Assembly (NCBI GenBank): GCA_963746765.1
Contig: CAVVCN010000002.1
Location: 139,362-203,361, forward strand
Source: an uncultured Actinomycetes bacterium
Lineage (GTDB): Bacteria > Actinomycetota > Thermoleophilia > Gaiellales > Gaiellaceae
Direction: 5' to 3'
Length of the DNA: 64,000 bases
Part shown: in pieces, positions 1 through 64,000 of the stretch
How positions within the stretch are numbered: position 1 is the stretch's first letter
How the letters are laid out: every line of letters starts with the position of its first letter
Notes under the pieces: generated by a model
Database searches by the model: none
What the model saw: only the letters and a program-made list of their open reading frames with translations
What the model was told of the DNA's origin: nothing
Position numbers and translations under genes: made by a program

Positions 1-1
1 G

Positions 2-934
2 ATGGTCCTGAAGCCCGCCGAGCAGACGCCCCTGTCCGCGCTCGCGATCGCCGCGCTCGCAGAGGAAGCCGGCGTGCCGCCGGGCGTCTTCTCCATCGTG
101 ACCGGTGCTGCCGAGGACGCGCCCGAGATCGGGCGCGAGCTGACCTCCAACCCGCTCGTTCGCAAGCTCGGCTTCACCGGCTCGACCGAGATCGGGAAGC
201 TGCTCATGGCGCAGTGCGCGCCGGGGCTCAAGAAGGTCTCGCTCGAGCTCGGCGGGAATGCGCCGCTCATCGTCTTCGACGACGCGGACGTGGACGAAGC
301 GGTCGCCGGCGCCGTCATCTGCAAGTTCCGGAACTCCGGCCAGACGTGCATCTCCGCGAACCGCATGCTCGTCCAGGACGGGATCTACGACGAGTTCGTC
401 GCCCGCTTCACCGAAGCCGTCCGCGGACTGAAGGTCGCCGACGGCTTCACGCCCGGCGTCAACGTCGGGCCGCTCATCGACGAGCCCGCGCTCGAAAAGG
501 TCGAGCGTCATGTCTCGGACGCGGTCGGCGGCGGCGCGGAAGTGCTCGTCGGCGGCGAGAAGATCGACGGTCAGTTCTTCCAGCCGTCCGTGCTCGTCGA
601 CGTGACCGCCGACATGGCGATGAGCTCCGAGGAGACGTTCGGCCCGGTTGCGGGGATCGCGCGGTTCGCGAGCGAGGACGAGGCGATCCGCGTCGCGAAC
701 GACACGCCGTACGGCCTCGCTGCGTACTTCTTCTCGCAGGGCCTCGCACGCGTGACCCGCGTCGCCGAGGCGCTCGAGTACGGGATCCTCGGGATCAACA
801 CCGGTCTCATCTCCACCGAGGTCGCCCCGTTCGGCGGCGTGAAGGAGTCGGGCATCGGGCGTGAGGGATCGTCGTACGGGATCGACGAATGGCTCGAGCT
901 GAAGTACTGGGCGGTCGGTGGGATGACGCCGTGA
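2..934 (+). CDS. gabD: NAD(P)+-dependent aldehyde dehydrogenase, succinate-semialdehyde dehydrogenase-like (5' end lies outside the window)
   Basis: ORF is open to the window edge. ALDH motifs ELGGNAP (catalytic Glu), NSGQTCISANR (catalytic Cys) and EETFGPV are present. Overall pattern matches GabD-type SSADH. Confidence 0.85.
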   Translation: MVLKPAEQTPLSALAIAALAEEAGVPPGVFSIVTGAAEDAPEIGRELTSNPLVRKLGFTGSTEIGKLLMAQCAPGLKKVSLELGGNAPLIVFDDADVDEAVAGAVICKFRNSGQTCISANRMLVQDGIYDEFVARFTEAVRGLKVADGFTPGVNVGPLIDEPALEKVERHVSDAVGGGAEVLVGGEKIDGQFFQPSVLVDVTADMAMSSEETFGPVAGIARFASEDEAIRVANDTPYGLAAYFFSQGLARVTRVAEALEYGILGINTGLISTEVAPFGGVKESGIGREGSSYGIDEWLELKYWAVGGMTP

Positions 935-1245
935 TCGTCGAGCAGCGCGACTACCACGTGTACACCGGCCGGCTGCCCGAGCTCGTTCGCCTGTACGAGA
1001 CGGAGGGCATCCCGCTGCAACAGGAGATCCTCGGCGGGCTCGTCGGCGCGTTCACCACGGACGTCGGCGCGCTCTCGACGTACACGACGCTCTGGAGCTA
1101 CGACTCGTACGCCGAGCGCGAGGAGAAACGGGCGCGGCTCCAGTCGGACGGGCGCTGGGTCGCCTTCCTCGCGAAAGTGCAGCCGCTCATGCACACACAG
1201 CAGAATCGGATCCTCGTTCCGACCGCCTTCTCACCACTGCAGTGA
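931..1245 (+). CDS. NIPSNAP family protein
   Basis: GTG at 931 overlaps the upstream stop (GTGA). About 104 aa. VEQRDYHVYTGRLPE...TLWSYDSYAEREE resembles NIPSNAP dimeric alpha/beta-barrel proteins. Confidence 0.65.
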   Translation: MIVEQRDYHVYTGRLPELVRLYETEGIPLQQEILGGLVGAFTTDVGALSTYTTLWSYDSYAEREEKRARLQSDGRWVAFLAKVQPLMHTQQNRILVPTAFSPLQ

Positions 1246-1258
1246 CGGCAGAGCGCTG

Positions 1259-1978
1259 ATGGGGCAGCTCGAGGGCAAGGTTGCGATCGTCACGGGGGCG
1301 GCGCAGGGGATCGGGCGGGCGATCGCGGACGGGCTCGCGGCCGAGGGCGCGACGGTCGCGGTCGTCGACCTGAACCCGCCGGAGGACGGAATCCGCGCGG
1401 ACGTCTCCTCGGAGGCAGACGTGACCCGGATGGTCGACGAGGTGCGCGACCGCCACGGGCGCATCGACATCCTCGTGAACAACGCCGGCCTGTACGCGTC
1501 GCTCGAGATGCGCGCGTTCACCGACATCCCCCTCGAGGAGTGGAACCGGGTGATGGAGGTGAACGTCGCGTCCATGTTCCTCACCTGCCGCGCGGTCGTT
1601 CCGGTCATGCGCGGCCAGGGCGGCGGCAAGATCGTGAACATCTCGTCGGGGACGCCGTTTCGCGGTGTGCCCTTCCTCCTGCACTACGTGACGAGCAAGG
1701 GAGCGATCGTGGCCCTGACCCGCGCGCTCGCGAAGGAGCTCGGCAAGGACGGGATCCACGTGAATTGCGTCGCGCCCGGTTTCACGATGTCCGACGGGGT
1801 GAAGGCCAACCCTGACGTGGTCGAGAAGCTCCGCGACGTCTCGGTCGCCGCGCGGACGATCCAGCGCGATCAGGTGCCGGAGGACGTGGTGGGCGCGGTC
1901 GTCTTCCTCTGCACCCCCGGAGCCGACTTCGTCACCGGACAGACGATGGTCATCGACGGTGGCCAGTACTTCCACTGA
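1259..1978 (+). CDS. SDR family oxidoreductase
   Basis: TGAAQGIG dinucleotide motif, NNAG, catalytic YxxxK (YVTSK); 239 aa. Confidence 0.9.
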   Translation: MGQLEGKVAIVTGAAQGIGRAIADGLAAEGATVAVVDLNPPEDGIRADVSSEADVTRMVDEVRDRHGRIDILVNNAGLYASLEMRAFTDIPLEEWNRVMEVNVASMFLTCRAVVPVMRGQGGGKIVNISSGTPFRGVPFLLHYVTSKGAIVALTRALAKELGKDGIHVNCVAPGFTMSDGVKANPDVVEKLRDVSVAARTIQRDQVPEDVVGAVVFLCTPGADFVTGQTMVIDGGQYFH

Positions 1979-1988
1979 GGAGGAGCAC

Positions 1989-3179
1989 ATGACCCGCACC
2001 GCTCGTCTCACCGCAGTCATCGCCGTCACGCTCGCCGCGACGGCGGCCGTCGTCGCCCTCGCCGGGTCGGCCGCGGCCACGCAGCCCCGCGACGCGGCGT
2101 CGACGGGCAACGGCGTGCCCGGCCTCGTCGGCATGGATCACGTCGGCCTCACCGTCCCGGACATCGACGAGGCAGTGGCGTGGTTCCGTGAGGTGATGGG
2201 GTGTAGCGCTCCGCTCACGTTCGGGCCGTTCTCGGATCCCGAGGGAACCTTCATGCAGGATCTCCTGGGCGTCCATCCGCGTGCGGTCATCGAGCAGATC
2301 ACGATGATCCGGTGCGGCCGCAGCGCGAACATCGAGCTCTTCGAGTACGAGGCGCCCGACCAGGTGACGACGATCCCGCGGAACTCCGACTGGGCGGGTC
2401 ATCACGTCGCGTTCTACGTGCACGACATCGACGCTGCGGTCGCGCACATGGTCTCGAAGGGCGTCCGGAAGCTCCTCGGCCCGCTCCCCGTCACCGACGG
2501 GCCCGCCGCCGGGCAGTCGATCAACTACTTCCAGGCCCCCTGGGGCACATATTTGGAGCTGATCAGCTACCCGCAGGGCATGGCGTACGAGCGCGATCCA
2601 GGGAAGCCGCTTTGGTCGCCGAAACGGAACGGCCTGCGCCCTGTGGTGACGAGCGTGCCGGGGCTCCTCGGCGTCGATCACGCCGGCATCACGGTGCCGG
2701 ACGTCGCCGAGGCGGTCGCCTGGCTCGAGGACGTCGTCGGCTGTCGCGCGCCGCTCACGTTCGGACCGTTCTCCGACCCCGTCGGGACGTTCATGCAGGA
2801 CCTCCTCGACGTCGACCCACGGGCGGTGATCGACCGGATCACGCTGGTCCGCTGCGGCAGCGGTCCGAGCATCGAGCTCTTCGACTACGACGCGCCGGGC
2901 CAGGACCGGACGTTCCGGAAGAACTCCGACTTCGGCGGCAAGCACATCGCGCTCTACGTCCGCCACATCGACAAGGCGGTGGCATACCTCGAGGCGCGCG
3001 GCGCCGAGAAGCTGCTCGGCCCGCTCGCGGTGACGGACGGCCCTGCAGCCGGACAGTCGATCAACTACTTCCGGGCGCCGTTCGGCACGTACATCGAGCT
3101 GATCAGCTACCCGAAGGGGATGGCGTACGAGAAGACCGCGGACGTACGGCTCTGGGATCCCCGGGACAACCGTCCGTAG
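1989..3179 (+). CDS. secreted protein made of two tandem VOC (glyoxalase/dioxygenase-fold) units
   Basis: ATG 1989 is preceded by GAGGAGGAG. N-terminal signal-like segment MTRTARLTAVIAVTLAATAAVVALAGSAAA. Two units of about 180 aa each start VPGL(V/L)G(M/V)DH(V/A)G(L/I)TVPD and end ELISYP(Q/K)GMAYE. Confidence 0.75.
   Translation: MTRTARLTAVIAVTLAATAAVVALAGSAAATQPRDAASTGNGVPGLVGMDHVGLTVPDIDEAVAWFREVMGCSAPLTFGPFSDPEGTFMQDLLGVHPRAVIEQITMIRCGRSANIELFEYEAPDQVTTIPRNSDWAGHHVAFYVHDIDAAVAHMVSKGVRKLLGPLPVTDGPAAGQSINYFQAPWGTYLELISYPQGMAYERDPGKPLWSPKRNGLRPVVTSVPGLLGVDHAGITVPDVAEAVAWLEDVVGCRAPLTFGPFSDPVGTFMQDLLDVDPRAVIDRITLVRCGSGPSIELFDYDAPGQDRTFRKNSDFGGKHIALYVRHIDKAVAYLEARGAEKLLGPLAVTDGPAAGQSINYFRAPFGTYIELISYPKGMAYEKTADVRLWDPRDNRP
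2115..3176 (+). repeat. intragenic tandem duplication (unit 1 2115-2654, unit 2 2655-3176; period 540 nt)
   Basis: The two units align colinearly at nucleotide level. Example 1: ccgctcacgttcgggccgttctc / ccgctcacgttcggaccgttctc. Example 2: cagtcgatcaactacttcc...gagctgatcagctacccg in both. They are diverged but in frame. Confidence 0.8.
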
Positions 3180-3182
3180 CGT

Positions 3183-3725
3183 GTGCGCCTGAGCCTCTAC
3201 GAGCACCCGGCGGGAGTCGAGCTCGAGGGCGGGGTCGCCGTCGCCTACGACGTCGCAGCCGACGACGCGAGGCTTGCGCCGGCGCGGATCGACGGGCGCG
3301 CGTTCGTCTGGTGGCTCGGTGCGGACCCTCCGGCCGATGACGTGATCCCGGCGCTCTCCGCCGACGTCGAGCTCGGCCCGGGTGCATGGGTCCTGCGCTG
3401 TGACCGCGTCGACTTCCCGCCCGGCGGCGTCGCCTACCGTCACGTCCATCCCGGGCCGGGCATCCGGCGGCTGCTCTTCGGCGAGCTGACGATCGACTCG
3501 GCCGAGGGCACGCACACGCACCGAGCGGGCGACTCGTGGTTCGAGGGGGCGGACTTCCCCGTGCTCGCAACGGCCTCGGCGGACGAGGACAGCGCCTTCG
3601 TCCGGGTGCTGCTCCTGCCCGCGGGGTGGGCGGGCAGGCGCACGATCCGCTACCTCGATCCGGCCGACGAGGCGAGGCCGAAGCTCCAGCGCGCGACGGT
3701 CCTGCTCGAGGAGCCGCTCGGGTGA
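3183..3725 (+). CDS. cupin domain protein
   Basis: GTG start 4 nt after the upstream stop. Cupin-like YRHVHPGPGIRRLLFGELT...HTHRAGDSWFE; 180 aa. Confidence 0.6.
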   Translation: MRLSLYEHPAGVELEGGVAVAYDVAADDARLAPARIDGRAFVWWLGADPPADDVIPALSADVELGPGAWVLRCDRVDFPPGGVAYRHVHPGPGIRRLLFGELTIDSAEGTHTHRAGDSWFEGADFPVLATASADEDSAFVRVLLLPAGWAGRRTIRYLDPADEARPKLQRATVLLEEPLG

Positions 3726-5368
3726 GGACCGGAGGGCAGATCCTCGTCGACCAGCTCGAGCTGAACGGCGCCGACCTCGCGTTCTGCCTTCCCGGGGAGA
3801 GCTTCCTCCCGGTACTCGACGCGCTCTACGACTCGTCGATCCGGCTCGTCTCGTGTCGGCACGAGCAGGGCGCTGCGAACGCGGCCGAGGCTTACGGGAA
3901 GCTCACGGGACGGCCCGGGATCTGCATCGTGACTCGGGGCCCCGGCGCGACGCAGGCCGCCGTCGGCGTGCACACGGCGAAGCAGGACTCGACCCCGATG
4001 CTCCTGCTCGTCGGCCAGGTTCCTCGCGCGTTCCGCGGTCGGGAGGCGTGGCAGGAGCTCGACTACGAGCGGGTCTTCGGCGGCATCGCGAAGGCCGCGT
4101 GGGAGGTCGAGAGCGCGGCGCGGGTCCCGGAAGACGCCGCGCGCGCGTACGAGCTGGCGCTCTCCGGCCGCCCCGGGCCGGTCGTCCTGGGTCTGCCCGA
4201 GGACATGCTCGCCGAGGAGGCCGACGCTCCGGACGGCGCTCCGGTCACGATCGAGCCCGCGCCGCCCGGGAGGGACGAGCTGGCCCGGCTGCGCGAACTG
4301 CTCGCCCTCGCCGAGCGCCCGCTCGTGGTGGTCGGCGAGGGCGGCTGGACACAGGCGGTCGGCGACGGCGTGCTCGCGTTCTGCGAGGCGAACGAGCTGC
4401 CGGTCGCGTGCTCGTTCCGCTGCCAGGACTTCGTGGACAACCGCTCGCCCTCGTACGTCGGCGTGCTCGGCGTCGCGATGGACGACGCGCTCGGCGCGCG
4501 GCTGCGGGATGCGGACTTCGTGCTCGCCGTCGGTGGCCGGCTGGGCGAGGTGCCGACGCGGCGGTACACGCTCCTCGAGCCACCGCGGCCCCGTCAGACG
4601 CTCGCGCACGTGCACCCGGACCCCGATGCGCTCCGCGGCGTCTACGAGCCGGAGCTCGCGATCGCGGCCGGACTACCCGCTTTCGCGTCGGCGCTCGCCG
4701 AAGTGGAACCGCTCGCTGCGAGCTGGGGCGATTGGACGCGGGCCGCCCGCGCCGACTACGAGCAGAATCTCCGGCACGAGCCGATGGAGGGCCCGGTCGA
4801 TCTCGGCGAGGTCATGGCCTTCCTCCGCCGCCGTCTTCCGCCGGACGCGGTCCAGACCTGTGGCGCCGGCAACTTCACGGTCTGGGCCCACCGGTTCGCG
4901 GAGTTCTCGCGGTTCGGGACGCAGGCCTGTCCACGGAGCGGCTCGATGGGGTACGGCGTCGCCGCGGCGGTCGCGGCGAAGCTCGTCCATCCGGATCGGA
5001 TCGCGCTCTGCTTCACGGGCGACGGCGACTTCGTCATGAGCTCGCCCGAGCTCGCGACCGCGGTGCAGTACGACCTCCCGATCGTCGTGCTGCTCGTGAA
5101 CAACGGGATGTTCGCGACGATCCGGATGCACCAGGAGCGGCAGTATCCGGGCCGAGTGATCGGGACGGATCTCGAGAACCCCGACTTCGTCGCCCTCGCG
5201 CACGCGTACGGCTGCTTCGCGGAGCGCGTCGAGCGCACGGGCGGCTTCGAGGCGGCATTCGAGCGAGCTCTCGAGTCGGGCAAGCCCGCGCTGCTCGAGC
5301 TGCGGGTCGATCCGGAGCGCATTAGCCCGCGCGTCCGGCTGAGCGAGCTCCAGGCGAGGGCGGGATGA
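3722..5368 (+). CDS. thiamine-diphosphate-dependent enzyme (acetolactate synthase-like family)
   Basis: GTG 3722 overlaps the cupin stop (GTGA). N-terminal ILVDQLELNGADLAFCLPGES, RHEQGAANAAEAYGKLTGRPGICIVTRGPGATQ. ThDP motif GDGDFVMSSPELATAVQYDLPIVVLLVNNG. The longer ORF from 3536 is rejected because its upstream part is Arg/Gly-rich shadow. Confidence 0.85.
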   Translation: MRTGGQILVDQLELNGADLAFCLPGESFLPVLDALYDSSIRLVSCRHEQGAANAAEAYGKLTGRPGICIVTRGPGATQAAVGVHTAKQDSTPMLLLVGQVPRAFRGREAWQELDYERVFGGIAKAAWEVESAARVPEDAARAYELALSGRPGPVVLGLPEDMLAEEADAPDGAPVTIEPAPPGRDELARLRELLALAERPLVVVGEGGWTQAVGDGVLAFCEANELPVACSFRCQDFVDNRSPSYVGVLGVAMDDALGARLRDADFVLAVGGRLGEVPTRRYTLLEPPRPRQTLAHVHPDPDALRGVYEPELAIAAGLPAFASALAEVEPLAASWGDWTRAARADYEQNLRHEPMEGPVDLGEVMAFLRRRLPPDAVQTCGAGNFTVWAHRFAEFSRFGTQACPRSGSMGYGVAAAVAAKLVHPDRIALCFTGDGDFVMSSPELATAVQYDLPIVVLLVNNGMFATIRMHQERQYPGRVIGTDLENPDFVALAHAYGCFAERVERTGGFEAAFERALESGKPALLELRVDPERISPRVRLSELQARAG

Positions 5369-5754
5369 GTCGCGAGGAGATCCGCCTGGACGAGCTCGCG
5401 GAGCCGATCTCGCACTTCACGGACGCCGTGCGCGCGGGGAACCTGCTCTACGTCTCCGGGATCGTCGCCGTCGACGGCGACGGCCGGCTCGTCGGTGGGG
5501 ACGACGTCGTCGCGCAGGCGCGGCAGGTCTTCGCGAGCATGGGCGCAGTTCTCGCCGCCGGCGGCTGCGGGTTCCAGGACGTCGTGAAGGTCACCGTCTA
5601 TCTGACGGACGTGGACGACCGGCCGCTCATCAACCCGGTCCGGCAGGAGGTGTTCGGCTCCTCGCGGCCAGCGAGCACGCTGGTCGAGGTCTCTCGTCTC
5701 GCCGTCGAGGGTGCGAAGGTCGAGGTCGAGGCGATCGCCGTCGTGCCCGCATGA
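5365..5754 (+). CDS. RidA family protein (reactive enamine/imine deaminase)
   Basis: ATGA overlap with the upstream gene; 129 aa. LLYVSG...VVKVTVYLTD...ASTLVEVSRLA is the typical YjgF/RidA pattern. Confidence 0.85.
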   Translation: MSREEIRLDELAEPISHFTDAVRAGNLLYVSGIVAVDGDGRLVGGDDVVAQARQVFASMGAVLAAGGCGFQDVVKVTVYLTDVDDRPLINPVRQEVFGSSRPASTLVEVSRLAVEGAKVEVEAIAVVPA

Positions 5755-6863
5755 GCCAGGACGAGCTCAACGCCTTCATCACCCGGGTCGAGCCGGAGAG
5801 CGAGCGGCGGCCGGGGCCGCTGTCGGGGCGGACGCTGGGGGTCAAGGATCTCTTCGACACCGCCGGGATCCGCACGACGTACGGCTCCGGCATCTATGCG
5901 GACCACGTACCCGAGCGGACCGCGGTCGCCGCCCAGCGCCTGCTCGACGCGGGCGCAGTGCTCATCGGGAAGACGCATCTGCCCGAGTTCGCGTGGGGTG
6001 TGCTGGGCCAGAACCCGTGGTTCGGGACGTGCGAGAACCCGACGTATCCGGGGAAGACGACCGGCGGCTCCTCGAGCGGCTCGGCGGCCGCGCTCGCCGG
6101 GGGCCTCTGCGAGCTCGCGCTCGGATCGGACACGGGCTGCTCCGTCAGGCTTCCCTCGGCCGCGTGCGAGGTGGTGGGGCTGAAGTCGGAGTGGGGGTTG
6201 ATCCCGATGGACGGCGCCTTCCCGCTCGTGCCGCTCCTGGACAGTGCCGGCCCGATGGCGCGCACCGTCTCGGACGTGGCGGTCATGTGGTCGGTCCTCG
6301 CACAGCAGCCGGTGCCGGATCCGAGGCTGGACGGGCTCACGGTCGGCCTCATGCGGCAGCCGCCGGGCATCGGCGACGGCCGCGCCACGGAGACGAGCGA
6401 CGCTGCGGAGGAGTGGGTCTCGGACCTCGAGCGTCTCGGCGCGCGCGTCGTCGAGGCCTCGGTCCCGGATCCGGAGGCGAATACGTGGCCGCAGTTCCAG
6501 CACGAGGCGGTGCAGTCGCACGCAGCGACGTTCCCGATGAGGAGCGGCGAGTACGGCGAGGTGATGCGGAAGAAGCTCGAGTCCGCCCAGCGCGCCAACC
6601 CCGACGACGTCGTCGCGGCGTACCGCGCGATCGAGCGGTGGCGCCGCTACGAGCTCGACGTCGACCTCTACGTCAGCCCGTGCTACGCGATCGAGCTGCC
6701 GGATCAGGATGCGGACGAGCTCGAGGTGCGGCTCCCGCTCACGTCGTTCCTGCGCTGGGTGAACATCGTCGGCTGGGCCGGCCTCGCGATCGGGAACATG
6801 CAGCTGATCGCGCCGCGGGACGAGGTCGTGCTCGCGGCCGGGCTCGCCTGGGAGCGCGGCTAG
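5751..6863 (+). CDS. amidase (amidase-signature family, short form)
   Basis: ATGA overlap. VKDLFDTAG (catalytic Lys region) and GGSSSGSAAALA...GSDTGCSVRLPSA signature. Confidence 0.85.
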   Translation: MSQDELNAFITRVEPESERRPGPLSGRTLGVKDLFDTAGIRTTYGSGIYADHVPERTAVAAQRLLDAGAVLIGKTHLPEFAWGVLGQNPWFGTCENPTYPGKTTGGSSSGSAAALAGGLCELALGSDTGCSVRLPSAACEVVGLKSEWGLIPMDGAFPLVPLLDSAGPMARTVSDVAVMWSVLAQQPVPDPRLDGLTVGLMRQPPGIGDGRATETSDAAEEWVSDLERLGARVVEASVPDPEANTWPQFQHEAVQSHAATFPMRSGEYGEVMRKKLESAQRANPDDVVAAYRAIERWRRYELDVDLYVSPCYAIELPDQDADELEVRLPLTSFLRWVNIVGWAGLAIGNMQLIAPRDEVVLAAGLAWERG

Positions 6864-6914
6864 ACGGCGAGCGAGGCGGGACGATCGGCGGCGCGGAAGG
6901 TAGCGTCTCGTCCG

Positions 6915-7679
6915 GTGAAGGTCGTGGTCGCAGCAGCCATCGTCGTCCCGCTGCTCGCCGCCGGGCTCGCGTCCGGGTGCGGCGGAGACGACGACGCGGC
7001 CGACCCGCCGACGCTCGAGAACGTGCCGTGGGTGCTGACGTCCGGCGTGGACGTCGAGGGCTGGGAGGCGGTGGCTCCGGGCATCCGCTTCGGCCCCTCG
7101 AGGTTCGGCGGCTCGACCGGCTGCAACCGGTACGGCGGCTCGTACACCGTCGACGGCGACATGCTCGATCTCGGCGAGATCGCAGCGACGCTCATCGCCT
7201 GCCCGCCGCCGGCCGATGCCGTCGAGCGGGCCTACCTCGCGGCGCTCGAGCGCGTCGCCCGCTGGAGCGTCGACGACGACGAGCTCACGCTCCTCGACGC
7301 CGACGAGGCCGAGGTGCTCCTCTTCGTCGCGGCGACACCGTCGGGCGAGTGGGAAGTGACGGCGTTTGCGCGCGACACCGGCGTGACGTCGCCGATCGTC
7401 GGCACGGAGCTCACGGCGTCGTTCGAGGGCGGGCGGCTGACCGGGTCGGCCGGCTGCAACACGTACACGACGTCGTACACGCTCGATGGCGAGGCGATCG
7501 CGATCGAGCCCGCCGCCGCTACCCGCAAGCTCTGCCCGGGTCCACCCGGCGTGATGGAGCAGGAGACCGCGTACCTGGCGGCGCTCACCGAGGCGGCTCG
7601 CTTCGGCGTCGTCGGTGGCTCGCTCGAGCTACAGCGCGAAGACGGCACGATCGTCGCCACGTTCGCCCGCCCGACCTAG
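6915..7679 (+). CDS. lipoprotein with two META (HslJ-like) domains
   Basis: GTG start; lipobox LASGC followed by GGDDD. Two copies of the META pattern: STGCNRYGGSYTVDG...IACP and SAGCNTYTTSYTLDG...KLCP. Confidence 0.7.
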   Translation: MKVVVAAAIVVPLLAAGLASGCGGDDDAADPPTLENVPWVLTSGVDVEGWEAVAPGIRFGPSRFGGSTGCNRYGGSYTVDGDMLDLGEIAATLIACPPPADAVERAYLAALERVARWSVDDDELTLLDADEAEVLLFVAATPSGEWEVTAFARDTGVTSPIVGTELTASFEGGRLTGSAGCNTYTTSYTLDGEAIAIEPAAATRKLCPGPPGVMEQETAYLAALTEAARFGVVGGSLELQREDGTIVATFARPT

Positions 7680-7721
7680 GCGAGCTCGCACTCTGCGGCC
7701 GCGCGCCGCAATCGATTATCG

Positions 7722-8903
7722 ATGCGTTCTCCGTTGAAAGCCGGTCGGCAGCTTGGTACGGTCGCCCCGCTGGTGGTGGAGAGACTCCGTCAAGGGGGTG
7801 TCGCTCAGCTAGCGCCCAGGCTCGTTGCGGGCGGGCTGGTCCTGTTCGGCATCCTGTACGTACTCGTCCTCGCCCAGCCTGCCCCGCTCGAGGGCGGCGG
7901 GAACTGGCGCACCACGACCTTCGGCTCGGCGTTCGACGATTTCGGCGCCTTTCTGATCACGATCCTCGACGGGCTGACCTTCGCGGGCCTGCTCTTCATC
8001 GTCGCGAGCGGGTTCTCGCTCATCTTCGGGCTCATGCGCGTCGTGAACATGGCCCACGGCGCGTTCTACCTGCTCGGCGGCTACATCGCGTACGAGGTGC
8101 AGCAACGAATGGCCGGATCCGGGTTCACGCTCCAGTCCGGCGAGGTCGGCACGCTCGACTGGGTCGTTCCGTGGCTCGTCGCGATGGTCTGCATCGGCCT
8201 CTTCGGCCTGGCGGTGCAGCAACTGCTCCTCCGCTGGAACCAGGGTCAGGACCTTCGCCAGGCGCTCATCACGATCGCGGTCTCGGTGATCGTCGCCGAC
8301 CAGGTCATCGCGCACTTCCCGCGCACGGTCCCGGCCGGCACGCAACAGTTCGGCGGCAACGCGGTCACGATCACCTGGCCGGGCTGGACGAATCAGTTCG
8401 TCGACCTGCACATCGCCGGCGTGAGCTACTCGCTGGCGCGGATCGTGATGCTCGGGCTCGGCGTCGGGGTCGGCATCGCACTCTGGCTCTGGCTCCAGCG
8501 CACGAAGACCGGGATGGTGATCCGCGCCGGCGTCGACGACCGGCAGATGACCTCGGCGCTCGGCATCAACATCCAGGTGACCTTCGCGATCGCGTTCCTC
8601 GTCGGCTCCGCGCTCGCTGCCTTCGGCGCCGTGGTCGGCGGCTCCCAGTCGTCGATCGCGCAGGGACAGGACGGACAGTGGCTCCTGTTCTCGCTCGTGG
8701 TCGTGATCATCGGCGGGATGGGCTCGCTCGCGGGCGCTGCAGTGGGCTCGATCCTGTACGGGCTCGTCTTCTCGTTCGCCGTCGCCTACCTGCCGACGAC
8801 GGGCGACAACTGCTGTACGCAGTACTCCGTCGTGCTGACGTTCGTGCTCATGGCGCTCGTGCTCGCCTTCCGGCCCCAGGGGCTCTTCGGGAGGGCCGGA
8901 TGA
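7722..8903 (+). CDS. branched-chain-amino-acid-type (HAAT family) ABC transporter permease, LivH-like
   Basis: Multi-pass hydrophobic protein. GFSLIFGLMRVVNMAHGAFYLLGGY is typical of LivH. It has an N-terminal extension, so the start is uncertain. Confidence 0.8.
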   Translation: MRSPLKAGRQLGTVAPLVVERLRQGGVAQLAPRLVAGGLVLFGILYVLVLAQPAPLEGGGNWRTTTFGSAFDDFGAFLITILDGLTFAGLLFIVASGFSLIFGLMRVVNMAHGAFYLLGGYIAYEVQQRMAGSGFTLQSGEVGTLDWVVPWLVAMVCIGLFGLAVQQLLLRWNQGQDLRQALITIAVSVIVADQVIAHFPRTVPAGTQQFGGNAVTITWPGWTNQFVDLHIAGVSYSLARIVMLGLGVGVGIALWLWLQRTKTGMVIRAGVDDRQMTSALGINIQVTFAIAFLVGSALAAFGAVVGGSQSSIAQGQDGQWLLFSLVVVIIGGMGSLAGAAVGSILYGLVFSFAVAYLPTTGDNCCTQYSVVLTFVLMALVLAFRPQGLFGRAG

Positions 8904-9973
8904 GGCTCGGCTCGACGAAGACCGTCACGGAGCGGGCCATCGGCGTCGGCGCCCTCGTCGTTGCCGTCCTCGCGCCGCTCATCTTCAGCGACTTCTTCGT
9001 GAACTCGATCCTCACGCAGGCGCTCATCCTCGGCATCGGCGCCGCGAGCCTGATCCTCCTCTCGGCCTACGGCGGGATGATCTCGCTCGCGCAGGCCGGT
9101 CTCATGGGGATCGCCGGCTACGCGCTCGCCAACATGGTCACGCAGCGCGTCCCCGGCGGCGAGACGAAGGGCCTGCTCCTCGGGTGGGACCCCACGATCG
9201 CGCTCATCGCGGCGATCCTGCTCACGACCGCGATCGGGCTCGTCTTCGGCGCGGTCGCGTCGAGGAGCTTCGGGATCTACTTCCTGATGCTGACCCTCAC
9301 CTACACGGTGATCGCCTTCCTCTTCGTCGGCTCGGTGACGCTCATCGGCGGCTTCTCGCCGGTCGCGGGGGTCGACCAGTACACGCCGGGCTTCATCGGG
9401 GACATCGTCAACGACCGTCAGCGGCTGTACTTCATCTCGCTCATCTCCGCGGTGGCGGTGTACCTGCTCATCCGCTACCTCATCCGCACGCCGTTCGGGA
9501 TCTCGCTCCAGGGGATCCGCGACGAGCCCGTCCGGATGGCGTCCCTCGGCTACAACGTCGCGCTGCACAGGACGCTCGCCTTCGGGATCGGCTCCCTCGT
9601 GGCGGCGATCGGAGGCGTGCTCTACGCCTGGTGGTTCGGGCAGCTCTCGCCGACGATCATGGGTCTCGACGCCACGATCCAGCTGCTCGTGATCGCCGTC
9701 ATCGGCGGCCTGCGTCGCATCGAGGGCGCGTGGCTCGGCGCGATCGCATTCCTCGTCATCAACAACGAGGTGACGAACCGCATCCCGGCGGCCGGGCTGC
9801 CGGTGATCGGCGGCACGTTCAACACCGTGATCGGGTTCATCTTCCTGGCGATCGTGATCGTCTCGCCAGACGGGTTGATGGGCCTCTGGGATCGACTCTG
9901 GAACCTGGCCGGACGCAACCGCCCGCCTCGCGGCTCGGCGGACCCGCAGCCGGCGACCGAGGCAGGTGGCTAG
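8900..9973 (+). CDS. HAAT family ABC transporter permease, LivM-like
   Basis: ATG 8900 overlaps the livH-like stop (ATGA). Hydrophobic; GMISLAQAGLMGIAGY and LQGIRDEPVRMASLGYN are LivM-type motifs. The 1420-aa ORF 5711..9973 is an in-frame shadow upstream of this start. Confidence 0.85.
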   Translation: MRLGSTKTVTERAIGVGALVVAVLAPLIFSDFFVNSILTQALILGIGAASLILLSAYGGMISLAQAGLMGIAGYALANMVTQRVPGGETKGLLLGWDPTIALIAAILLTTAIGLVFGAVASRSFGIYFLMLTLTYTVIAFLFVGSVTLIGGFSPVAGVDQYTPGFIGDIVNDRQRLYFISLISAVAVYLLIRYLIRTPFGISLQGIRDEPVRMASLGYNVALHRTLAFGIGSLVAAIGGVLYAWWFGQLSPTIMGLDATIQLLVIAVIGGLRRIEGAWLGAIAFLVINNEVTNRIPAAGLPVIGGTFNTVIGFIFLAIVIVSPDGLMGLWDRLWNLAGRNRPPRGSADPQPATEAGG

Positions 9974-10063
9974 GAAGGAGGGTGGATATCCGCAATCGAC
10001 ACTGGTTAGGCTCTTTCCGGGGATTCGAGGCAGGTTGACAGCGCAGGCACGAGAGGAGGCACC

Positions 10064-11467
10064 ATGAAGGTAGGAAGGTGGAAGCTCTTGCTTCCGCTGG
10101 CGATTCTTGTGGTCGGTAGCACGATCGCGACCTCGGGCGCTCTCGCCACGACGGCGCAGACCGGCGAGGTCCGCTTCGCGATCATGACCGACTGCAAGGG
10201 CGCCTTCGCGTTCGGGTACGAGGTGGACACCGCAGGCACCATCGCGGCGCTTTCCCAGTACGCGGGCGCAAAGCCGAAGAACAAGAACAAGCCTTCGGCG
10301 GGGATGACAGGCGGGGTTGCCGGCGGGAAGCGGCTGAACCTCGTCGGCATCGGCTGCGGCGACGAAACTCCTGCGCTTGCGCTGAAGGAGACGCGGCGGC
10401 TCATGAACCAGCTTCGCGCCGACATCATGATCGGCCCGCTCTCGGGTGACGAGGCGGTCTCGATCGCGAACTGGGCGAAGCAGAACCCCCAGAAGACGGT
10501 GATCATCGGCACGGCCGGCTCACAGGATCCGACGATGCAGATCGCACCGAGGAACCTGTTCCGCTATCACGGGGACGGGGCTCAGTGGAACGCTGGCCTC
10601 GGGGAGATCGTCTACAAGAAGCTCGGCTGGCGTACGGCTGCGCTGATCGGCGACGACTACAGCTTCCCGTGGACCTCGGCCGCCGGCATCATCGCCGACT
10701 TCTGTGGCATCGGGGGCCGGATCACGAAGCGCGTCTGGACTCCGCCGCAGGGCGGCGACTACGCACCGTTCATCCGGCAGCTGCCGAGGCCGAACCAGGT
10801 CGACGGCTACTTCTGGCTGGTCGGCGGTGCGAATACGAGCGCTGCGCTCACCGCGTTCGAGCAGGCCTACGGGCCCGTCAACGCGAGGCAGCACTCGGGC
10901 AACCTCTTCCTGTTCTTCCTGGGTGCCAACACGACCGTCGCGCCGCGCCTCGTCGGCGCGTACTTCGGTGGGTTCGGCACGTTCCAGACGGGAGGGCTGA
11001 AGACGCCGCAGGCGAGGGCGTACGTGCGTAACGCGAGCAAGTGGTTCAACAACCAGAACGTCAACGACGGGTTCTTCTACAACTACTGGAACGCGGCGTG
11101 GGCGATGGTGCAGGGCCTGAACAAGTCGAACGGCAACGTCGGCGCGGCACTGCACCGCGCGATGCCGCGGACACTCAAGCCTGGGTTCCAGGTCGCCAAC
11201 GGCGGCGTGCTCCGGCTCGACAGCCGGCGCCAGGGGATCCAGGACCAGTACCCGCTCCGCATCGTGCGGGCCGTGGGTAGTGGAACGGTCTCGACGACGA
11301 TCGCCGGATACGTCCCGAACGTCGACCAGACGTTCGGCGGCTACTTCGGCCCGAACAAGAAGGCCCCGGGCCGCACCGTCCCGGCCTGCGTGAAGCGGAA
11401 GCTTCCGTGGCAGGGGAAGATCCGCGAGGTGCGGAACGGAAGGATCACGAACCAGGTCATCCGGTAG
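10064..11467 (+). CDS. ABC transporter substrate-binding protein (type I periplasmic binding fold, Liv-type), unusually long
   Basis: RBS GAGAGGAGG lies 5 nt upstream. Signal peptide MKVGRWKLLLPLAILVVGSTIATSGALA. 467 aa, located inside the liv-type operon. Confidence 0.75.
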   Translation: MKVGRWKLLLPLAILVVGSTIATSGALATTAQTGEVRFAIMTDCKGAFAFGYEVDTAGTIAALSQYAGAKPKNKNKPSAGMTGGVAGGKRLNLVGIGCGDETPALALKETRRLMNQLRADIMIGPLSGDEAVSIANWAKQNPQKTVIIGTAGSQDPTMQIAPRNLFRYHGDGAQWNAGLGEIVYKKLGWRTAALIGDDYSFPWTSAAGIIADFCGIGGRITKRVWTPPQGGDYAPFIRQLPRPNQVDGYFWLVGGANTSAALTAFEQAYGPVNARQHSGNLFLFFLGANTTVAPRLVGAYFGGFGTFQTGGLKTPQARAYVRNASKWFNNQNVNDGFFYNYWNAAWAMVQGLNKSNGNVGAALHRAMPRTLKPGFQVANGGVLRLDSRRQGIQDQYPLRIVRAVGSGTVSTTIAGYVPNVDQTFGGYFGPNKKAPGRTVPACVKRKLPWQGKIREVRNGRITNQVIR

Positions 11468-11472
11468 GTGGG

Positions 11473-12261
11473 TTGACCGAAGCAGCACCAGCTGTCGAGC
11501 ACGCCGAGCCGACCCTCCGCTTGCGGGGGGTCGGCCGGCGGTTCGGCGGTCTGCTCGCCGTGGACGACGTCGACCTCGACGTCGCCCCCGGCGAGCGTCG
11601 TGCGATTCTCGGGCCGAACGGCGCCGGCAAGACCACGCTCTTCAACGTCATCTCGGGCGACCTACCCGCGTCGAGCGGGACGGTCGAGATGTTCGGGAGC
11701 GACGTCACCGCGGTGGCCGCGAGAAAGCGAGCCCGGCTGGGGCTCGCCCGCACCTATCAACAGTCTCGCCTCCTCAACGGGCTCTCGGTCGAGGACAGCA
11801 TCTACCTCGCCATCGTCGGTGTCCGGGGTGGGCACCTGCGCCCCGTCCTCCTCCCGCGGAAGGACCGCGAGATCAGGGAGCGCGCACGGGAGGCAGCGCG
11901 CATCGTCGCGATCGACCACCGGCTCGACGCCGAGGTCGGGGAGCTCTCGCACGGCGAGCACCGGCAGGTCGCGCTCGCCATGGCGCTCGCCTCCGAGCCC
12001 AAGATCCTCATGCTCGACGAGCCTGCCGCCGGGCTCTCGCGCGGCGAACGGCGGCTGCTCACCGATCTGTTGCTCGCCCTCGATCGCGAGATCACGCTCG
12101 TCCTCATCGAGCACGACATGGACATCGCACTCGTCGTCGCCGAGCAGGTGACGATGATGAACGACGGTCGCGTGATCGTCGAGGGAACCCCGGACGAGAT
12201 CCGTGCGAACGAGCTCGTGCACGACCTGTACCTCGGTCGCCATCATTACGCCGGTGAGTGA
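11473..12261 (+). CDS. ABC transporter ATP-binding protein, LivG-like
   Basis: Walker A GPNGAGKTT, signature LSHGEHRQV, Walker B LMLDEPAAGL. The start is ambiguous: TTG 11473, or ATG 11407 overlapping the SBP gene by 61 nt. Confidence 0.85.
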   Translation: MTEAAPAVEHAEPTLRLRGVGRRFGGLLAVDDVDLDVAPGERRAILGPNGAGKTTLFNVISGDLPASSGTVEMFGSDVTAVAARKRARLGLARTYQQSRLLNGLSVEDSIYLAIVGVRGGHLRPVLLPRKDREIRERAREAARIVAIDHRLDAEVGELSHGEHRQVALAMALASEPKILMLDEPAAGLSRGERRLLTDLLLALDREITLVLIEHDMDIALVVAEQVTMMNDGRVIVEGTPDEIRANELVHDLYLGRHHYAGE

Positions 12262-12976
12262 GGTTCTCCTCGAGGTCGAAGGCCTCAACGCGTTCTACGG
12301 CAGCGCCCACGTTCTCCAGAACGTCACCCTCTCGGTCGGCCGGGAGTCCATTGCGATCCTCGGACGCAACGGCATGGGCAAGTCGACGCTCTGTTCCGCG
12401 ATCATGGGCTTCAGCCCGCCTCGCATCGAGGGCTCGGTGCGCTTCCAGGGGGCCGAGCTCGTCGGAAAGCCCTCGCACAAGATTGCCCGCAGCGGAATCG
12501 GCTACGTGCCGCAGGGTCGCCGCCTGTTTCCCTCGCTGTCCGTCAACGAGCACCTGAAGATCGCGGCGCGGGACGGCGACGGGCCGTGGTCGATCGATCG
12601 CGTGTACGAGCTCTTTCCGAGGCTCGCCGAGCGGAAGCGGAACGGCGGCGCCGAGCTCTCCGGCGGCGAGCAGCAGATGCTCGCGATCGGGCGGGCGCTG
12701 CTCGGCAACCCGACCCTCCTGATCATGGACGAGCCGTCCGAGGGGCTTGCTCCCGCCGTCATCGACATCCTCATCGAGACGGTGAAGAAGCTGGAGGAGG
12801 ACGGGCTCGCGATCCTGCTCATCGAGCAGAAGCTCGACGTCGCGACCTCGATCGCGAACCGGCAGCTCGTGATGGTCGGCGGGGAGATCGCCGTCGAGAC
12901 GACGGCAGCCGAGCTTGCGGGCGACAGCGAGATGCAGCGTCGGTACCTCGGCGTCGAGCCAGTGGCCCACGCGTGA
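12254..12976 (+). CDS. ABC transporter ATP-binding protein, LivF-like
   Basis: GTG 12254 overlaps the livG-like end. Walker A GRNGMGKST, signature LSGGEQQML, Walker B LIMDEPSEGLAP. Confidence 0.85.
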   Translation: MSEVLLEVEGLNAFYGSAHVLQNVTLSVGRESIAILGRNGMGKSTLCSAIMGFSPPRIEGSVRFQGAELVGKPSHKIARSGIGYVPQGRRLFPSLSVNEHLKIAARDGDGPWSIDRVYELFPRLAERKRNGGAELSGGEQQMLAIGRALLGNPTLLIMDEPSEGLAPAVIDILIETVKKLEEDGLAILLIEQKLDVATSIANRQLVMVGGEIAVETTAAELAGDSEMQRRYLGVEPVAHA

Positions 12977-13878
12977 GCGCTCGTGTGCTCGGGGCCGCGG
13001 CGCTCGCCGCCGGCCTCGCCCTCGTGGCGACCGCGTGCGGAGGCTCCGGCGAGGCGAGGCCCGACCTGCTCATGGTGAGCACGCGCGACGGGGACTACGC
13101 GATCTTCGAGCTGAACGCCGACGGCGGGAGCCAGCAGCGGCTCACCGACCAGGACTCGAACGCGGACCCGCAGGCGCTCTTCTTCCAGGTCGAGCCGGCG
13201 TGGTCGCCCGACGGGACGCTGCTCGCGTTCTCGAGCCGGCGCGGGAGGTCGTTCGACCTGTACACGATGCGACCGGACGGCACGGAGACGCGACAGGTCT
13301 CGTCCACGAAGGAGAACGACGGACACCCGACGTGGTCTCCGGACGGTGACTCGATCGCCTTCGTCCGGGGCGAGCCGGGTCGCATCTACGTGATGAACGC
13401 GGACGGCACGGGCGTGCGGCGGCTCACGGAGGATCTCGCGGAGGAGTCCGACCCCGCCTGGTCTCCGGACGGCGACTGGATCGCATACACGCAGCGGACG
13501 CCGGGAACGGCCATTCGCGAGATCTGGCTCGCACGGCCGGACGGTACGGAGCGTCGCCGCGTCACGAGCTTCAACAGCGCGATCTACGGCCCCGCCTGGT
13601 CACCCGACTCGAAGCGCATTGCGTTCGCGGCGGATCTCGACCGGCCCACCTACGACATATACAGCGTCGATCTGAGCGGGAAGGCGCGCGTGCGGTACAC
13701 GCGGACGCTCTCCGACTCCTTCGAGCCGGCCTGGTCGCCGGATGGTGCGACGATCGCGTACGCGCGGAGCGGCGCGATCGAGACCGTCGACCGGGACGGG
13801 CAGATCCAGCCCATCACCGACCCGGAGGACAACGACTCGTCACCCGTGTGGAACCCTGTGCAGGAGGAGGACTCGTGA
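12973..13878 (+). CDS. TolB-like PD40/WD40 beta-propeller lipoprotein
   Basis: GTG 12973 overlaps the livF-like stop (GTGA). Lipobox LVATAC. Five repeats containing (P)xWSPDG(x)xIA(F/Y). Confidence 0.8.
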   Translation: MSARVLGAAALAAGLALVATACGGSGEARPDLLMVSTRDGDYAIFELNADGGSQQRLTDQDSNADPQALFFQVEPAWSPDGTLLAFSSRRGRSFDLYTMRPDGTETRQVSSTKENDGHPTWSPDGDSIAFVRGEPGRIYVMNADGTGVRRLTEDLAEESDPAWSPDGDWIAYTQRTPGTAIREIWLARPDGTERRRVTSFNSAIYGPAWSPDSKRIAFAADLDRPTYDIYSVDLSGKARVRYTRTLSDSFEPAWSPDGATIAYARSGAIETVDRDGQIQPITDPEDNDSSPVWNPVQEEDS

Positions 13879-14846
13879 GAGCTGCCCTCGTGCGCGAGGT
13901 GGGCGCGCTCCCCGTGGCGGGCGCCGTCGCGGATCCTTCGGGCGAGACGATCGAGGTGCTCGCAGCGCCGATCAACCCGATCGACCTTGCGGTGTCGCGC
14001 GGCGCGCTTGCGACCGGTCATCCCGAGCTGCCCTACGTCCCCGGCTGCGAAGCCGTGGGGCGCATCGGCGACAGGATCGTGTGGATCTTCGGCGGCTCGT
14101 TGGGGCGGACGACACAGGGCGCGATGGCCGAGCTTGCTCCCATCGGGGACGCACACGTGATCGACGTACCGGAGGGTGTGGACGCGGCGCTCGCCGCCGG
14201 CCTGGGGATCGCCGGCCTCGCCGGGTGGCTGCCGTTCGCGTGGCGCGCCCCGCTCGCCGGCGGCGAGAACGTGCTCGTCCTCGGCGCTACCGGCTCGGTC
14301 GGCCTCGTTGCGGTTCAGGCTGCGAAGCTGCTCGGTGCGGGCCGCGTCGTCGCTGCGGGCCGCAGCGCGACGGGGCTCGAGCGCGCCGCGCGCGTCGGAG
14401 CGGACGCGACCATCCGGCTCGACGAGTCGCACGACCTCGAAGCGGCGTTCAAGGAGGCCTTCGGCGGTGAGGGGCCGACCTACGTGTTCGATCCGCTGTG
14501 GGGCGAGCCGGCCGCAGCTGCGGTCCGCGCTGCTGTGCCCCGAGCCACGATCGTCAATCTCGGCCAGTCGGCGGGCGCGACAGCCGAGCTCGCTTCTGCC
14601 GCCGTGCGCTTCAAGAGCCTCTCGATCCTCGGCCACACGAACTTCGCCGTCCCTCCCGACGAGCTCGCAGAGCACTACCGGCGGCTCGTAGCGCACGCGG
14701 CTGCCGGCGATATACGGCTCGAGGTCGAGCGAGTCCCGCTCGAAGCGGTCTCCGACGCCTGGCGTCGTCAGGCGGAGGGTCCGGGCGCGAAGCTCGTCGT
14801 CGTCCCCCTAGAAGACGGAGTCGACGAACCTCAGAACGTCCCGTAG
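13875..14846 (+). CDS. quinone oxidoreductase / zinc-independent MDR family NAD(P)H oxidoreductase
   Basis: GTG 13875 overlaps the upstream stop (GTGA). APINPIDL and the LVLGATGSVGLVAVQ nucleotide-binding motif. Confidence 0.75.
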   Translation: MRAALVREVGALPVAGAVADPSGETIEVLAAPINPIDLAVSRGALATGHPELPYVPGCEAVGRIGDRIVWIFGGSLGRTTQGAMAELAPIGDAHVIDVPEGVDAALAAGLGIAGLAGWLPFAWRAPLAGGENVLVLGATGSVGLVAVQAAKLLGAGRVVAAGRSATGLERAARVGADATIRLDESHDLEAAFKEAFGGEGPTYVFDPLWGEPAAAAVRAAVPRATIVNLGQSAGATAELASAAVRFKSLSILGHTNFAVPPDELAEHYRRLVAHAAAGDIRLEVERVPLEAVSDAWRRQAEGPGAKLVVVPLEDGVDEPQNVP

Positions 14847-15469
14847 CGCTCGTACGCCTCGAGCGGCGGCATGCCGTCGCGGACTGCGAGCCGGATGGCG
14901 CTCTCCGTCGCGGCCTTCTCCTCCGCCTCCGCGAGCACGGACTCGGCGATTCCCCGAGGCACGACCACGACCCCGTCGTCGTCGCCGACCACCCAGTCGC
15001 CGGGCTCGATCCGCACCGCGCCGATGGTGATCGGCACCTCCGTCGCTTCGAGCTCCCAGCGCCAGGTCGAGTCCTCCGGCGTCGTGTGCCGGGCGAAGAC
15101 CGGGAAGCCCTCCTCGAGGATGAAACGGACGTCACGGCAACCACCGTCGAGCACGCACCCGGCTACGCCACGCGACTTGAGCGAGGTCACCGAGAGCTCG
15201 CCGAGGTGCGCAGTGACGTCCTGGTTGCACGCGTAGACGGCGACGTGTCCCTCGGGCACCTCGCCGAGCATGCGGAGCACCTTGCGCAGCGCTCCGTCGT
15301 AGTCCGTGGTCTTCCCCGGCCGACCGAGAACGGTGAACGCCGGCCCGGCCAGCCGCGCGCCCGGCTCGAGCGCCCGGATCGGCGGCGGCAGGGTCTGCTC
15401 GAGGAGCCCGCGCGCGTCCAGGATGTCCGCGAGCGCCGCGGTGTAGATGGCGAGGAACCGCTCTCTCAC
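14831..15469 (-). CDS. RraA family protein (4-hydroxy-4-methyl-2-oxoglutarate aldolase / oxaloacetate decarboxylase-like)
   Basis: GTG at 15469 overlaps the upstream stop (GTGA). GELSVTSLKSRGVAGCVLDGGCRD and GDWVVGDDDGVVVVP are RraA-family patterns. The 587-aa ORF is a shadow upstream of this start. Confidence 0.8.
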   Translation of the reverse strand: MRERFLAIYTAALADILDARGLLEQTLPPPIRALEPGARLAGPAFTVLGRPGKTTDYDGALRKVLRMLGEVPEGHVAVYACNQDVTAHLGELSVTSLKSRGVAGCVLDGGCRDVRFILEEGFPVFARHTTPEDSTWRWELEATEVPITIGAVRIEPGDWVVGDDDGVVVVPRGIAESVLAEAEEKAATESAIRLAVRDGMPPLEAYERYGTF

Positions 15470-16338
15470 GGCTCCGGGATGCCGAGGTCGGCCGGCGCCG
15501 TGTCGCCTCGGCCCTCGACGAGGTCGGGCGCACGTTCCTGCAGCAGCTGCAGGACGAGCTCCGCACGCCGCACCCGCTCGCGTGCGAGCTTCACGGCGAC
15601 GTCGGCGAGGTGGAGGCCGGCTGGGTAGATGTTCGGCGCGTTCCGGAGGCCGAGCTTGACGTACACGGGCGCCGCCTCGCGGATCATTTCCGGCACCTCG
15701 TAGAAGCGAACGAAGCCGCCCTGGTCGTCGGGAACCTCGACGTACACGTCGAGCGGCGCGGTGCAGGCCGCGCGCAGCTCGCCGAGCTCGGACGGGGAGA
15801 GATCGGTCGTGACGTTGATCGTCGTCGCCCCGAGCTCCTCGAGCGCCCGTGCGGTCGGTGCGTTCGCGCACGGCAGCAGGACCGACGTCTTGAGGACGAG
15901 CGACTCGGGCAGCTCGCCCGCCTGCTTCATCCGTCCGAGCAGGGCGAGGACGCCGACGTCCGCGACGAGGAACGAGCGGATGCCGTAGGCGAGCCCTCGC
16001 CGCACCTCGGCGACACACCACTCGACTCCCGAGTCGCCCCGCGCGACGCCTCCGACGGATCCCGTCGCGAACGACTGCCCGCCGGCGTCCCAGGCACCGC
16101 GCGGCCCGAGGAAGAGCGAGACCTCGACGCCGTGCTCCGCGCCGAGCTCGGACATCTCGGCCAGCTCGCGGTCGGTCAGCATCATCACGCCGGAGCCCTG
16201 CGAGACGCGCCGCACCGGCACCTCGCGCGCGTCCGCCTCTCCCAGCACGGCCCGAAGCGCGTCCGGCCCCTCGACCGACGGGATCTCGATCCGGTAGCGC
16301 AGGCCGTCTGCGAACCGCGCTTCGGAGCCCGACGTCAT
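15466..16338 (-). CDS. hypothetical protein, possibly TIM-barrel (weak resemblance to U32-peptidase-like fold)
   Basis: ATG 16338 (MTSGSEARF...); high GC3; translationally coupled to the RraA-like gene. I recognise no family motif with confidence. Confidence 0.55.
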   Translation of the reverse strand: MTSGSEARFADGLRYRIEIPSVEGPDALRAVLGEADAREVPVRRVSQGSGVMMLTDRELAEMSELGAEHGVEVSLFLGPRGAWDAGGQSFATGSVGGVARGDSGVEWCVAEVRRGLAYGIRSFLVADVGVLALLGRMKQAGELPESLVLKTSVLLPCANAPTARALEELGATTINVTTDLSPSELGELRAACTAPLDVYVEVPDDQGGFVRFYEVPEMIREAAPVYVKLGLRNAPNIYPAGLHLADVAVKLARERVRRAELVLQLLQERAPDLVEGRGDTAPADLGIPEP

Positions 16339-16414
16339 GCCGGCAAGCTTCTCGCAGCCCCGGCGGAGCTGCAAGCGGCTTCGTCCGGCATCGCTGCCGG
16401 TTTAGGGTTGGCAC

Positions 16415-17077
16415 GTGGCGAGAAACGGTCTGCCGATCGACGTCCCGTCGAAGATCGTCTGCGTCGGTCTCAACTACCGCGACCACGCCGAGGAGCAGGG
16501 CGTCGAGCTCCCGACCGCGCCGCTCCTCTTCGCGAAGTGGCCGAACACGCTTGTCGGCCCGGGCGAGCCGATCGTCATCCCGCCGCATCGTCACGCAGTG
16601 CGACTACGAGGCCGAGCTCGGCGTCGTGATCGGCGCGCGCGTCCGAGGCGTCTCGAGGGAGAACGCATTCGAGGCCGTGCGCGGCTACATCTGCGCGAAC
16701 GACGTCAGCGCGCGGGACCTCCAGTTCTCGGACGGCCAGTGGACGCGCGGAAAGTCGCCCGACACGTTCTGCCCGATCGGCCCTGCGCTCGTCCCGGCCG
16801 CCGAGGTCGGCGACCCGCACGACCTGCGCATCCGCGCGATCGTCAGCGGCGAGGTGCTCCAGGACTCGACGACCGCGAACCTCATCTTCGGGTCGACGAG
16901 ATCATCAGCCACGCGTCGCAGACGATGACGCTCGAGCCCGGCGACCTGATCCTCACCGGCACGCCGGCGGGCGTCGGCGTCTTCCGCGACCCGCAGCGGC
17001 TGCTCCGGCCCGGCGACGAGGTCACGATCGAGATCGAGGGCGTCGGCTCCCTCACGAACCCGGTCGTCGCGGGGTGA
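16415..17077 (+). pseudogene. fumarylacetoacetate hydrolase (FAH) family gene interrupted by two compensating frameshifts
   Basis: The N part (VCVGLNYRDHAEEQG...PIVIPP) and C part (VDEIISHASQTMTLEPGDLILTGTPAGVG) share one frame. The middle part (CDYEAELGVVIG...RGKSPDTFCPIGP...LIFG) lies in ORF 16551..16928. Shifts occur near 16586-16596 and 16890-16892. Confidence 0.75.
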
Positions 17078-17081
17078 CGCG

Positions 17082-17764
17082 GTGACGGTCGAGCGCACCG
17101 TCCTCCGCGAGCAGATCAAGGAGATCCTCCTCGAGCGCATCCTGCGCGGCGAGCTCGAGCCCGGGCGAGCGCCTCGTCGAGACGCGCCTCGCGCGCGAGC
17201 TCGGGCACGAGCCAGGCACCGGTGCGGGAGGCGCTGCGCGACCTCCAGCTCCTCCGCCTCGTCGAGTCCGAGCCGTTCCGCGGCGCCCGGGTGCGTGCGG
17301 TCGACGACACGCAGCTGCTCCCGGTCTTCCCCGTGCGCGCGGCGCTCGAGGAGCTCGCAGCACGCGAGGCTGCGGCGCGTGCCGAAGGCGACGTTCGCCC
17401 GCTCGAGCAGCAGCTCGAGACGATGAGGCGCGCAGCCGGGCGCGGGGACTGGCGCACGCAGGTCTCCGCTGACCTCGCGTTCCATCGCGCCCTCGTCGAG
17501 ATGGCGGAGAACGAGCCGCTCCTCCAGAGCTGGCTCGTCCTCGGGATCGACGTGTCGACGGCGTTCGCGACCTACTGGACGTACTGGGACCAGGCCGACC
17601 TGGCCGAGTTCCACGTGCCGATCGTGGACGCGGTCCGGGCAGGAGACGCATCGCGTGCCGGAGCCGAGGCGCGCAAGCACGTGCGGCGCACCGAGCGGGT
17701 CGTACGCCGGAGGACGCAGGCGGCCGCGAAGCGCGCGGCGGCCGCGGCCGGGAGCGCCGCGTGA
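17082..17764 (+). pseudogene. GntR family (FadR/FCD-type) transcriptional regulator with two +1 frameshifts in the HTH region
   Basis: The expected LEPG-ERLVETRLARELG-TSQAPVREALRDL is spread over three frames. Extra C at about 17166 and about 17206, each after GGG. The C-terminal FCD-like domain is intact in ORF 17222..17764. Confidence 0.7.
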
Positions 17765-18903
17765 CGAGGATCGACGAGCTCAAGGCGGCGGTCGTCGGCA
17801 CGGGCTTCATCGGCGTCGTCCACGTGGATGCTCTCCGCCGGCTCGGGGTCGAGGTGGTCGGAGTCGTCGGCTCGAGCCCGGAGCGAGCCGGCGCGAAGGG
17901 GCTCGCGCCTGCCTACGAGAGCTTCGAGGCGATGCTCGAAGACGACCGCGTGGACGTCGTCCACCTGACGACGCCGAACAACCTCCACCACCCACAGGTG
18001 AAGCAGGCGCTCGCCGCGGGGAAGCACGTCGTCTGCGAGAAGCCGCTCGCGGTCACGTCCGAGCAGTCCGCCGAGTTGCTCGAGCTCGCCGAGCGGTCTG
18101 GCCTCGTCCACTGCACGAACTTCAACATCCGCTTCTACCCGCTGGTCCAGGAAGCGCGAGAGCGCGTGCGCGCCGGTGAGGTCGGCGACGTCTGGAACGT
18201 CCACGGTGGATACCTCCAGGACTGGCTCGCCGAGCCGACCGACTGGAACTGGCGTCTGGAGCCCGAACGCGCCGGGGAGCTGCGCGCGGTCGGCGACATC
18301 GGGTCGCACTGGATGGACCTGACCCAGTTCGTCACGGGCGTGCGCATCGTGGAGCTCTTCGCCGACCTCGCGACGGCGATCCCGGTCCGGCACCGGCCGA
18401 TCGGCGAGGTCGAGACGTTCGCGAGCGCCACCGACGTTCCGCGCGAGGACGCCGAGATGTCCACGGAGGACATCGCGCACATCCTCCTGGGCTTCGACAA
18501 CGGAGCCCGTGGGTCGCTCGTCGTCTCGCAGGTCTCGCGCGGGCGCAAGAACTCGCTCCGCTTCGAGGTCAACGGCTCGGTCACGTCGCTCGCGTGGGAC
18601 GCGGAGCGGCACGAGGAGCTCTGGATCGGGCACCGCGGCCGGCCCAACGAGGTGCTGGCACGCGACGCTTCGCTCCTGCATGCGCCGGCTGCGGCCCGCA
18701 CGCACCTCCCCGTCGCGCACGCCGAGGGCTTCGCCGCCACGTTCCGGGAGCTGTACCGCGCCGTGTACGCGGACGTCGCGCGCGGCGGCCCGTCGGACGA
18801 CCCGGACTACCCGACCTTCCGCGACGGCCACGTCGAGAACGTCCTCTGCGACGCCGTCGCCAGGTCGAACCGCGAACGACGCTGGGTGGAGGTGCCCTCA
18901 TGA
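17761..18903 (+). CDS. Gfo/Idh/MocA family oxidoreductase
   Basis: GTG 17761 overlaps the GntR stop (GTGA). VVGTGFIGVVH Rossmann motif, EKPLA motif; 380 aa. Confidence 0.9.
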   Translation: MTRIDELKAAVVGTGFIGVVHVDALRRLGVEVVGVVGSSPERAGAKGLAPAYESFEAMLEDDRVDVVHLTTPNNLHHPQVKQALAAGKHVVCEKPLAVTSEQSAELLELAERSGLVHCTNFNIRFYPLVQEARERVRAGEVGDVWNVHGGYLQDWLAEPTDWNWRLEPERAGELRAVGDIGSHWMDLTQFVTGVRIVELFADLATAIPVRHRPIGEVETFASATDVPREDAEMSTEDIAHILLGFDNGARGSLVVSQVSRGRKNSLRFEVNGSVTSLAWDAERHEELWIGHRGRPNEVLARDASLLHAPAAARTHLPVAHAEGFAATFRELYRAVYADVARGGPSDDPDYPTFRDGHVENVLCDAVARSNRERRWVEVPS

Positions 18904-19808
18904 GACTCGGCCTGCTGACCGCTCCGTTCCCGCGCCGCTCCCTGGAGGAGGTCGCCGCCTGGGCCTCGGGCGAGGGCTTCCAGATGCTCGAGGTCGCGTG
19001 CTGGCCGGCCGCCGGAGGCGAGCGCCGCCGCTATGCCGGCACGTCGCACATCGACGTCGGCAGCCTCGACCCCGATGCCGTCGGCGACATCCTCTTCCGG
19101 CACGGCCTCGAGATCTCGTCGCTCGCGTACTACCCGAACAACCTCCATCCGGACGCGGCCGAGCGCCGGGCGGCGAACACGCACCTGCGGAAGGTGATCG
19201 ACGCCGCGGCGAAGCTGAACGTCCCGATCGTCGGCACCTTCGTCGGCCGCGACCAGACGAAGAACGTGCCGGACAACTTCCGCGAGTTCCGCAAGGTCTG
19301 GCCACGCCTCGTCGACTACGCGGGCGAGCGCGGCGTCAAGATCGCGATCGAGAACTGCCCGATGATCTTCTCGTACGACGAGTGGCCGGGCGGCACGAAT
19401 CTCGCCTCCACGCCTGCTGTCTGGGACGAGATGTTCTCCATCGTCGACAGCCCGAGCTTCGGCCTCAACCTCGACCCCTCACACCTCGTCTGGCTCATGA
19501 TCGACTACGAGCGGGCGATCCGCGACTACGCCTCGAAGATCCTCCACGTTCACGCCAAGGACATGGAGATCGACCGCGACGGCCTCTACCGGAACGGGAC
19601 GATCTCCCTCGGGCTGGGCTGGCAGGTGCCGCGGCTGCCGGGCCTCGGCGAGGTACGCTGGGATCGCTTCGTCGCCGCGCTCTACCGTGCGGGCTACGAC
19701 TACGTCGTTTCCATCGAGCACGAGGACCGGGCGTTCGAGGCGACGGAGGAGCTCGTCAAGCGCGGATTCCTCCTCTCACGCGACGTGTTGCGGCCGCTAC
19801 TCCACTAG
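18900..19808 (+). CDS. sugar phosphate isomerase/epimerase (xylose isomerase-like TIM barrel)
   Basis: ATG 18900 overlaps the upstream stop (ATGA). KIAIENCP, HVHAKD and SIEHED are metal-binding patterns typical of this fold. Confidence 0.85.
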   Translation: MRLGLLTAPFPRRSLEEVAAWASGEGFQMLEVACWPAAGGERRRYAGTSHIDVGSLDPDAVGDILFRHGLEISSLAYYPNNLHPDAAERRAANTHLRKVIDAAAKLNVPIVGTFVGRDQTKNVPDNFREFRKVWPRLVDYAGERGVKIAIENCPMIFSYDEWPGGTNLASTPAVWDEMFSIVDSPSFGLNLDPSHLVWLMIDYERAIRDYASKILHVHAKDMEIDRDGLYRNGTISLGLGWQVPRLPGLGEVRWDRFVAALYRAGYDYVVSIEHEDRAFEATEELVKRGFLLSRDVLRPLLH

Positions 19809-19818
19809 TCGAGCAGCC

Positions 19819-20256
19819 CTACTTGCACTCGGCGCACGAGCCGCGCAGCACGACGTCGTGCTGGGCGAGCTCGTAGCCCCGCGACCCGGCGACGCTCTCG
19901 AGGATGCTCTCGAGCTCGGTGTCGCCGAAGACGTCGACCCGTCCGCATTCGTCGCAGACGAGGTGATGGTGGTGCTCTCCGTCTGGAAGCGCTGACTCAA
20001 ACCGCGTCACGCTGCCTCCCAGCTCGACGCGATGCACGAGCCCCAGCTCCGCGAGCTGGTCGAGGATCCGGTAGACGCTCGCGATCCCGACCTTGCGGCC
20101 CTCGGCGCGCAGGCTGTCGAAGACCTCCTGCGCCGACCTGCAGCAGTCCTGGCTCTCGAGGTACGCGATCACCGCCTCGCGCGCACCGCCCGCGCGTGCG
20201 CCCGTGCGCCGGAGCTCGGCGCGCACGTGCTCCCCCCAGGTCAGCGTCTTGCTCAC
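19819..20256 (-). CDS. zur: Fur family transcriptional repressor, Zur-like
   Basis: GTG at 20256. IASVYRILDQLAELGLV HTH, HHHHLVCDECG and C-terminal CAEC metal sites. Divergent from the znuA-like gene. Confidence 0.85.
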   Translation of the reverse strand: MSKTLTWGEHVRAELRRTGARAGGAREAVIAYLESQDCCRSAQEVFDSLRAEGRKVGIASVYRILDQLAELGLVHRVELGGSVTRFESALPDGEHHHHLVCDECGRVDVFGDTELESILESVAGSRGYELAQHDVVLRGSCAECK

Positions 20257-20263
20257 GGGCGCG

Positions 20264-20280
20264 AATGATAGTGATTCCCA
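20264..20280. promoter_or_regulatory. candidate Zur box in the zur/znuA divergent region
   Basis: AATGATAGTGATTCCCA matches 13 of 17 positions of the actinobacterial Zur-box core AATGAAAATGATTTTCA as I recall it. It is the only AT-rich patch in the 52-nt intergenic region. Confidence 0.5.
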
Positions 20281-20308
20281 ACATCGTCTGTGGTATAAGA
20301 CGGCTCCG

Positions 20309-21214
20309 ATGCGAGCAAGAATCGTTCTCATCTTCTCGGTGGTCGCGCTCGCTGCCGGCGTAGCGGGCTGTGGAGGCTCCGACGACGCGGGCTCCGGCAC
20401 CGAGATCGTCGCGGCCTTCTACCCGCTCGCGTATCTCGCCGAGCACGTCGTCCCCGACGCGGAGGTCACGAACATCACGCCTGCCGGCGCGGAGCCGCAC
20501 GACTTCGAGCTCTCGGCGCGCGATATCGAGACGCTGAGCTCGGCCGACCTCGTGCTCTACCTCGGCGGTGGCTTCCAGCCGGCCGTCGAGGACGCAGTGG
20601 CGGAAGACGCGGCTGCGGTCGACCTGCTCGAATGGCAGCAGCTGGTCGCTGGCTCGGAGGAGCATGGTCACGATGAGGAAGGACACGACGTGGCGAAGGG
20701 GCACGGCGCGTCCGGGCTCGACCCGCACGTCTGGCTCGACCCGGTGCGTTTCGCCGCGATGGCGCGTCGCGTCGCCGAGGCAACCGGCGATCCCGAGGCC
20801 GCGAACGGTCTCGCCGCCCAGCTCCAGGCGCTCGACGACGAGTTCCGCGCCGGCCTCTCCGACTGCGAGCGGCGCGAGATCGTCACGAGCCACGCCGCCT
20901 TCGGATACCTCGCCCGCGCCTACGACCTGACGCAGATCCCGCTGACCGGAGTCGCGCCGGAGGCAGAGCCGTCGCCTCGTGACCTCGAGGAGCTCGTCGC
21001 CGAGGTGGAGGAGCGGGGCGCGACGACGGTCTTCTTCGAAACGCTCGTGTCGCCGAGGCTCGCGGAGACGGTCGCGCGAGAGGCCGGCGCGGAGGTCGCG
21101 GTGCTCAACCCGCTGGAAGGCCTCACGAACGAGGAGGTCGAGGAGGGCGACGACTACTTCTCCGTCATGCGCTCGAACCTCGACACCCTTCGCAGCGCCC
21201 TCGGATGCACGTAG
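20309..21214 (+). CDS. znuA: zinc ABC transporter substrate-binding lipoprotein (cluster A-1, ZnuA-like)
   Basis: Lipobox VAGC followed by GGSDD. His/acid-rich loop EEHGHDEEGHDVAKGHG, DPHVWLDP motif. Adjacent to zur. Confidence 0.85.
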   Translation: MRARIVLIFSVVALAAGVAGCGGSDDAGSGTEIVAAFYPLAYLAEHVVPDAEVTNITPAGAEPHDFELSARDIETLSSADLVLYLGGGFQPAVEDAVAEDAAAVDLLEWQQLVAGSEEHGHDEEGHDVAKGHGASGLDPHVWLDPVRFAAMARRVAEATGDPEAANGLAAQLQALDDEFRAGLSDCERREIVTSHAAFGYLARAYDLTQIPLTGVAPEAEPSPRDLEELVAEVEERGATTVFFETLVSPRLAETVAREAGAEVAVLNPLEGLTNEEVEEGDDYFSVMRSNLDTLRSALGCT

Positions 21215-21930
21215 CGCCGGCGGTCGAGCTCGACTCGGTCTCGTTCGCCTACGCGCGCGGCGAGCCGGTGCTCCGCGACGTCGACCTGCGCATCGGACAA
21301 GGCGAGTTCGTCGCCATCGCGGGGCCGAACGGGGGCGGGAAGACGACGCTGCTCCGGCTCGTGCTCGGCCTCGAGCAGCCGGCGTCCGGTGCCGTGCGGC
21401 TCTACGGCGAGCCGGCCGACCGGTTCTCGCGGCGCGAGACACTCGGCTACCTGGCTCAGCGTGCGCATCTCGGCGTCGACGCGCCGGTGACGGTTCGCGA
21501 GGTCGTGTCCGCCGGGAGGCTTCCGGCGGCGGGGCTCCTCGGCCCACTTCGTCGCCACGATCGGACGCGCGTCGAGGAGGCGATCGAGCTCGTGGGGCTC
21601 ACCGGCCAGGCGGACGCCGTGCTCGGGCGCCTTTCGGGCGGACAGCAGCAGCGGGCGCTGATCGCCAAGGCGCTGGCCGGGGAGCCGGCGCTGCTCGCGC
21701 TGGACGAGCCGACGACGGGAGTCGACGCGGAGTCGCAGGAGACGCTCGGCGCACTGCTCGCGCACCTGCGCGAGGAGCTCGGCGTCACGATCCTCTATGT
21801 CTCCCACGAGTTCGGCGCCGTCGAGCGTCACGTCGAGCGGCTCGTGCTCGTTCGCGGAGGGATCATCTTCGACGGCCCGCCCGCGGAGCTGCCCGGCATC
21901 TGGCACGACCCCTCGCACGTCCATGTTTGA
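21205..21930 (+). CDS. znuC: zinc ABC transporter ATP-binding protein
   Basis: Walker A GPNGGGKTT, signature LSGGQQQRA, Walker B LALDEPTTGVD. Overlaps znuA by 10 nt. Confidence 0.85.
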   Translation: MHVAPAVELDSVSFAYARGEPVLRDVDLRIGQGEFVAIAGPNGGGKTTLLRLVLGLEQPASGAVRLYGEPADRFSRRETLGYLAQRAHLGVDAPVTVREVVSAGRLPAAGLLGPLRRHDRTRVEEAIELVGLTGQADAVLGRLSGGQQQRALIAKALAGEPALLALDEPTTGVDAESQETLGALLAHLREELGVTILYVSHEFGAVERHVERLVLVRGGIIFDGPPAELPGIWHDPSHVHV

Positions 21931-22726
21931 GTCGGAGTTCATGCGCCTGGCGTTCGCGGCGGGGGCGGTGATCGGCGTTCTCGCTCCGGCGGTCGGCTTC
22001 TTCCTCGTCCAGCGGCGTCTGAGCCTCATCGGCGACGGCATCGGGCACGTCGCCTTCGCCGGGGTGGCGCTCGGCATCCTCCTCGACGTCTCGCCGATCC
22101 TGACCGCTCTCGTGGCCGCCGTGGTCGGCGGCGTCGTGATCGAGTGGCTCCGGGCGCGCCGCGTGGCGGCCGGCGACCAGGCGCTCGCGCTCGTCTTCTA
22201 CACGGGCATCGCCGCGGGGGTCGTGCTCATCTCTGCCGCCGGCTCCTTGAACGTCGATCTCTTCCAGTACCTCTTCGGCTCGATCCTCACCGTTACGCGC
22301 GAGGACCTCCTCGTGATCTCGCTCCTCGGCGTCACCGGCCTGACCGCGATCGCGTTGCTCTACCGGGCGCTGTCGGCGGTCGTCATCGACGAGGAGGGGG
22401 CGCGCGTCTCGGGCGTGCCGGTGGGGCTGCTCAACGTCGTCCTCGCCGCTCTCGCGGCGCTCACGGTCGCGCTGTCGATGCAGATCGTCGGAGTGCTCCT
22501 GATCGCGGCGCTCATGGTGCTGCCGGTGACGGCCGCGACCCGGGTCGGCTGGAGCCTTGCGTCCACGCTGCTGCTCTCGATCGCAATCGGGCTCGCGTCG
22601 GTCTTCCTCGGCCTCACCACGTCGTACTACGCCGACCTGCCTCCCGGAGGGACGATCGTGCTGGTCGCGGCGGGTGCGGTCGTCGCAGCGGCGCTCGCGA
22701 GCGCGGCTCAGTCCTCGACGCGGTAG
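21923..22726 (+). CDS. znuB: zinc ABC transporter permease
   Basis: ATG 21923 overlaps the znuC end by 8 nt. Hydrophobic; FMRLAFAAGAVIG...LSLIGDGIGHVAFAGVALG is typical of the ABC-3 family. Confidence 0.85.
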   Translation: MFESEFMRLAFAAGAVIGVLAPAVGFFLVQRRLSLIGDGIGHVAFAGVALGILLDVSPILTALVAAVVGGVVIEWLRARRVAAGDQALALVFYTGIAAGVVLISAAGSLNVDLFQYLFGSILTVTREDLLVISLLGVTGLTAIALLYRALSAVVIDEEGARVSGVPVGLLNVVLAALAALTVALSMQIVGVLLIAALMVLPVTAATRVGWSLASTLLLSIAIGLASVFLGLTTSYYADLPPGGTIVLVAAGAVVAAALASAAQSSTR

Positions 22727-23058
22727 ACCGCCGCCTCGCCGATCACCTGCGCGCCGGACGGTGGGACACGCTCGCACGTCGCCGCCGCAGCGCCCGCGGG
22801 CCAGCGGCAGATCACGAAGAGATCCTCGTTGCTGCTCGAGATGCCGTAGGTCGTCCCGTTCGGCTCGTTGATCGTGCTGAAGATCGTGAGCTGCTTGTCG
22901 CCGCACACGGTTGCGAGCGACGCGGGGCACTCGGTCTCGCTCGGCCAGTCCCGTGTCGGCTCGAGGCCGATCTGCGCGGGGTCGCCGATGCCGCACCCGC
23001 TGAGTCCGAGCGCGAGCACGACGAGCCCGGCCGCGGCGAGCGCACCGAGCCTACGCAT
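22708..23058 (-). CDS. small lipoprotein, unknown function
   Basis: ATG 23058 (MRRLGALAAAGLVVLALGLSGC lipobox). Four further Cys; high GC3. Confidence 0.55.
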   Translation of the reverse strand: MRRLGALAAAGLVVLALGLSGCGIGDPAQIGLEPTRDWPSETECPASLATVCGDKQLTIFSTINEPNGTTYGISSSNEDLFVICRWPAGAAAATCERVPPSGAQVIGEAAVYRVED

Positions 23059-24028
23059 GGGTCGTCGGCGAGACGGGCTCATCCCTGGTCAGCACACGAA
23101 AGCGTTCCACGGTGCGGGCAACGCCCTCCGAAAGGGGGGTGTGCGGGAGCGGGCCCAGCAGCCTTGCGAGCAGGCGGGACTCGAGGGACGCCGGAAACGG
23201 CAGTGGCTGGTCCGCCCACGTGATCGTGCCGGCCGCCTCGGGCGCCGCTGCCTCGATGGCCGCGACGACCTCCTTCATGGAGGACGACTCGCCCGGGAAG
23301 TTCGCGACGTGCGCGCCGTCGCGCACCGCCCGGGCGGCGAGCGCGAAGGCACGGCCGACGTCGGGCGCGAAGTCGTACTGTGCTGCCCCGCCGTATGCGA
23401 TCTCGAACGGCTCGCCGCGGGCGGCGGCGGCCATCGCGAGCGTCGGGGCGGACGTCATGCCCTGGTCGCGGCCTGGCCCGTACACGACGTACGGCCGGAT
23501 GCCGATCGACGCGACGCCGTCGTCCTGCCAGAACACGCGTGCGGTTCCCTCGTTCGCGAGCTTGTACGTGCCGTACAACGTTCCCGGCGCGGTTCCCCCG
23601 GCCTCCGGGGCCGGAGACGGATCCGCGGCGTTGTAGACCGCGGTCGAGCTCGCGTACGCGAGGCCCGGCAGCCGGTCGCTCCGCTCGCGCACCGCTTCGA
23701 AGACGACGACCGTGCCGAGCACGTTGACCTTCGCGCCCAGTGCAGGGTCGGCGCGGCAGAAGGGAACCTGGAGCGCCGCGAGATGCACGACCGCGGTGAT
23801 TTCGTGGTCGTCGAGCGTGCGACCGAGTGCGGCCCTGTCGGTTACGTCGCCCTGGACGAGCGTCACACGCTCGCGTTCGGCGTCGTCCAGGACGAGGCGG
23901 AGCCGCGAGTCGTCCCCGCCGAGGTCGTAGCCGACGGGATGCTCGCCGTCGTCGAGCAGCGCCTTGAGCGTCCACGCGCCGAGGCAGCCGAGGGCACCGG
24001 TGACGAGCGTCCGCGGTGCCTCAGGCAA
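23051..24028 (-). CDS. NAD-dependent epimerase/dehydratase family protein
   Basis: TTG at 24028 overlaps the upstream ALDH stop. LVTGALGCLG Rossmann motif, catalytic YGTYK. The 531-aa ORF upstream of this is shadow. Confidence 0.75.
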   Translation of the reverse strand: MPEAPRTLVTGALGCLGAWTLKALLDDGEHPVGYDLGGDDSRLRLVLDDAERERVTLVQGDVTDRAALGRTLDDHEITAVVHLAALQVPFCRADPALGAKVNVLGTVVVFEAVRERSDRLPGLAYASSTAVYNAADPSPAPEAGGTAPGTLYGTYKLANEGTARVFWQDDGVASIGIRPYVVYGPGRDQGMTSAPTLAMAAAARGEPFEIAYGGAAQYDFAPDVGRAFALAARAVRDGAHVANFPGESSSMKEVVAAIEAAAPEAAGTITWADQPLPFPASLESRLLARLLGPLPHTPLSEGVARTVERFRVLTRDEPVSPTTHA

Positions 24029-25484
24029 GCGGCGCGTCCTGGTACACGGTGACGGCCTCGGTGTAGAACTCGATGGCCGCGCGGCCCTGCTCGTGCGGGC
24101 CCCAGCCGGAGCCCTTGATGCCGCCGAAGGGCACGTGCACGTCCGCGCCCGCGGTCTGGGAGTTGACGTGGATGATCCCGGCACCGATCTCCTGCGTGAA
24201 GCGCTGCACCGCGTGCAGGTCGCGCGTGAAGATCGAGGCCGACAGGCCGAAGCGGACCGCATTCGCGCGCTCGAGCGCCTCGTCGAGCGTCGAGTACCGG
24301 TAGAGCGAGGTGACCGGCCCGAAGACCTCCTCGCACGAGAGCTCCGCGTCGTCCGCGAGGCCCTCGAACACCGTCGGCGCGATGAGGTAGCCCTCGTCGT
24401 CCGCACGGTCGCCTCCGGCGAGCACCGTGCCCCCTTCGGAGCGCGCACGATCGACCGCGCCCAGGATGTCCTCGAAGGCGCCTTCGTTGACGACCGGCCC
24501 GACCTCGACCTCCGGGTCTGCGGGGTCGCCGACCTTGCCCGCCGCGATACGGGCGAGGAAGGCCTCCCGGAACTCGTCGTAGACCGCGTCCTCCACGAAG
24601 ATCCGCCGGGTCGCCGTGCACTTCTGGCCGGCCGACCAGAACGCACCCGCGTACGACGCCTCGACGGCGCGGTCGACCTCGGCGTCGGCCGCGACGAGGA
24701 GTGGGTTGTGACCTCCGAGCTCGAGCTGCACGCGGCAGTCGCGTGCGGTCGCCTGCTCGCGCACCGAGTGCCCGACGGGGACGGACCCCGTGAACGAGAT
24801 GGCGCAGACGCCCGGATTGCGGACGAGCTCCGCCCCGACCGTCGAGCCCGAGCCGGTGAGCACGTTGAGCACTCCCGGCGGGAGCCCGGCCTCGGCGAAC
24901 GCCTCGGCGACGTGCAGGCCCGTGCGCGGCGCCTCGTACCCGAGCTTCAGCACGACGGTGTTCCCGTAGATCAAGGCCGGCGCGAGCTTCCAGACCGGGA
25001 TCGCGATCGGGAAGTTCCACGGCGTGATGAGGCCGACGACGCCGACCGGGCGCCGCAGCGTATAGAGGCGCTGGTTCGGGACGGACGGCTCGTAGAGCTC
25101 ACCGATCGGGCGCCACGCTTCCCCGGCGGAGTAGCGGAGGATCGCGGCGGCGCGGAGCGCTTCGAGGCGAGCCTCGCGGAGCGGCTTGCCCATCTCTCGC
25201 GTCATGTCCTGCGCGATCTGCTCGGCGCGTGCTTCCAGCGCGTTCGCCGCCTTGCCGAAGAACGCCGCCCGCTGGCCCGCGGGCAGCGCGGACCACGCCG
25301 GGAACGCCTCGCGCGCGGCGTCGACCGCCGCGCCTGCGTCGTCGACAGTGGAGGCGGGATAGACGCCGGTCACCTCGGACGGACGCCAGGGGTTCCGCTT
25401 CTCGTACGTCTCGCCGCCGGCGCTCTCGCGCCACTCGCCGCCGATGTAGTTGCGCGCGGGCGACTCCGTGAGCGTTTCAGACAT
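24021..25484 (-). CDS. aldehyde dehydrogenase, 2,5-dioxopentanoate (alpha-ketoglutarate semialdehyde) dehydrogenase-like
   Basis: 487 aa. ITPWNFP, ELGGHNP (Glu), SAGQKCTATRR (Cys), EEVFGPV. Operon context with the KdaD-like gene. Confidence 0.85.
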   Translation of the reverse strand: MSETLTESPARNYIGGEWRESAGGETYEKRNPWRPSEVTGVYPASTVDDAGAAVDAAREAFPAWSALPAGQRAAFFGKAANALEARAEQIAQDMTREMGKPLREARLEALRAAAILRYSAGEAWRPIGELYEPSVPNQRLYTLRRPVGVVGLITPWNFPIAIPVWKLAPALIYGNTVVLKLGYEAPRTGLHVAEAFAEAGLPPGVLNVLTGSGSTVGAELVRNPGVCAISFTGSVPVGHSVREQATARDCRVQLELGGHNPLLVAADAEVDRAVEASYAGAFWSAGQKCTATRRIFVEDAVYDEFREAFLARIAAGKVGDPADPEVEVGPVVNEGAFEDILGAVDRARSEGGTVLAGGDRADDEGYLIAPTVFEGLADDAELSCEEVFGPVTSLYRYSTLDEALERANAVRFGLSASIFTRDLHAVQRFTQEIGAGIIHVNSQTAGADVHVPFGGIKGSGWGPHEQGRAAIEFYTEAVTVYQDAPLA

Positions 25485-26301
25485 GTGCAGCGCTCCTTTC
25501 GACGAGGGTCGAAGCGAGGACGACCGGATTCGAGAGCGTGCCGATCCCGGGCACGGAGATCTCGACGACGTGTCCGGGCTCGAGCGTGAAGTCGTCGGGC
25601 GGCACGAGGCCGGTGCCCGTGAGGAGGACGCTCCGCGGAGGCACCGGGTTGTCGCGCACGAGGTAGGCGACGAGCTCCTCGAACGAGCGCTTCATCCGAA
25701 CCGTCGACGTCTCACCGGCGAAGAGCTCGCGGCTTGCCTCGTCGAGGATCCGCATGGAGATCTCGAGCGGCTCGTCGGGAGCGGGGGTGAGGACAGCCGG
25801 GCCGAGCGCGCACGCACCTGCGTACACCTTCGCCTGCGGGAGGTACAGCGGATTGGCGCCTTCGATGTCGCGCGACGACACGTCGTTCCCGATCGTGACA
25901 CCCGAGATCCCTCCGTCGTCGCCCAGCACCACTCCGATCTCCGGCTCGGGGACGTTCCAGCCCGAGTCCGAGCGGATCGCGATCGGTCGGCCGGGGCCGA
26001 CGGTGCGGCGGCAGGCGGCGTCCTTCAGGAACAGCTCGGGCCGCTCCGCCTCGTAGACGAGCGAGTAGACGTCCCGCACCGCGCTCTCCTCGATCCGAGC
26101 GTCGCGCGAGCGCTCGTAGGTGACTCCGGCGCACCAGACCTCCGGTGGCTCGAGCGGGAGCAGGAGCTCGTACGGTTCGGGCAGCGCGAGCGTCTCGAGG
26201 TCGAGCGGCTCGATGCGCACTCCGTCGCGCGTCAGCACGACTCCGTCCTCGACCGCGCCGTCGTCGATGCCGCTCGGGCCGCGGAAGCGAATCCGGCGCA
26301 T
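25477..26301 (-). CDS. FAH-family 2-dehydro-3-deoxy-D-arabinonate dehydratase (KdaD)-like protein
   Basis: ATG 26301 overlaps the SDR stop (ATGA). PPEVWCAGVTYERSR, RPELFLKD, IAIRSDSGWNVPEPEIGVVL, DVSSRDIEGANPLYLPQAKVYAGACALGP, YLVRDNPVP and ISVPGIGTLSNPV parallel the Sulfolobus KdaD sequence as I remember it. Confidence 0.8.
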   Translation of the reverse strand: MRRIRFRGPSGIDDGAVEDGVVLTRDGVRIEPLDLETLALPEPYELLLPLEPPEVWCAGVTYERSRDARIEESAVRDVYSLVYEAERPELFLKDAACRRTVGPGRPIAIRSDSGWNVPEPEIGVVLGDDGGISGVTIGNDVSSRDIEGANPLYLPQAKVYAGACALGPAVLTPAPDEPLEISMRILDEASRELFAGETSTVRMKRSFEELVAYLVRDNPVPPRSVLLTGTGLVPPDDFTLEPGHVVEISVPGIGTLSNPVVLASTLVERSAAHV

Positions 26302-27035
26302 CAGTAGACCGCCCGCCCGCCCGAGATGTCGTACGTCGCGCCGGTAGAGAACGAGCACTCCTCGCTCGCCAGCCAGCAGACGAGGGCCGCCACCTCGTCC
26401 GCTCCGCCCATGCGGCCCATGGGGATGCGCTCGACCATGTAATCGATGTGCTCCTGCGAGACGCCCTCGAGGATCGGCGTCTCGATCACGGCGGGCGCGA
26501 CGCAGTTCACGAGGACGCCCGTCCGCGCGAGGTCCTTGCCGATCGCCTTCGTCATGCCGATCACCGCGGCCTTCGACGCGGAGTAGGCGGCCGCCATCGG
26601 GTTGCCCTCCTTCCCCGCGATCGAGGCGACGTTGACGATCCGCCCGTACCCGCGCTCGACCATGCCCGGCGCGACGGCCCGGTTGCAGTAGAAGACGCCG
26701 TCGGTGTTGATCGCGAGCACGCGGCGCCACTCCTCGTCCGGGATCTCGAGGCTCGGGAGCGACTTGCCGGGGATCCCGGCGGAGCAGACGAGGACGTCGA
26801 TCGGCCCGAGCTCGACCTCGACCTGACTCACCGCCGCCTGCACGTCTCCCGAGCGCGAGACGTCGCCGGCGAGTGCGAGGACGCCCTCGGTGTCGGCCGC
26901 CTGCAGGTCGAGAGCGGCGACGCGCGCTCCCTCGGTGACGAGCCGTCGCGAGACGGCGGCCCCGATCCCGCTCGCGCCGCCGGTGACGAGGGCGATGCGG
27001 TCGGAAAATCGATAATCGTTCGTTCTGTTGCCCAT
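26301..27035 (-). CDS. SDR family oxidoreductase (candidate sugar 1-dehydrogenase)
   Basis: VTGGASGIG, CSAG, catalytic YSASK; 244 aa. First gene of the minus-strand operon. Confidence 0.85.
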   Translation of the reverse strand: MGNRTNDYRFSDRIALVTGGASGIGAAVSRRLVTEGARVAALDLQAADTEGVLALAGDVSRSGDVQAAVSQVEVELGPIDVLVCSAGIPGKSLPSLEIPDEEWRRVLAINTDGVFYCNRAVAPGMVERGYGRIVNVASIAGKEGNPMAAAYSASKAAVIGMTKAIGKDLARTGVLVNCVAPAVIETPILEGVSQEHIDYMVERIPMGRMGGADEVAALVCWLASEECSFSTGATYDISGGRAVY

Positions 27036-27111
27036 GCTGCTCCGCCAAGCCTAAAGTCTGCTCGGTGGACGTTCCAGGCGACCCCGGGCTTTCGGCACCT
27101 GCGGGAACGCG

Positions 27112-27534
27112 GTGAGCGCGAGGCCGTTCGACCCGGAACGCGACTATCCGCTCGGCTCGCAGCGTCCTGACCTCGTGACGACTCCGGGCGGGCTTCCGCT
27201 CGCCGAGGTGACACTCGATGCGCTTCGCGCCGGCCGAATCGACGCGTCGGAGATACGTGCGACACCCGCGACCCTGCGGCTCCAGTCCGAGGTCGCCCGC
27301 GCCGCCGGGCGCGCACCGCTCGCAGCCAGCCTCGAGCGCGCGGCAGAGCTCGCGGCGGTTCCGGACGAGCTCCTGCTCGCGGTGTACACGGCGCTCCGCC
27401 CTCGGCGCGCGACGGCCTCCGAGCTCGAGGGCTGGGCCGTGCGGCTCGAGGAGCACGACGCCACTGAGACCGCGGCGTTCGTACGCGAGGCGGCTGCCGC
27501 GTATGCCGAGCGAGGGCTGCTCGCGGATGCGTAG
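27112..27534 (+). CDS. coenzyme B12-dependent diol/glycerol dehydratase small (gamma) subunit
   Basis: GTG start; 140 aa. DYPL...RPDLVTTPGG...EVTLDALRAGRIDASEIRATPATLRLQSEVA...AAELAAVPDE..LAVYTALRPRRAT..EL follows the PduE/DhaB3 pattern. Confidence 0.8.
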   Translation: MSARPFDPERDYPLGSQRPDLVTTPGGLPLAEVTLDALRAGRIDASEIRATPATLRLQSEVARAAGRAPLAASLERAAELAAVPDELLLAVYTALRPRRATASELEGWAVRLEEHDATETAAFVREAAAAYAERGLLADA

Positions 27535-29764
27535 CCGCCGCTTCGGCGCGCGCGACCGCCGCGATCTGCATCGGGAGACGCTCGTCGCGCCGTACGCCGA
27601 GCTCGGGCTCGTGGCTGCCGACGGGCCGCGCGACCCGTCCCCGGAGCTCGTGCTCGAAGGCGACCAGGTCGTGCGCCTGGACGGGCGGGCGGCCGCGGAC
27701 TTCGACATCATCGACCGCTTCGTCGTCGCGCACGGGCTCGACCTCGGCGTGGCGGAGGAGGCGATGGAGATCCCCGCTGCGGAGCTTGCCCGCATGCTCG
27801 TCGCACTCGATGTCCCACGGACGGAGCTCGTGCGGCTCGCCCGCGGCCTCACTCCGGCGACGCTCGCACGCGTCGTCGGCCTGCTCGACCCGGTCGAGCT
27901 CATGCTCGCGCTGAAGAAGCTCCGCGCTCGGCGGGCGCCGTCGAACCAGGCGCACGTCACGAACCTGAAGGAGAGCCCCGCGCTGCTCGCCGCGGACGCC
28001 GCCGAGGCGGCGCGGCGCGGCTTCGCCGAGATCGAGACGACGGTCGGCGTCGCCCGCTACGCGCCGTTGAACGCGCTCGCACTCCTCGTCGGCTCCCAGG
28101 TCGGGCGTCCGGGGGTCATGACCCAGTGCGCCGTCGAGGAGCGGCGCAACCTCGAGCTCGCCATCCGGGGGCTCGTCACGTATGCGGAGACGCTGTCCGT
28201 GTACGGCACCGAGCCGGTCTTCGTCGACGGCGACGACACGCCCTGGTCGAAGGCGTTCCTCGGCGCCGCCTACGCCTCGCGCGGCGTCAAGGTCCGCTTC
28301 ACATCGGGGACGGGCTCCGAGGCGTTGATGGGCTACGCGCAGGGGCACTCGATGCTCTACCTGGAGGCGCGCTGCCTCGCGGCGGTGCGGGCGGCCGGCT
28401 CGCAGGGCGTCCAGAACGGCTCGATCTCGTGCGTCGCGCTCGTGCTCTCCGTTCCCGGCGGGTCGCGGGCGATCCTCGGCGAGAACGTGCTTGCGGCCTG
28501 GCTCGACCTCGAGGTCGCCTCCGGCAACGACGCGATCGCCTCGCATTCGGAGATCCGCAAGACCGCGAAGCTCATGGGGCAGTTCCTCCCCGGCACGGAC
28601 TTCGTGACCTCGGGCTACTCGGTGATGCCACGGCACGACAACACATTCGGCGGCGGCAACTTCGACGCGGACGACCTCGACGAGTGGCTCACCGTGCAAC
28701 GTGACTGGCAGGTCGATGCCGGGATCGAGCCCGTCGCCGAGGACGAGGTGCTGCGCGTGCGCGAGGAGGCGGCGCGCGCGATCCAGGCCGTGTTCGCCGG
28801 GCTCGGCCTTCCGCCCGTGACGGACGAGGAGGTCGGCGCTGCGACGACGGGCTACGACTCGGGCGAGATGCCCGACCGCGACCGCGCGGCCGACGTCGAG
28901 GCGGCCGACGAGCTGCTCGCGCGAGGCGTTTCGGGTCTCGACGTCGCCTCGGTCCTCGCCGAGCGCGGCTTCGGCGACGCTGCCGACGCGGTGCTCTCGA
29001 TGCAGCGCCAGCGCGTCTCCGCGGACTACCTCCAGACTTCTGCGGTCATCGGTGCGGACGGCGTCGTGCACTCCGCGGTCAACGATCCCAACGAGTACAC
29101 GGGACCCGGAACCGGTTACCGGCTCGAGGGGCCGCGCTGGGAGCTCCTCCAGGCGTTGCCGAACGTCGTCGACCCTGCGGCGCTCATCGGGGTGGACGAG
29201 AGCGGCGAGCCGATCGTCGTCGAGCACGGTGAGGCCGCGGTCGGCGAAGACCCCGGCGAGGTCGTCGTGGCGGTCGGTCCTGCGTTCGCGGATGCGATCC
29301 GGCAGACGATCGCGGACCTGCGGCATGACGACGTGCTCGAGGCCGTCTGCGACGGAATCCGAGCGGGAGGGGCGACGCCGCGCATCGTCCGCATCAGGCG
29401 CGTGGCCGACGTCGCGTTCATCGCCCACGACGGCGCGCGCCTTTCGGGCTCGCGTATCGCGCTCGGCATCCAGTCGAAGGGGACGGCCGTGATCCACCGT
29501 GCGGACCTCGAGCCGCTCGACAACCTCGAGCTGTTCGGCATGTCTCCGCTGTATACGCTCGAGTCGTATCGCGCCATGGGGCGGAACGCGGCCGGCTACG
29601 CGCTCGGGCGCCGCGTCGGCCCGGTGCCGACCGAGCTCGACAACTTCGCCCGTGCGAAGCTCATCGTGAAGACGACGCTGCTCCACGCTCGCGAGACGCA
29701 GGCCGTCCGCGCCGACGCAGCCCCGGTCGAGCTCACGCTCGCCGTACCCGTCGCCTCTCGCTGA
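27527..29764 (+). CDS. coenzyme B12-dependent diol/glycerol dehydratase, fused large (alpha) and medium (beta) subunits
   Basis: ATG 27527 (MRSRRFGA...) overlaps the gamma gene by 8 nt. Alpha motifs: NQAHVTN, ARYAPLNALALLVGSQVGRPGV, YGTEPVFVDGDDTPWSKAFL, MLYLEARC, FLPGTDFVTSGYS, AVFAGLGLPPVTDEEV. After a short linker come beta motifs: VVVAVGPAF, SDVAFIAHDGARLSGS, IGIQSKGTAVIH, LELF. Confidence 0.9.
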   Translation: MRSRRFGARDRRDLHRETLVAPYAELGLVAADGPRDPSPELVLEGDQVVRLDGRAAADFDIIDRFVVAHGLDLGVAEEAMEIPAAELARMLVALDVPRTELVRLARGLTPATLARVVGLLDPVELMLALKKLRARRAPSNQAHVTNLKESPALLAADAAEAARRGFAEIETTVGVARYAPLNALALLVGSQVGRPGVMTQCAVEERRNLELAIRGLVTYAETLSVYGTEPVFVDGDDTPWSKAFLGAAYASRGVKVRFTSGTGSEALMGYAQGHSMLYLEARCLAAVRAAGSQGVQNGSISCVALVLSVPGGSRAILGENVLAAWLDLEVASGNDAIASHSEIRKTAKLMGQFLPGTDFVTSGYSVMPRHDNTFGGGNFDADDLDEWLTVQRDWQVDAGIEPVAEDEVLRVREEAARAIQAVFAGLGLPPVTDEEVGAATTGYDSGEMPDRDRAADVEAADELLARGVSGLDVASVLAERGFGDAADAVLSMQRQRVSADYLQTSAVIGADGVVHSAVNDPNEYTGPGTGYRLEGPRWELLQALPNVVDPAALIGVDESGEPIVVEHGEAAVGEDPGEVVVAVGPAFADAIRQTIADLRHDDVLEAVCDGIRAGGATPRIVRIRRVADVAFIAHDGARLSGSRIALGIQSKGTAVIHRADLEPLDNLELFGMSPLYTLESYRAMGRNAAGYALGRRVGPVPTELDNFARAKLIVKTTLLHARETQAVRADAAPVELTLAVPVASR

Positions 29765-29835
29765 CCTCATCGCACCGGTCGCGCGCTGCTCTCGGTTGCA
29801 TCGGCGTGCCTGGAAAGGTAAGACTTACGTACGTT

Positions 29836-29851
29836 GTAAGGCAAACCTTAC
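29836..29851. promoter_or_regulatory. candidate operator: perfect-arm palindrome GTAAGG-caaa-CCTTAC in an AT-rich leader
   Basis: Sits 16 nt upstream of ATG 29867, within ggtaagaCTTACGTacgttGTAAGGcaaaCCTTACGTtgGAGGtgagg. CTTACGT occurs twice. This is the only AT-rich patch for kilobases. Confidence 0.35.
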
Positions 29852-29866
29852 GTTGGAGGTGAGGCA

Positions 29867-30544
29867 ATGACGTCCACCACCGTGGAACCGCGCGACGGCG
29901 CAGCCGATGAGCTCGTCCGCCGTGCTCACGCACGCGCCTATCGCTATCCGGCAGGGCTCGCAGGCTTCCGAGCGAGTGTCGGCTGGCAGGTCGACGACCG
30001 ATCCGGCTCGGGAACCGTGACGGCCCGGACGGGCGCCGAGGTCGGCATCGAGCTGGACGCCGATGTGAGCGGCGACGACCGCGCCTGGGTCGAGCGCGAG
30101 CTGCGCTCGATCGTCGCCCATCGGCAGGCAAGCACGTACGAGGAGGGCGACGGACGGCACGCGAAGCGGGTCGGCGAAGACTCCGGGCACAGGCTCGGGA
30201 CGCTCATCGAGCTCGACGACGAGTACGGCTCGTCCTACCGAGTGTCCGGCGAGGAGCTCTCTACCGTCACCCGGACGCTCGGCGGACGCCGCTTCACGAT
30301 CGTCGTCCACGAGCGGATGACGGCGCCGGACGGTGCGGGCCTCCCGACGTCGTTCAGCGTCTTCTACTGGGACGCGGGAAGCGGCGATCTCGCCGCCTCC
30401 GAGGCGTACCGCGACGTTCCGGTCGAGGTCGACGGAATTCTCCTTCCGGCGTCCCGCACGATCGTGCGGGCAGCCTCCGACGGCCTGTCGGTGCGCTCGC
30501 TCGAGCTCTCCGGCCACGCGCTCCTGACGGACGGCGAGCGATGA
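29867..30544 (+). CDS. hypothetical cytoplasmic protein, first gene of the ABC importer operon
   Basis: Good RBS (GGAGGTGAGG), high GC3. ATGA coupling to the downstream binding-protein gene. No signal peptide and no motif I can name confidently. Confidence 0.6.
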   Translation: MTSTTVEPRDGAADELVRRAHARAYRYPAGLAGFRASVGWQVDDRSGSGTVTARTGAEVGIELDADVSGDDRAWVERELRSIVAHRQASTYEEGDGRHAKRVGEDSGHRLGTLIELDDEYGSSYRVSGEELSTVTRTLGGRRFTIVVHERMTAPDGAGLPTSFSVFYWDAGSGDLAASEAYRDVPVEVDGILLPASRTIVRAASDGLSVRSLELSGHALLTDGER

Positions 30545-31500
30545 ACGGTCGTCGCGCTCTCACGTTCGTCGGTCTGGCGCTCGCATTCGCCGTCGCGCTG
30601 ACGGGCGGCGTCGCCGCGGCCGCCAAGCCGAAGGCGCCCAAGGTCGAGGCGAGCCCCCTTCTACCCGCGCGGGTCGCCGACAAGGACGGCCGCACGGTGG
30701 TCGTTCGCGACGTCTCGCGCATCGTTCCCCTGAACGGCGATCTCGCGGAGACCGTCTTCACCCTCGGGCTGACGAGGAACGTCGTGGGCGTGGATACGAG
30801 TGCGACGTATCCCGAGCGCTCCGTGGCGCGCGTGCCGAAGATCGGCTACCAGCGGACGCTCTCGGCCGAGGGGATCCTGTCGCTACGGCCCACCGTCGTG
30901 ATCGGCTCGCCCGCGGCCGGTCCACCCGCGGTCATCGAGCAGCTGCGCACGGCAGGCGTGACCGTCGTGATCATCCCCGAGTACAAGGCGTTGAACGCAG
31001 GCGCGCGCAAGCTGCGCATCGTCGGCAAGGCGCTCGGCGTCCCCAACCGGGGCGAGAGGCTGGCTCGGCAGGTCGAGTCGCAGATCAGGATCGCGAGGCG
31101 CGAGGTCGCCTCGACGGGCGCCAAGCCCCGGGTCGCGTTCCTCTACCTGCGCGGCACACAGGTGCAGATGATCGGCGGCAAGGGATCGGGTGCGGACGCA
31201 ATGATCGCCGCTGCGGGCGGACGTGACGTCGGAGTCGAGGCCGGGATCGACAGGTTCAAGCCCTTCAGCGCGGAGGCGCTCGTCGCGGCGCGGCCGGACG
31301 TCCTGCTCCTCCTGAGCGCGGGCCTGCAGTCGGTCGGCGGCGTCGACGGGTTGCTGCGGCTGCCCGGAGTGGCGCAGACGCCGGCCGGGCAGGCACGTCG
31401 GATCGTCCACTACGACGATCTGCTGCTGCTGGGTCTCGGCCCGCGTACCGGGAAGGCCCTCCGGCTGCTGATTCGTGGCCTCCACCCCGACCTCCGCTAG
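30541..31500 (+). CDS. periplasmic binding protein of heme/siderophore/cobalamin (cluster A-2) ABC importer, HmuT-like
   Basis: Signal peptide MNGRRALTFVGLALAFAVALTGGVAAAA. RIVPLNGDLAETVFTLG...VVGVD and ARPDVLLL are typical of this binding-protein class. Confidence 0.75.
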   Translation: MNGRRALTFVGLALAFAVALTGGVAAAAKPKAPKVEASPLLPARVADKDGRTVVVRDVSRIVPLNGDLAETVFTLGLTRNVVGVDTSATYPERSVARVPKIGYQRTLSAEGILSLRPTVVIGSPAAGPPAVIEQLRTAGVTVVIIPEYKALNAGARKLRIVGKALGVPNRGERLARQVESQIRIARREVASTGAKPRVAFLYLRGTQVQMIGGKGSGADAMIAAAGGRDVGVEAGIDRFKPFSAEALVAARPDVLLLLSAGLQSVGGVDGLLRLPGVAQTPAGQARRIVHYDDLLLLGLGPRTGKALRLLIRGLHPDLR

Positions 31501-32596
31501 CGAGGCTCCGAGCGCGACGGGAGCCGCGGCCTCGAGGCGCAGCCGCGGCCCCGTCGCACCGGGGGCGATCGCTCGGCCCGCCGCGCTCCTCGCGGGGAGC
31601 GTCGGCCTGCTCGTCGTCGCGCTGCTGCTCGGCGTAGGCGTGGGTGCAGTTCGGATCGCGCCCGGGGACACCATCTCGATCGTCCTCTCGCATCTCGGCG
31701 TCCACTCCGCAGAAGACGTCGACCCGCAGCAGGACGCGATCCTGTGGGCGATCCGCCTGCCCCGCGTGCTGCTCGGTGCTCTCGTCGGCGGTGCGCTGGC
31801 CGTGTCCGGGGCGGCGCTGCAGGGCGTCTTCCGCAACCCGCTCGCCGACCCCGGGATCATCGGGGTCTCGAGCGGCGCCGCGTTCGGTGCCGTGCTCGCG
31901 ATCTTCTTCGGGCTCGGCGCCGAGATCCGCGGCGGCCTGCAACTGGCGGCGTTCGTGGGCGGCGTCGTCACCGCCTTCGTCGTCTATGCCCTGGCCCGGT
32001 ACGAGGGGCGTACCGAGACGGTGACGCTGATCCTCACGGGAGTCGCCGTCGCCGCGATCGCCGCGGCCGGGGTCGGCTTCGTGATCGCGCGCGCGGACGA
32101 CGATCAGCTGCGCGACATCGTGTTCTGGTCGCTCGGCAGCCTCGGCGGCTCCACGTGGACGCTCGTCGGCTCGACGCTGCCGTTCATTGCTTTGGGCTCG
32201 GCCGTCTGCGTCGTCCGCGCGAAGCAGCTCGATCTCATGGCGCTCGGCGAGCGCGAGGCGCGCCACCTCGGGCTCGACACCGAGCGCGAACGAACGTTGC
32301 TGATCGCCGGGACGACGCTCGCGACGAGCGCCGCGGTCGCGGCGGTCGGCGTCGTCGCTTTCGTCGGCCTCGTCGTCCCACACCTCGTCCGCCTTGCGAT
32401 CGGCCCCGCGCATCGCCTGCTGCTGCCGACGACGTTCATCCTCGGTGCCGCGCTCCTCGTGCTCGCGGACCTCGTGGCGCGAACGGCGACGGCGCCCGTC
32501 GAGCTGCCGCTCGGCGTGGTCACCGCGCTCATCGGCGGCCCGTTCTTCCTCTGGCTCATCGCGCGCACGAGGCGGGCGCACGGAGGCTGGGGATGA
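31475..32596 (+). CDS. FecCD/BtuC family ABC transporter permease, HmuU-like
   Basis: Hydrophobic; LRLPRVLLGALVGGALAVSGAALQGVFRNPLADPGIIGVSSGAA is the FecCD signature region. GTG start overlaps the upstream gene. Confidence 0.85.
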   Translation: MASTPTSASEAPSATGAAASRRSRGPVAPGAIARPAALLAGSVGLLVVALLLGVGVGAVRIAPGDTISIVLSHLGVHSAEDVDPQQDAILWAIRLPRVLLGALVGGALAVSGAALQGVFRNPLADPGIIGVSSGAAFGAVLAIFFGLGAEIRGGLQLAAFVGGVVTAFVVYALARYEGRTETVTLILTGVAVAAIAAAGVGFVIARADDDQLRDIVFWSLGSLGGSTWTLVGSTLPFIALGSAVCVVRAKQLDLMALGEREARHLGLDTERERTLLIAGTTLATSAAVAAVGVVAFVGLVVPHLVRLAIGPAHRLLLPTTFILGAALLVLADLVARTATAPVELPLGVVTALIGGPFFLWLIARTRRAHGGWG

Positions 32597-33417
32597 GCTC
32601 CGGGCCCGCCACCGGGCTCTCTGCCGTCGGCGTCTCGTATCACGTCGCCGGGCGGGCGATCGTGGACGGGGTCGACCTCGAGCTCCGTCCGGGCCAGCTC
32701 GTGGCCCTCGTCGGCCCGAACGGCGCCGGCAAGTCGACCTTGCTGAGGCTGCTGGCCGGCGAGCTCGAGCCCACGGCCGGAGGTGTCCTCGTCGGAGACG
32801 TGCCGCTCGCCGCGCTGCGGCCGGCGGAGCAGGCGCGCGTCCGCGCCGTGATGCCGCAGCACACGAGCCTCCAGTTCGCGTTCACGGTTCGCCAGGTCAT
32901 AGAGCTCGGCCGCTATCCGCATCGCCCCTCGCGAGGGGACGCAGTGATCGTCGCCGAGGCGATGTCCCGCGCCGACGTCGGTCACCTCGCCGAGCGGTCG
33001 TTCCTCACGCTGTCCGGCGGCGAGCAGTCGCTCGCGACGCTCGCGCGCGTCCTCGCCCAGCAGGCGGGTGTGCTTCTGCTGGACGAGCCGACCGCGTCGC
33101 TCGACATCCGCCATCGCGAGCACGTGATGACGACGGCACGCGAGGCCGCCGAGGCCGGAGCGACCGTCTGCGTGGTCGTCCACGACCTCAACGTCGCTGC
33201 CGCGTACGCACATCGGGTCGTCCTGCTCGACGACGGTAGGAAGGTGTGCGACGACGTGCCCTGGGAGTCGCTCACCGCCGCGAGGGTCGGGAGCGTGTTC
33301 GGGTACGGCGTGACCGTGACCAGGAGCCCTGCCGGCGATCATCCGCTCGTGACGCCATTGCCCGCAGTCGCACCCCGCCGAGAGCCGGTGCCGGCTCGGT
33401 CCTACGCCGTCCGGTAG
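32593..33417 (+). CDS. ABC transporter ATP-binding protein, HmuV-like
   Basis: ATGA overlap. Walker A GPNGAGKST, LSGGEQS, Walker B LLLDEPTASLD, HDLNVAAAYA. Confidence 0.85.
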   Translation: MSSGPATGLSAVGVSYHVAGRAIVDGVDLELRPGQLVALVGPNGAGKSTLLRLLAGELEPTAGGVLVGDVPLAALRPAEQARVRAVMPQHTSLQFAFTVRQVIELGRYPHRPSRGDAVIVAEAMSRADVGHLAERSFLTLSGGEQSLATLARVLAQQAGVLLLDEPTASLDIRHREHVMTTAREAAEAGATVCVVVHDLNVAAAYAHRVVLLDDGRKVCDDVPWESLTAARVGSVFGYGVTVTRSPAGDHPLVTPLPAVAPRREPVPARSYAVR

Positions 33418-33457
33418 GCGCTACCGTTGCGGTGTTGTCGCGCGGGACGATGGGTGC

Positions 33458-33760
33458 GTGAAGATCGAGTTCCTCTTCTGGGAGGAGTGCCCGTCGCATG
33501 CGGAGGCACTGGCACTCCTGCAGCAGGTGCTCGACGAGCGCGGCATCTCCGATCCCGTCGAGCTGCGTGAGGTCCTCACGCACGAGGACGCGCTGGCGCT
33601 CCACTTTCCGGGCTCGCCGACGATCCGCGTCGACGGGCGCGACGTGGATCCCGGGGGCGCCGACTGGCCGCCCGGCCTGAGTTGCCGCGTGTACCGTCTT
33701 CCCGACGGGCGAGCGTCGCCCGTGCCCAGTCGCCAGCAACTCGAGGAGGCCTTCGCGTGA
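33458..33760 (+). CDS. small thioredoxin-fold-like protein
   Basis: 100 aa. MKIEFLFWEECPSH...FPGSPTIRVDGRDVDP resembles small glutaredoxin/thioredoxin-like proteins. Confidence 0.55.
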   Translation: MKIEFLFWEECPSHAEALALLQQVLDERGISDPVELREVLTHEDALALHFPGSPTIRVDGRDVDPGGADWPPGLSCRVYRLPDGRASPVPSRQQLEEAFA

Positions 33761-34281
33761 GCGTCATCGAGACTGCCCCGACCTTCGATCTGCCCGGTGT
33801 GGACGGACGCAACCACACGCTCGAGGAGTACGCGGATGCGCCGGTTCTCGTGCTCGTCCAGTCCTGCAACCACTGCCCGTACGTGCTTGCGTGGGAGGGC
33901 CGGATCGATGCGATCCAGCGCGAGTATGCCGACCGCGGACTCCGGATCGTCGCCATCAACTCGAACGACGCGAGCGCGTACCCGGCCGACTCCTTCGACG
34001 CGATGGTCGCTCACGCGCGAGACGCCGACTACTCCTTCGACTACCTCTACGACGAGAGCCAGGCGGTCGGGCGTGCGCTCGGTGCCGAGCGAACGCCAGA
34101 GGCGTACGTCTTCGACGCCGACCGCAAGCTCGTCTATCACGGGGCCGTGGACGACAATCGCGACGAGGACGCCGTCAACCAGCACTACCTCCGCGATGCG
34201 GTCGAGGCCGCGCTCGCGGGCGAGACGCCGCCGGTCTCCGACACGCCGGCCGTCGGCTGCACCGTCAAGTGGCGTAGCTGA
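33757..34281 (+). CDS. thioredoxin/redoxin (AhpC-TSA-like) family protein
   Basis: GTG overlaps the upstream stop (GTGA). APTFDLPGVDG, CxxC site SCNHCP, ERTPEAYVFD. Confidence 0.8.
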   Translation: MSVIETAPTFDLPGVDGRNHTLEEYADAPVLVLVQSCNHCPYVLAWEGRIDAIQREYADRGLRIVAINSNDASAYPADSFDAMVAHARDADYSFDYLYDESQAVGRALGAERTPEAYVFDADRKLVYHGAVDDNRDEDAVNQHYLRDAVEAALAGETPPVSDTPAVGCTVKWRS

Positions 34282-34311
34282 GCGCGCCGGCGGCGGTACC
34301 CGCCCGGACGC

Positions 34312-35227
34312 ATGGACGAAGCTTTCGAGTTCGCCGCCGAAGACGGGACGCGTCTCGTCGGCACGCTGACGAGGGCCGATACGGCGGGCCCCTCGCCCGC
34401 GGCGCTGCTGCTCAACGGCTCCGGCCCGCTCGACCGGGACTCGAACATGCCGGGACAGGCGCTCGACGTCGCCAAGACGCTGGCCGAAGGGCTCGCCGCA
34501 CGCGGCGTCGCGTCGCTCCGCTACGACAAGCGCGGGGTCGGGGAGTCGTCGGGCGAGTACCTGACGACCGGCTTCGGGCAGGAGGCGAGCGACGCCTCGC
34601 GGGCACTGTCGGCTCTTCGCGCTGCTCCGGCGGTCGACGCCGGCGCGGCTCGTGGCCGTCGGTCACTCGGTCGGTGCGACGATCGCGATCGGGCTCGCCG
34701 CGGCTGACCCCAGGCTCGCCGGGGTCGTGCTGCTCGCCGGATCGAGTCAGAACGGGGCGGACGTGATGCGCGTCCAGTCGGACCGTATCGCTGCATCGAT
34801 GGGAGGGGCGTCACGTCTGTTCGCGCGCTGGTTTCTCCGCCGGCAGAAGCGCATCCGCGAGCGCCTATTCGCGTCGACGGGCGACGTCGAGCGAGTCGGC
34901 CGCGAGCAGCTACCGGCCCGCTGGTTCCGTGAGTACATGGCCCACGACCCGACCGACGACCTGCGCGCGATCCGCTGTCCGATGCTGGCCGTGACCGGTG
35001 CCGACGACCTGCAGGTCGAGCCCGAGGACGTCGAGCGCATGCGCAGGACCGTCGTCGCGCCCTTCGAGGGGCGAACGCCCGAGGGCCTCACCCACCTCCT
35101 GCGCACCCACGACGGGCCGCCGAGCCTCGCGAGCTACCCGGCGCAGCTCGAGAAGCCGATGGACGCGGAGCTCGCCGCGGACATCGCAACGTGGACCTCC
35201 GAGCGCCTCGGCGAGCACCGCGGATGA
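34312..35227 (+). pseudogene. alpha/beta hydrolase interrupted by one frameshift
   Basis: The N part is ORF 34312..34707 and the C part is ORF 34652..35227, in the +1 frame. The nucleophile elbow VAVGHSVGA lies just after the shift (about 34635-34650). Joined, the parts form one colinear hydrolase. Confidence 0.7.
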
Positions 35228-35249
35228 GGTATCGAAGGCGCATCATCGA

Positions 35250-35732
35250 GTGGTGACGCGTGCCTGCCGGATCGCGCTGACGTGCCTAGTGGTGCTCGCA
35301 CTGCTCACATCCTGCGGCGGTGGCGAAGACGGCCGGGAGACGGGCGGCGGGTCGCAGTCACCGGTCCTGACGTTGACGGACACCGCGTGCACCTTCGCGG
35401 GCCCGCGCGAGATGCGCCCGGGTGAGCTCTCGATCGACGTGCAGAACGACAGCAGCCTGGCGGGCGGGTTCGAGCTCCTCCGGCTCGCCGAGAACGCCTC
35501 GGCCGACGAGCTGGCGGCCCACGTCGAGGAGCAGCAGGAGCGGATCGCCGAGGGTCTGGCTCCGGTCGTGACCCCGTCTATCGCGACGCGTCTCGATCGC
35601 GTGCCGGTCGTCGCGCGCTGGGGCAGCACGCTTGCCGCCGACGTCACCGCCGGCACGTACGGGCTCGTCTGCTTCATCGGCCCGCCGCCCAAAGCCATGT
35701 ACTTCGCGGCGGCGGTCGAGGTCGCGAAGTAG
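35250..35732 (+). CDS. lipoprotein, unknown function
   Basis: GTG 35250; lipobox LLTSC followed by GGGEDG. High GC3; 160 aa. Confidence 0.55.
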   Translation: MVTRACRIALTCLVVLALLTSCGGGEDGRETGGGSQSPVLTLTDTACTFAGPREMRPGELSIDVQNDSSLAGGFELLRLAENASADELAAHVEEQQERIAEGLAPVVTPSIATRLDRVPVVARWGSTLAADVTAGTYGLVCFIGPPPKAMYFAAAVEVAK

Positions 35733-35915
35733 CTACTCGCCGGGCTTGCCGCCCTGGCCCCAGTGCTTCGCCGGCACGCCCTGGATGATCACGTGGATGT
35801 GCTCCTTCGCGGCGCCGCTCGACTCGTGCAGGGCGTTGGTCAGCGCCTCGATCATCTTGGGCACGGACTCCTCGGTCACGCGGCGGTCGTAGAGCTTGAC
35901 GTCGATGACAGGCAT
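35733..35915 (-). CDS. 4-oxalocrotonate tautomerase family protein
   Basis: ATG 35915 with RBS AGGAGAGGAG. 60 aa, begins MPVIDVKLY (catalytic Pro1). Confidence 0.8.
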   Translation of the reverse strand: MPVIDVKLYDRRVTEESVPKMIEALTNALHESSGAAKEHIHVIIQGVPAKHWGQGGKPGE

Positions 35916-35962
35916 CGTCACTCCTCTCCTCGGGGATTCCGATCCTATGACGTGAGGCTCGG

Positions 35963-36172
35963 CTAGCTCGCCGGAGGCATCTCGTCGACCGGCCACGGCT
36001 TTCCGCCGAGCCCCCAGTTCTTCGGGTTGTGGCCTTCGACGATGACCCACGTGTGGTCCCGCAGCCCGGGATGGGTCGCCTCGCAGAGCGCGTCGGTGAG
36101 CTTCTCGATGAGTGCGGCGCTCGTCTCGTCGTTCATCCGGTAGTCGAAGAGCTCGACCCTGATCAGCGGCAT
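35963..36172 (-). CDS. 4-oxalocrotonate tautomerase family protein (paralogue with C-terminal extension)
   Basis: ATG 36172 with RBS AAGGAGG. 69 aa, begins MPLIRVELF. The 680-aa ORF upstream of this start is shadow. Confidence 0.8.
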   Translation of the reverse strand: MPLIRVELFDYRMNDETSAALIEKLTDALCEATHPGLRDHTWVIVEGHNPKNWGLGGKPWPVDEMPPAS

Positions 36173-36214
36173 GCTCGCCTCCTTCGTCGGTGGCGCGACG
36201 TTACGGTAGGTCGC

Positions 36215-36655
36215 ATGGCGATGCGCCTCCAGCACGTCGGACTCGTCGTCGCCGACGTCGAGCGGTCGCGTCGCTTCTACCGCGAGGCGCTCGGGGTCGA
36301 GGAGGTGCCGCGTCCGTCGAACTTCAGGTTCGAAGGCGCGTGGTTCCGCTTCGGCGGCACCGAGATCCACCTGCTCGCGGAGGCGGACACGACGGGCGGG
36401 GCAGGGCAAGGAGACGCGGGGCTCGGTATCGCACGTGGGCTGACCCGGCACCTGGCCTTCGAGGTCGACGACCTCTCGGGTGCATGCGAGCGGCTCGCGG
36501 CGAGCGGCGTCGCGCTCGACGGCGGCCCGATGCCGAGAGGGGACGGGGTCGTGCAAGTGTTCTTCCGAGACCCGGACGGCTACGTCCTCGAGCTGTTCCA
36601 GTGGACGGACGAGGACCAGAGCGACGCGCCCGAACGGCGCCCGGTCGCGAGCTAG
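36215..36655 (+). CDS. VOC family protein (glyoxalase/bleomycin resistance/dioxygenase fold)
   Basis: ATG 36215. LQHVGLVVADVERSRRFY...HLAFEVDD...VFFRDPDGYVLEL. Confidence 0.8.
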   Translation: MAMRLQHVGLVVADVERSRRFYREALGVEEVPRPSNFRFEGAWFRFGGTEIHLLAEADTTGGAGQGDAGLGIARGLTRHLAFEVDDLSGACERLAASGVALDGGPMPRGDGVVQVFFRDPDGYVLELFQWTDEDQSDAPERRPVAS

Positions 36656-38001
36656 CGGCCGAGAGAACCGAGCGCGCGGTACGTCTCGCGCGCAGCGGCG
36701 ACGCCGAGCGGGAAGGTCTCTACGAGCATGCGCTCGTTGGGCGAGTGGGTGTGGCTGTCGGGGAGCGCGAGCCCGGCCATCACGGTCGGGATCTCGCGTC
36801 GCGCGAGTGCGGCGAGGATCGGCAGCGTCCCACCGGCACGCACGACGAGCGGCTCCCGTCCGAAGACGCCCGCGAACGCCCTGCGTCCGAGTCGGAGCGC
36901 GTCCGTGTCGCGCGGAAGTGTCGCGGGCTGCGTCAGGTCGGCGCTCACCTCGAGCGTCGCTCCAGCCGGCAGCGCCTCTCGGAGCAGGCGCTCCGCCGCA
37001 GCCGCGACTTCCTCCGCGTCCTGGCCCGGTGCGACGCGGATCGTCACCCCTGCGGAGGCGTGTGAAACGAGCGTCGTGTTCCGCAGGCCGGGCTTGCCGC
37101 CGAGGATGCCCGTGACGTCGATGGACGGCTCGACGAACGCCCGGACGTAGAACTCCTCGGCTGCACGCTCGTCGAGCGGCACGGCGCCGACCCGGGCGAG
37201 CTCCTCGGCGCCGGGAGGCAGCTGCGACCAGCCGGCGAGCTCGTCCTCGCCCGGCTGCGTGACGCCTGCCCGGAGCGGCTCCGGGAGGCGGCCGTTCGCC
37301 GGGAAGAGCGCGGTCAGAGCCTGCGCGAGCGCGTGGATCGCATTCAGAGCGGTGCCGCCGTAGTGGCCGGAGTGGAGATCGCGGTCGCCGGTCCGCAGGT
37401 CGAGGTCGAGCGCGACGAGGCCGCGGGTGGCGACGATCAGCTCGGGCGTGTTCCGGCGCTTCATCCAGCCGTCGAGGATCACGCAGGCGTCGATCGCCTC
37501 CTGGTCCTCGGCAAGGAACCGTGAGATCGCGTCGCCGCCCGTCTCCTCCTCGCCGTCGCAGACGATCCGGAAGCTCACGGGCAGCTCGCCCGCGCCCACG
37601 AGCGACGCGATCGCCTCGAGCTGCATCCAGAGCTGGCCCTTGTCGTCGGCGACGCCTCTCGCGTAGAGCCACTCGCCGCGCACCTCGGCCGCGAACGGAT
37701 CGCTGTCCCAGAGCTCGAGCGGATCCGGCGGCTGAACGTCGTAGTGCCCGTAGACGAGCACGGTCGATGCTCCCGCCGGCCCTTCGATCCTGCCGACGTG
37801 CAGCCGGCCGCCCTCGCGCACGTCTGCCTCGCCGCCGAGCGCGCGCACCTTCTCCGCGACCCACTCGGCGGCGCGCGTGACCTCGGGCGCGTGCGCGGGA
37901 TCCGCGCTCACGCTCGGGATCGCGAGAAAGGAGGAGAGCTCCTCGAGCCAGCCGGGTCGCAGCGGGTCCGCCGTGGCCATCGCGTGCCAGCGTATCGGCA
38001 C
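36652..38001 (-). CDS. M20 family metallopeptidase (dipeptidase-like)
   Basis: YGHYDVQP, RGVADDKG, CDGEEETGG. The start is GTG 38001 or ATG 37980. Confidence 0.85.
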   Translation of the reverse strand: MPIRWHAMATADPLRPGWLEELSSFLAIPSVSADPAHAPEVTRAAEWVAEKVRALGGEADVREGGRLHVGRIEGPAGASTVLVYGHYDVQPPDPLELWDSDPFAAEVRGEWLYARGVADDKGQLWMQLEAIASLVGAGELPVSFRIVCDGEEETGGDAISRFLAEDQEAIDACVILDGWMKRRNTPELIVATRGLVALDLDLRTGDRDLHSGHYGGTALNAIHALAQALTALFPANGRLPEPLRAGVTQPGEDELAGWSQLPPGAEELARVGAVPLDERAAEEFYVRAFVEPSIDVTGILGGKPGLRNTTLVSHASAGVTIRVAPGQDAEEVAAAAERLLREALPAGATLEVSADLTQPATLPRDTDALRLGRRAFAGVFGREPLVVRAGGTLPILAALARREIPTVMAGLALPDSHTHSPNERMLVETFPLGVAAARETYRALGSLGR

Positions 38002-38098
38002 TCACACGAGACTCTTAGTCCGCTATCAGCGCCTCCTTAGGAGCCCCCGGTTCACTCGACGAATGATGATCAGCGACGAACGAAGGAGGTGAAGTCCG

Positions 38099-38341
38099 AT
38101 GGACGAGGCGAAGAGCAGAACCGGTCTGCGCGCCGCGCTCGGCTTACTCGTGGTCGTCGTCGCCGTGGCGACCTTCTGGGTCACGTCGGCTTTCGCTGCC
38201 GACAACTCGGCGGCGAACGACCGGGGCCCGAGCTCGAGCCCGGCGGCCGCGTACGTGCAGAACGACGGGAACGACGACGCGGCCCCCGATCGCAACTGCC
38301 CGGAGCGCGACGGCGACTCCGAGCAGAGCTCCGACGTGTGA
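38099..38341 (+). CDS. small secreted, highly acidic protein
   Basis: Strong RBS GAAGGAGGTGAAG 6 nt upstream. Signal peptide ...LLVVVVAVATFWVTSAFA/ADNS. The roughly 45-aa mature part is rich in D/N/S with one Cys. High GC3. Confidence 0.6.
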   Translation: MDEAKSRTGLRAALGLLVVVVAVATFWVTSAFAADNSAANDRGPSSSPAAAYVQNDGNDDAAPDRNCPERDGDSEQSSDV

Positions 38342-38477
38342 CGTCGGACTGAGGCCGGTACCCCGGACGTCGGCGTGGAGGCCAACGACGACATCGGGGT
38401 GCCGGTTCTTTCAGTCGCGTGCGAATCACTCGTTCGCGGTCGCCGCCCTTCGCGAAGATCCCGATAACGGGAGGGCC

Positions 38478-40142
38478 GTGAAGTCCCTCCTCTTCGGCCC
38501 GCGCCGTTCCGCGGGCGCAGGCTCGCCGTCGCTCGGCAGCGTCGAGGCCGCGCTCGCCCCGGCCTTCGCGGACGGCCGCTGGCTCGTCCCGTCGCGGTTC
38601 AACTTCACGCGTGACGTCGTCGAGGCGCTCGCGCAGGACCGGTCGCGACGGGCGCTGACCTACCTCGGCCACGACGTCGTGATCGAGCCGCGCACGTTCT
38701 CGCAGCTCGCGCTCGGCGCGGCGCACTGGGCGACGCTCTTGCGCGAGGCGGGGGTCCGCCCCGGCGACCGTGTTCTCGTGCTCGTGGGCGCAACCCCGGA
38801 GTGGGTCGAGATCATGCTGGGCGCGATCAAGGTCGGCGCGGTCGCGGTGCCGTCGAGCGAGCGGCTTACGGCATCGGCTCTCGACATCCGGCTCGCCGCC
38901 TCCGGCGCCAAGGTCGCCGTCGCCTCGCGGCGCGCGACGATCGAGCTCGGCTCGTGCTCGCGCTCCCCGACGGTCATCCCGGTGGACACGGCGGCCAGGG
39001 AGGCGCAGCGCTTGCCGAAGGAGGCCCCGACCCACGACACCGGAGCGCGCGATCCCGCCTTCATCCTCTCGACGACCGGCCGCACGAACGGGCCACGCGG
39101 CGTTCTCCACACGCATGCGTCGGCATTCGCGGCGCGCGTCCAGGCCGAGCACTGGCTGGACGCGGGCCTCGGCGACGTCGTCTGGTGCACGTCGCCGACC
39201 GACTCGCCGCAGGCGCTCTGGGGCACGCTGCTCGGGCCGTGGGCACGAGGCGCCTCGGTCGTTCTCCACGACCGCGTCTTCGATCCCGCCGAGCGGCTCG
39301 ACCTGCTCGGCCGCCTCGGCGTCACGGTCCTGTGTCAGACGCCGGCCGAGTACCGGGCGCTCGCCGAGACGGGGCGGCTCGCGCGTCATCGCTGGGCGCG
39401 GCCACGGCGGCTCGTCTCCACCGGCGATGAGCTCCCGGACGACCTCGTCCAGCTGTTCGAGGACGAGTGGGGGCTCACCATCCAGGACGGCTACTCGCAG
39501 GCGGAGGCCGGCGTCGTCATCGGTCACCGGAGCGAGGACGTCCCGCGCGGATCGCTCGGGCGGCCCCTGCCCGGCTACGACGTGGGCGTCATCGACGAAT
39601 GCGGCGACGAGGTCCCGGCAGGCTGCGAGGGTGCGCTCGCGCTCCGCGGGAGCCCGCCGTCCCTCTTCGCCGGGTACTGGAACGCGCCGGACGCGACGAA
39701 CGCCGCATATCGCGGCGACTGGTTCGTGACGGGGGATGCGGGCGTGCGCGACGAGGACGGGTTCCTCTGGCTCACCGGGCGACACGAGCCCTCGCCGCGG
39801 CCTGTAGCCGCGCCCGTCCCCGAGCCGGCCCTCGTCGAGGAGCCGATCGTCGTCGCGAGCCCGCCCGCGCCGCAGGTCGAGCCCCCCGCACCGGCCCAGC
39901 CGCGCCGGGCCGAGCCTGCAGCGGCCCAGCCGGTGCCCGAGCCCGCGCCGGATCCCGCGGTCGAGGCGGAGCCGCCCGGACGACGTACCTCACGGATCCA
40001 CCGCCTCACACTCACCCTGTGGGTGCTCGCCGCCGGCGTCATGATCGGCGGCGTCGCGATCCCGCACGCCCAGGACCAGCCACGCGTGGTCCCGAGGAGC
40101 GAGGACGCGCCGAACGCGATCTGCCTCGCGCCTCGTCCCTAG
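38478..40142 (+). CDS. divergent adenylate-forming (ANL/AMP-binding) N-terminal domain protein with Pro-rich linker and C-terminal transmembrane anchor
   Basis: GTG start. ANL core present up to motifs A7/A8 (WFVTGDAGVRDEDGFLWLTGR), then PSPRPVAAPVPEP...Pro-rich segment and one hydrophobic helix LTLTLWVLAAGVMIGGVAI. No C-terminal ANL subdomain in any frame. Confidence 0.8.
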   Translation: MKSLLFGPRRSAGAGSPSLGSVEAALAPAFADGRWLVPSRFNFTRDVVEALAQDRSRRALTYLGHDVVIEPRTFSQLALGAAHWATLLREAGVRPGDRVLVLVGATPEWVEIMLGAIKVGAVAVPSSERLTASALDIRLAASGAKVAVASRRATIELGSCSRSPTVIPVDTAAREAQRLPKEAPTHDTGARDPAFILSTTGRTNGPRGVLHTHASAFAARVQAEHWLDAGLGDVVWCTSPTDSPQALWGTLLGPWARGASVVLHDRVFDPAERLDLLGRLGVTVLCQTPAEYRALAETGRLARHRWARPRRLVSTGDELPDDLVQLFEDEWGLTIQDGYSQAEAGVVIGHRSEDVPRGSLGRPLPGYDVGVIDECGDEVPAGCEGALALRGSPPSLFAGYWNAPDATNAAYRGDWFVTGDAGVRDEDGFLWLTGRHEPSPRPVAAPVPEPALVEEPIVVASPPAPQVEPPAPAQPRRAEPAAAQPVPEPAPDPAVEAEPPGRRTSRIHRLTLTLWVLAAGVMIGGVAIPHAQDQPRVVPRSEDAPNAICLAPRP

Positions 40143-40483
40143 ACGCGGCCACCCTCGAGCGGGAGGCCGGCGTCTCGCCAGTCCTGTTTCCCGCCCGAGT
40201 AGTGCAGCACGTTCCGGTACCCGAGCTCGACGAGCCGATCGCCGACCTCGCCGGAGCTCTCGCACGAGTGGTTCGCGCAGTAGACGACGACCTCCGTGTC
40301 GAGGTCGGGAATCCGCCTGGAAGCGAGATCGTCCACGCGGTCGGGCGGGATGTTGACCGCGCCCGGAAGGTGTGCGCCGGCGTAGGCCAGGGGCGGGAGC
40401 GCGTCCACGAGCACGAACGCCTCGCCGCGCTCGATCTTCTCCCGAAGGGCGTCGCGGTCGATCTCGACGAGCGCCGTCGTCAC
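40139..40483 (-). CDS. rhodanese-like domain protein
   Basis: 114 aa. VLVDALPPLAYAGAHLPGAVNIP...VVVYCANHSCESS...LGYRNVLHYSGGKQDW is a single rhodanese-domain pattern. Confidence 0.8.
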   Translation of the reverse strand: MTTALVEIDRDALREKIERGEAFVLVDALPPLAYAGAHLPGAVNIPPDRVDDLASRRIPDLDTEVVVYCANHSCESSGEVGDRLVELGYRNVLHYSGGKQDWRDAGLPLEGGRV

Positions 40484-40496
40484 GGCGGAAGTGTGC

Positions 40497-40985
40497 CTAC
40501 TGCGACGTGCCGAGCCCGACCGTGAACTCGCGCTCGCGTCCGCGCCAGCTCACGTGCAGCGACTCCGCGACCTTGCGCAGGAGCGAGACCGCCGCCGGGT
40601 TGTCGCCGCACACCGTGGCGACGAGCTCCGTGAACCCGGCCGCGCGGGCGTCGGCCGCCAGCTCGCCCGCAAGCGTCGAGCCGATCCCACGGCGCTGGTG
40701 CACGTCGGCGACCTCGAACGCGATCTCCGCGGCGGGACCGATCCTCACGAGCCGGGCCATGCCCGCGGGCTCGGGGTCTCCGGCCACGTACCCGACGAGG
40801 ACGTGGTGGTCGCCGTCGACGCGCGCGAGTGCCACCAGCTCCGGGTCGGAGAGCGACGGCTTCGCACCGCAGAAGCGCTGCTCCCGCGAGCGCTGACCGA
40901 GCCGCGCGAAGAGCGCGCCGACGGTCGCGACGTCGCCGTCCCGGAGCGTCCGGATGGTGACCCCGTTGACGTAGCGCGCCTGCAT
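40497..40985 (-). CDS. GNAT family N-acetyltransferase, Pat-type (protein lysine acetyltransferase-like) domain
   Basis: ATG 40985. SREQRF...LSDPELVALARVDGDHHVLVGYV...AEIAFEVADVHQRRGIGSTLAGELAADARAAGFTELVATV resembles the GNAT domain of Pat/PatZ-type enzymes. Confidence 0.7.
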   Translation of the reverse strand: MQARYVNGVTIRTLRDGDVATVGALFARLGQRSREQRFCGAKPSLSDPELVALARVDGDHHVLVGYVAGDPEPAGMARLVRIGPAAEIAFEVADVHQRRGIGSTLAGELAADARAAGFTELVATVCGDNPAAVSLLRKVAESLHVSWRGREREFTVGLGTSQ

Positions 40986-41040
40986 GGGTCGATGGTGCGC
41001 CCGGCGCGCAACGTGCGCTTCGCCACTGCGGGCCATCTTC

Positions 41041-41069
41041 TTGACATGGCCCGATCGGGCCACCACACT
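41041..41069 (+). promoter_or_regulatory. candidate promoter (TTGACA-N17-CACACT) with a perfect 14-bp palindrome in the spacer; would give a leaderless mRNA
   Basis: TTGACA 41041-41046; GGCCCGATCGGGCC 41048-41061 is a perfect palindrome; CACACT 41064-41069. The GTG/ATG start codons at 41075/41078 fall where the transcription start would be. Confidence 0.35.
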
Positions 41070-41074
41070 CACGG

Positions 41075-42106
41075 GTGATGTCGCAGACCGAGCAGGAGAT
41101 CCGCTTCTGCGAGCTCGACGGCCGTCGCATCGCCTACGCGACCGTCGGTGAAGGGCCACTGCTGCTCTTCGGTGGCCGCTGGGTCACACATCTCGAGGAG
41201 GAGTGGGCGGAGCCCGCGCCCCGGCGCTTCTTCGAGGAGCTCTCCCGGACGCATCGCGTCGTTCGGTACGACCGGCTCGGCACGGGGCTCTCGGACCGCA
41301 ACCTGCTCGACCCGCTGACGGCGGAGGCCGAGACCCGGATGCTGGCCGCCGTGCACGAGTCGGTCGGGGCCGACCCGGCGATCCTCTTCGCGTGCTCGTG
41401 CGCGGGGCTTGCGAGCACGCGCTACGCGGTCGAGTCCCCGGACCGGGTTCGGAAGATCGTCTACTACGGCGCCTACGCCGCGCGCGACGACATCCCGGAG
41501 GCGACCCGCCGCTCGCTCGTGGACTTCGTGCGCGTCAACTGGCAACTCGCGACGCAGATGCTCGCCGGGCTCTTCATGCCGCACGGAAGCGGCGACGAGA
41601 TCGCGGCGTTCAGCCGCTATCAACGCCACTCCGCGAACGCGGACGTCGCCGCCGCCTTCATGGAGCTCGACCTCGGCTCGGACGTGCGCGAGTTCCTGCC
41701 TCGGGTCACGATGCCCGCGCTCGTGCTCCACCGCCGCGGCGACTGCACGGTGCCGATCGGCCGCGGTCGCGAGCTCGCGGCGTTGCTCCCGAACGCGCGC
41801 TTCGTCGCGCTGAACGGAGACGCGCACCTGCCGTGGCTCGAGGACCAGCGCGAGGTCCAGCGGGCGCTCGCCGGCTTCCTCGAGGACGCCCCGGCGCTCG
41901 ACCCGAACGCCGACTCGCCGCTCTCGCGCCGCGAGACCGAGGTTCTCCGGCTCGTCGCGGCCGGGCTCTCCAATCGCGAGATCGCGTCCTCGCTCGTCCT
42001 GAGCGAGCACACGGTGCACCGGCACGTCGCGAACATCCTGCAGAAGCTCACCCAGTCCTCGCGGGCGGCCGCTGCGGCGCACGCGACGCGCGTCGGCCTG
42101 ATCTAG
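41075..42106 (+). CDS. LuxR family transcriptional regulator with N-terminal alpha/beta-hydrolase-fold domain
   Basis: C-terminal LSRRETEVLRLVAAGLSNREIASSLVLSEHTVHRHVANILQKL. The N-terminal roughly 270 aa has hydrolase topology with an AxSxA elbow (FACSCAG) and late D/H (NGDAHLPW). Confidence 0.8.
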   Translation: MMSQTEQEIRFCELDGRRIAYATVGEGPLLLFGGRWVTHLEEEWAEPAPRRFFEELSRTHRVVRYDRLGTGLSDRNLLDPLTAEAETRMLAAVHESVGADPAILFACSCAGLASTRYAVESPDRVRKIVYYGAYAARDDIPEATRRSLVDFVRVNWQLATQMLAGLFMPHGSGDEIAAFSRYQRHSANADVAAAFMELDLGSDVREFLPRVTMPALVLHRRGDCTVPIGRGRELAALLPNARFVALNGDAHLPWLEDQREVQRALAGFLEDAPALDPNADSPLSRRETEVLRLVAAGLSNREIASSLVLSEHTVHRHVANILQKLTQSSRAAAAAHATRVGLI

Positions 42107-42717
42107 CCGAGCGCGACGCCGCGCCAGATCGTGTCCAGCACCGCTTTCGGGTCGGGCTGGGCAGCCGATTCGCGGCCGAACGGAAACACCATCCGCAGGA
42201 AGCCGGCCCCGACGAGCAGGTCGGCGATCAGCTCGGCATCCGCGTCCGGGCGCAGCTCGCCGCGCTCGCGCGCCTCCGTGAGGAGCGCGACGATCGGACC
42301 GCGCAGCGGCTTGACGACACGCTCGGCGTAGGCGTCGGCGAACGCCTCGTTTCGTTGCAGCTCGCCGAGCAGGCCGGGGAGGAGCTTGCTTGCGAGCGAG
42401 CCCCCGAACAGACGCTCCGCCGCGTCCACATGGTCGAGCAAGAGGTCGTACACGTCGGCGGCGTCCTCGCCTTGCCGCAGCTCGAGCTCGGACGTGAGAT
42501 CCGAGAGCGCGTCGAGGATCAGCTCGTCCTTCGAGCACCAGCGGCGGTAAATCGTGTTCTTGCCGACTCCGGCTCGCTCCGCGATCGCATCCATCGTCGC
42601 GGCGCGGAAGCCTCTCTCGGCGAGCAGCTCGAGCGCCGCCCGGAGGATGGTGGTGCTCGCCTCGGCCCGGCGAGGCCGGCCGCGGCGGCGAGCCGCAGTA
42701 GGGTCGCCCGTCGTCAC
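42103..42717 (-). CDS. TetR family transcriptional regulator
   Basis: HTH TMDAIAERAGVGKNTIYRRW; 204 aa. Confidence 0.9.
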   Translation of the reverse strand: MTTGDPTAARRRGRPRRAEASTTILRAALELLAERGFRAATMDAIAERAGVGKNTIYRRWCSKDELILDALSDLTSELELRQGEDAADVYDLLLDHVDAAERLFGGSLASKLLPGLLGELQRNEAFADAYAERVVKPLRGPIVALLTEARERGELRPDADAELIADLLVGAGFLRMVFPFGRESAAQPDPKAVLDTIWRGVALG

Positions 42718-42733
42718 TGGCGGTGGATTCTAA

Positions 42734-42757
42734 TTCCGAAACCGGCCGTTCTCGGAA
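42734..42757. promoter_or_regulatory. candidate TetR operator (24-bp imperfect palindrome)
   Basis: In TTCCGAAACCGG|CCGTTCTCGGAA, the half-sites match 10 of 12 as inverted repeats. It lies in the 93-nt divergent region between the TetR gene and the PEP-mutase-family gene. Confidence 0.4.
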
Positions 42758-42810
42758 CGTAAGCCGGCGACCGGCCACCGGGAACGTGGCAGTGTTCGGT
42801 CGCATCCTCG

Positions 42811-43605
42811 ATGACCGACCAGGCGAACAAGGCCGAGGCGTTCCGCGCGCTGCACGAGGGCGAGCCCTTCGTCATCCCGAACCCGTGGGACGTCGGCTCC
42901 GCGCGCATGTTCGAGGCGCTCGGCTTCGAGGCGCTCGCGACGACGAGCTCGGGCTTCGCGTTCACGCTCGGCCGTCTCGACGGCGGAGCCACCCTGGATG
43001 ACGTCATTGCCCACACGGCCGCGCTCGCAGAGGCCACCGCGCTCCCGGTCTCGGTCGATCTCGAGAACGGCTACGGCGCCTCTCCCGAGGCCGCAGCGCT
43101 CGCGATCACCCGTGTCGCCGAGGCCGGTGCGGTCGGCGGCTCGATCGAGGACTGGGATCCGAGCGGCCACCTGTACGAGCCGGCACACGCGGTCCAGCGC
43201 GTCTCCGCCGCGGTGGAGGCCGCGCGGTCTCTCGGCTTCCCCTTCACCCTGACCGCGAGAGCCGAGAACCACATCCGCGCCAACCCGGACCTCGACGACA
43301 CCATCGCCCGGCTCCGGAGCTTCGAGGAGGCCGGCGCGGACGTGCTCTACGCGCCCGGCCTGCGCACCGTCGACGAGATCCGCACCGTGTGCGAGGCGGT
43401 CACGAAGCCGGTGAACGTCCTTGCTCTGCCAGGGCTCTCGCTCGCAGACGTCTTCGGCGCAGGCGCACAGCGGGTGAGCGTCGGCGGCGGCCTCGCCTGG
43501 GTCGGCATTGCCGCGGCCGCGGCCGCGGCGACCGAGATCCGCGACGGCGGCGAGCTCTCGTCGCTCGCGGCGCGCGTCCCGGTCGGCGAGTGGTTCAGCC
43601 GCTGA
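42811..43605 (+). CDS. isocitrate lyase/PEP mutase superfamily protein (2-methylisocitrate lyase / carboxyvinyl-carboxyphosphonate phosphorylmutase-like)
   Basis: FRALHEGEPFVIPNPWDVGSARMFE..GFEALATTSSG, DLENGYG, GGSIED. Confidence 0.8.
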   Translation: MTDQANKAEAFRALHEGEPFVIPNPWDVGSARMFEALGFEALATTSSGFAFTLGRLDGGATLDDVIAHTAALAEATALPVSVDLENGYGASPEAAALAITRVAEAGAVGGSIEDWDPSGHLYEPAHAVQRVSAAVEAARSLGFPFTLTARAENHIRANPDLDDTIARLRSFEEAGADVLYAPGLRTVDEIRTVCEAVTKPVNVLALPGLSLADVFGAGAQRVSVGGGLAWVGIAAAAAAATEIRDGGELSSLAARVPVGEWFSR

Positions 43606-43703
43606 GCCTGCGCCGGCGCGCGGAGAGCGAGCGCTCAGGTCGGGCACATGCCGACGCACTTCCCGGAGGCTTACGCGGCTCGGGTTCGGGGTACGCTCGG
43701 CTC

Positions 43704-44135
43704 GTGAAGCGTCTCGAGGAGATCCTGGACGAGAAAGGCAGCGATCTCTTCACGGTCGAGGCCGAGGCGTCGGTCTACGAGGCGGTCGAGCAGATGGTCG
43801 AGCGGAACGTCGGCTCGCTGCTCGTGACCGAGGGCGGTGCGATCACGGGAATCGTCACCGAGCGCGACTACCTTCGCCGCGTGACGCTGGAAGACCGCAC
43901 CGACCGCGAGACGCCTGTGCGGGAGATCATGTCCGCACCGCTCGTCGTCGTCACGCCGGAGACGACCGTCGACGAGTGCCTCGCGTTGATGACCGACCGT
44001 CGCATCCGGCACCTGCCCGTCGTCCAGGAGGGTGAGGTCGTCGCGCTCGTGTCCATCGGCGACCTCGTGAAGTTCATCTCGGAGCAGCAGGCCTTCGAGA
44101 TCCAGTACCTGACGCAGTACATCACCGCCAGCTGA
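43704..44135 (+). CDS. CBS domain pair protein
   Basis: GTG 43704. Two CBS units: VYEAVEQMVERNVGSLLVTE...GIVTERD and VDECLALMTDRRIRHLPVVQ...LVSIGD. Confidence 0.85.
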   Translation: MKRLEEILDEKGSDLFTVEAEASVYEAVEQMVERNVGSLLVTEGGAITGIVTERDYLRRVTLEDRTDRETPVREIMSAPLVVVTPETTVDECLALMTDRRIRHLPVVQEGEVVALVSIGDLVKFISEQQAFEIQYLTQYITAS

Positions 44136-44147
44136 AGCCCGCAGGCG

Positions 44148-44684
44148 GTGACGCGCCACGTCGTCCTCCTGCGCGGCATCAACGTCGGGAGCAGGAACCG
44201 GATCTCGATGCCCGAGCTCCGCTCCGCGCTCGAGGAGGCGGGGTTCGGCGACGTCAAGACCTATGTCCAGAGCGGGAACGTCGTTCTCTCGAGCCGTGGC
44301 GCAGCGACCGCGGTGGCCCGCAAGGTCGGACGCGTTATCAGCACGCGCTTCGACCTCGACATCGAGGTCGTGGTGCGCACGCGCGACGAGCTCGCGGGCA
44401 TCGTGAAGCGGAATCCGCACGCCGGCGTCGCGACGGACCCGAAGCGCTATCAGGTGACGTTCCTGTCCGAGAAGCCGGGCAAGGAGCTCATCGGCCGGGT
44501 CGAGAGGCTTGCGGCGGAAGGAGAGAAGATCGCGCATGCGGGACGCGAGCTCTACGTCTGGCATCCCGACGGGATTGGCCGCTCGAAGCTCGCCGAGCTG
44601 CTGGCCGGCCGGCGCCTCGGCGTGGTCGCCACCTCACGCAACTGGCGCACGGTCGAGGCGCTGCTCGAGCTCGTCGACGAGTGA
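44148..44684 (+). CDS. DUF1697 domain protein
   Basis: VVLLRGINVGSRNRISMPELR...VKTYVQSGNVV is the characteristic DUF1697 N-terminus. Confidence 0.75.
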   Translation: MTRHVVLLRGINVGSRNRISMPELRSALEEAGFGDVKTYVQSGNVVLSSRGAATAVARKVGRVISTRFDLDIEVVVRTRDELAGIVKRNPHAGVATDPKRYQVTFLSEKPGKELIGRVERLAAEGEKIAHAGRELYVWHPDGIGRSKLAELLAGRRLGVVATSRNWRTVEALLELVDE

Positions 44685-44694
44685 CCGCGCTGCG

Positions 44695-45075
44695 CTACAG
44701 CGGCGCGTACAGGTCGACCGGAACGCCGTTCGGATCGCGGAGCTGCGCGTAGCGCTGGCCCCAGAACGCGTCCCACGGCTCCTTCTCGGCCTCGAAGCCG
44801 GCAGCAGCGGCCCGCTCGTAGGTCTCGTCCACCTCGGACGCGCTCGCGCACTCGAACGCGAGGCCGAGCTGGTTTCCGGTCTCGCGCGTCCAGTCCGGAC
44901 GGAAGCTGCGAACGGTCTCCTCGGAGTCGAGCATCAAGCGGACGCCGTTCGGCAGGAACGTGTCCACGTGGCCCTCGTCCGGCGTCTCGGGCACGTCGAG
45001 CCCGAGGATGCGGTAGAAGCGGATCGACTCCGCCATGTCCGACACGACGATCCCGATCGCGTTCAGCGCGGGCAT
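44695..45075 (-). CDS. VOC family protein
   Basis: 126 aa. IGIVVSDMAESIRFY...WGQRYAQLRDPNGVPVDL. Confidence 0.8.
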   Translation of the reverse strand: MPALNAIGIVVSDMAESIRFYRILGLDVPETPDEGHVDTFLPNGVRLMLDSEETVRSFRPDWTRETGNQLGLAFECASASEVDETYERAAAAGFEAEKEPWDAFWGQRYAQLRDPNGVPVDLYAPL

Positions 45076-45276
45076 GCCGGGAACCTACCTCGCGGGCATG
45101 GCGCGGCGCGGCAGGCCCGTGCGACCGCCGCGCGGGCTATGGTGACACACGGCTTTCCCCCTCGTATCGCGGCGCGAGCCCGTTGCGAAAGCTTCGAGAG
45201 GGAGCCTGTTCTACCCGCTCCATCCCGGAATCCGAGGCCTGCCGCCGGCGAGCGAGCGGGAGAGAGGAAGTGAGCT

Positions 45277-45462
45277 TTGAGCAAGAACCGACAGCAGACG
45301 ATGGCGAAGGCGGCGCGAGAGCGAACGGTCAGGGAACGCCGCGAGCGCAAGCTCGTGAAGAAGCAGGCCGCCAAGGAGGAGCGGCGGGCGAGAGCGGCGG
45401 GCGAGCTGCCCGCATCCGAGCCGGACGCGATCGAGCCGAGCCCGTCGGCTCTTCCCGCGTAG
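45277..45462 (+). CDS. small Lys/Arg-rich protein, unknown function
   Basis: TTG start 7 nt after GAGAGGAAG. This frame has clearly higher GC3 than the overlapping frame (ORF 45183..45479). 61 aa, basic N-half and acidic/Pro C-half. Confidence 0.5.
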   Translation: MSKNRQQTMAKAARERTVRERRERKLVKKQAAKEERRARAAGELPASEPDAIEPSPSALPA

Positions 45463-45475
45463 AGCGCTCTCCCGA

Positions 45476-45784
45476 CTAGGCGCTCTCCTCGATCCGCATC
45501 ATCCCGACCGACACGATCGTCCGGTACCGCGGAAAGGCGTGGTGCCCGGCCTGGAGCAGGTACTGGTCTCCTGCCACGAGCATGCGGCGGTAGACGTAGA
45601 GCGGAACCCGGATCGCGCGCTCGCAGTCGCTCTTCGAGCACTCGCAGGCCAGCTCGACGAGGCCCTGTGCGTCGGCGGGCAAGTCGCCGTCGGCGGCCTT
45701 CTGCTCGTTCGTTGCCCGGCGCGCGACGCGGTGAGCGATCCCTTCTTCCTCGGTCGGCGCACGCTCGTCGGCGAATGCGGCCAC
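45476..45784 (-). CDS. hypothetical protein (Cys-containing C-terminal domain)
   Basis: GTG 45784 lies 5 nt after AGGAGGAG, and GC3 rises only downstream of this start. CECSKSDCERAIRVPLYVYRR... has no recognised family. Confidence 0.5.
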   Translation of the reverse strand: MAAFADERAPTEEEGIAHRVARRATNEQKAADGDLPADAQGLVELACECSKSDCERAIRVPLYVYRRMLVAGDQYLLQAGHHAFPRYRTIVSVGMMRIEESA

Positions 45785-45920
45785 TTCGTCTCCTCCTGTC
45801 GTGGGCGGATCGGAGGAGGCTCGGCGTCCCGTCGCTCCTCCTGCCATGAACGGATAAGGAGGGCGCAGGGCGCCTTCGGTATACGTCCTGTCCTCGCGAA
45901 GTGTAGGCGAACGCGCTGGA

Positions 45921-46427
45921 CTAGCTTCCGAGCGGAGCGAGTTGCTCGTCGATCCAGGCCTCGGCTTCGGCAGGCTCGACGCCGCGCACGAGGCTGATCT
46001 CGCCGGAGAGCAGCTCGCGGGCCTTCACGCGGAGCGCACGCTCGCCGGTGGGGAGCGACTTGCTGCTCCGACTCGCGGTCCGTGCCTGTTCCTGGCGGGC
46101 GCCGTCCCGCACGATCGCAGCGAGCTCGAGCGGGTCCCCTCGCCGCAGCGTCTCCTGCAGGTGCTTGAGGCGCACCGACCAGACCTCGTCGCTCGTGACG
46201 CCTTCCTCGCGCAAGGTCTCCTGGATGCGTCGCAGGTCGGCCTCGCTCGCGAGCGGGCGCAAGAGCTGACGCGCTCGCTCCAGAGGCAGCGTCACGGAAA
46301 GGTCGTCGGCAAGCGTGAGCACGATGACTTCGTTCTCGACGCCCTCGACAGTCCGGGTCTCCACCGCGGCCACGCGGCCGACGCCGTGCGGAGGATAGGC
46401 GACCACCGTGCCGACTGCGAGCTTCAC
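45921..46427 (-). CDS. carD: CarD family transcriptional regulator
   Basis: GTG start. GTVVAYPPHGVGRV...VIVL N-terminal RNAP-interaction (TRCF-RID-like) domain and a helical C-terminal domain; 168 aa. Confidence 0.85.
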   Translation of the reverse strand: MKLAVGTVVAYPPHGVGRVAAVETRTVEGVENEVIVLTLADDLSVTLPLERARQLLRPLASEADLRRIQETLREEGVTSDEVWSVRLKHLQETLRRGDPLELAAIVRDGARQEQARTASRSSKSLPTGERALRVKARELLSGEISLVRGVEPAEAEAWIDEQLAPLGS

Positions 46428-46521
46428 GGATCCAGCCTAGCGGTGAGGCTGGAGCTGGTCGCGATTTCGTTGCCAGCAGCGGGCCGTCCTGCCCGCCGAG
46501 CGCCAGGCAGACTCCTGCGTC

Positions 46522-47349
46522 ATGCGCCCGATCGAGCAACAGGTCGTCCTCGTGACGGGGTCGACCGACGGCCTCGGTCGTGCGCTCGCGGCCGAGCTCG
46601 CCGGCCGGGGCGCAACCGTCTTGCTGCACGGCCGCGATCTCGCGAAGGGCGAGGCCACGCTGCACGCGATCCGGGACGCGACCGGGAACGACCGCGTCGC
46701 TTTCCACCTGGCCGACCTCGCCTCCCTCGCCCAGGTGCGCGGGCTGGCGGAGAAGGTGTCGGGCGAGCAGGAGCAGCTGGACGTCCTCGTCAACAACGCA
46801 GGCATCGGCTTCGGCGGCACCGGCCCCGACGAGCGTGAGGTGAGCGAGGACGGCTACGAGCTGCGGTTCGCAGTGAACTATCTCGCTCCGTACCTTCTGA
46901 CGCGGCTGCTCGAGCCGCTGCTCGTCCGCTCGGCGCCGGCCCGGATCGTGAACGTCGCCTCGGCGGGCCAGGCGCCGATCGACTTCGACGACGTCATGCT
47001 CGAGCGGCGCTACAGCGGTGTCCAGGCGTACTGCCAGAGCAAGCTCGCGGACGTGATGCTCGCCTTCGACCTCGCCGACGAGCTGCGCGGCCGAGGCGTG
47101 ACGGCGAACAGCCTGCATCCGGGCACGTACATGCCGACGAACATGGTGCTGGACGCAGGCGTCACGCCTGTCGACACGCTCGAGACGGGTGTCGGCTCGA
47201 CGATGCGGCTCGCCGTCGACCCCGAGCTCGGGGGTGTCACGGGCACGTACTTCGAGCGCGTGCGCGAGGGGACAGCGCACGCGCAGGCCTACGACGCGGA
47301 CGCGCGTCGGCGTCTTCGCCGGCTCAGCGTGGAGCTCGTCGGCGCTTGA
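46522..47349 (+). CDS. SDR family oxidoreductase (retinol-dehydrogenase-like)
   Basis: VTGSTDGLG, NNAG, YCQSK; 275 aa. Confidence 0.9.
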   Translation: MRPIEQQVVLVTGSTDGLGRALAAELAGRGATVLLHGRDLAKGEATLHAIRDATGNDRVAFHLADLASLAQVRGLAEKVSGEQEQLDVLVNNAGIGFGGTGPDEREVSEDGYELRFAVNYLAPYLLTRLLEPLLVRSAPARIVNVASAGQAPIDFDDVMLERRYSGVQAYCQSKLADVMLAFDLADELRGRGVTANSLHPGTYMPTNMVLDAGVTPVDTLETGVGSTMRLAVDPELGGVTGTYFERVREGTAHAQAYDADARRRLRRLSVELVGA

Positions 47350-47382
47350 CCTTGCCCTTGGGGCAGGCCGTAGCGTGGGAGT

Positions 47383-47400
47383 GCCGGGCGTCCGCCCGGC
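47383..47400 (+). terminator. GC hairpin downstream of the SDR gene (possible terminator or attenuator)
   Basis: GCCGGGC-gtcc-GCCCGGC has a perfect 7-bp stem but no U-tract. It lies 34 nt after the stop and 15 nt before the MerR-like start. Confidence 0.3.
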
Positions 47401-47414
47401 ATGGAGGAGGTGAC

Positions 47415-48266
47415 GTGGAGGCACGCTCACACAGGAGGGCTACGCTCGAGTCGGTGGAGGAGCTGCTGACGATCGGCGTCTTCGCGAGACGCTCGCGGCT
47501 GTCCCCGAAAGCGCTCCGGCTGTACGAGCGGCTGGGGGTGCTCGCGCCCTCGCACGTCGATCCCGACAACGGGTACCGGCGCTACGGCGAGAGCCAGCTC
47601 GAAGCGGCACGGCTCGTGGCGCTGCTCCGCCGGCTGGACATGCCACTCGCGGACGTGCGGAGGATCGTGGCGGCGCCGGAGGGAGAGCGTGCAGCGCTGG
47701 TGGACGCCTACTGGGACTCGGTCGAACGCGACCTCGCGTCGCAGCGGGAGCTCGTCGCGCACCTCCGCATCCGGCTATCGGGAGCAGAAGGGAGCTTCGA
47801 CATGTACGAGATCCAGGAACGCGACGTCCCCGAGCAGCTCGTGCTCACGGAGCAGCGGCACGTATGCGTGCCGGAGCTGTCCGAGTGGTTGCCCGATGCG
47901 ATCGGGCGGCTCGTCGCGACGGCGCAGCAGGGTGGAGGCGTGACTGCCCCCGTCTTCGTCGTCTACCACGGGGAGGTCAACGAGGACAGCGACGGCCCGG
48001 TCGAGGTCTGCGTGCCCGTCGAGGCCGAAGCGGATGCGAGCGGCGCCCCGACCCGGGTCGAGCCCGCACACCGCGAGGCGTACACGCGGATCACGAAGGC
48101 CCAGGTCGAGTACCCGCAGATCCTCTCGGCGTTCGACGCTGTCGCGCAGTGGATCGAGGGGGAGCGGCGGTCGGTCGTCGGTTCCCCGCGCGAGGTGTAC
48201 TTCGCCGACTGGGACGCGTCCGGGCCGACCGACGAGGTCTGCGACATCGCGTTCCCGGTCTCGTAG
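47415..48266 (+). CDS. MerR family transcriptional regulator with GyrI-like effector-binding domain
   Basis: GTG 47415 lies 4 nt after GGAGGAGG. HTH TIGVFARRSRLSPKALRLYERLGVL...YRRY. The C-terminal half has a GyrI-like pattern (YEIQERDVPEQLVL...VFVVYHG). Confidence 0.85.
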   Translation: MEARSHRRATLESVEELLTIGVFARRSRLSPKALRLYERLGVLAPSHVDPDNGYRRYGESQLEAARLVALLRRLDMPLADVRRIVAAPEGERAALVDAYWDSVERDLASQRELVAHLRIRLSGAEGSFDMYEIQERDVPEQLVLTEQRHVCVPELSEWLPDAIGRLVATAQQGGGVTAPVFVVYHGEVNEDSDGPVEVCVPVEAEADASGAPTRVEPAHREAYTRITKAQVEYPQILSAFDAVAQWIEGERRSVVGSPREVYFADWDASGPTDEVCDIAFPVS

Positions 48267-48268
48267 AA

Positions 48269-48670
48269 GTGCGGCTCGTGCCGGTCGGCGTCGTCCGTTC
48301 CACGCTGCGAACGCGTGCGGACGCGCCACGCCAGGGCGGCGAGGGTGCGCCTGACGCCTCGATCCTCCTGGAGCCGTCCTTCGCGGACGCGCTCCGCGGC
48401 GTCGGCGTCGGCGACGAGCTGTTCCTCGTGACGTGGCTGCACGAGGCGCAGCGCGACGTGCTGCAAGTCCACCCGCGGGACGACGTGAGCCGCCCGCTCA
48501 CGGGCGTCTTCGCGACGCGGTCGTCCGATCGGCCGAACCCGCTCGGGCTCCACCGGGTGACGGTGCGCCGAATCGACGGGCTCGAGCTACGGGTCGGCCC
48601 GCTCGAGGCGATCGACGGGACGCCGGTCGTCGACCTCAAGCCGGTTCTGCAATCGGATCCTGCGGGCTAG
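48269..48670 (+). CDS. TrmO/TsaA-like (UPF0066) SAM-dependent methyltransferase domain protein
   Basis: GTG 48269. VPVGVVRS...APRQG, RPNPLGLHRV, LEAIDGTPVVDLKP. Confidence 0.8.
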   Translation: MRLVPVGVVRSTLRTRADAPRQGGEGAPDASILLEPSFADALRGVGVGDELFLVTWLHEAQRDVLQVHPRDDVSRPLTGVFATRSSDRPNPLGLHRVTVRRIDGLELRVGPLEAIDGTPVVDLKPVLQSDPAG

Positions 48671-48689
48671 GCCGTCCTATCATCGAGCG

Positions 48690-49694
48690 ATGAAGGAACG
48701 CGCCACTATCCGCGACGTCGCGGCTCGCGCGGGCGTGTCGTCCGCGACCGTCTCGTACGTCCTGAACGGCAAAGGGGGCGTGGGCGTCGAGACCGCCGAG
48801 CGGGTGCGCGCCGCGGCCGTCGAGCTCGGGTACCGGCCGAACGCCGCTGCGCGGACGCTCTCGACCCGGAGGACGGGGCTCGTGGGCATCGTCCTCGGCA
48901 ACGGCTGTGGCCACGCGGGGCTCACGCTCACGTTCTTCGGGCGCGTGCTCGAGGCAATCTCGAGGAGCCTCCTCGACCGGGGTTACGAGGCGCTCCTCGT
49001 CGATCCGACCGATGTGGACGTCGCCGACCGCGTCGACGGCGTGATCCTCGTGGGGGTCGTCGACGGCGAGCCGATCCTGGGCGAGCTCACGGAGGCGAAC
49101 GTGCCGTGCGTCGGCGTCGACTTCGAAACAGACGCGCTGCGGTGCGGCTACGTGGGCTCCGACAATCTCGAAGGTGTGCGTCTCGTCCTGAGGCACCTGC
49201 ACTCGCTGGGACACCGCCGGATCGCGACGATCACCGGCGCGCTTGCGACCATGCCGGCTGCCGAGCGTCTCGCGGCGTTCCGGCAGGAGGCGGAAGCGCT
49301 CGGCCTGGACGTCCCCAAGGGATACGTTCGCTTCGGTGACTACTCGGCCGCGTCCGGCTACCGCGAGGCCCAGGTGCTCGTGGCCCTGGCGCAGCCGCCG
49401 ACCGCCATCGTCGCGGCATCCGACCTCATGGCGCTCGCTGCGCTGCAGGCCGTGCGCGACTTCGGGGCCGAGCCCGGTCGCGACATCGCGGTCGTGGGCT
49501 GGGACGACCTCGAGGCGGCGAGCCTCTCGCACCCGCGGCTGACGACCGTGCGCCAGGACCGAGACGCACTCGGCGTCGCCGCGGCGGGTGCGCTCCTCGA
49601 GATGATCGAGCGCGCCGGCCACGAGCCGCCACGTCGGCTGCTTCCGGTCGAGCTTGTCGTGCGCGCGTCGTCGGGCGCGCTCGTCGCGGCTTAG
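48690..49694 (+). CDS. LacI family transcriptional regulator
   Basis: HTH TIRDVAARAGVSSATVSYVLNG followed by a periplasmic-binding-like sugar-binding domain; 334 aa. Confidence 0.9.
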   Translation: MKERATIRDVAARAGVSSATVSYVLNGKGGVGVETAERVRAAAVELGYRPNAAARTLSTRRTGLVGIVLGNGCGHAGLTLTFFGRVLEAISRSLLDRGYEALLVDPTDVDVADRVDGVILVGVVDGEPILGELTEANVPCVGVDFETDALRCGYVGSDNLEGVRLVLRHLHSLGHRRIATITGALATMPAAERLAAFRQEAEALGLDVPKGYVRFGDYSAASGYREAQVLVALAQPPTAIVAASDLMALAALQAVRDFGAEPGRDIAVVGWDDLEAASLSHPRLTTVRQDRDALGVAAAGALLEMIERAGHEPPRRLLPVELVVRASSGALVAA

Positions 49695-49778
49695 GTAAGT
49701 CACCCGGAACGCGTCTGCCTGCGCCACGAGCGTGCGGACTCGGCCGGTCCCGCCGGCCGAGTCCGCATCGCTCGCGTC

Positions 49779-50711
49779 TCAGGCGGCGTGCGCGATGGCT
49801 GCCTCGGCCGCGAATCCGTCGCGCCAGCTCGGGTAGCGGAGCGTCCAGCCGAGCTCCCGCTTCGCCTTCGCGTTCGACGCGCCGCGGAGCTGCGTCATCA
49901 TCACGACGCCGAGCTCGCCGGCGAACAGCTTCGCGAGCCAGACCGGGACCTTGCGCGGCGGCGGGGCTCCGACCGCCTCCGCGAGCGCGGGGAGCACCTC
50001 GTGCGCCGGCGCCGGGTCGTCGTCCGTGACGTGGTAGATCCCGGGCTTGCCTCGCTCGAGCGCGAGCACGGTGGCGGCAGCCGCGTCCTCGACGTGCACG
50101 AACGACCACACGCCGCCGCCGTCTCCGACGATCGGCATCTTCCGCTCGCGGATGGCGTCGAGCGCGGGGTCGACCGGGGCGCCGTAGAAGGCGCCGTAGC
50201 GGAGCGCGATGCCGCCTGCGCCGACCACGGCCGTCTCGAGGTGCTTGATCGCCGCGACCGTGGTGCGGACACCCTCGGGCGGATCGTCGTCCAGCGGGTC
50301 CTCCTCGGTCTTGACCGGTCCTCCGACGCGCGCGAGCGGCCATCCCGCGTAGCTCTGGGCGACGAACCGGCCGACGCCGGCCTCCTTCGCCGCGGCGAGC
50401 AGGTTGTCCGTTCCCTCCGTCCGCAGTCGATTGGTCCTCGCGAACGACTCGGCGAAGTGCTTGAAGTCGATGCCTTCGCCCAGTGCCGTCGCCTCGTGAG
50501 CGATCGCGTCCGGCTTCGTATCGAGCACGAGCTGGCGCACCGCATCGCGGTCGAGCACGTCCAGGACTGCGGGCTCGGCTCCGAGGGCGCGCACCGCCTC
50601 GGCTCGCTCCTGCGTCCGCGACGTGCCGACCACCTCGTGGCCGCGCTGCACGAGCTGCGACACGAGCGGCGTACCAACAGCTCCCGTTGCTCCGATGACC
50701 AGAACCTTCAT
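49779..50711 (-). CDS. NAD(P)-dependent epimerase/oxidoreductase (atypical SDR): the COE-type partner gene of the ECF41 sigma factor
   Basis: ATG 50711 with RBS GGAGACGAG. MKVLVIGATGAVG Rossmann motif. Divergent from the ECF41 sigma gene. Confidence 0.85.
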   Translation of the reverse strand: MKVLVIGATGAVGTPLVSQLVQRGHEVVGTSRTQERAEAVRALGAEPAVLDVLDRDAVRQLVLDTKPDAIAHEATALGEGIDFKHFAESFARTNRLRTEGTDNLLAAAKEAGVGRFVAQSYAGWPLARVGGPVKTEEDPLDDDPPEGVRTTVAAIKHLETAVVGAGGIALRYGAFYGAPVDPALDAIRERKMPIVGDGGGVWSFVHVEDAAAATVLALERGKPGIYHVTDDDPAPAHEVLPALAEAVGAPPPRKVPVWLAKLFAGELGVVMMTQLRGASNAKAKRELGWTLRYPSWRDGFAAEAAIAHAA

Positions 50712-50737
50712 CTCGTCTCCTTTCGTCTCACCCCGTA

Positions 50738-50764
50738 GACGGAGGACCTCCACGCTGTGTGACA
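50738..50764 (-). promoter_or_regulatory. ECF41-type promoter (TGTCACA-N16-CGTC) driving the epimerase gene
   Basis: The minus strand reads TGTCACA-cagcgtggaggtcctc-CGTC, an exact motif with exact 16-nt spacing. The -10 element ends 26 nt upstream of ATG 50711. Confidence 0.6.
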
Positions 50765-50777
50765 CCTGGTGCGACGC

Positions 50778-50804
50778 CGTCACAGCTCGGGCTGCTATCC
50801 CGTC
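50778..50804 (+). promoter_or_regulatory. second, near-consensus ECF41-type promoter (CGTCACA-N16-CGTC) upstream of the sigma gene
   Basis: The plus strand reads CGTCACA-gctcgggctgctatcc-CGTC. There is one mismatch in the -35 element and exact 16-nt spacing. It ends 8 nt before ATG 50813. Confidence 0.45.
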
Positions 50805-50812
50805 TACCAGGC

Positions 50813-51670
50813 ATGGAGACGCAGGAGGAGCTGCGGCCGTATCTGTTCGCGATCGCCTACCGCATGCTCGGTTCGGTCGCGGATGCCGAGGACGTCGTGC
50901 AGGAGGCGTTCCTCCGGTATCACGCGGCCGACGTCGAGCCGGACTCGCCGAAGGCGTACCTCGCGACGATCACCACCCGCCTCGCCATCGACCACCTGCG
51001 CTCGGCGCGGATGCAGCGCGAGGTCTATCCCGGAGAGTGGCTGCCGGAGCCGCTCGCCGAGGAGGACGCGGCCCGGCATGCGGAGATGGCGGATTCCCTG
51101 TCGCTCGCGTTTCTCCACCTGCTCGAGAAGCTGTCACCCGTCGAGCGCGCGGTCTTCCTCCTGCGCGAGGTCTTCGACTACCCGTACGACGAGGTCGCCC
51201 GCATCGTCGGCAAGTCGGAGGCGAACAGCCGGCAGATCCTCTCGCGCGCACATGTGCACATCGACGATGGGAGGCGGCGCTTCGACGTGTCGCGGGAGGA
51301 GCGCGAGGAGGTCGCGCGACGGTTCATGGACGCATGGGAGACGGGCGACACGGAGGCTCTGGTCGCGGTGCTCGCGCCCGACGCGACGCTGTACGGGGAC
51401 GGCGGCGGGAAGGCTCCTTCGATCCGCGAGCCGCTCGTCGGTGCCCTCCGTGTCGCGAAAGCGCTCATCGGCTGGCGGCCGAAGCTGCTCGCCCAGGGCG
51501 TGACGCACCGAGTTGTCGACGTCAACGGCGAGCCCGGATTCGTCTACTACTGGCCGGACGGCCGCGTTGCCGGAGTCCAGGAGCTCGAGATCGCCGACGG
51601 CGTCGTCGTCGCGGTTCGGGCGATCGCCAACCCCGACAAGCTCTCGCACCTCGCGACGCTGGGTCTCTAG
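50813..51670 (+). CDS. ECF sigma factor, group ECF41 (SigJ-like) with fused C-terminal SnoaL-like regulatory domain
   Basis: Region 2 YLFAIAYRMLGSVADAEDVVQEAF; region 4 LSPVERAVFLLREVFDYPYDEVARIVGKSEANSRQILSRA. The C-terminal extension carries the group-typical DGGGK and NPDKL motifs. Confidence 0.85.
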   Translation: METQEELRPYLFAIAYRMLGSVADAEDVVQEAFLRYHAADVEPDSPKAYLATITTRLAIDHLRSARMQREVYPGEWLPEPLAEEDAARHAEMADSLSLAFLHLLEKLSPVERAVFLLREVFDYPYDEVARIVGKSEANSRQILSRAHVHIDDGRRRFDVSREEREEVARRFMDAWETGDTEALVAVLAPDATLYGDGGGKAPSIREPLVGALRVAKALIGWRPKLLAQGVTHRVVDVNGEPGFVYYWPDGRVAGVQELEIADGVVVAVRAIANPDKLSHLATLGL

Positions 51671-52056
51671 CGCTCGGCGTGCAGCAAGTCGCCCTGCTCG
51701 CCGAGCACGAGGTCGCGCTCGGGATTCGGGACGTGATCCTTCAGCACGGGCGCCAGTGCCTCGACGAACGTCATCCCGCCCTCGGTCGAGAGCTCGTGCT
51801 CGATGCCGCGGTTCACGACCACGACGTCGCCCGGCCCGAGCGTCTTCGTCTCGTCTCCGACGGTCATCGTCACGTCGCCCTCGACGATCCACATCACCTG
51901 CTCCGCGGTCGGGTGCGAGTGTCGCGCGACGGTCGTGCCCGGCTCGTACGTGACGTGGCAGATCATCACCTGCTCGCCGCCGATGGCATGGATCGCCACG
52001 CCCGGGAAGAGGGCGTGGCGATCGACGCCGTTCCACGTCCTGAAGGGGGAGCTCAG
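51667..52056 (-). CDS. cupin domain protein
   Basis: VARHSHPTAEQVMWIVEGDV...GPGDVVVVNRGIEHE. The start is uncertain: CTG 52056 overlapping the upstream stop, or GTG 52002. Confidence 0.65.
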   Translation of the reverse strand: MSSPFRTWNGVDRHALFPGVAIHAIGGEQVMICHVTYEPGTTVARHSHPTAEQVMWIVEGDVTMTVGDETKTLGPGDVVVVNRGIEHELSTEGGMTFVEALAPVLKDHVPNPERDLVLGEQGDLLHAER

Positions 52057-53150
52057 GCGGGAACCTCGAAGCGCATGCCGCCGTCCGAGACCGTGTTCAC
52101 CGACAGCTCCTCGTCGAACACGACGAGCTTGCCCTCGCGGCGTGGCTCCTTCTTCGCCTCGAGGGCCCGCAGGACGCGCTCGGGCGTGATCGGGAGCTCC
52201 GTGACCCAGACGCCGACGGCGTCGTAGACCGCGGCCGCGATCGCGGGCGGCTGCGGGTTGTTCGCCATCTCGCCGATGCCCTTCGCTCCGTAGGGGCCGT
52301 CCGCCGACGGGTTCTCGATGAGGATCGTGTCGATCTGCGGCATGTCCTCCATGCCGGGCGCGAGGTAGCTCCCGAACGACCCGCCGCGGTGCTCCACGTC
52401 CGGGTAGTACGGGTAGCAGTTCTCGAGCACGCCGAGCCCGAGGCCCATCATGGCGCCGCCCTCGATCTGGCCCTCGACGAGCGTCGGGTTGAGCGCACGG
52501 CCGACGTCGTAGCACTGCTGGAGCCGGAGGACGCGCACCTGCCCCGTCTCGTCGTCCACCTCGACCTCGGCCGCACAGGTCGCGTACGAGATCGCCGAGT
52601 GGGGTGGGAGGTCGACCTGCCCCGTCTCGGCGTCGATGATGGCGGCGTACGGCTTGAGCTGTGCGCCGGTGCCCGTAATCAGCTCTCCGTGGTTGAACGT
52701 GGCGGCTCCGGCCACGTCCGCGACCGACAGCTTCGTCTGCGGCGAGCCCTTCGCGATCACCTCGCCCTCCACGATCTCGAGGTCGGCGGGGTCGATCTCG
52801 AGCTCCTTGCCCGCGATCTCGAGCAGCTTCTGCTTCACCTGCAGCGCGGCCTTCTCGGCTGCCTTGCCGGCGACGAACGTCGCCCGGGACGCGAACGTGC
52901 CGGTGCACATCGGGGACGAGTCCGTGTTCGAGTTGTCGTACGTGATCCAGTCGTAGGGGACGCCGATCGTCTCGGCCACGATCTGGGACTGGATCGTCTT
53001 CGACCCGTTCCCGATGTCCGAGGTACCGGCGAAGACGTCGATGCGACCGTCGGGCTTGACCTTGATCCATGCCTGCGACGGGTCGCCGTTCTGGTTCATG
53101 CCCGTCGGGTACTCGATCGCCGCGATCCCGCGGCCCTTGTGCCTGGCCAT
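52053..53150 (-). CDS. xanthine dehydrogenase family molybdopterin-binding subunit, C-terminal half of a split large subunit
   Basis: ATG 53150 lies in TGATG with the upstream stop, with GGAGGA 6 nt upstream. GRGIAAIEYPTG, DIGNGSKT, AAEVEVDDETGQV, GQIEGGAMMGLG, GPYGAKGIGE. Confidence 0.85.
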   Translation of the reverse strand: MARHKGRGIAAIEYPTGMNQNGDPSQAWIKVKPDGRIDVFAGTSDIGNGSKTIQSQIVAETIGVPYDWITYDNSNTDSSPMCTGTFASRATFVAGKAAEKAALQVKQKLLEIAGKELEIDPADLEIVEGEVIAKGSPQTKLSVADVAGAATFNHGELITGTGAQLKPYAAIIDAETGQVDLPPHSAISYATCAAEVEVDDETGQVRVLRLQQCYDVGRALNPTLVEGQIEGGAMMGLGLGVLENCYPYYPDVEHRGGSFGSYLAPGMEDMPQIDTILIENPSADGPYGAKGIGEMANNPQPPAIAAAVYDAVGVWVTELPITPERVLRALEAKKEPRREGKLVVFDEELSVNTVSDGGMRFEVPA

Positions 53151-54520
53151 CAGTGGTCCTCCGGGTTCCCGAGCTGGGCGACGAGGTGCTCCGGCAGCCA
53201 CTCGCCCGACCGCGGATCGCTCGTCATTGCCCTGTACTCGTCGGGCAGGTCGTGGTCGATCGCGTCGGCGATCGCCTGGATCGTGGGGACGCTCGAGGGA
53301 TCGGTGTAGACGACGCCGTTCGGCGAGGTGTCGCCGACCCTGTTGGCGTTCTTGAGCCGGATCTCGAGCGGGTCGAGCCCGAGCTCGTTCGCGATGCGGC
53401 TCAGGTGCGTCTCCGTCGCGAACGAGACCGACGTGACGCCGAACCCGCGCATCGCCGTAGTCGGCACGCGGTTCGTGAAGACGACGTATCCGTCGAACTC
53501 GAGGTTGGGGATCGTGTACGCGCCCGTGTGGTGGAAGCTGTGCTTCGTCAGGCCGTAGGGCGAGAAGCGCGCGTACGCCCCGGCGTCATGGAGGGTGAGC
53601 ATCTTGCGGCCGAGGATCCAGCCGTCCTTCGTCACCGCGTCCGCGATCTCCATGTGCCACGGCGCCCGCGTCGAGGAGCAGAGGAACTCCTCCTCGCGCG
53701 TCCAGCGCCACTTGACGGGCCGGCCGGACTTGAGCGCGAGCAGCGAGCACATCGTCTCGGTCGCCGTGTCCACCTTGCCGCCGAAGCCGCCGCCCGTCGT
53801 CCCACCGACGAACTTCAGCTTGTTGAGCGGCACCTGGAGGTGCGCGGCGACGACGCCCATCGAGAAGTAGAGCGCCTGGGTGCAGGAGTAGATCGTGAGC
53901 CGGCCGTTCGGCTCGGGAACGACCTGGCACACCTGCGTCTCGAGCGGCGCGTGCTCGATCGCGGCCGGACGGTAGACGCCCTGCACGATCGCGTCCGCAT
54001 TCTCGAAGGCCCAGGCGATGTCGCCCTTCCGGATCTGACGCCGGTCCATCTCGTCCTCGAAGTGCGGGTACCAGTTGCCCCAGTGGTGGATCTTCGGGGC
54101 GTCCGCGTCGAACGCCTTGCGGACATCGGTGAACGCCTCCCGCTCGTCGAACTCGATGGCGATGCGCGAGACCGCTTCCGCCGCCGTCTGCTCGTCGTCC
54201 GCGGCGACGACCGCGATCGGCTGGCCCTTGTAGCGCACCTCGTCGACCGCGAGCAGCGGCTCGTCCGCCGGGATGCCGAGGGCCGAGAGGTGCCCGTACT
54301 CGTTTAGGGGGACGTCCGCGTGCGTGACGACCGCGTGCACGCCCGGGAGCTCTTCGGCCGGCTTCGTGTCGAGCTTCAGGATGCGCGCCGAGTGGTGCGG
54401 CGAGCGCAGCGCCTTCACCCACAGCGTCCCGGGGATGCGCACGTCGTCGACGTAGGTCGTCCGGCCGGTGACGTGGGCGACCCCGTCGTAGCGCGGGATG
54501 CGTGCGCCGACGACCTTCAT
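53150..54520 (-). CDS. xanthine dehydrogenase family molybdopterin-binding subunit, N-terminal half of a split large subunit
   Basis: ATG 54520 overlaps the FeS subunit stop (ATGA). VTGRTTYVDD (a/b hammerhead), GGGFGGK, RVPTTAMRGFGVTSVSFATE; 456 aa. Confidence 0.85.
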   Translation of the reverse strand: MKVVGARIPRYDGVAHVTGRTTYVDDVRIPGTLWVKALRSPHHSARILKLDTKPAEELPGVHAVVTHADVPLNEYGHLSALGIPADEPLLAVDEVRYKGQPIAVVAADDEQTAAEAVSRIAIEFDEREAFTDVRKAFDADAPKIHHWGNWYPHFEDEMDRRQIRKGDIAWAFENADAIVQGVYRPAAIEHAPLETQVCQVVPEPNGRLTIYSCTQALYFSMGVVAAHLQVPLNKLKFVGGTTGGGFGGKVDTATETMCSLLALKSGRPVKWRWTREEEFLCSSTRAPWHMEIADAVTKDGWILGRKMLTLHDAGAYARFSPYGLTKHSFHHTGAYTIPNLEFDGYVVFTNRVPTTAMRGFGVTSVSFATETHLSRIANELGLDPLEIRLKNANRVGDTSPNGVVYTDPSSVPTIQAIADAIDHDLPDEYRAMTSDPRSGEWLPEHLVAQLGNPEDH

Positions 54521-55029
54521 GCCGCACCTCCTGTCGTCATGGTCGTGTACTTCCCGACTGCGGTCTCCGTGAGGTCGAAGGAGTCGCCGCGCGCCGCGGC
54601 GGCCACCGCCTCGACGATCTTCGAGTAGCCGGTGCAGCGGCAGACGTGGCCGGCGAGTGCCTCCTGGATCGCCTCGGCGTCGTCGCTTCCGCCGCGGGTG
54701 ATGTAGCTGTGCCCCGCCAGCATCATCCCCGAGGTGCAGAAGCCGCACTGCGCGGCGTAGTAGTGGACGAACGCCTGCTGGACGGGGGAGAGGCTCTCCG
54801 GTGGGCCGAGCCCCTCGACGGTCGTGATCTCGCCCTCGGCGTACGCGAGCGGCAGCAGGCACGACCGGCGCGGCTCGCCGTCGACGAGCACGGTGCAGGC
54901 GCCGCAGCCGCCCTGGTGGCAGCCGGCCTTCGGCCCGGTGATCCCGAGCTCCTCGCGGAGGACGTCGAGCAGCGGCGTCGTCGGCGCGCTCTCGATCTCG
55001 TGCGTGACACCGTTGACCGTGAGGTTCAT
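54517..55029 (-). CDS. (2Fe-2S)-binding small subunit of the xanthine dehydrogenase family enzyme
   Basis: ATG 55029 overlaps the FAD subunit stop (ATGA). CHQGGCGACTV, CGFCTSGMM and CRCTGY cluster ligands. Confidence 0.9.
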   Translation of the reverse strand: MNLTVNGVTHEIESAPTTPLLDVLREELGITGPKAGCHQGGCGACTVLVDGEPRRSCLLPLAYAEGEITTVEGLGPPESLSPVQQAFVHYYAAQCGFCTSGMMLAGHSYITRGGSDDAEAIQEALAGHVCRCTGYSKIVEAVAAAARGDSFDLTETAVGKYTTMTTGGAA

Positions 55030-55814
55030 GCACCCTCCTCGAGGTCGGCGAGGACGCGTCGGACGAGCACCGGGAGCACCTTCGCGCGATACCACGCGGA
55101 GGCCAGTGCGTCGTCGTGGGGAGTGACGTCGTTCAGAGCGGAGTCCGCATCGCCCGCTTCGGCGGACGCGAGGCGAACCCCGTGCGGGCCGGTGCCGGTG
55201 GCGGCGAGGCGGATCGTTCCGTCCGCGGAGCGCGCCCCGGACACGGCGAGCGTCGTGTAGTCGTGGGTGTGCGGGCGGTCGAGACCGGCGAACGCTCCGG
55301 CCGCGGGCTCCTCGTACGAGACGTCGAGGACCAGCCGGCCCGCGCGATTCGGGAGGAAGTCCTCGAGCGGCTGTTCCGTGACGCCGCCGGCGCCCGCCGA
55401 GCGCACCGTCGCGCCCACCGCGATGAGCGCGCCCTGGAGGTCGCCGCGAGGCGCCTCGAAGCCGTCGGGTGCGCAGAGGTTCCCGCCGAGGGTCGCCGCG
55501 GCGCGGATCTCGAGGTCGGCGACGTTCGCCGCGCACGGGCCGATCGGAGCCGGAAGCTCCACGAGCTCGGCGACCGGTGTGGTGGCGCCGATCGTCACAC
55601 GCGAGCCGCTCCGCGAGATCCCCGTCAGGCCGGCGTCCTTCAGGAACAGGACGCGCCCGGGCCGCAGGCGTCGGTAGGACATCTCGGGCACGACGATCGT
55701 CCCGCCGCCGATGACGACGACGTCGGTGCCGTCGCCGAACGCCTCCAGGGCTTCCTCCTCGGAGGCAGGGCGGAGGGTCTCGGTTTCGGTCACGTCCAGG
55801 CTGGCTGTGGCCAT
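55026..55814 (-). CDS. FAD-binding (CoxM/XdhB-like) medium subunit of the xanthine dehydrogenase family enzyme
   Basis: RBS GAGGAGAGGGAG. VVIGGGTIVV, AATLGGNL; 262 aa. Confidence 0.85.
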   Translation of the reverse strand: MATASLDVTETETLRPASEEEALEAFGDGTDVVVIGGGTIVVPEMSYRRLRPGRVLFLKDAGLTGISRSGSRVTIGATTPVAELVELPAPIGPCAANVADLEIRAAATLGGNLCAPDGFEAPRGDLQGALIAVGATVRSAGAGGVTEQPLEDFLPNRAGRLVLDVSYEEPAAGAFAGLDRPHTHDYTTLAVSGARSADGTIRLAATGTGPHGVRLASAEAGDADSALNDVTPHDDALASAWYRAKVLPVLVRRVLADLEEGA

Positions 55815-56060
55815 AGGGCTCCCTCTCCTCGAGCGTTCTCGCTGGCAGTGGATCTTTGGGCGAGTCTAATCGTGTCCGCACGGCCCGCGGAAACGATCGA
55901 TTCTCGATCAGCACGCAACGCAGGCCCGTGAGTGCGACCGAGTTATCCACAGCTCCGCCCCGCACGGGTGCAGGCCGGCGAACACGGCTCTGCACGGACG
56001 TCTGGCGCCGGTCGACGTCGGATCGTCCACAGGCGGACCCCCGGCGTCGCTAGGGCCCCG

Positions 56061-56957
56061 GTGTACGCTGCGACGGTGACTTTTCGGACGATCGACGAGC
56101 TCGAGGCGGGCCTCCGCGGGGCGGACTACCTGCCCGATCGCGGGCTCGCGACCGCGCTCTTCCTCTCGCAGGCGCTCGAGAAGCCGCTGCTCCTCGAAGG
56201 CGAGGCAGGCGTCGGGAAGACGGAGGCCGCGAAGGCGCTCGCGCAGGCACTCGGCGCGCGGCTGATCAGGCTCCAGTGCTACGAGGGGCTCGACGTCACG
56301 CACGCGGTCTACGAGTGGAACTACCCGCGCCAGCTCCTTCACATCCGCGCGGCGCAGGAGGGAACCGTGTCCGAGGACGAGCTCTTCGGCCCCGAGTTCC
56401 TCATCCGCCGGCCGCTCCTCGAGGCGATCGATACCGACGAGCAGGCGGTGCTCCTGATCGACGAGGTCGATCGCGCGGACGAGGAGTTCGAGGCGTTCCT
56501 GCTCGAGGTGCTCTCGGACTTCCAGATCACGATCCCGGAGCTCGGCACGATCTCGGCCAGGCGGCGACCGGCCGTCATCCTCACGTCGAACCGGACGCGC
56601 GAGCTCCACGACGCGCTCAAGCGGCGTGCGCTCTTCCACTGGATCGGGCACCCGTCGCTCGACCGCGAGGTCGAGATCGTTCGGCTCCGCGTGCCGGGGA
56701 TCCCCGAGCGGCTCGCCGCAGAGGCGGCGGCGTTCGTCCGCGGGCTCCGCGGGCTCGACCTCGCCAAGCCGCCGGGCGTCGCCGAGACCATCGACTGGGC
56801 GCAGGCGCTCGCCGCGCTCGGGCGCGAGGAGATCGACGCCGAGGTCGTCGAGCAGACGCTCGGCTCCGTGCTCAAGTACCGCGAGGACATCGAGGCGGTG
56901 CGCGACGAGACGCTCGTCGGCCTCATCGAAGAGGCCCGCACGACAGCCGGCCGGTAG
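56061..56957 (+). CDS. MoxR-family AAA+ ATPase, CoxD-like
   Basis: Walker A GEAGVGKTEAA, Walker B LLIDEVDRA, sensor region ILTSNRT. The start is GTG 56061 or GTG 56076. Confidence 0.85.
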   Translation: MYAATVTFRTIDELEAGLRGADYLPDRGLATALFLSQALEKPLLLEGEAGVGKTEAAKALAQALGARLIRLQCYEGLDVTHAVYEWNYPRQLLHIRAAQEGTVSEDELFGPEFLIRRPLLEAIDTDEQAVLLIDEVDRADEEFEAFLLEVLSDFQITIPELGTISARRRPAVILTSNRTRELHDALKRRALFHWIGHPSLDREVEIVRLRVPGIPERLAAEAAAFVRGLRGLDLAKPPGVAETIDWAQALAALGREEIDAEVVEQTLGSVLKYREDIEAVRDETLVGLIEEARTTAGR

Positions 56958-56960
56958 GCC

Positions 56961-58094
56961 GTGCCCGGCTCGGCGATCGTCCGCCACGTCGTCACGTTCG
57001 GCCGCGTCCTGCGGGAGGTCGGGATCGAGGTCGGCCCCGGTCGCGTCGCCGATGCCGTGCGCGGGCTCGGCACGGTCGATCTCACGCGCCAGGAGGACGT
57101 CTACTTCACGCTGCGGCAGACGCTCGTCTCGCGGCACGACGAGCTCGAGCTGTTCGACCGCGCGTTCGTCGCGTGGTTCCTGCGGGGCCCCATCGCACCG
57201 CTCGTGCGCGAGCGACAGCGCCGCCAGCACGTGGAGAAGGTCACCGGCGGCTCGCTCGCCCCCACGGACGACCGCGACGATCCCGGAGCGGACGGCTCGC
57301 CGCTCGAGCTCGGCGCGTCGGCGCACGAGCTTCTGCGCGAGAAGGACTTCGCCGAGATGACGGCCGAGGAGTTCGAGCGAGCGCGGCGGCTGCTGGCGAA
57401 GCTCGCACGCACGCGGCCACACCGCACGTCACGCCGCCGGACGGCGGACCCGCGGGGCGACAGCCTCGACATGCGCCGGCTCATCCGGCGCTCGCTCCGC
57501 TGTGGCGGCGACCCGGTCGAGCAGACGTGGAAGGCGCGCAAGACCGTTCCCCGCAAGCTCGTCGTGCTCTGCGACGTGTCGGGCTCGATGGACGCCTACG
57601 CGCGCGCGCTCCTCCTTTTCCTACATGCGCTCGTCGGGACCGGGCACGGGGTGGAGGCGTTCGGCTTCGGCACCCGCCTGACCCGCGTCACACCGGATCT
57701 CGCGACCCGAGATCCGGAGGCGGCCCTCGCGAAAGCGACCTCGCTCGCCGTCGACTGGGGGAGCGGGACACGCATCGGCGCTTCGCTCAAGGAGTTCAAC
57801 GACGTGTACGGGCGGCGGGCGCTGTCCCGGGGCGCCGTCGTCGTCGTCGTCTCGGACGGGTGGGAGCGCGAGGACTCCGAGCTCGTCGGCCGCGAGATGG
57901 CGCGGCTCTCGAGAGCGTCGTACGCGGTCGTGTGGGTGAATCCGCTGAAGGGGGATCCGGAGTACCAGCCGCTCGCTGGCGGCATGCGGGCGGCGCTTCC
58001 CTTCGTCGACCGCTTCCTGCCGGGACACAACATCGCGAGCCTCGAAGAGCTCGCCGGCGTGCTCGAGGGCATCGACCGGCGACACGCCGCCTGA
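56961..58094 (+). CDS. VWA domain protein, CoxE-like
   Basis: GTG start 4 nt after the MoxR stop. MIDAS LCDVSGSM...GTR...SDG. The N-terminal region is typical of CoxE-type proteins. Confidence 0.85.
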   Translation: MPGSAIVRHVVTFGRVLREVGIEVGPGRVADAVRGLGTVDLTRQEDVYFTLRQTLVSRHDELELFDRAFVAWFLRGPIAPLVRERQRRQHVEKVTGGSLAPTDDRDDPGADGSPLELGASAHELLREKDFAEMTAEEFERARRLLAKLARTRPHRTSRRRTADPRGDSLDMRRLIRRSLRCGGDPVEQTWKARKTVPRKLVVLCDVSGSMDAYARALLLFLHALVGTGHGVEAFGFGTRLTRVTPDLATRDPEAALAKATSLAVDWGSGTRIGASLKEFNDVYGRRALSRGAVVVVVSDGWEREDSELVGREMARLSRASYAVVWVNPLKGDPEYQPLAGGMRAALPFVDRFLPGHNIASLEELAGVLEGIDRRHAA

Positions 58095-58112
58095 TCTCGC
58101 GATCCCGGTGCG

Positions 58113-60962
58113 CTACGCCGGGCCCGGCGCGTCGCCGGCAGCTTCATCGGCGGCGATGCTGTACGCGCTCAGCCGGCTCGAGAGGTCCTTGATGAAGTCC
58201 ACGTCCGGGTTCTCCATTCCCGGCTCGGGGGCGGACCGCTGCACGCCTGCCTGGGCGACCGCCGGCTCCGCGTGCTCCTTCTCCTTGCGGCGGCGGCGCC
58301 CGCGGCGCTTCGCCTCGCCGTTGGCGGGTGCGGGCGGCGCCGGAGCGGGCTTGCGCTTGCGCGCGACCTCGGGCTCCTTCGGCGGCTCCGGGTCAGGCTG
58401 CGGCGGAGCGGGCGGCTGCGGCGGAGGAGGCGTCGGCGCCGGTGGCGGCGGAGCGGGCGCGGGAGTCGGATCCGGGGCGGGAGGCGGTGCCGGCTCGGGC
58501 TCCGGGACGCGAGCGCGCGTCGGCACGGTCGGCTTCTTCGCAACCGGCTTCGGTGGAGCCTTCGACGCTGGCTTCGGCTTCGTGGGCGGTGGCTTCTGGG
58601 CGACCGGCGCAGGTGGTGGGGCCGCCGCGGGCCGGGGAGCAGGCTTGGCCGGCGCGGGCGGCGCAGCCTTCGGCACGGGCGGCGCCTTGGCGACGACCGG
58701 CTCGGGCACCGGCGGGGGTGGTGGCGGAGGCTTCGCGGCGGGCGCGGGCGGCGCAGTCGCCGTCACCGGCGGCTGCGGATCGCGGATCGGCCGCGTGCGC
58801 GGCTTCGGCTTCGGCTCGGCAGCGGCGGCAGGCATGGGCGCCGGCGCCGGGGTGCTCTCCGCCTTGACCTCGGCCTCGAGGTCGGCCTCGGCCGCAGGCG
58901 CACGACGCGACTCCGGCTCGGGTCCGGAGTCCGGCTCGGGCTTTGCTCCTCGCGCCTCCTGCAGGATCGGGACCGTGCGCGGCTCGGGCCGCGGCTCCGG
59001 CTTCGGCTCGGGCTCGATCGGGACCTCGGGGAGCGGCTGCGCGTTCAGGAACGAGACGACGTGCTCCGGCAGCGGCTCCGGGACGAGCTCCGGAACGACG
59101 ATGTAGTCCGGCAGCTCCTCGTCGTCGGGCTCGACGTCGAGGGCCGACCCCGCGTCCAGGTCGAGCGAGGCGGCGTAGGTCTCGGACGGATGCACGACGA
59201 AGTCGGGCAGTGGCTCTTCGTCCTCGACCGCGACGGCGGTCGGGCGGGGCGGCTCGGGCGGCGCCTCGAACGTCGTCACCGGCGCCGGGGTGCCGGGGAG
59301 CCGCGGCGCCTTCGACCAGGCGCCCTCGGTGGCGACGGCCGTGCGCTCGCGCAGCTCGTGGCGGAGGATCGTGCCGTTCGCCGCGGTCGGGAGCTCGTCC
59401 ACGAACTCGACCTCGCGCGGGACCATGTCCTCGGGCAGCGTGTGCCGCAGGTGCTGGCGGATCTCGGCGACGAGCCGATCGGAGGCCTCCGCCCCGGGCG
59501 CGAGCACGACGAACGCGCGGACGTACTGGCCGCCGCGCTGGAGGTCGCGCATGCCGACGACGCCGGCGTTCGCAACGGCCCGGTGCTCGACGAGTGCCTG
59601 CTCCACTTCGAAGGGCCCGAACCGGCGCCCGCCGCTCGTGATGACGTCCGCCGCGCGGCCGAGGAGGCGGACGGAGCCGTCCTCCTCGCGGCACGCGAGG
59701 TCGCCGGTCAGATAGAGGTCGCCGCGGAACACGGCCTTCGTCTCCTCGGGTGCGTCCCAGTACCCGGCGAAGAGCGTCGGCGGACGCCCGCGCAGCGCGA
59801 GCTGGCCCTCGCCTCCGGGCCCGATCTCGGCGCCACTCTCGTCGACGATCGCGATGTCATGTCCGGGAAGCGGTTGCCCGATCGAGCCGCTTTCCAACCC
59901 GTCGTCGGCGCCGTGCCCGATCACGAGCCCGGTCTCCGTCTGGCCCCAGCCGTCCTCGATGGGCATGCCCCACGCCTGCTCGAAGGTCGAGACGACGTCG
60001 GAGCTCAGGAAGTCGCCGGTCGACACCATGCGGCGCAGGCGGTCCGGCAGGTAGCGGCCGAGTGTCCGCTCGCCGGCATCGGTGAGCGCGCGGTACTCGG
60101 AGGGGCTCTGGCAGAGGATCGTGACCTCGAAGCGCCGGATGAGATCCAGCCGCTCCTCGGGGTCGAAGGCGCCCTCGTGGAGCACGACCTCGGCGCCCCG
60201 CGCCCAGGGGCCGAGGAGAAGGAGCCACACGGCGAGCGGCGATGCCGTGTCCGCCGTGCACCAGACGACGTCGCCGCGCCGCGCGTCGAGCCAGTGCTCG
60301 GCCTGCGCGCGGGCCGCGAACGCCGCGGCGTGCGTGTGCTCGACGCCATAGGGCGCGCCGCCGCCCGACGTCGTGAGCAGGAAGGCAAGGTCGCGCGAGG
60401 CGGTGTCGTGCGTCGGCTCCTCACCGGACATGCGCTGCAGGCGGTCGTGCACCTCGGCGGCGTCGAGGACGGCCGCACCGGCGACGGTCTCGAGCGAGGC
60501 GACAGCCGGGACGTGGTCGGCGACCACGAGCTTCGCGCCGGCGCCCGCGACGCGGATCTCGAGGGCGGCGCGCGAGATGGTGGGCGAGCACGGCACGGTC
60601 ACCGCGCCGACCTTCATCCCGGCGAGCATCACCTCGATCCAGCTCGGCGACTTGCCGATGACGACCACGACCCGGTCGCCGGGGCGCACGCCCTGCTCGC
60701 GGAGCCGGGCGGCCCAGGCGCCGGCACCCTCGGCGAGTCGGGTGAACGTCCACGGCTCGATCACGCCGTCCGCACCGAGGAACATCAGCGCACGGCGGCG
60801 CGTGTCGTCCGCGAGAGCCTCGACGACGTCTCGCGTGAAGTTGAAGCGGTCCGGAACACGCCAGCGACCGTCCACCCATGCGGGCTGGAGTGCAGCCTCC
60901 AGCGGCCCCAGGGGCGCCTGGGTAGCGGCTCGGCTGCGCCGGCCGAAGGACACAAGCTTCAC
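58113..60962 (-). CDS. divergent adenylate-forming (ANL/AMP-binding) enzyme with a roughly 430-aa proline-rich C-terminal extension
   Basis: GTG start. The first roughly 520 aa form a full two-domain ANL fold paralogous to 38478..40142. The remainder is Pro/Ala/Glu/Lys low complexity (PAPAPPPPAPTPPPPQPPAPP), a basic patch KRRGRRRRKEKEH and a short non-repetitive tail. GC3 supports this frame; the antisense Gly-rich ORFs are shadows. Confidence 0.8.
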   Translation of the reverse strand: MKLVSFGRRSRAATQAPLGPLEAALQPAWVDGRWRVPDRFNFTRDVVEALADDTRRRALMFLGADGVIEPWTFTRLAEGAGAWAARLREQGVRPGDRVVVVIGKSPSWIEVMLAGMKVGAVTVPCSPTISRAALEIRVAGAGAKLVVADHVPAVASLETVAGAAVLDAAEVHDRLQRMSGEEPTHDTASRDLAFLLTTSGGGAPYGVEHTHAAAFAARAQAEHWLDARRGDVVWCTADTASPLAVWLLLLGPWARGAEVVLHEGAFDPEERLDLIRRFEVTILCQSPSEYRALTDAGERTLGRYLPDRLRRMVSTGDFLSSDVVSTFEQAWGMPIEDGWGQTETGLVIGHGADDGLESGSIGQPLPGHDIAIVDESGAEIGPGGEGQLALRGRPPTLFAGYWDAPEETKAVFRGDLYLTGDLACREEDGSVRLLGRAADVITSGGRRFGPFEVEQALVEHRAVANAGVVGMRDLQRGGQYVRAFVVLAPGAEASDRLVAEIRQHLRHTLPEDMVPREVEFVDELPTAANGTILRHELRERTAVATEGAWSKAPRLPGTPAPVTTFEAPPEPPRPTAVAVEDEEPLPDFVVHPSETYAASLDLDAGSALDVEPDDEELPDYIVVPELVPEPLPEHVVSFLNAQPLPEVPIEPEPKPEPRPEPRTVPILQEARGAKPEPDSGPEPESRRAPAAEADLEAEVKAESTPAPAPMPAAAAEPKPKPRTRPIRDPQPPVTATAPPAPAAKPPPPPPPVPEPVVAKAPPVPKAAPPAPAKPAPRPAAAPPPAPVAQKPPPTKPKPASKAPPKPVAKKPTVPTRARVPEPEPAPPPAPDPTPAPAPPPPAPTPPPPQPPAPPQPDPEPPKEPEVARKRKPAPAPPAPANGEAKRRGRRRRKEKEHAEPAVAQAGVQRSAPEPGMENPDVDFIKDLSSRLSAYSIAADEAAGDAPGPA

Positions 60963-61046
60963 GGCTCGACTCTTATCGACCGAATCGCCGCCGAAACTGA
61001 GGTTTTCGACCCCAATTCGGGCGAGTCCCCGCCCGGCCTCCCGCAG

Positions 61047-62009
61047 CTAGACGAGCCCCATCTCGACCGCGAACGGCGTGCCTACGGGAAGCTGCTCGGG
61101 AAGCCGAAAGCCACCGGCCTCCTCGAGGGCTGCGATACGTGCCTTGATCGGGGGGTGTGTGTTGAACCAGCTCGAGAACTCCTGGATCCCGCCGCGGGTC
61201 GAGTCGATGCGGTCGGTCGGGCTCTCGACCCAGAGGTGCGCGGTCGAGGCGTCGGCCTGGCGGACCGTCGTCGGATCGAGCTCGAGCCGGCGGAGCGCGA
61301 GCGCCATGCCCTCCGCATCGCTCGTGATCTCGGCCGCGCCCGCGTCGGCGAGGAACTCCCGCCTGCGCGAGAGGCTCAGGCGGAGGAGCAGCGCTGCGTA
61401 CGGCGCGAGCACGAGCCCGACGATCGCGAGGATGCGTCCGAACATGCCGCCCCGGCCGTCGCCGCGGCCACCGCCGTAGGCGAGCGTGCGGAAGCCGAGG
61501 TCTGCGATCAGCGCGATGACGCCCGCGAAGATCGTCGCCATGGTCATGAGATACGTGTCGCGATGGCGGATGTGCGCGACCTCGTGCGCGATGACGGCCT
61601 CGAGCTCGCGCTGCGGCATCGTCCGCAGCAGCCCGGTGGTGACGCCCACGTAGCTCGACGTAGGCCGCAGGCCCGCTGCGAACGCGTTCGGCGCCGGATC
61701 GTCGACGACGCGGACCTCGGGTGTCACCGGCAGGCCCGCGCCGATGGACGCGTTCTCGACCAGACGGCGGAGCGGGCGAAGCTCGTTCGGAGAGAGCTCC
61801 TGCGCGTGGGTCAACCGCGAGATGAGGGACTTCGACTGCCAGAGCGCGAACGCGCCGTACGCGACGGCGAACACGAGCGCGAAGATCGCGAGCGAGATGT
61901 CGAAGAAGAGGCCGATGAGCGCGCCGATCGCGGCGAGGAGCGCGACGAAGCCGGCGATGACGATGAGGCTCCGGAACCGGTTCGAGCGGATCTGCTGCTG
62001 AAGCGTCAC
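61047..62009 (-). CDS. htpX: M48 family zinc metalloprotease HtpX
   Basis: HEVAH zinc motif, four hydrophobic segments, NTHPPIKARI C-terminal motif. Confidence 0.9.
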   Translation of the reverse strand: MTLQQQIRSNRFRSLIVIAGFVALLAAIGALIGLFFDISLAIFALVFAVAYGAFALWQSKSLISRLTHAQELSPNELRPLRRLVENASIGAGLPVTPEVRVVDDPAPNAFAAGLRPTSSYVGVTTGLLRTMPQRELEAVIAHEVAHIRHRDTYLMTMATIFAGVIALIADLGFRTLAYGGGRGDGRGGMFGRILAIVGLVLAPYAALLLRLSLSRRREFLADAGAAEITSDAEGMALALRRLELDPTTVRQADASTAHLWVESPTDRIDSTRGGIQEFSSWFNTHPPIKARIAALEEAGGFRLPEQLPVGTPFAVEMGLV

Positions 62010-62016
62010 GCGCGCC

Positions 62017-62571
62017 TCACCGGGCGAACGAGACGTCGGGCACGGCCGTATCGCCCTGCGCGGAGAAGAACTCGCGCTCGCGGAATCGGAACAACCCGGC
62101 GAGCAGCAGCCACGGGAAGCTCTGCACGGCGGTGTTGAAGTGCATGACCGTCGAGTTGTAGTAGCGGCGCGCGGCGCTGATCTTGTCCTCGGTGTCCGTC
62201 AGGTCCTCCTGGAGGCGGAGGAAGTTCTCGGACGCCTTGAGCTCGGGATACGCCTCGGCGACCGCGAAAAGCCTGCCGAGAGCGGCGGTCAGGATGTCGT
62301 TCGCCTCGGCCGCGATCCCCGGCGAGCCCGCCTGCTGCACCGCCGCGCGCGCTCGAGTCACCTCCTCGAAGACTCCGCGCTCGTGCGCCGCGTAGCCCTT
62401 CACCGCTTCGACGAGATTCGGGATCAGGTCGGTGCGACGCTGGAGCTGCACCTCGATGTTCGCCCAGCCCGTGTCGACCTCGTTCCGCAGCCGGACGAGC
62501 CGGTTGTACCCGAGCACGGCGACGACGAGCAGCAAGGCGAGGACGCCGAGGAGGATCCAGAGCCAGAGCAC
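62017..62571 (-). CDS. lemA: LemA family protein
   Basis: N-terminal TM helix, then YNRLVRLRNEVDTGWANIEVQLQRRTDLIPNLVE...AEAYPELKA...RRYYN. Confidence 0.9.
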   Translation of the reverse strand: MLWLWILLGVLALLLVVAVLGYNRLVRLRNEVDTGWANIEVQLQRRTDLIPNLVEAVKGYAAHERGVFEEVTRARAAVQQAGSPGIAAEANDILTAALGRLFAVAEAYPELKASENFLRLQEDLTDTEDKISAARRYYNSTVMHFNTAVQSFPWLLLAGLFRFREREFFSAQGDTAVPDVSFAR

Positions 62572-62583
62572 CGCGCGCTGAAC

Positions 62584-63255
62584 CTACTTCACGTCGAGCG
62601 CGGCTGCGAGCGCCGAGCGACCGTCGGCCAGCACGGGGTCGCCGTGCGACACGAGCACACGCTCGACGGGAAGGTCGAGCAGCGGTCGGAGCGACTCTGC
62701 GAGCTTCGCGTGGTCGACCTTCTCGGGGAGCCAGGACGCGGGGCACATGCGGATGCCGCCCTCGCCGTCCCCGACGAGCACGTCACCGGGGACGAGGGTC
62801 TTGTGCGCGGGCAGCCAGTAGACGACCTCGGCCGCACGCGCGGTGCGAAGCGCCTGGATGCCGCCGGGCAGGGCGTCATCCGGGCGAAAAGCGTCGGTGA
62901 CGGTGCCGGCGCGCCGCTCGATCGCCGTGCGCCCGCGAGCCGGCGCCCACACACGGGCGCGGTAGCGGTCGACCAGCTCGCGCGTATGCCGCGTGTGCCA
63001 GAAGACGGTGACGAGCACGTGCACGTTCCCGCCGGCGCGCTCGACGTCGCGGTCGAGGGACCGCCAGAACTGATCCCCGTCGTCCGGTGGCACGAGCGGG
63101 TCGACCAGCACGGCCCCGTCCGACGTCTCGACGTAGACCGAGCCGACGTCCTCCTGCCACTCGTCGTGCCATCCCGTCCAGCGCCAGAGACCGGGCGAGA
63201 CCTCCGCGACGTCCACGCGAGCACTGTAGTGCGAACCGCTCCCGTGCCAGCTCAC
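62584..63255 (-). CDS. MBL-fold metallo-hydrolase-like protein
   Basis: GTG start; VLVDPL...VLVTVFWHTRHTRE...VSHGDP topology. The histidine motif is non-canonical. Confidence 0.6.
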   Translation of the reverse strand: MSWHGSGSHYSARVDVAEVSPGLWRWTGWHDEWQEDVGSVYVETSDGAVLVDPLVPPDDGDQFWRSLDRDVERAGGNVHVLVTVFWHTRHTRELVDRYRARVWAPARGRTAIERRAGTVTDAFRPDDALPGGIQALRTARAAEVVYWLPAHKTLVPGDVLVGDGEGGIRMCPASWLPEKVDHAKLAESLRPLLDLPVERVLVSHGDPVLADGRSALAAALDVK

Positions 63256-63298
63256 GTATGTTCGAGTTCAGCAAGCGAACGAGCGGAGGGAGGCTCGC

Positions 63299-63724
63299 AT
63301 GCGCAAGACGATGTTCGCGCTCCTGCTCGGCCTGGCACTCGTCGCAGCCGTTGCGGCCGGGTGCGGGGGCGACGACGACAACGGGACCGCGACCGATACC
63401 GCGACGGAGACGGAGACGGGCGGGACGGTCGAGCCCGGCGCGACGCTCCTCGGCAGCGTCGGCCCCGGCTTCGAGATCAGCCTCACGACCGAGGCGGGCG
63501 AGGACGTGACGTCGATCCCGGCGGGCAGCTACACGATCGAGATCAACGACCAGGCCGCCGACCACAACTTCCACCTCACCGGGCCGGGCGGCATCGACAC
63601 GTCCACGACGGTCGAGGAGGTGGCCGAGGTCAGCTGGCCGGTGGAGCTGGAGGCGGGGACGTACGACTACGTCTGCGATCCGCACGCCAGCTCGATGAAC
63701 GGCAGCTTCGAGGTCACGGGATAG
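63299..63724 (+). CDS. cupredoxin (plastocyanin/azurin-like) copper-binding lipoprotein
   Basis: Lipobox VAAGC followed by GGDDD. Type-1 Cu ligand pattern HNFH ... CDPHASSM. Confidence 0.75.
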   Translation: MRKTMFALLLGLALVAAVAAGCGGDDDNGTATDTATETETGGTVEPGATLLGSVGPGFEISLTTEAGEDVTSIPAGSYTIEINDQAADHNFHLTGPGGIDTSTTVEEVAEVSWPVELEAGTYDYVCDPHASSMNGSFEVTG

Positions 63725-63739
63725 AGACGAGGTCGTCTC
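63724..63739 (+). terminator. short hairpin abutting the cupredoxin stop codon (weak terminator candidate)
   Basis: GAGACG-aggt-CGTCTC has a 6-bp stem and no U-tract. A second hairpin, CCGCGT-N9-ACGCGG, follows about 10 nt later. Confidence 0.25.
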
Positions 63740-63881
63740 GACTCCCCTTCCGCGTTGCCTTTGCACGCGGAACCGGATTATTCTCACCGGCGTGGACTCT
63801 GGACGTTGACCTTTTCTGTCGTGCCTGCGGGTCGCGTTCGTGTTCTGAGCTGTGTGATGCCCACGAAGGAGGAGAGATTCG

Positions 63882-64000
63882 ATGGCCCGTGATGCACGTT
63901 CGGCACGAAAGCTTTTCTGGCTTCTCGCCGTCGCCCTGGTAGCCGCGCTCTCGTTGGTCGCAGCCGGCTGCGGCGGTGACGACGACGAGGCCGGTGGGGA
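63882..64000 (+). CDS. lipoprotein, N-terminal fragment (continues beyond the window)
   Basis: ATG 63882 lies 8 nt after GGAGGAG. MARDARSARKLFWLLAVALVAALSLVAAGC lipobox followed by GGDDDE. Confidence 0.5.
   Translation, partial: MARDARSARKLFWLLAVALVAALSLVAAGCGGDDDEAGG

Follow-up and report, generated by a model that had tools for sequence, protein, structure and literature searches.

The 64-kb stretch of Gaiellaceae DNA that we analysed (the window) contains a two-gene operon on the plus strand that an initial annotation had described as encoding a B12-dependent diol/glycerol dehydratase. The first gene (27112..27534) has a GTG start and encodes the small (gamma) subunit, a protein 140 aa long. 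The second (27527..29764) encodes the large (alpha) and medium (beta) subunits as a single protein of 745 aa. The ATG of the fusion gene at 27527 lies within ATGCGTAG, which contains the stop codon of the small-subunit gene, giving an overlap of 8 nt. Profile searches, suggested in the initial annotation as a means of defining domain borders, placed PF02287 at residues 10-137 of the small subunit (E 6e-39) and, in the one fused open reading frame, PF02286 at residues 1-551 (profile positions 1-551 of 552, 806 bits) and PF02288 at residues 585-694. All three domains exceeded the Pfam gathering scores. The large subunit also passed the NCBIfam model NF011979 with 802 bits against a cutoff of 788. 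These matches bear out both the identity of the enzyme and the fusion of its large and medium subunits. The NCBIfam medium-subunit model scored 207 bits, below its cutoff of 248, which is consistent with a missing N-terminus, and the top NCBIfam match of the small subunit was the diol dehydratase small subunit at 139.8 bits, below the cutoff of 196. Judged by these scores, the medium and small subunits are divergent from the curated models. Identity to PduC, PduD and PduE in tblastn searches was 54, 48 and 46% (54% for Salmonella PduC and 47.5% for PduD), and the beta core matched the structures 1iwp_B and 1dio_B with E about 1e-43.

The alpha domain (residues 1-551, 27527..29179) matches the large subunit of Klebsiella oxytoca (1dio_A) without gaps, so that the residue numbering of the two is the same. 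It is followed by a variable junction (residues 552-579, 29180..29263) that replaces the N-terminal segment of beta, and by the beta core (residues 580-738, 29264..29740). Positions 38-217 of the 219-position medium-subunit profile NF011616 align to residues 559-738 of the fusion. Because this alignment begins at position 38, approximately 37 N-terminal positions of a PduD-type medium subunit are absent. The loss of the medium-subunit N-terminus, as initially annotated, thus holds in alignments against PduD only. Against the DhaB2 type it does not hold, since the alpha C-terminus is separated from the conserved EVVVAVGPAF strand by 28 residues, roughly the length of the short DhaB2-type N-terminal segment. 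When aligned with PduE and DhaB3, the small subunit proved to be a DhaB3-like short form without the N-terminal extension of about 33 residues found in PduE. The extensions associated with encapsulation are therefore absent from both beta and gamma.

A search of genome contigs found relatives encoded in 472 GTDB species. We used the best 80 of these, all of them fused loci from Gaiellaceae/Thermoleophilia, as a set of related loci; for synteny this is a sample of one family at 78-91% identity, with flanks of +/-10 kb for each relative. Wherever a related locus includes upstream sequence, the small-subunit gene lies directly 5' of the fusion gene, as in the window, confirming the small-first order that had been noted. 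This order was also found in one other fused lineage. Two other fused lineages were found in a library of representatives at 50% identity, where the matches were mostly fragments.

Two genes elsewhere in the window (16415-17077 and 34312-35227) are probably frameshifted. Frame errors thus do occur in the assembly or the genome, and by the same token the fusion, or the whole locus, could be a pseudogene in decay or an artefact of assembly or frameshifting. However, all 81 independent assemblies (the window and the best 80 relatives) keep the large-medium junction in frame, and their contig names indicate different assembly pipelines. The sequence of the junction is poorly conserved across the relatives, and the frame is always kept. 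Both domains occur together in more than 120 protein clusters whose length is about 745 aa, the catalytic residues are invariant, and the GC3 of 0.92 is typical for coding sequence of the source genome. Since the 80 related loci and these clusters share the same in-frame fusion, it is not an assembly artefact, and we rejected this explanation as having a vanishingly small probability. On this evidence the fused form is the standard version of the enzyme in soil Gaiellaceae. A search of sequencing runs returned only soil metagenome contigs, with 5-6% of the sampled words in common, and no RNA run with this sequence.

The metal and substrate ligands Q141, E170, E221, Q296 and S362 and the catalytic residues H143 and D335 are all present and, together with S301, are invariant in the 81 sequences. 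The pocket residues S301, T222, S224 and F374 are canonical. By contrast, residue 336 is alanine instead of glutamine in 81 of 81 sequences. In K. oxytoca, the Q336A change lowered the kinact with glycerol from 1.15 to 0.081 per min, an approximately 14-fold slower inactivation (Yamanishi et al. 2012, as tabulated in Table 1 of PMC7674605). The Gaiellaceae enzyme resembles this mutant in having Ala336 with Ser301 kept, whereas the mutant was made in the laboratory by a point change in an unfused enzyme. The Q336A single mutant of K. oxytoca was also reduced in catalytic efficiency, so Ala336 may reflect substrate preference rather than protection. Changes at positions 301 and 336 in engineered enzymes shift chain-length preference and admit 1,2,4-butanetriol, and the Q336A single mutant preferred 1,2-propanediol to longer diols (PMC9850924). 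Going by the alignment, the invariant natural Ala336 is a modest new detail of the Gaiellaceae enzymes.

The main practical weakness of B12-dependent glycerol/diol dehydratases is suicide inactivation, hence their need for an ATP-dependent reactivase. A Pfam scan of all called genes in the window found no reactivase and no microcompartment shell protein (PF00936, PF03319). Searches by tblastn with 23 Pdu and Dha proteins yielded no homologue of the reactivase, shell proteins, PduL, PduO, PduQ, PduS or DhaT from the window or from the 1.5 Mb covered by related loci, while the control queries found 80-82 subjects. The shell proteins PduA, B, J, K, N, T and U gave zero matches and PduP gave none at E<=1e-3. 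Likewise, the reactivase DhaF/G, DhaT and the adenosyltransferase from plasmid pAF18_1 gave zero matches in the window and 81 loci. These results agree with the earlier observation that the window contains no gene for a reactivase, a shell protein, a PduP-type aldehyde dehydrogenase or a 1,3-propanediol dehydrogenase, and extend the absence of reactivation-factor genes to +/-10 kb of 81 related loci. A MoxR/VWA gene pair at 56061-58094 was considered as a chaperone of the dehydratase and rejected; it goes with adjoining molybdenum hydroxylase genes (CoxD/CoxE type) and is present in only 10-16 of the 80 related loci.

The fused arrangement was initially presented as more novel than it is. PMC7674605 credits Liu et al. 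2010 with natural alpha-beta fusions from Mesorhizobium loti and Mycobacterium smegmatis, and in Mesorhizobium, Mycobacterium and Hyphomicrobium the fusion is present and reactivation-factor genes are absent (Martins-Pinheiro et al. 2016, PMC4777399). Since the fusions were reported in 2010 and the missing reactivase genes in 2016, the Gaiellaceae enzyme belongs to an already known type, and our genomic observation repeats in this family what is published for other phyla. What the locus adds is that the fused, reactivase-less type is widespread in abundant soil Gaiellaceae. Beyond these two sources we found no literature on a diol dehydratase of Gaiella or on natural large-medium fusions, and no experimental characterisation or assay of any natural fused dehydratase. 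The natural fused enzymes of M. loti, M. smegmatis, Hyphomicrobium and Agrobacterium share with those of Gaiellaceae the large and medium subunits in one open reading frame, a separate small-subunit gene, the lack of a nearby reactivase and the lack of a microcompartment; their hosts are aerobic, non-fermentative bacteria. On plasmid pO132a of Agrobacterium cucumeris, the fused gene has SDR genes and those of a sugar ABC transporter around it; an aldehyde dehydrogenase gene, and no reactivase gene, is within 10 kb. Identity of the Gaiellaceae fusion to the fusions of the Agrobacterium and P0128 types is only 45-47%. In those the fused gene precedes the small subunit and the pocket carries S301D and Q336T, whereas in Gaiellaceae the small subunit comes first and the pocket has S301 and Ala336.

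This comparison bears on whether the operon is simply unlinked from its accessory genes, with a DdrAB/PduGH-type reactivase and an adenosyltransferase encoded elsewhere. The window is 64 kb of a roughly 3-Mb genome, and in actinobacteria the genes of a cluster are frequently scattered; beyond the window and the +/-10 kb flanks, the genome may thus encode a reactivase, an adenosyltransferase and the means of B12 supply. However, the canonical loci we examined keep the reactivase genes within the same cluster as the dehydratase genes, neither the Agrobacterium plasmid nor any of the 80 related loci has one within +/-10 kb, and the published absence in Mesorhizobium, Mycobacterium and Hyphomicrobium also argues against such an arrangement. 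We therefore regard an unlinked reactivase as a rather unlikely explanation.

One of the enzymes that the Gaiellaceae dehydratase most resembles is the glycerol dehydratase DhaB1/2/3 of K. pneumoniae (PDB 1iwp, 1mmf), which is also a cytosolic enzyme with short beta and gamma subunits that lack encapsulation extensions and with the same catalytic residues. It differs in having three separate genes in the order alpha-beta-gamma, Gln336, and a dha regulon that includes a reactivase, 1,3-propanediol dehydrogenase and adenosyltransferase, none of which is linked to the dehydratase in Gaiellaceae. PduCDE of Salmonella and K. oxytoca (PDB 1dio) has identical residue numbering over alpha 1-551. Unlike the Gaiellaceae subunits, PduD and PduE bear N-terminal extensions, and PduCDE is encapsulated in the Pdu microcompartment with PduGH, PduO, PduS, PduP, PduQ and PduL, which have no detectable homologues here. 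Engineered alpha-beta fusions of the K. pneumoniae enzyme (PDB 9via, 9vig, 9vi2) have the same topology, with the alpha C-terminus joined to the beta N-terminus, and residues 2-737 of the Gaiellaceae fusion align to those of 9via. Engineered fusions stayed active (Wang 2009, Maddock 2017 and Gibson 2013, as cited in PMC7674605), and individual ones are described in the same source as having a higher temperature optimum or slower inactivation, in one case in lysate. These constructs have artificial linkers in an enzyme that is normally served by a reactivase, whereas in Gaiellaceae the junction arose naturally, varies in sequence and is fixed in evolution.

Upstream of the dehydratase is a divergent operon on the minus strand. 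Its first gene (26301..27035) encodes an SDR oxidoreductase (PF13561 and PF00106; 70 of 80 related loci). This is followed by a gene (25477..26358) for an FAH-fold enzyme (PF01557; 66 of 80) that resembles 2-keto-3-deoxy-D-arabinonate dehydratase (KdaD) and matches the KdaD structure 2q18 with E 8e-60; comparison with the 274-aa gene of one related locus (L001) places its true start probably near 26301. The third gene (24021..25484), situated 1.6 kb upstream of the dehydratase, encodes a non-acylating NAD(P)+ aldehyde dehydrogenase (PF00171, E 3e-157; 61 of 80). Its top NCBIfam match was NF042993 at 535 bits, below the cutoff of 770, and by sequence it resembles alpha-ketoglutaric semialdehyde dehydrogenase (KGSADH). 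The last conserved gene (23051..24028) encodes an NAD-dependent epimerase/dehydratase-fold protein (PF01370; 55 of 80). The operon as a whole is kept in 55-70 of the 80 related loci, depending on the gene. The initial impression that the dehydratase is accompanied by no aldehyde-processing enzyme is thus not correct: the KGSADH-like enzyme, in a divergent operon conserved in 61-70 of 80 relatives, is a candidate sink for its aldehyde product. A KGSADH from A. brasilense has been used in engineered strains for the oxidation of 3-hydroxypropanal (PMC6542942).

Alignment of the region between the dehydratase and the divergent operon from 71 loci showed that the intergenic distance is mostly 9-76 bp. 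It also revealed a conserved -10-like hexamer, TAAAGT, at 27052..27057 on the plus strand, which takes the form TA[A/G]AGT among relatives. This putative promoter element precedes the start codon by 7-10 nt in most relatives, which suggests a leaderless mRNA. A scan of 26900-30100 for consensus promoters and terminators detected nothing. A conserved sequence by the divergent start, ATCGATAATCG, was considered as an operator and rejected because it codes for the N-terminus of the SDR protein.

With its KdaD-like and KGSADH-like genes, the divergent operon resembles the lower half of a Weimberg-type pentose pathway. An alternative to a simple C2-C3 diol as the physiological substrate is a larger vicinal diol or polyol derived from sugar, with the dehydratase being part of the adjacent oxidative sugar pathway. 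This SDR, KdaD-like and KGSADH-like pathway would be without a conventional sugar-acid dehydratase; the Pfam scan found no ILVD_EDD or enolase-type dehydratase in the window. The divergent arrangement is tight and conserved, the Agrobacterium fused gene lies inside a carbohydrate ABC transporter operon, and the invariant Ala336 occupies one of the two positions that alter chain-length preference in engineered enzymes. However, S301, T222, S224 and F374 are canonical, and the preference of the Q336A single mutant was for 1,2-propanediol, not for longer diols. Moreover, the synteny comes from one family at 78-91% identity, so the link between operon and dehydratase could be adjacency inherited within that family. 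We consider a sugar-derived substrate quite improbable.

Our preferred reading, which we hold to be probable, is that the operon encodes an apparently functional cytosolic AdoCbl-dependent diol/glycerol dehydratase, naturally fused and without an operon-encoded reactivase or microcompartment, that would feed an aldehyde-to-acid route. The alpha-beta polypeptide and the separate gamma subunit would presumably assemble as (alpha-beta)2-gamma2. The substrate of the enzyme would be a small vicinal diol (1,2-propanediol, ethylene glycol or glycerol), dehydrated to the matching aldehyde through the usual radical chemistry, and the KGSADH-like enzyme of the divergent operon would oxidise the aldehyde to the acid. 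The result would be an aerobic route from diol through aldehyde to acid in place of a fermentative one. The lack of a dedicated reactivase may be tolerated partly because of Ala336 and alpha-beta tethering, with the remaining repair coming from protein turnover or a factor encoded elsewhere. A bolder proposal is that the tethered Ala336 enzyme is intrinsically resistant to suicide inactivation and oxygen, or exchanges damaged cobalamin by itself, and so serves, independently of any reactivase, a diol-to-acid route paired with the KGSADH-like enzyme in an aerobe; this is speculative and, in our judgement, unlikely. B12-dependent glycerol and diol dehydratases are key enzymes for the production of 3-hydroxypropionate, 1,3-propanediol and 1-propanol. 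The compact two-gene unit and the natural Ala336 make this enzyme a reasonable candidate to test for working without a reactivase. If it does so, the pair it forms with the KGSADH-like aldehyde dehydrogenase would be a natural analogue of the route engineered for 3-hydroxypropionate.

Downstream of the fusion gene on the plus strand is a transporter block (29867..33417) of DUF3386, Peripla_BP_2, FecCD and ABC ATPase genes, assigned with Pfam and NCBIfam models. The initial annotation had proposed that this importer could supply corrinoid, a suggestion that the data do not support. The ATPase passed the heme-type model NF010068 (295 against a cutoff of 261), whereas the BtuFCD cutoffs were not reached (BtuC 305 against 461, BtuF 39 against 234, BtuD 119 against 281). 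The window gave no match to any Rfam family at gathering thresholds, and thus none to a cobalamin riboswitch, nor did 26800-30700 at E<=5. We make no claim for an IdeR/DtxR iron box in palindromes upstream of DUF3386, where by eye only one half-site is close to the consensus. The block is present in 0 of 80 related loci; it is a strain-specific insertion outside the conserved dehydratase unit. Beyond it, on the minus strand, lies a gene (35733..35921) for a 62-aa protein of the 4-oxalocrotonate-tautomerase family (PF01361) that is found in 70 of 80 related loci. In relatives this gene is immediately downstream of the dehydratase, and in L001 it adjoins the fusion gene.

Genes in the window, which has a G+C content of approximately 71%, were called by third-position GC and this gave a clean map. 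The dehydratase operon lies on the + strand and begins with a gene (27112-27534, GTG start) for a diol dehydratase small subunit of 140 aa (PF02287, E 6e-39). It is followed by a gene (27527-29764, ATG start) that encodes a 745-aa fusion of the large (alpha) and medium (beta) subunits. The two genes overlap by 8 nt, with the stop codon of the first and the start codon of the second both contained in ATGCGTAG. A complete large-subunit domain occupies residues 1-551 (PF02286, 806 bits; NCBIfam NF011979, 802 versus a cutoff of 788) and is followed by a medium-subunit domain at residues 585-694 (PF02288); NF011616 spans residues 559-738, corresponding to profile positions 38-217 of 219. When aligned with PduD/DhaB2 and PduE/DhaB3, both the beta domain and gamma subunit proved to be of the short, non-encapsulated kind, and the 28-residue alpha-beta junction stands in for the N-terminal stretch, likewise short, of DhaB2-type beta subunits. 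Thus, the description of these genes in the initial annotation, an inverted and fused B12-dependent dehydratase, is accurate.

Residue numbering in the fusion protein is the same as in the diol dehydratase alpha subunit of K. oxytoca (PddA). The protein contains Q141, H143, E170, E221, Q296, S301, D335, S362, T222, S224, and F374, and the sole difference in the pocket is Ala336, which is Gln in canonical enzymes. The dehydratase identity and the predicted catalytic chemistry follow from this strong homology. A search of 5.8 billion proteins yielded over 120 clusters that are 84-90% identical, almost all of them approximately 745 aa long and each containing both Pfam domains; where named, they were from Gaiellaceae, Actinobacteria, or soil metagenomes. 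Scanning one genome per GTDB species, we found relatives of the dehydratase in 472 species, the best 80 of which were all Gaiellaceae, Thermoleophilia, or Actinomycetota MAGs with 78-91% identity. When these 80 loci, with 10 kb flanks, were compared with the window, the junction was variable in sequence and in frame in 81 of 81 sequences, and the catalytic residues, including Ala336, were invariant. In every locus with upstream sequence, the small-subunit gene comes first and shares its strand with the fusion gene. These results confirm that the alpha-beta fusion is real.

No DDR/reactivase, MeaB-like, PduO-type adenosyltransferase, or BMC or EutN shell domains were detected when all called genes of the 64-kb window were scanned with Pfam. 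We also ran tblastn with proteins of the Salmonella pdu operon and an enterobacterial dha regulon, both taken from annotated plasmids, against a total of 1.5 Mb comprising the window and 81 related loci. PduC, PduD, and PduE each matched 80-82 of these subjects. There were zero matches in the same 1.5 Mb to PduA, B, G, H, J, K, L, M, N, O, Q, S, T, U, and V, or to the Dha reactivase alpha and beta subunits, the Dha adenosyltransferase, and DhaT. The lack of reactivase and shell genes therefore characterizes the locus in the whole lineage and not this window alone. A reactivase encoded elsewhere in the genome is possible, if unlikely. Ala336 may help the enzyme to work without a linked reactivase, by analogy with the Q336A variant of the K. 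oxytoca enzyme, for which Table 1 of PMC7674605 gives a glycerol kinact of 0.081 per min, down from 1.15, with some loss in kcat/Km. Tethering of beta to alpha may also help.

Natural alpha-beta fusions have been reported previously in Mesorhizobium loti and Mycobacterium smegmatis (Liu et al., as cited in PMC7674605); for M. smegmatis, three such genes are listed, for which no biochemistry is cited. Hyphomicrobium was added to the fused genera by PMC4777399, which reports that reactivation-factor genes are absent from these genera and raises the possibility that they lack reactivation or achieve it by another route; PMC7674605 notes that how fusion affects reactivation is not known. Engineered Klebsiella fusions in the PDB have the same topology as the Gaiellaceae fusion; they kept activity, one with a higher temperature optimum and another with slower inactivation in lysate (PMC7674605). 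On a plasmid of Agrobacterium cucumeris (pO132a; 9911-12603 of locus L083), the fusion (757 aa) precedes the small subunit, as does a 759-aa metagenomic fusion, whereas the small subunit comes first in Gaiellaceae. The Agrobacterium gene is within a sugar ABC transporter operon and there is no reactivase within 10 kb of it. An 829-aa representative resembles Gaiellaceae in having its small subunit (219 aa) first, and is followed by an HbpS-like/DUF336 protein. The pocket has S301D plus Q336T in the Agrobacterium and 759-aa types, retains S301 and Q336 in the 829-aa type, and has S301 plus A336 in the Gaiellaceae type. These differing pockets and gene orders suggest several independent fusions or gene-order rearrangements. 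The Gaiellaceae-wide enzyme belongs to an already described kind of fused dehydratase; what is new is lineage-specific detail, namely the gene order, Ala336, the conserved neighbors, and a putative compact divergent promoter region. The interpretation in the initial annotation is partly supported. The reactivation question is genuine, but had been raised in print before.

A divergent operon begins 76 bp upstream of the dehydratase, a gap that is mostly 9-76 bp in relatives. It encodes an SDR (26301-27035), an FAH-fold protein (25477-26358), an aldehyde dehydrogenase (24021-25484), and an epimerase-fold protein (23051-24028) that adjoin the dehydratase in 70, 66, 61, and 55 of the 80 related loci, respectively. 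A small tautomerase (35733-35921) is present in 70 of 80 loci, and tautomerases lie directly 3' of the dehydratase in relatives such as locus L001. The aldehyde dehydrogenase is nearest to alpha-ketoglutaric semialdehyde (KGSADH)/2,5-dioxovalerate dehydrogenases, with scores under their curated cutoffs. Given this enzyme, the claim that aldehyde-processing enzymes are missing is wrong in the general sense; it is correct for the PduP type, which had no tblastn match at E<=1e-3. The aldehyde dehydrogenase probably oxidizes the aldehyde product of the dehydratase in an aerobic diol-to-acid route resembling that of engineered DhaB + KGSADH strains (PMC6542942). The Agrobacterium locus would be a parallel, with its fused enzyme likewise among SDR genes and an aldehyde dehydrogenase gene within 10 kb. 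The FAH-fold protein matches 2-keto-3-deoxy-D-arabinonate dehydratase (KdaD) from Sulfolobus (PDB 2q18, E 8e-60), and the KdaD/KGSADH module has no conventional sugar-acid dehydratase in the window. This would fit a larger, sugar-derived polyol as substrate, an explanation we consider improbable and rank below that of a reactivase elsewhere.

Between the divergent operon and conserved sugar-catabolic genes (GntR, Gfo/Idh/MocA, xylose-isomerase-like TIM barrel) is a ZnuA/ABC ATPase/ABC-3 metal importer (20093-22726, +) found in only 3 of 80 relatives. A second FAA-hydrolase-family gene (16415-17077, +) is in two frames (16551-16928 and 16925-17077) with one Pfam domain across both, and is likely a pseudogene or the product of a frameshift or an assembly error; approximately 30 of 80 related loci contain sequences with 82-90% identity to both halves. 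A cluster at 52053-58094 encodes a molybdenum hydroxylase, with its MoCoBD large subunit in two genes and with 2Fe-2S and FAD subunits, followed by a MoxR-type AAA ATPase and a CoxE-like VWA protein; in 34-45 of 80 relatives this cluster lies no more than 10 kb from the dehydratase. The AMP-binding (acyl-CoA synthetase-like) enzyme at 58113-60962 (-) has a Pro/Ala/Glu-rich low-complexity C-terminal tail of approximately 400 residues and no homologue in the related loci.

Alignment of the intergenic region revealed a conserved TA[A/G]AGT hexamer (TAAAGT at 27052-27057 in the window); a consensus promoter scan of this region gave no match. The position of the hexamer, 7-10 nt before the start codon in most relatives, suggests that a compact, bidirectional control region drives leaderless transcription. 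In the window, GTG 27065 is 7 nt after the box, matching the leaderless-start position of relatives, but in a different frame from the small subunit. The 16-codon ORF that it opens ends in a TGA overlapping the annotated GTG 27112 as GTGA. This means either that the short ORF and the small subunit are translationally coupled or that an N-terminal extension has been frameshifted, and leaves the true start of the small subunit uncertain.

A 5.9-kb block (29765-35732) separates the dehydratase from the tautomerase in the window, and the two are adjacent in relatives. Its genes (29867-35732) encode DUF3386 (probable start at 29867) and an ABC importer of the iron-complex/heme/B12 class (Peripla_BP_2, FecCD, and an ABC ATPase), together with a DF-family (seleno)protein, a redoxin, fragments of hydrolases, and a 160-aa protein without assigned function. 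The DUF3386, binding-protein, and FecCD genes occur in none of the 80 related loci and the DF and redoxin pair in 13. Searches of the window detected no cobalamin riboswitch, the ATPase scores above a heme-type NCBIfam cutoff, and the BtuC, BtuF, and BtuD scores of the transporter are under theirs. The proposal that this importer supplies corrinoid finds no support, and the block is a strain-specific insertion. Overlapping palindromes at 29818-29855 (GTAAGACTTAC, ACTTACGTACGT, GTAAGGCAAACCTTAC), just 5' of a GGAGG ribosome-binding site and ATG 29867, may be an operator for the DUF3386/transporter operon. Also inside the block, an alpha/beta-hydrolase (34312-35227, +) appears to be broken into two ORFs that overlap, one for its Peptidase_S15-like N-terminal region and one for its Abhydrolase_6 C-terminal region; this is a second probable frameshift.

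Follow-up and report, generated by a model that had tools for sequence, protein, structure and literature searches.

A Gaiellales-specific subfamily of ANL proteins without the C-terminal subdomain, many with a predicted C-terminal membrane anchor

Introduction

The 554-aa protein encoded at 38478-40142 of the window (the whole stretch of DNA that was analysed, 64,000 nucleotides) belongs to a MACS-like ANL subfamily that is specific to Gaiellales and has lost the C-terminal subdomain (Asub), and its gene is genuine and maintained by selection. In this protein, referred to here as the short type, an ANL N-terminal domain is followed by a disordered linker, one predicted transmembrane (TM) helix and a conserved tail (Table 1). 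ANL enzymes are the textbook example of domain alternation, neither half-reaction being considered possible without their small C-terminal domain. The reading favored here, which is tentative and given somewhat less than an even chance, is that the short type may be an autonomous, membrane-leashed nucleotide- and acyl-binding module, possibly one that catalyzes adenylation only, and not a CoA ligase.

Table 1 Positions and supporting evidence of the features discussed in the text.
Feature	Position	Strand	Evidence or remark
GGAGG ribosome-binding site of the small ORF	38085..38089	+	9 nt upstream of the ATG at 38099
80-aa small secreted acidic protein (predicted)	38099..38341	+	ORF, GC3, orthologues
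Box 1, (G/A)ATCAC(T/C)CGTTC..CG.TC	38425..38443	+	Invariant in 10 aligned loci
Box 2, CCCGATAAC, 9 nt before the GTG start	38460..38468	+	Aligned loci, bipartite pattern
Short-type ANL gene (554 aa; N-terminal domain, linker, TM helix, tail)	38478..40142	+	ORF, GTG start
ANL N-terminal (Acore) domain, aa 20-436, MACS/ACSM2A-like fold	38535..39785	+	PF00501, AF2, Foldseek
Derived P-loop (A3), STTGRTNGPRG	39069..39101	+	Alignment, family entropy
A5 motif, GYSQAEAG (including E343)	39489..39512	+	Family conservation
A7 (WFVTGD) to the start of A8 (DGFLWLTGR)	39720..39782	+	ANL homology runs as far as R435 (hinge)
Disordered Pro/Ala/Glu-rich linker, aa 436-505	39783..39992	+	pLDDT, composition
Transmembrane helix (predicted) LTLTLWVLAAGVMIGGVAI, aa 506-528, after RRTSRIHR (cytoplasmic side)	39993..40061	+	AF2, Kyte-Doolittle
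Conserved tail PHAQDQPRVVPRSEDAPNAICLAPRP and stop codon, aa 529-554, predicted extracytoplasmic	40062..40142	+	Homologue alignment
Full-length long paralogue P0107 (949 aa; ANL N and C domains, ~400-aa Pro-rich IDR)	58113..60962	-	

Results

The N-terminal domain is complete up to the hinge

The AMP-binding profile of Pfam (PF00501) matches aa 53-401 of the short-type protein with 183.6 bits against a cutoff of 29.9 and spans profile positions 7-384 of 384. A PF00501 match above the gathering score marks the N-domain of the ANL superfamily, and the protein is assigned to it on this basis. The AF2 model has a pLDDT above 90 over aa 21-435, and the Foldseek matches of this domain are 3etc, 3c5e and 9g79, with query-normalised TM-scores of 0.66-0.68. 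All alignments to NCBIfam and PDB entries stop at aa 435-438, where GFLWLTGR followed by HEPS stands in the place of the canonical GRxDDxI. These results agree with the preliminary description, in which the protein was read as an ANL N-terminal domain that runs through A7/A8 and is broken off at the hinge. The word "half" for what remains of the adenylate-forming enzyme was too low, as about 80% of an ANL enzyme is retained.

The nucleotide-binding loop had also been described as altered. The Lys-to-Arg and related substitutions are indeed present, but they do not amount to decay: the loop TTGRTNGPRG aligns without gaps to TSGSTGTPKG at equal, canonical length, with changes of K to R, S to R and G to N, and the motif T-x-G-R-T-N-G-P-R-G is the most strongly constrained of the short family. 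Residues T199, G201, G205, P206 and R207 do not vary, R202 and N204 hardly do, and the mean entropy of the loop is 0.55 bits in 55 short members versus 1.48 bits in 85 long members. The residues expected to bind Mg and ribose are kept as well (the A5 Glu, E343, and the A7 Asp, D420, each in 54 of 55 short members and the A8 Arg, R435, in 50 of 55), and T418-G419-D420 is conserved. Constraint relative to the long family has been lost at four N-domain positions only, H264, F268, R392 and K408. The dN/dS of the domain is 0.15-0.22 across the short-type family, and a value of about 0.2 is moderate constraint only.

The C-terminal subdomain is missing from all six frames

Pfam finds no match to PF13193 in the 554-aa protein. 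A custom HMM of the C subdomain, built from 61 long paralogues, was run with --max against the window and 88 loci, each translated in six frames. It detects nothing in any of the six frames of 38070-40139 or of the 11 orthologous loci, which extends the earlier statement that no forward frame encodes the subdomain, and its matches in the window and loci lie solely inside complete long paralogues. With the PF13193 subdomain, the catalytic A10 Lys and the hinge are absent, and aa 436-554 contain no Lys at all. Because the A10 Lys, domain alternation and the pantetheine tunnel are all lacking, canonical two-step acyl-CoA ligation would be impossible for the short-type protein. The original judgement that it is unfit as a standard acyl-CoA synthetase is thus upheld by the missing parts of the canonical mechanism, and it is in line with the relative FadD5, in which deletion of the C-domain abolishes activity while the 1-448 fragment still dimerises.

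Loss of the subdomain could in principle be an artefact or a sign of decay, and many related metagenome-assembled genomes are nanopore assemblies with real frameshifts, which split the short-type gene in locus L008 and the long gene in L011. A pseudogene, a sequencing frameshift or an enzyme split into two genes, with the C subdomain encoded separately, is nevertheless already refuted and keeps the slightest of chances. The same short-type architecture recurs in about 50 protein clusters from independent assemblies, dN/dS points to purifying selection, the tail is conserved in frame and GC3 is 0.85-0.92 in each of the three gene parts; the preliminary description was right that no simple frameshift is at hand. 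A two-gene enzyme is rejected by the absence of a separate C-subdomain ORF from the window and the 11 orthologous loci.

The linker, TM helix and tail form a shared anchor module

The N-terminus of the ANL protein, MKSLLFGPRRSAGAG, has no hydrophobic core when read from the sequence and no signal peptide. Past the hinge, the linker measures 70 aa, shorter than the roughly 90 aa first estimated, and 31% of its residues are Pro, a composition that is the same as in the IDR of the long paralogue. Its mean pLDDT in the AF2 model is ~45-52, and neither its length nor its sequence is conserved among homologues. The single TM helix and short tail named at the outset are recovered after it: AF2 places a helix at aa 506-524, the best Kyte-Doolittle 19-mer (510-528) scores 2.14, and the tail comprises 26 aa. 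Residues W515, G520, G524 and G525 of the helix and P529, H530, A531, P535, R536, I548 and C549 of the tail are invariant, and dN/dS is 0.2-1.0 in the linker and 0.1-0.58 in the helix and tail. Positive residues lie N-terminal to the helix, and the predicted topology has the ANL domain in the cytoplasm and the tail outside.

The helix and tail are not confined to ANL proteins. The module is found in 53 representative proteins (50% identity clusters) and in 345 clustered proteins with other N-termini, and its TM and juxtamembrane sequence, W..LG..IGGxAIPHAxDxPR, is joined to unrelated parts of at least four kinds, cytoplasmic or extracellular. Among the carriers are stand-alone small Gaiellaceae membrane proteins of ~105-121 aa (P0202, P0268), in which a near-identical Pro-rich linker precedes the module PLWARVTAALWLLVLGILIGGAAIPHAQDxPRVVPxxED..C and the cytoplasmic part is a 25-aa peptide, SPELALVDPELxARARAALPD, in contrast to the ANL domain of the short type. 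Since the anchor module is common to many such small proteins, a domain fusion is suggested. The gene of a stand-alone module protein lies near rsgA, in locus L085 directly downstream of it. Neither the linker, helix and tail nor the stand-alone carriers match an NCBIfam or Pfam model, so that these small proteins belong to no family described in the two databases. Known C-terminal sorting signals (LPXTG, PEP-CTERM, GlyGly-CTERM and others) and anchors of the anti-sigma type were rejected for want of a match to a curated model.

The presence of one module on at least four unrelated parts implies a shared partner or process. By analogy, the anchor might serve as the substrate or docking site of a membrane protease or complex shared by all carriers, with a signal freeing the ANL domain, and the helix-breaking GG and P (with Pro and His) near the outer end of the helix would suit such a release. 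The loci examined contain no linked protease or partner gene, however, and this together with the lack of a match to any known sorting-signal or anti-sigma family makes regulated release an improbable account of the anchor.

A bipartite element precedes the gene in all short-type loci examined, a small predicted secreted protein in one subclade

A conserved bipartite element lies downstream of the small ORF and in front of the ANL gene, to which it is specific. Box 1 has one match in the whole window, and in a set of 88 loci the complete element occurs in 11 of the 11 short-type loci and in none of the 77 others, the long-paralogue loci included. A search of metagenome contigs with a variable-gap pattern returned mostly chance matches among those listed, L175 being the only true short-type locus. 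The element is a putative promoter or operator. It belongs to no Rfam family, and a riboswitch or structured leader was rejected on this ground and on the RNAalifold result, which has four invariant pairs only and zero covariation. A conserved uORF was likewise rejected, as spacings of 44 versus 45 nt between loci shift the frame. A consensus scan of the interval from the small ORF to the ANL gene found neither a sigma-70 promoter nor an intrinsic terminator.

The small ORF is a real gene with a strong ribosome-binding site and a GC3 of 0.91, the value of the ANL gene itself. As initially described, its 80-aa product reads as a precursor with a signal-like start (n/h/c pattern in aa 1-34, ending in TSAFA before AD) and an acidic, D/N/S-rich mature part, here 46 aa, with a single Cys (NCPERDG). 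The protein has no Pfam, NCBIfam or PADLOC family. Its gene stands directly upstream of the ANL gene solely in the closest subclade (the window, L001/L005, L006 and L008), with conserved orthologues in L005, L006 and L008. The family comprises six protein clusters, the longest contigs of which all match in size those of group-1 short ANL proteins.

Given these matches and the one conserved Cys that is predicted to be extracytoplasmic in each protein, the small protein could conceivably be a partner or substrate of the tethered enzyme fragment, for example through the two outer-face Cys residues. This is improbable. When co-occurrence is followed across homologues, the ANL gene proves to have no small ORF upstream of it in L002/L013, L003, L004, L007, L010 and L088, where the ANL tail and its Cys are nonetheless invariant; hundreds of stand-alone proteins bear the Cys tail without the small ORF; and the conserved control element of the ANL gene separates the two genes. 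The two-gene system that had been proposed is therefore largely refuted as a family property by its occurrence in a single subclade and by this separate control element. The small protein is a lineage-restricted neighbour with no obligatory role as partner, and the pairing defines no system.

The short family arose within a clade of complete long paralogues

Nearly all of the sequences compared here, from uncultured soil actinobacteria of the Gaiellales, come from metagenome-assembled genomes. The Pro-rich/TM tail might have proved unique to one assembly, but it is kept in 39 tail-bearing homologues among those listed (51-78% identity), whose assemblies were obtained from ENA, JGI, NCBI and Logan and made with several assemblers. 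In an NJ tree, the short sequences form a single monophyletic group that branches from within a Gaiellales clade of long paralogues. Some members, a "bare" subgroup exemplified by L088 (452 aa, with a stop 17 aa past GR), lack the anchor altogether. That these forms retain the same P-loop and upstream element as the anchored ones speaks for an autonomous N-domain. A function based on an operon was rejected: the neighbours differ between subclades and lie mostly on the opposite strand, and gene context therefore yields no pathway. Finally, the anti-phage defence models of PADLOC match neither the ANL protein nor the small ORF, nor do they match the rhodanese and the GNAT.

The long Gaiellales/Thermoleophilia paralogues constitute the evolutionary parent clade of the short type. 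The N-domains of the two are 48-62% identical with near-identical site-wise constraints, and both have the N-terminal peptide MK..FG.RR and a P/A/E-rich disordered region. The long proteins keep the C subdomain and a ~400-aa IDR that ends in W(M)xGLSxRLSAYSL, whereas the short type has its TM helix there. This long C-terminal motif was rejected as an amphipathic membrane-targeting helix, its hydrophobic moment being just 0.10-0.27. The window's own copy, P0107, is a full-length ANL protein, as the preliminary description held, but is encoded on the minus strand. It carries the C-terminal motif DFIKDLSSRLSAYSI, a P-loop that reads TTSGGGAPYG and, at A10, NGT without a Lys. Degenerate P-loops are found among the long paralogues, and the A10 Lys has been lost in several of their lineages, that of P0107 included.

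Genes for the short type and a long paralogue lie 18-26 kb apart on one contig in the window and in L005/L016, L006/L014 and L004/L027, and short-type genomes also have a long paralogue wherever this is checkable. This arrangement would suit a non-catalytic scaffold or regulator, in which the N-domain dimerises with itself or with the long paralogue and tethers or regulates the latter at the membrane, ligand binding being irrelevant or merely allosteric. The almost identical N-domain constraints of the two types agree with such a role, as do the dimers formed by the N-domains of relatives, even without a C-domain (FadD5 1-448; the AcsA dimer 9g79), and the absence from P0107 of both the P-loop Lys/Arg and the A10 Lys. 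A pure scaffold gives no reason, however, for the short family to conserve its phosphate loop above all other motifs. It also has to accommodate bare forms without an anchor and upstream elements that differ between the two types, with the short-type element in 0 of 77 long loci. A scaffold is thus considered unlikely, albeit with a chance that is not small.

Comparison with known systems

The best matches of the short type are MACS/AcsA enzymes (ACSM2A, 3c5e and 2wd9; M. acetivorans Macs, 3etc; AcsA, 9g79; MbcS), which align over aa 33-436 with an E value of 3e-44 and the TM-scores given above. In common with them, it has an NF..DV start and the motifs WCT (A4), GQxE (A5), GYW (A6), TGD (A7) and GR (A8). 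Unlike them, it is without the C-terminal subdomain, A10 Lys, hinge Asp and CoA tunnel, has TxGRTNGPRG instead of TSG(S/T)TGxPKG as its P-loop and possesses a C-terminal linker and membrane anchor. The NCBIfam equivalogs score far below their cutoffs (MbcS, 249.6 versus 850, profile positions 7-418 of 525; PRK04319, 195.6 versus 729). An identity as a MACS, MbcS or acetate-CoA ligase equivalog was rejected, as neither the curated cutoffs nor full-length coverage is reached. The adenylation-only FAALs, which have two domains and an N-domain insertion that prevents the thioester conformation, were rejected as well: the C-domain is absent here, and the best matches are MACS/ACSM and not FAAL proteins.

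N-domain constructs obtained by engineering or proteolysis (FadD5 1-448; PqsA, 5oe3-6; FadD13, 3t5b) have their boundary at the A8 hinge, as does the short type. These constructs fold alone; FadD5 1-448 forms dimers, and a crystal structure of the PqsA N-domain contains bound acyl-AMP. All are laboratory truncations, and FadD5 1-448 is catalytically dead, in contrast to the natural, clade-conserved and selected short type with its derived P-loop. Literature searches on natural N-domain-only ANL proteins, ANL pseudoenzymes and acyl-CoA synthetases of Gaiellales yielded no precedent.

FATPs carry an N-terminal membrane anchor. Eukaryotic FATP2 and the peripheral FadD13 and FadD5 are reported to have their ANL domain at the cytoplasmic face of the membrane, as is proposed for the short type, and there the activation of fatty acids is coupled to their uptake or extraction. 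These synthetases are complete and bind the membrane directly or by an N-terminal anchor, whereas the anchor of the short type is C-terminal. With its flexible 70-aa leash, the ANL domain of the short type is unlikely to be held in one fixed position on the bilayer surface.

Discussion

In the favored reading of the short type as an autonomous, leashed binding module, the ~70-aa P/A/E-rich leash and the single-pass C-terminal anchor would hold the N-domain near the membrane. The domain would still bind an adenine nucleotide together with a carboxylate or an acyl-adenylate, because its phosphate loop is the most constrained motif and E343, D420 and R435 are kept. Near the membrane, the protein would act alone, as a ligand-binding module or as an adenylation-only enzyme, and in the latter variant the P-loop arginines R202 and R207 may compensate for the missing A10 lysine.

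Several observations count against this reading. In FadD5, the one characterised relative for which the activity of an isolated N-domain was reported, there was none, and catalysis in the short type would therefore need compensation. The catalytic motifs of the closest long paralogues are decaying, and the whole clade may have left catalysis. Where the canonical A5 motif has Thr, the short family has Ala, a replacement that many long members show too. The modest dN/dS of the N-domain and a gene context that gives no pathway add to these points. The strongest form of the idea, in which R202 and R207 replace the A10 Lys and acyl-adenylates formed at the membrane pass to a non-CoA acceptor (a lipid, protein or small molecule), is rated as a long shot. 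If true, the short type would be an adenylating enzyme reduced to a minimum and an exception to the rule of domain alternation.

The annotation of short-type genes as "acyl-CoA synthetase" is almost certainly wrong. What these genes encode is an N-domain-only clade with anchored and free forms, a redesigned and near-invariant phosphate loop and a control element of its own. A further novelty is the undescribed TM/juxtamembrane module that occurs in several protein families of Gaiellales. Gaiellales are abundant soil actinobacteria. The 436-aa unit offers a concrete, clonable target for testing. Either the large ANL domain is useful alone, in binding, sensing or compensated adenylation, or ANL domains have been recruited in this group as non-catalytic modules.

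An ANL N-domain that ends at the hinge

The 554-aa protein matches the whole AMP-binding profile (PF00501, aa 53-401, 183.6 bits), and no other Pfam family was detected in it. NCBIfam and PDB alignments all extend from about aa 33 to aa 435-438, ending at the hinge, which reads GR-HEPSPRP where the canonical sequence is GRxDDxI. A custom C-subdomain HMM, prepared from 61 full-length relatives and run in six frames with filters off, recovered the full-length paralogue of the window as a positive control (E=5e-55). With this HMM, no C-terminal subdomain was found within or after the short gene in any of the six frames, either in the window or in 11 orthologous loci. The profile match, the ends of the alignments and the HMM search all agree with the structural account in the preliminary description, including its statement that no forward frame encodes the missing subdomain, and only minor corrections are needed.

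In the AlphaFold2 model, aa 21-435 have pLDDT values above 90, aa 437-503 are disordered and a helix spans aa 506-524. The top fold matches are the N-domains of MACS, ACSM2A and AcsA, and homology places the protein among ANL-superfamily N-domains of the MACS/ACSM type. It does not fit the definition of a complete ANL enzyme or, within the loci searched, of a split two-gene one, nor did it match the MbcS or acetate-CoA-ligase equivalogs, the FAALs, the known sorting signals or the anti-phage defence systems. An alignment of 20 short-type sequences shows conservation of the N-domain through DGFLWLxGR, followed by 60-140 Pro-rich, unalignable residues and a strongly conserved C-terminal stretch of about 55 residues (R..T..W.L..G..IGGxAIPHAxDxPRVVPxSEDxPNAIC). 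In this last part, R509, W515, G520, G524, G525, A527-A531, P535, R536, I548 and C549 are invariant. The extreme N-terminus (aa 1-30; 38478-38567) carries the sequence MK(S/L)xxFGxRR(S)xxA, with no variation in either the short or the long family. It is disordered in the prediction (pLDDT <50), does not resemble Tat or Sec signals and could serve some partner as a short linear motif.

A conserved family rather than an assembly artefact

Protein searches of ENA, NCBI, JGI and Logan assemblies yielded about 50 clusters of 530-610 aa that contain PF00501 only and share 51-78% full-length identity. The Pro-rich/TM tail is therefore not unique to this assembly. Pairwise dN/dS is 0.15-0.22 for the N-domain, 0.1-0.58 for the TM helix plus tail and 0.2-1.0 for the linker, and GC3 is 0.85-0.92 in each of the three parts of the gene. 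Based on the clusters from several independent sources, dN/dS and GC3, an assembly artefact or frameshift was rejected as the origin of the architecture, as the preliminary description had held. Frameshifts do occur in nanopore-derived MAGs: a short-type gene is split in locus L008 (about 6001-7630) and a long paralogue in locus L011 (6001-8846), and truncated-looking database proteins with PF00501 only, such as P0047, can be frameshift artefacts.

Genomic neighborhood and upstream element

Two forward-strand ORFs, the small one and the ANL gene, are bordered on either side by opposite-strand genes (see table). The ANL and rhodanese genes are convergent, and their 3' ends overlap by 4 nt (40139-40142), including the ANL stop codon; no terminator-like hairpin was detected between 37800 and 40600. 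The G+C content is about 71% across the entire window. The hydrolase-regulator gene encodes an unusual fusion of an alpha/beta-hydrolase to a C-terminal LuxR/GerE DNA-binding domain; it has syntenic counterparts in loci L001, L004 and L088 and adjoins the GNAT and rhodanese genes in every subclade-1 neighborhood.

Coordinates of the features described for the window and for loci carrying the stand-alone anchor module
Feature	Sequence	Position	Strand	Basis or description
Glyoxalase	window	36029-36655	+	gene calling and annotation
M20 peptidase	window	36652-38001	-	ORF and Pfam
80-aa small ORF	window	38099-38341	+	ORF
Box 1	window	38425-38443	+	(G/A)ATCAC(T/C)CGTTC..CG.TC
Box 2	window	38460-38468	+	CCCGATAAC; 25-26 nt after box 1
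554-aa ANL ORF	window	38478-40142	+	ORF
Rhodanese	window	40139-40483	-	ORF and Pfam
GNAT	window	40497-41159	-	ORF and annotation
Alpha/beta-hydrolase-LuxR fusion	window	41075-42106	+	ORF and annotation
Long ANL paralogue (P0107)	window	58113-60962	-	949 aa
Stand-alone module gene	L085	8001-8351
Stand-alone module gene	L086	8001-8333
Stand-alone module gene	L087	5778-6110

The small ORF is a real gene, with GGAGG 9 nt upstream, a GC3 of 0.91 and orthologues that share VTSAFAAD, AAYVQN.G and CP(D/E)R.G..EQSSD. Its family consists of six protein clusters only. Five of these match group-1 short ANL proteins, the closest relatives, in the length of their longest contig (318655, 99146, 26472, 680750 and 134771); the sixth (380785) has no counterpart among the contigs listed for ANL relatives. 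The preliminary description had paired the small secreted acidic protein with the ANL protein, and this pairing largely failed to hold beyond one subclade. The small ORF is absent 5' of the ANL gene in L002/L013, L003, L007 and L010, where a divergent pdxS lies upstream instead, in L004, where two tautomerase genes flank the ANL gene, and in L088. In addition, the ANL tail keeps its invariant Cys with or without the small ORF, and stand-alone module proteins have this Cys as well. The pairing is therefore a lineage-restricted neighborhood and does not define a two-gene system, although an interaction specific to one subclade is possible.

When the upstream 160 nt of ten short-type genes were aligned, two invariant boxes stood out at a fixed distance from the GTG start. 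Among 88 fetched loci, the bipartite pattern is present in all 11 short-type loci (L001-L008, L010, L013 and L088) and in none of the 77 others, including all long-paralogue loci, and the 64-kb window contains a single copy of each box. The element separates the small ORF from the ANL gene and moves with the latter across differing genomic contexts. It is probably a family-specific promoter or operator, and it may yield a near-leaderless transcript. A structured RNA was rejected, as neither an RNA structure nor an Rfam family was found, and a conserved uORF was rejected because spacings of 44 and 45 nt break the frame between loci. A metagenome-wide scan for further element-bearing genes was swamped by chance matches.

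Probable separate origins of the N-domain and the anchor

All relatives in species-representative genomes are MAGs, labeled Gaiellaceae, Gaiellales, Thermoleophilia or just Actinomycetes. The nearest full-length relatives (800-970 aa) contain both ANL domains and a P/A/E-rich disordered region of about 400 aa, and they end in the conserved peptide W(M)xGLSxRLSAYSL. This region has the same composition as the short-type linker (31% Pro in each). In the window, the short and long genes are 18 kb apart, and such pairs at 18-26 kb are seen on three other contigs. A neighbor-joining tree of N-domains places the short family as a single monophyletic group inside the long clade.

The anchor appears to have a separate origin. 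A 57-aa TM+tail profile searched against 1.84 billion representatives retrieved 53 proteins, mostly non-ANL, and a word-indexed search found the module in 345 proteins. The module is carried most often by hypothetical proteins of Gaiellaceae, 105-121 aa long (P0202, P0268, P0294 and others), in which an N-terminal SPELALVDPELxARARAALPD is followed by a Pro-rich linker and a virtually identical TM+tail; their genes are found close to rsgA, in L085 immediately downstream. Other carriers of the TM motif combine a coiled or charged N-terminus with an 80-aa extracellular beta domain (P0148, P0153, P0164) or have a Cys-rich ectodomain (P0145, P0146, P0167). No described family was matched by any carrier. 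Because the module is common to many non-ANL proteins, the short protein is best read as a fusion of the N-domain of this lineage's ANL paralogue to a pre-existing anchor.

In outgroup loci L071, L073, L076, L078 and L081, Thermoleophilia-type relatives with fully canonical catalytic motifs have C-terminal extensions of 190-570 aa that terminate with a related short motif (NPALVARLQAYR, NPALIARLRAYG or DIVERLQRYS); a tail with a terminal peptide therefore predates the loss of catalytic motifs.

Constraint on the phosphate loop and proposed function

Canonical motifs were compared in 55 short members, 85 long members and five outgroup sequences. The outgroup has a canonical P-loop (A3, YTSGTTxDPKG) and the A10 Lys (SGKIRR). 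A review places the essential Lys of the canonical mechanism in A10. In the long clade, the P-loop is degenerate (mean entropy 1.48 bits; TSGAASGPRG, SAGASGGPHL and TSGAGGGPYG, for example) and the A10 Lys is repeatedly lost (the site reads NGT, SGN, SGS, SGM or RGR), including in the window's paralogue. The latter, with a P-loop lacking Lys or Arg (TTSGGGAPYG) and Thr for Lys in A10 (NGTILR), looks catalytically compromised itself; its Pro-rich region of about 400 aa ends in DFIKDLSSRLSAYSI, and the part of the gene encoding this region contains imperfect 18-nt tandem repeats (58396-58499).

The short family lacks the C-subdomain and with it the A10 Lys, and aa 436-554 contain no Lys. Its P-loop is nearly invariant (0.55 bits), with T199, G201, G205, P206 and R207 invariant, R202 in 51 of 55 members and N204 in 52. 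E343 (A5), T418-G419-D420 (A7) and R435 (A8) are retained. Relative to the long clade, constraint is relaxed at only four N-domain positions, H264, F268, R392 and K408, plausibly former C-domain contacts. Position 340, which we take to be the pocket position occupied by Trp in acetate-specific Acs, is Gly in 50 of 55 members, compatible with substrate acids larger than acetate. Within the short clade is also an anchorless subgroup of at least eight protein clusters (P0032, P0033, P0037, P0038, P0042, P0044, P0049, P0050). Its example in L088 (6001-7359, 452 aa, followed by a DUF1996 gene) stops 17 aa past the GR hinge without linker or TM helix, and shares its P-loop and upstream element with the anchored proteins. 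Because of the near-invariant P-loop, the retained A5, A7 and A8 residues, the few relaxed sites and this subgroup, we argue that the N-domain has its own function involving the phosphate loop and is not a decaying remnant or inert spacer.

The absence of an N-terminal signal peptide and the RRTSRIHR preceding the helix suggest a cytoplasmic ANL domain and an outward-facing tail of 26 aa. On a flexible leash of about 70 residues, the domain would stay within reach of the membrane without being fixed on the bilayer surface. The protein would be incapable of domain alternation or CoA thioesterification. In the reading we favor, though tentatively, the N-domain has kept its binding of an adenine nucleotide and of a carboxylate or acyl-adenylate and works on its own, either as a ligand-binding module or as an adenylation-only enzyme in which the fixed P-loop arginines would compensate for the missing A10 Lys. 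The nearest functional analogy is to laboratory N-domain truncations, which fold alone, form a dimer (FadD5) or bind acyl-AMP (PqsA) in single cases, and are inactive where activity was reported. Specifically, M. tuberculosis FadD5 without its C-domain is wholly inactive, which counts against retained catalysis in the short family, and its N-domain still dimerises. The main rival, that the protein partners the long paralogue without catalysis or forms a scaffold by self-association, is on balance unlikely; regulated proteolytic release via the shared anchor module is more doubtful still. A second analogy is to the membrane-associated acyl-CoA synthetases FATP2 and FadD13, which are complete enzymes, unlike the short protein.

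Within an incomplete coverage of the literature, no report of a natural, conserved, membrane-anchored family of N-domain-only ANL proteins was found. The short family bears clear signs of function, with any activity still putative, and represents a real architectural variant, not described before, of a well-known family of enzymes.

Follow-up and report, generated by a model that had tools for sequence, protein, structure and literature searches.

The window, the 64,000-nucleotide stretch of Gaiellaceae DNA that we analyzed, encodes a 949-aa protein in which an acyl-CoA-synthetase-like body of the ANL superfamily has lost the lysines of both its P-loop and its A10 motif and continues into a long, proline-rich tail. 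The explanation we favor, with a confidence that stops a little short of even, is that this ANL-tail protein is an adenylation-impaired but functional member of a Gaiellales-specific family in which a medium-chain-type acyl-CoA-synthetase (ANL) body is fused to a 250–440-aa disordered tail, and that the tail would tether the body to partners, with the co-encoded membrane proteins LemA and HtpX as first candidates. The features on which this account rests are located in Table 1.

Table 1. Positions within the window of the ANL-tail gene, its motifs, its upstream neighbors and its paralogue
Feature	Position	Strand	Basis
Full ORF, ANL-tail protein, 949 aa + stop	58113..60962	(-)	ORF call, GC3
ANL region, aa 1-543: family-specific N-terminal ~30 aa, AMP-binding N-domain, AMP-binding_C	59334..60962	(-)	Pfam, AlphaFold2
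A3 / P-loop TTSGGGAPYG, aa 197-206; Tyr205 instead of Lys	60345..60374	(-)	alignments
A8 / hinge GRAADVITSGGRRFGPFEVE, aa 435-454; Arg436 and Asp439 kept	59601..59660	(-)	alignment, family conservation
A10 motif PTAANGTILRHEL, aa 525-537; Thr531 instead of catalytic Lys	59352..59390	(-)	alignments, Pfam
Predicted disordered tail, aa 544-949, rich in Pro, Ala, Glu, Lys	58116..59333	(-)	AlphaFold2, composition, dN/dS <1
Tail motif copy 1 EEPLPDFVVHP, aa 582-592	59187..59219	(-)	family pattern match
Tail motif copy 2 EELPDYIVVPE, aa 615-625	59088..59120	(-)	family conservation
Degenerate third copy EPLPEHVVSF, aa 629-638	59049..59078	(-)	read from sequence; kept in closest relatives
Basic patch KRRGRRRRKEKEH, aa 885-897	58272..58310	(-)	basic stretch before C-terminal motif across family
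Conserved C-terminal motif PEPGMENPDVDFIKDLSSRLSAYSI, aa 912-936	58155..58229	(-)	32 diverse members
HtpX-type M48 zinc metalloprotease	61047..62009	(-)	annotation, synteny
LemA family protein	62017..62571	(-)	annotation, synteny
MBL-fold protein, first in conserved four-gene order	62584..63255	(-)	annotation, synteny
Paralogue, 554 aa: ANL N-domain aa 1-436, Pro-rich linker, transmembrane helix, outer peptide	38478..40142	(+)	alignment, topology
Paralogue transmembrane helix, aa 510-528	40005-40061	(+)	
Paralogue conserved outer peptide IPHAQDQPRVVPRSEDAPNAICL	40059-40127	(+)	

Uncultured soil actinobacteria of the Gaiellales carry the ANL-tail gene as a genuine, conserved gene. An identical protein is present in public assemblies (P0001), and relatives come from MFD soil MAGs of Gaiellaceae, Gaiellales and Thermoleophilia. 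High-GC DNA does give rise to long spurious ORFs, as exemplified by a 1288-aa antisense ORF at 58272-62138, and several MAG orthologues carry frameshifts in the tail. We nevertheless consider it very improbable that the gene is a decaying pseudogene or a GC-rich ORF artefact with an untranslated tail: the ORF, which starts with GTG, is intact with coding-type GC3 all along its length (0.76–1.00, tail included), dN/dS is well below 1, and the C-terminal motif that closes the tail is retained, in frame, in more than 80 homologues. As tblastn still located this motif downstream of the frameshifts in L007, L008 and L009, the frameshifts point to assembly errors and not to decay.

Pfam matched AMP-binding (PF00501) at aa 56–402 (E 4e-60) and AMP-binding_C (PF13193) at aa 452–530 (E 1e-19), the latter match ending at profile position 75 of 76, and AlphaFold2 folded the body confidently, with pLDDT >70 in most 10-residue blocks of aa 40–520. 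By domain content and predicted fold, the protein is thus a member of the ANL superfamily (acyl/aryl-CoA synthetases, NRPS adenylation domains, luciferases), with a large N-terminal AMP-binding domain and a small C-terminal domain. Its A5 (WGQTETG), A7 (YLTGD) and A8 (GRAADVITSGGRRFG) motifs are all present, in line with the patterns (Y/W)GxTE, (Y)xTGD and GRxxD..G.R. All groups of the family, lysine-less clades included, show little or no variation at E343, T419-G420-D421, R436, D439 and G445. Most family members have Ala in place of the A5 Thr, and their canonical A8 Arg is displaced by one position; the chemistry of the family may be atypical even in members that retain the lysines. We found neither a signal peptide nor a membrane anchor in the ANL-tail protein, the best hydrophobic 15-aa N-terminal window averaging only 0.65 on the Kyte-Doolittle scale, and the protein is probably cytoplasmic. 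A reading of the N-terminus as a Tat or Sec signal was discarded, as the segment has no hydrophobic core and is common to a paralogue with a predicted cytoplasmic ANL domain.

The two-domain AMP-binding fold is held in common with medium-chain and short-branched synthetases, represented by MbcS (NF047394), PRK04319, 9g79, ACSM2A (2vze), the M. acetivorans structure 3etc, and 5u2a. Among these, 9g79 is an acetyl-CoA synthetase, 2vze human ACSM2A, NF047394 the S. aureus MbcS, and PRK04319 an 'acetate--CoA ligase' model. The window protein matched the structures among them with phmmer E values of 2e-74 to 1e-59, and resembles this group in the MACS-type N-terminal segment VPxxFNFxxDV, in having Gly and not Trp before the A5 Gln, and in the A5 Glu, A7 Asp and A8 Arg/Asp motifs. 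Its NCBIfam scores against the MbcS and PRK04319 equivalog models (346 and 319 bits) fell far below the respective cut-offs of 850 and 729. Apart from the two substituted lysines, the window protein differs from these synthetases in an extra conserved N-terminus of ~30 aa, in a motif-bearing disordered tail of ~405 aa, and in the fixed order of its gene with those of LemA and HtpX.

The P-loop and A10 lysines of ANL enzymes contact ATP and the adenylate, and the A10 lysine is treated as near-invariant. A preliminary description of this DNA had read Tyr and Thr in their places. Residue-by-residue alignments to three solved synthetases (5u2a, 9g79 and ACSM2A) agree: the P-loop Lys (..sgtaglPKg..) aligns with Tyr205, and the A10 Lys (..psGKi.r..) with Thr531 in the window sequence PTAANGTILR. 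In these alignments the three residues to each side of Tyr205 and of Thr531 include no Lys or Arg, and the lysines are thus lost and not merely shifted by a gap. The window protein departs at the lysine from both the A3 pattern [ST][ST]G[ST][ST]GxPKG and the A10 pattern PxxxxGK.

Over the family, the P-loop position is occupied by K (56), R (44), Y (9), H (5), L (5) or M (1), and the A10 position by K (84), T (11), R (9), N (6), S (4), M (1) or L (1). The A10 Lys is retained by 70% of the 153 non-redundant members, in which the A3/A10 pairs were K/K in 65, R/K in 42, K/R in 14, Y/T in 9, and L or M with N, T or S in 8. Parsimony on this set gave at least 11 independent losses of the A10 Lys, with both lysines gone in two independent clades, that of the window and a second one. 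The Tyr/Thr pair is fixed in all 9 members of the window's clade. Within this clade, dN/dS was 0.15–0.20 for the ANL region and 0.20–0.28 for the motif-bearing part of the tail (aa 544–660); for the C-terminal motif compared with L006 it was 0.23. These ratios indicate that the ANL pocket and the tail of the window's lineage are under purifying selection. Replacement of key catalytic residues together with retained purifying selection is the pattern of a pseudoenzyme.

Because 70% of the family keep the A10 Lys, the ancestral function was probably enzymatic, and most members, with an A10 Lys and a basic P-loop residue (Lys or Arg), would probably be working synthetases. In the window's lineage, acyl-adenylate formation, the first half-reaction, has most likely been lost or become very slow, because Tyr205 and Thr531 stand in place of the P-loop and A10 lysines. 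The ANL body may still bind a ligand, which could be a nucleotide, an acyl-adenylate or CoA. The earlier proposal of a pseudo-enzyme thus gains from the aligned replacements, from the fixation of Tyr/Thr under purifying selection and from the second lysine-less clade; the intact state of the other nucleotide-binding motifs pulls against it, and their retention would equally fit an active enzyme with an unusual mechanism. We see it as unlikely, though to be taken seriously, that the protein still works as an acyl-CoA synthetase or acyl-AMP ligase, either because other residues or a bound partner compensate or because only the thioester half-reaction is needed, with the tail serving for localization. 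The A5 Glu, A7 Asp, A8 Arg, hinge Asp and Gly-rich loops are invariant in the lysine-less clades, selection on the ANL region is strong, most of the family keeps the A10 Lys, and A10 Lys mutants of ANL enzymes mainly lose adenylation while thioester formation can persist. Yet the joint loss of both phosphate-contacting lysines in two independent clades looks like abandoned chemistry and not chance tolerance, and no nearby Lys or Arg could compensate. Nor could the paralogue in the same genome supply the A10 Lys, since its whole C-domain is missing.

Pat-type enzymes acetylate sites of the P-x4-G-K or P-x3-G-K type at A10. Lysine-retaining family members carry such an A10 sequence, and in this they resemble the acetylation-controlled AMP-forming synthetases (Acs/AcsA with Pat or AcuA; reviewed in PMC8556138). 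The window protein, in contrast, has no lysine at the acetylation site, so Pat-type control cannot act on it.

The tail measures 403–411 aa depending on the cut point and consists of 29% Pro and 17% Ala. AlphaFold2, run on the full protein with a 32-sequence alignment, gave mostly pLDDT <50 and no secondary structure in the tail, beside the folded ANL body. The proline-rich tail had been noted before with its two short motifs and basic patch, and all of these lie within aa 544–949. Its last ~35 aa had been called unique; they turned out to be the part of the tail that is best conserved across the family. The tail itself is family-wide in Gaiellales/Thermoleophilia MAGs, with about 100 of the best 120 homologues longer than 780 aa. 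One or more matches to the pattern [LIVM]P[DE][YFW][LIVM][LIVM] are present in 90 of 94 extracted homologue tails, the LPD[YF][IV]V motif is present in one to three copies per tail, and the C-terminal motif was found in 81 of the 94, with the consensus EPG[DM]E..[WF][MI].[GD]LS.RLSAYS[LI] and invariant P, G, S, R, L, A and Y columns in 32 diverse members. Around these motifs and the terminal peptide, which are kept, the tails vary from 245 to 436 aa in length and from -90 to +5 in net charge.

In most of the family the tail is purely acidic, the median net charge being -59. The tail of the window protein has an acidic Glu/Pro-rich part (aa ~570–690) followed by a Pro/Ala/Lys-rich part (aa ~740–880). 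We considered a coupling of tail charge to lysine loss and rejected it, because the near-neutral tail of the window protein recurs in the lysine-retaining sister lineages P0009 and P0010, and the second lysine-less clade has kept an acidic one. An origin of the tail by tandem-repeat expansion was likewise set aside, as codon-level repeats were only short and weak. The succession of an acidic and a lysine-rich part recalls the (Glu-Pro)n/(Lys-Pro)n spacer of TonB-type proteins by analogy; unlike these, the window protein lacks both a signal peptide and a membrane anchor, and the pure acidity of most family tails sets them apart as well.

What the C-terminal motif does was approached through several candidates. 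In a profile search against 1.84 billion representative proteins, 84 proteins matched, and the 12 that we inspected were all fragments or members of the ANL-tail family; we therefore dropped the idea, pursued by word-indexed and exhaustive profile search, of a targeting signal shared with other proteins, although the proteins returned by these searches varied widely in length. An amphipathic membrane-targeting helix was rejected because the hydrophobic moment (0.27 for the window, 0.11 for the consensus) did not exceed that of shuffled sequences; the motif is flanked by acidic residues. Docking of the tail motifs in cis found no place in the AlphaFold2 model, where they had pLDDT <50, no helix and no contact, the C-terminal motif included.

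FtsZ, SSB and RNase E each combine a folded domain with a variable disordered linker and a conserved terminal docking peptide. The ANL-tail family is analogous to the FtsZ C-terminal linker and peptide, the SSB tail and the RNase E C-terminal microdomains in its drifting linker and conserved terminal peptide; it differs in that the folded domain is an ANL enzyme homologue and in that the motifs match no known docking peptide. By this analogy with FtsZ, the tail may be a long, flexible tether, with its motifs as docking sites for a putative partner. The scaffold role proposed in the preliminary description is compatible with conserved short motifs within a predicted disordered tail, and finds no echo in the AlphaFold2 model, which gave no confident motif contact.

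In 59 of 61 assessable species loci the ANL-tail gene is the last of four genes on one strand, immediately preceded by those for an MBL-fold protein, LemA and HtpX, and the HtpX match ends a median of 100 bp before the ANL match begins. In the window the successive gaps from MBL to LemA, HtpX and the ANL-tail gene are 12, 7 and 84 bp, and no terminator-like site was found between HtpX and the ANL-tail gene. Of the two loci without upstream LemA and HtpX, one (L050) still has the full tail and motif. This gene order suggests that the function of the ANL-tail protein is linked to LemA and HtpX, or that it contacts them physically. Our literature searches yielded nothing relevant on LemA or HtpX with an acyl-CoA synthetase, on ANL pseudoenzymes, or on disordered C-terminal extensions of acyl-CoA synthetases.

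The tail could instead dock the maturation proteins CoxD (AAA+) or CoxE (VWA) of an adjacent molybdoenzyme cluster, the membrane-anchored paralogue, or nucleic acid or anionic lipid through its basic patch, or it could drive self-association or condensation. In the window, as in many relatives, CoxE and CoxD lie convergently just past the 3' end of the ANL-tail gene, a basic stretch precedes the C-terminal motif across the family, and the paralogue has the same family-specific N-terminal ~30 aa. Such partners seem to us rather improbable. The adjacency of CoxE is far less constant than that of LemA and HtpX, CoxE being absent or several kb away in many loci, and the paralogue is found in some lineages only and is missing from the syntenic site in L001.

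The paralogue had been described as a truncated twin, colinear with the ANL-tail protein over ~520 aa. The shared N-terminus was found as described; the colinear part spans 436 aa at 56% identity and is confined to the ANL N-domain. The positive-inside rule predicts a location of the paralogue's ANL domain in the cytoplasm. With its own linker, transmembrane helix and outer peptide, the paralogue represents a distinct conserved family and is not a truncation remnant. A small GNAT gene adjoins it; the best NCBIfam match of the product is mycobacterial Pat (E 2.9e-13, far below the cut-off).

The two paralogous genes do lie in inverted, convergent orientation ~18 kb apart, as first reported, and are homologous over about 1.3 kb. 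The accompanying suggestion that they recombine and thereby flip the regulator-rich 18-kb segment between them fared poorly, and we give it hardly any credence. Efficient RecA-dependent recombination needs far more than what the pair offers: across 1270 nt the two genes are 69% identical in nucleotide sequence, and no exact match exceeds 22 nt. A search for the twin arrangement elsewhere recovered the same convergent layout in the CAWFIP, CAWBYI and CAVXPS genomes, with spacers of ~14–17 kb. CoxE/CoxD abut the ANL-tail gene in all three and, in CAWFIP, rhodanese and GNAT genes abut the twin as they do in the window. The spacer had a single orientation in these three genomes and the window's, and no recombinase was among the annotated genes around either paralogue. 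The low identity, the short longest match and the constant layout make an inversion switch unlikely.

The conserved MBL/LemA/HtpX order, the family-wide C-terminal motif and the membrane-anchored architecture of the twin are all new relative to the preliminary description. Along with the tethered, adenylation-impaired protein that we favor, we entertain a more far-reaching possibility, to which we assign a low probability: an enzyme-to-pseudoenzyme transition in progress, in which the tail tethers a synthetase to LemA/HtpX membrane-protein quality control and adenylation has repeatedly been given up while a ligand-binding or docking role was kept. One possible role within such a transition would be that of a metabolite-sensing adaptor or HtpX regulator, to which the membrane-anchored N-domain paralogue would add a second component.

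Few adenylating enzymes are understood as well as the ANL enzymes, and the ANL-tail family breaks their rule in three ways, by a labile A10 lysine, by a long motif-bearing disordered tail and by a gene order locked with LemA and HtpX. As the hosts are abundant uncultured soil actinobacteria, the evidence comes from sequences. LemA and HtpX are membrane proteins of wide occurrence, and little is known of their partners. Docking of the tail to them, if real, would offer a testable handle on their function and would make the family a natural case of an adenylating enzyme turned binding module.

The ANL-tail feature is real. Third-position GC is 0.76-1.00 over the full ORF, tail included, as expected of a translated frame in this genome (window GC 71%). 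The Pfam matches were AMP-binding (aa 56-402, E = 4e-60) and AMP-binding_C (aa 452-530, E = 1e-19), with no domain in the remaining ~400 aa. AlphaFold2, run on a 32-sequence alignment, gave a confident fold for aa ~30-543 and predicted aa 544-949 to be disordered (pLDDT mostly <50, no secondary structure). A 1288-aa ORF on the strand opposite the ANL-tail and HtpX genes failed the coding-type codon-position GC filter, which the ANL-tail frame passes; rather than a gene, it is one of the shadow ORFs that GC-rich DNA commonly yields. A ~30-aa N-terminal extension, K.L.(I/F)GRR......PLE.AL.PA, precedes the standard MACS N-terminus in both window paralogues and in all family members; in the two paralogues its hydrophobicity is too low for a signal peptide.

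In characterized ANL enzymes, the P-loop (A3) and A10 lysines contact the ATP phosphates and stabilize adenylate formation. When the window protein was aligned to the solved synthetases 5u2a, 9g79 and ACSM2A, Tyr205 fell on the P-loop Lys and Thr531 on the A10 Lys, with no gap or neighbouring Lys/Arg at either position. Both replacements proposed in the preliminary description are thus borne out, and a lysine merely shifted by a gap is excluded. A5 (WGQTETG), A7 (YLTGD) and the A8/hinge motif (GRAADVITSGGRRFG) are canonical in these alignments. Among 153 non-redundant full-length family members, the A3/A10 pair was K/K in 65, R/K in 42, K/R in 14, Y/T in 9 (the window protein's clade) and [L or M]/[N, T or S] in 8, with a few others. 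Parsimony on a neighbour-joining tree indicated that the A10 Lys was lost at least 11 times, 8 of these to non-basic residues, and that both lysines disappeared in two independent clades. In every group, lysine-less groups included, E343, T419-G420-D421, R436, D439 and G445 vary little or not at all; family departures from the canon are an A5 Thr changed to Ala in most members and an A8 Arg one position off. Within the Y/T clade, dN/dS was 0.15-0.20 in the ANL region and 0.20-0.28 in the motif-bearing part of the tail; the poorly aligned Pro-rich spacer gave 0.38-0.60, and the C-terminal motif 0.23 against locus L006. These values and the invariant core residues indicate that the protein is functional and constrained. 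This is how an adenylation-impaired, ligand-binding derivative would look, though the protein may instead be an unusual active enzyme.

A search with the ANL region yielded 699 proteins at E <1e-30. About 100 of the best 120 homologues exceed 780 aa, and the shorter ones inspected (P0004, P0006-P0008, P0019, P0060, P0074) are frameshifted or cut assemblies. Every named source, like each of the 78 species-level genome loci, is a MAG of Gaiellaceae, Gaiellales or Thermoleophilia. The window protein's tail (29% Pro, 17% Ala, 10% Glu) holds two LPD[FY][IV]V copies and a basic patch, as had been described. Family tails span 245-436 aa, with net charge from -90 to +5 (median -59), and have in common a GRPLWE motif directly after the ANL body. 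[LIVM]P[DE][YFW][LIVM][LIVM] occurs in one to three copies in 90 of 94 tails, and a GLPPVT[DE]F element is often present, after which comes a basic stretch. The C-terminal peptide EPG[DM]E..[WF][MI].[GD]LS.RLSAYS[LI] was found in 81 of the 94; 32 diverse members show no variation in its P, G, S, R, L, A and Y columns, so the ~35-aa end once thought unique is the best-conserved stretch of the tail. Searched as a profile against 1.84 billion representative proteins, the motif matched 84, and all 12 matches inspected were fragments or members of the ANL-tail family, so we rejected a general or shared targeting signal. Attempts to place an amphipathic helix at the motif, or to dock the tail motifs in cis with AlphaFold2, failed.

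Most family tails are strongly acidic, whereas a ~150-aa Pro/Ala/Lys-rich insert (aa ~740-880) makes those of the window protein's clade and of sister lineages P0009 and P0010 near neutral (-16 to +5). In the window protein's clade, LPDY-type motifs adjoin the ANL body instead of lying near the C-terminus. Many MAG orthologues carry frameshifts within the Pro-rich tail (loci L007, L008, L009; proteins P0004, P0006-P0008), downstream of which tblastn still detected the C-terminal motif. The frameshifts probably reflect misassembled Pro/Gly-codon runs, not real truncation, and through them automatic annotation lists many tail fragments of 40-350 aa as 'hypothetical proteins'.

The MBL-fold, LemA, HtpX and ANL-tail genes follow one another with gaps of 12, 7 and 84 bp; the stretch ahead of the ANL-tail gene holds no terminator-like site. 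By tblastn of the window proteins, 59 of the 61 species-level loci with enough upstream sequence had the other three genes immediately ahead of the ANL-tail gene and on its strand. The ANL proteins at these loci are only 50-60% identical to the window protein; three metagenome contigs have the same order. The LemA/HtpX linkage is the strongest clue to function, yet gene order suggests association only. On the other side, 19 bp separate the ANL-tail stop codon from the end of the convergent CoxE gene, part of a molybdenum-hydroxylase cluster (CO-dehydrogenase/xanthine-dehydrogenase type); CoxE and CoxD adjoin the ANL-tail gene in many relatives, but far from all. The window also encodes a sigma-70 family (ECF-like) protein with a C-terminal SnoaL_2/DUF4440-type domain.

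Features of the window discussed in the text
Feature	Position	Strand	Remark
80-aa ORF	38099-38341	+	just upstream of twin
Twin	38478-40142	+	paralogue of ANL-tail protein
Twin N-terminal extension	38478-38570		
Rhodanese	40139-40483	-	directly after twin
Small GNAT	40497-41159	-	after rhodanese
Sigma-70 family protein	50759-51670	+	
Molybdenum-hydroxylase cluster	52053-58094		
MoCoBD_2	52053-53201	-	
FAD_binding_5	55026-55814	-	
CoxD-like AAA+	55932-56957	+	
CoxE-like VWA	56961-58094	+	
ANL-tail ORF	58113-60962	-	949 aa, GTG start
Tail	58116-59333	-	compared with homologue tails
Antisense ORF	58272-62138	+	rejected
ANL-tail N-terminal extension	60873-60962		
HtpX-type M48 protease	61047-62009	-	third, before ANL-tail gene
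LemA	62017-62571	-	second
MBL-fold protein	62584-63255	-	first

The twin is 56% identical to the ANL-tail protein over aa 1-436 only, a shorter match than the ~520 aa previously reported, and Pfam found no AMP-binding_C domain in it. About 50 relatives (530-584 aa, 51-75% identical over full length) keep one architecture: an ANL N-domain, a variable Pro-rich linker, basic residues, a strongly hydrophobic helix (LTLTLWVLAAGVMIGGVAI in the twin, mean Kyte-Doolittle hydropathy 2.1) and a highly conserved ~25-aa end, IPHA.D.PRVVP.SED.PNAICL. The protein described as truncated is thus no remnant but a predicted conserved tail-anchored membrane protein. Its neighbourhood is also conserved, with an 80-aa secreted-type ORF upstream and rhodanese, small Pat-like GNAT and abhydrolase-LuxR regulator genes downstream. 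The 80-aa ORF starts like a signal peptide (..LGLLVVVVAVATFWVTSAFAADN..), and its end is conserved (AAYVQNDG..CP.RD..SEQSSD); it recurs ahead of the twin at loci L004, L066 and L074, though not at L005 or L079. It contains a single Cys, as does the twin's conserved outer peptide (..PNAICL). The rhodanese-GNAT pair also comes after the twin at L004 and L005. The GNAT best matched, in NCBIfam, the GNAT domain of the mycobacterial acetyltransferase Pat (E = 2.9e-13, far below cut-off). In AMP-forming synthetases the A10 Lys is the residue that Pat-type enzymes acetylate; both window paralogues lack this lysine. In at least one other lineage (L001), the syntenic site has no twin.

Recombination between the paralogues had been suggested to invert the intervening segment. 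Over 1270 nt their coding sequences are 69% identical at the nucleotide level, with a longest exact match of 22 nt. In the window and in the relatives' genomes CAWFIP, CAWBYI and CAVXPS, the two genes are convergent on one contig, 14-18 kb apart, with the same relative orientation in 4 of 4. CoxE/CoxD border the ANL-tail gene in all of them, and the twin of CAWFIP is bordered by rhodanese and GNAT, as it is in the window. We saw no recombinase among the genes annotated nearby. These comparisons do not support inversion.

The preliminary description was largely right; it needed correcting on the extent of colinearity, on the unique end and on what the twin is. Its pseudo-enzyme and scaffold reading is plausible, though unproven, given the replaced lysines, the constrained gene and the disordered tail with conserved motifs. 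We propose, with moderate confidence, that the window protein belongs to the ANL-tail family and is impaired in adenylation; its folded body would keep a binding pocket, and its disordered tail would act as a tether carrying docking motifs. LemA and HtpX, membrane proteins encoded alongside it, would be the first candidate partners of the tail, and the FtsZ linker with its C-terminal peptide offers a model by analogy. We found no literature on such a family. It represents a new architecture within a well-known superfamily; its strongly conserved LemA/HtpX linkage was unexpected, and its catalytic lysine is unusually labile.
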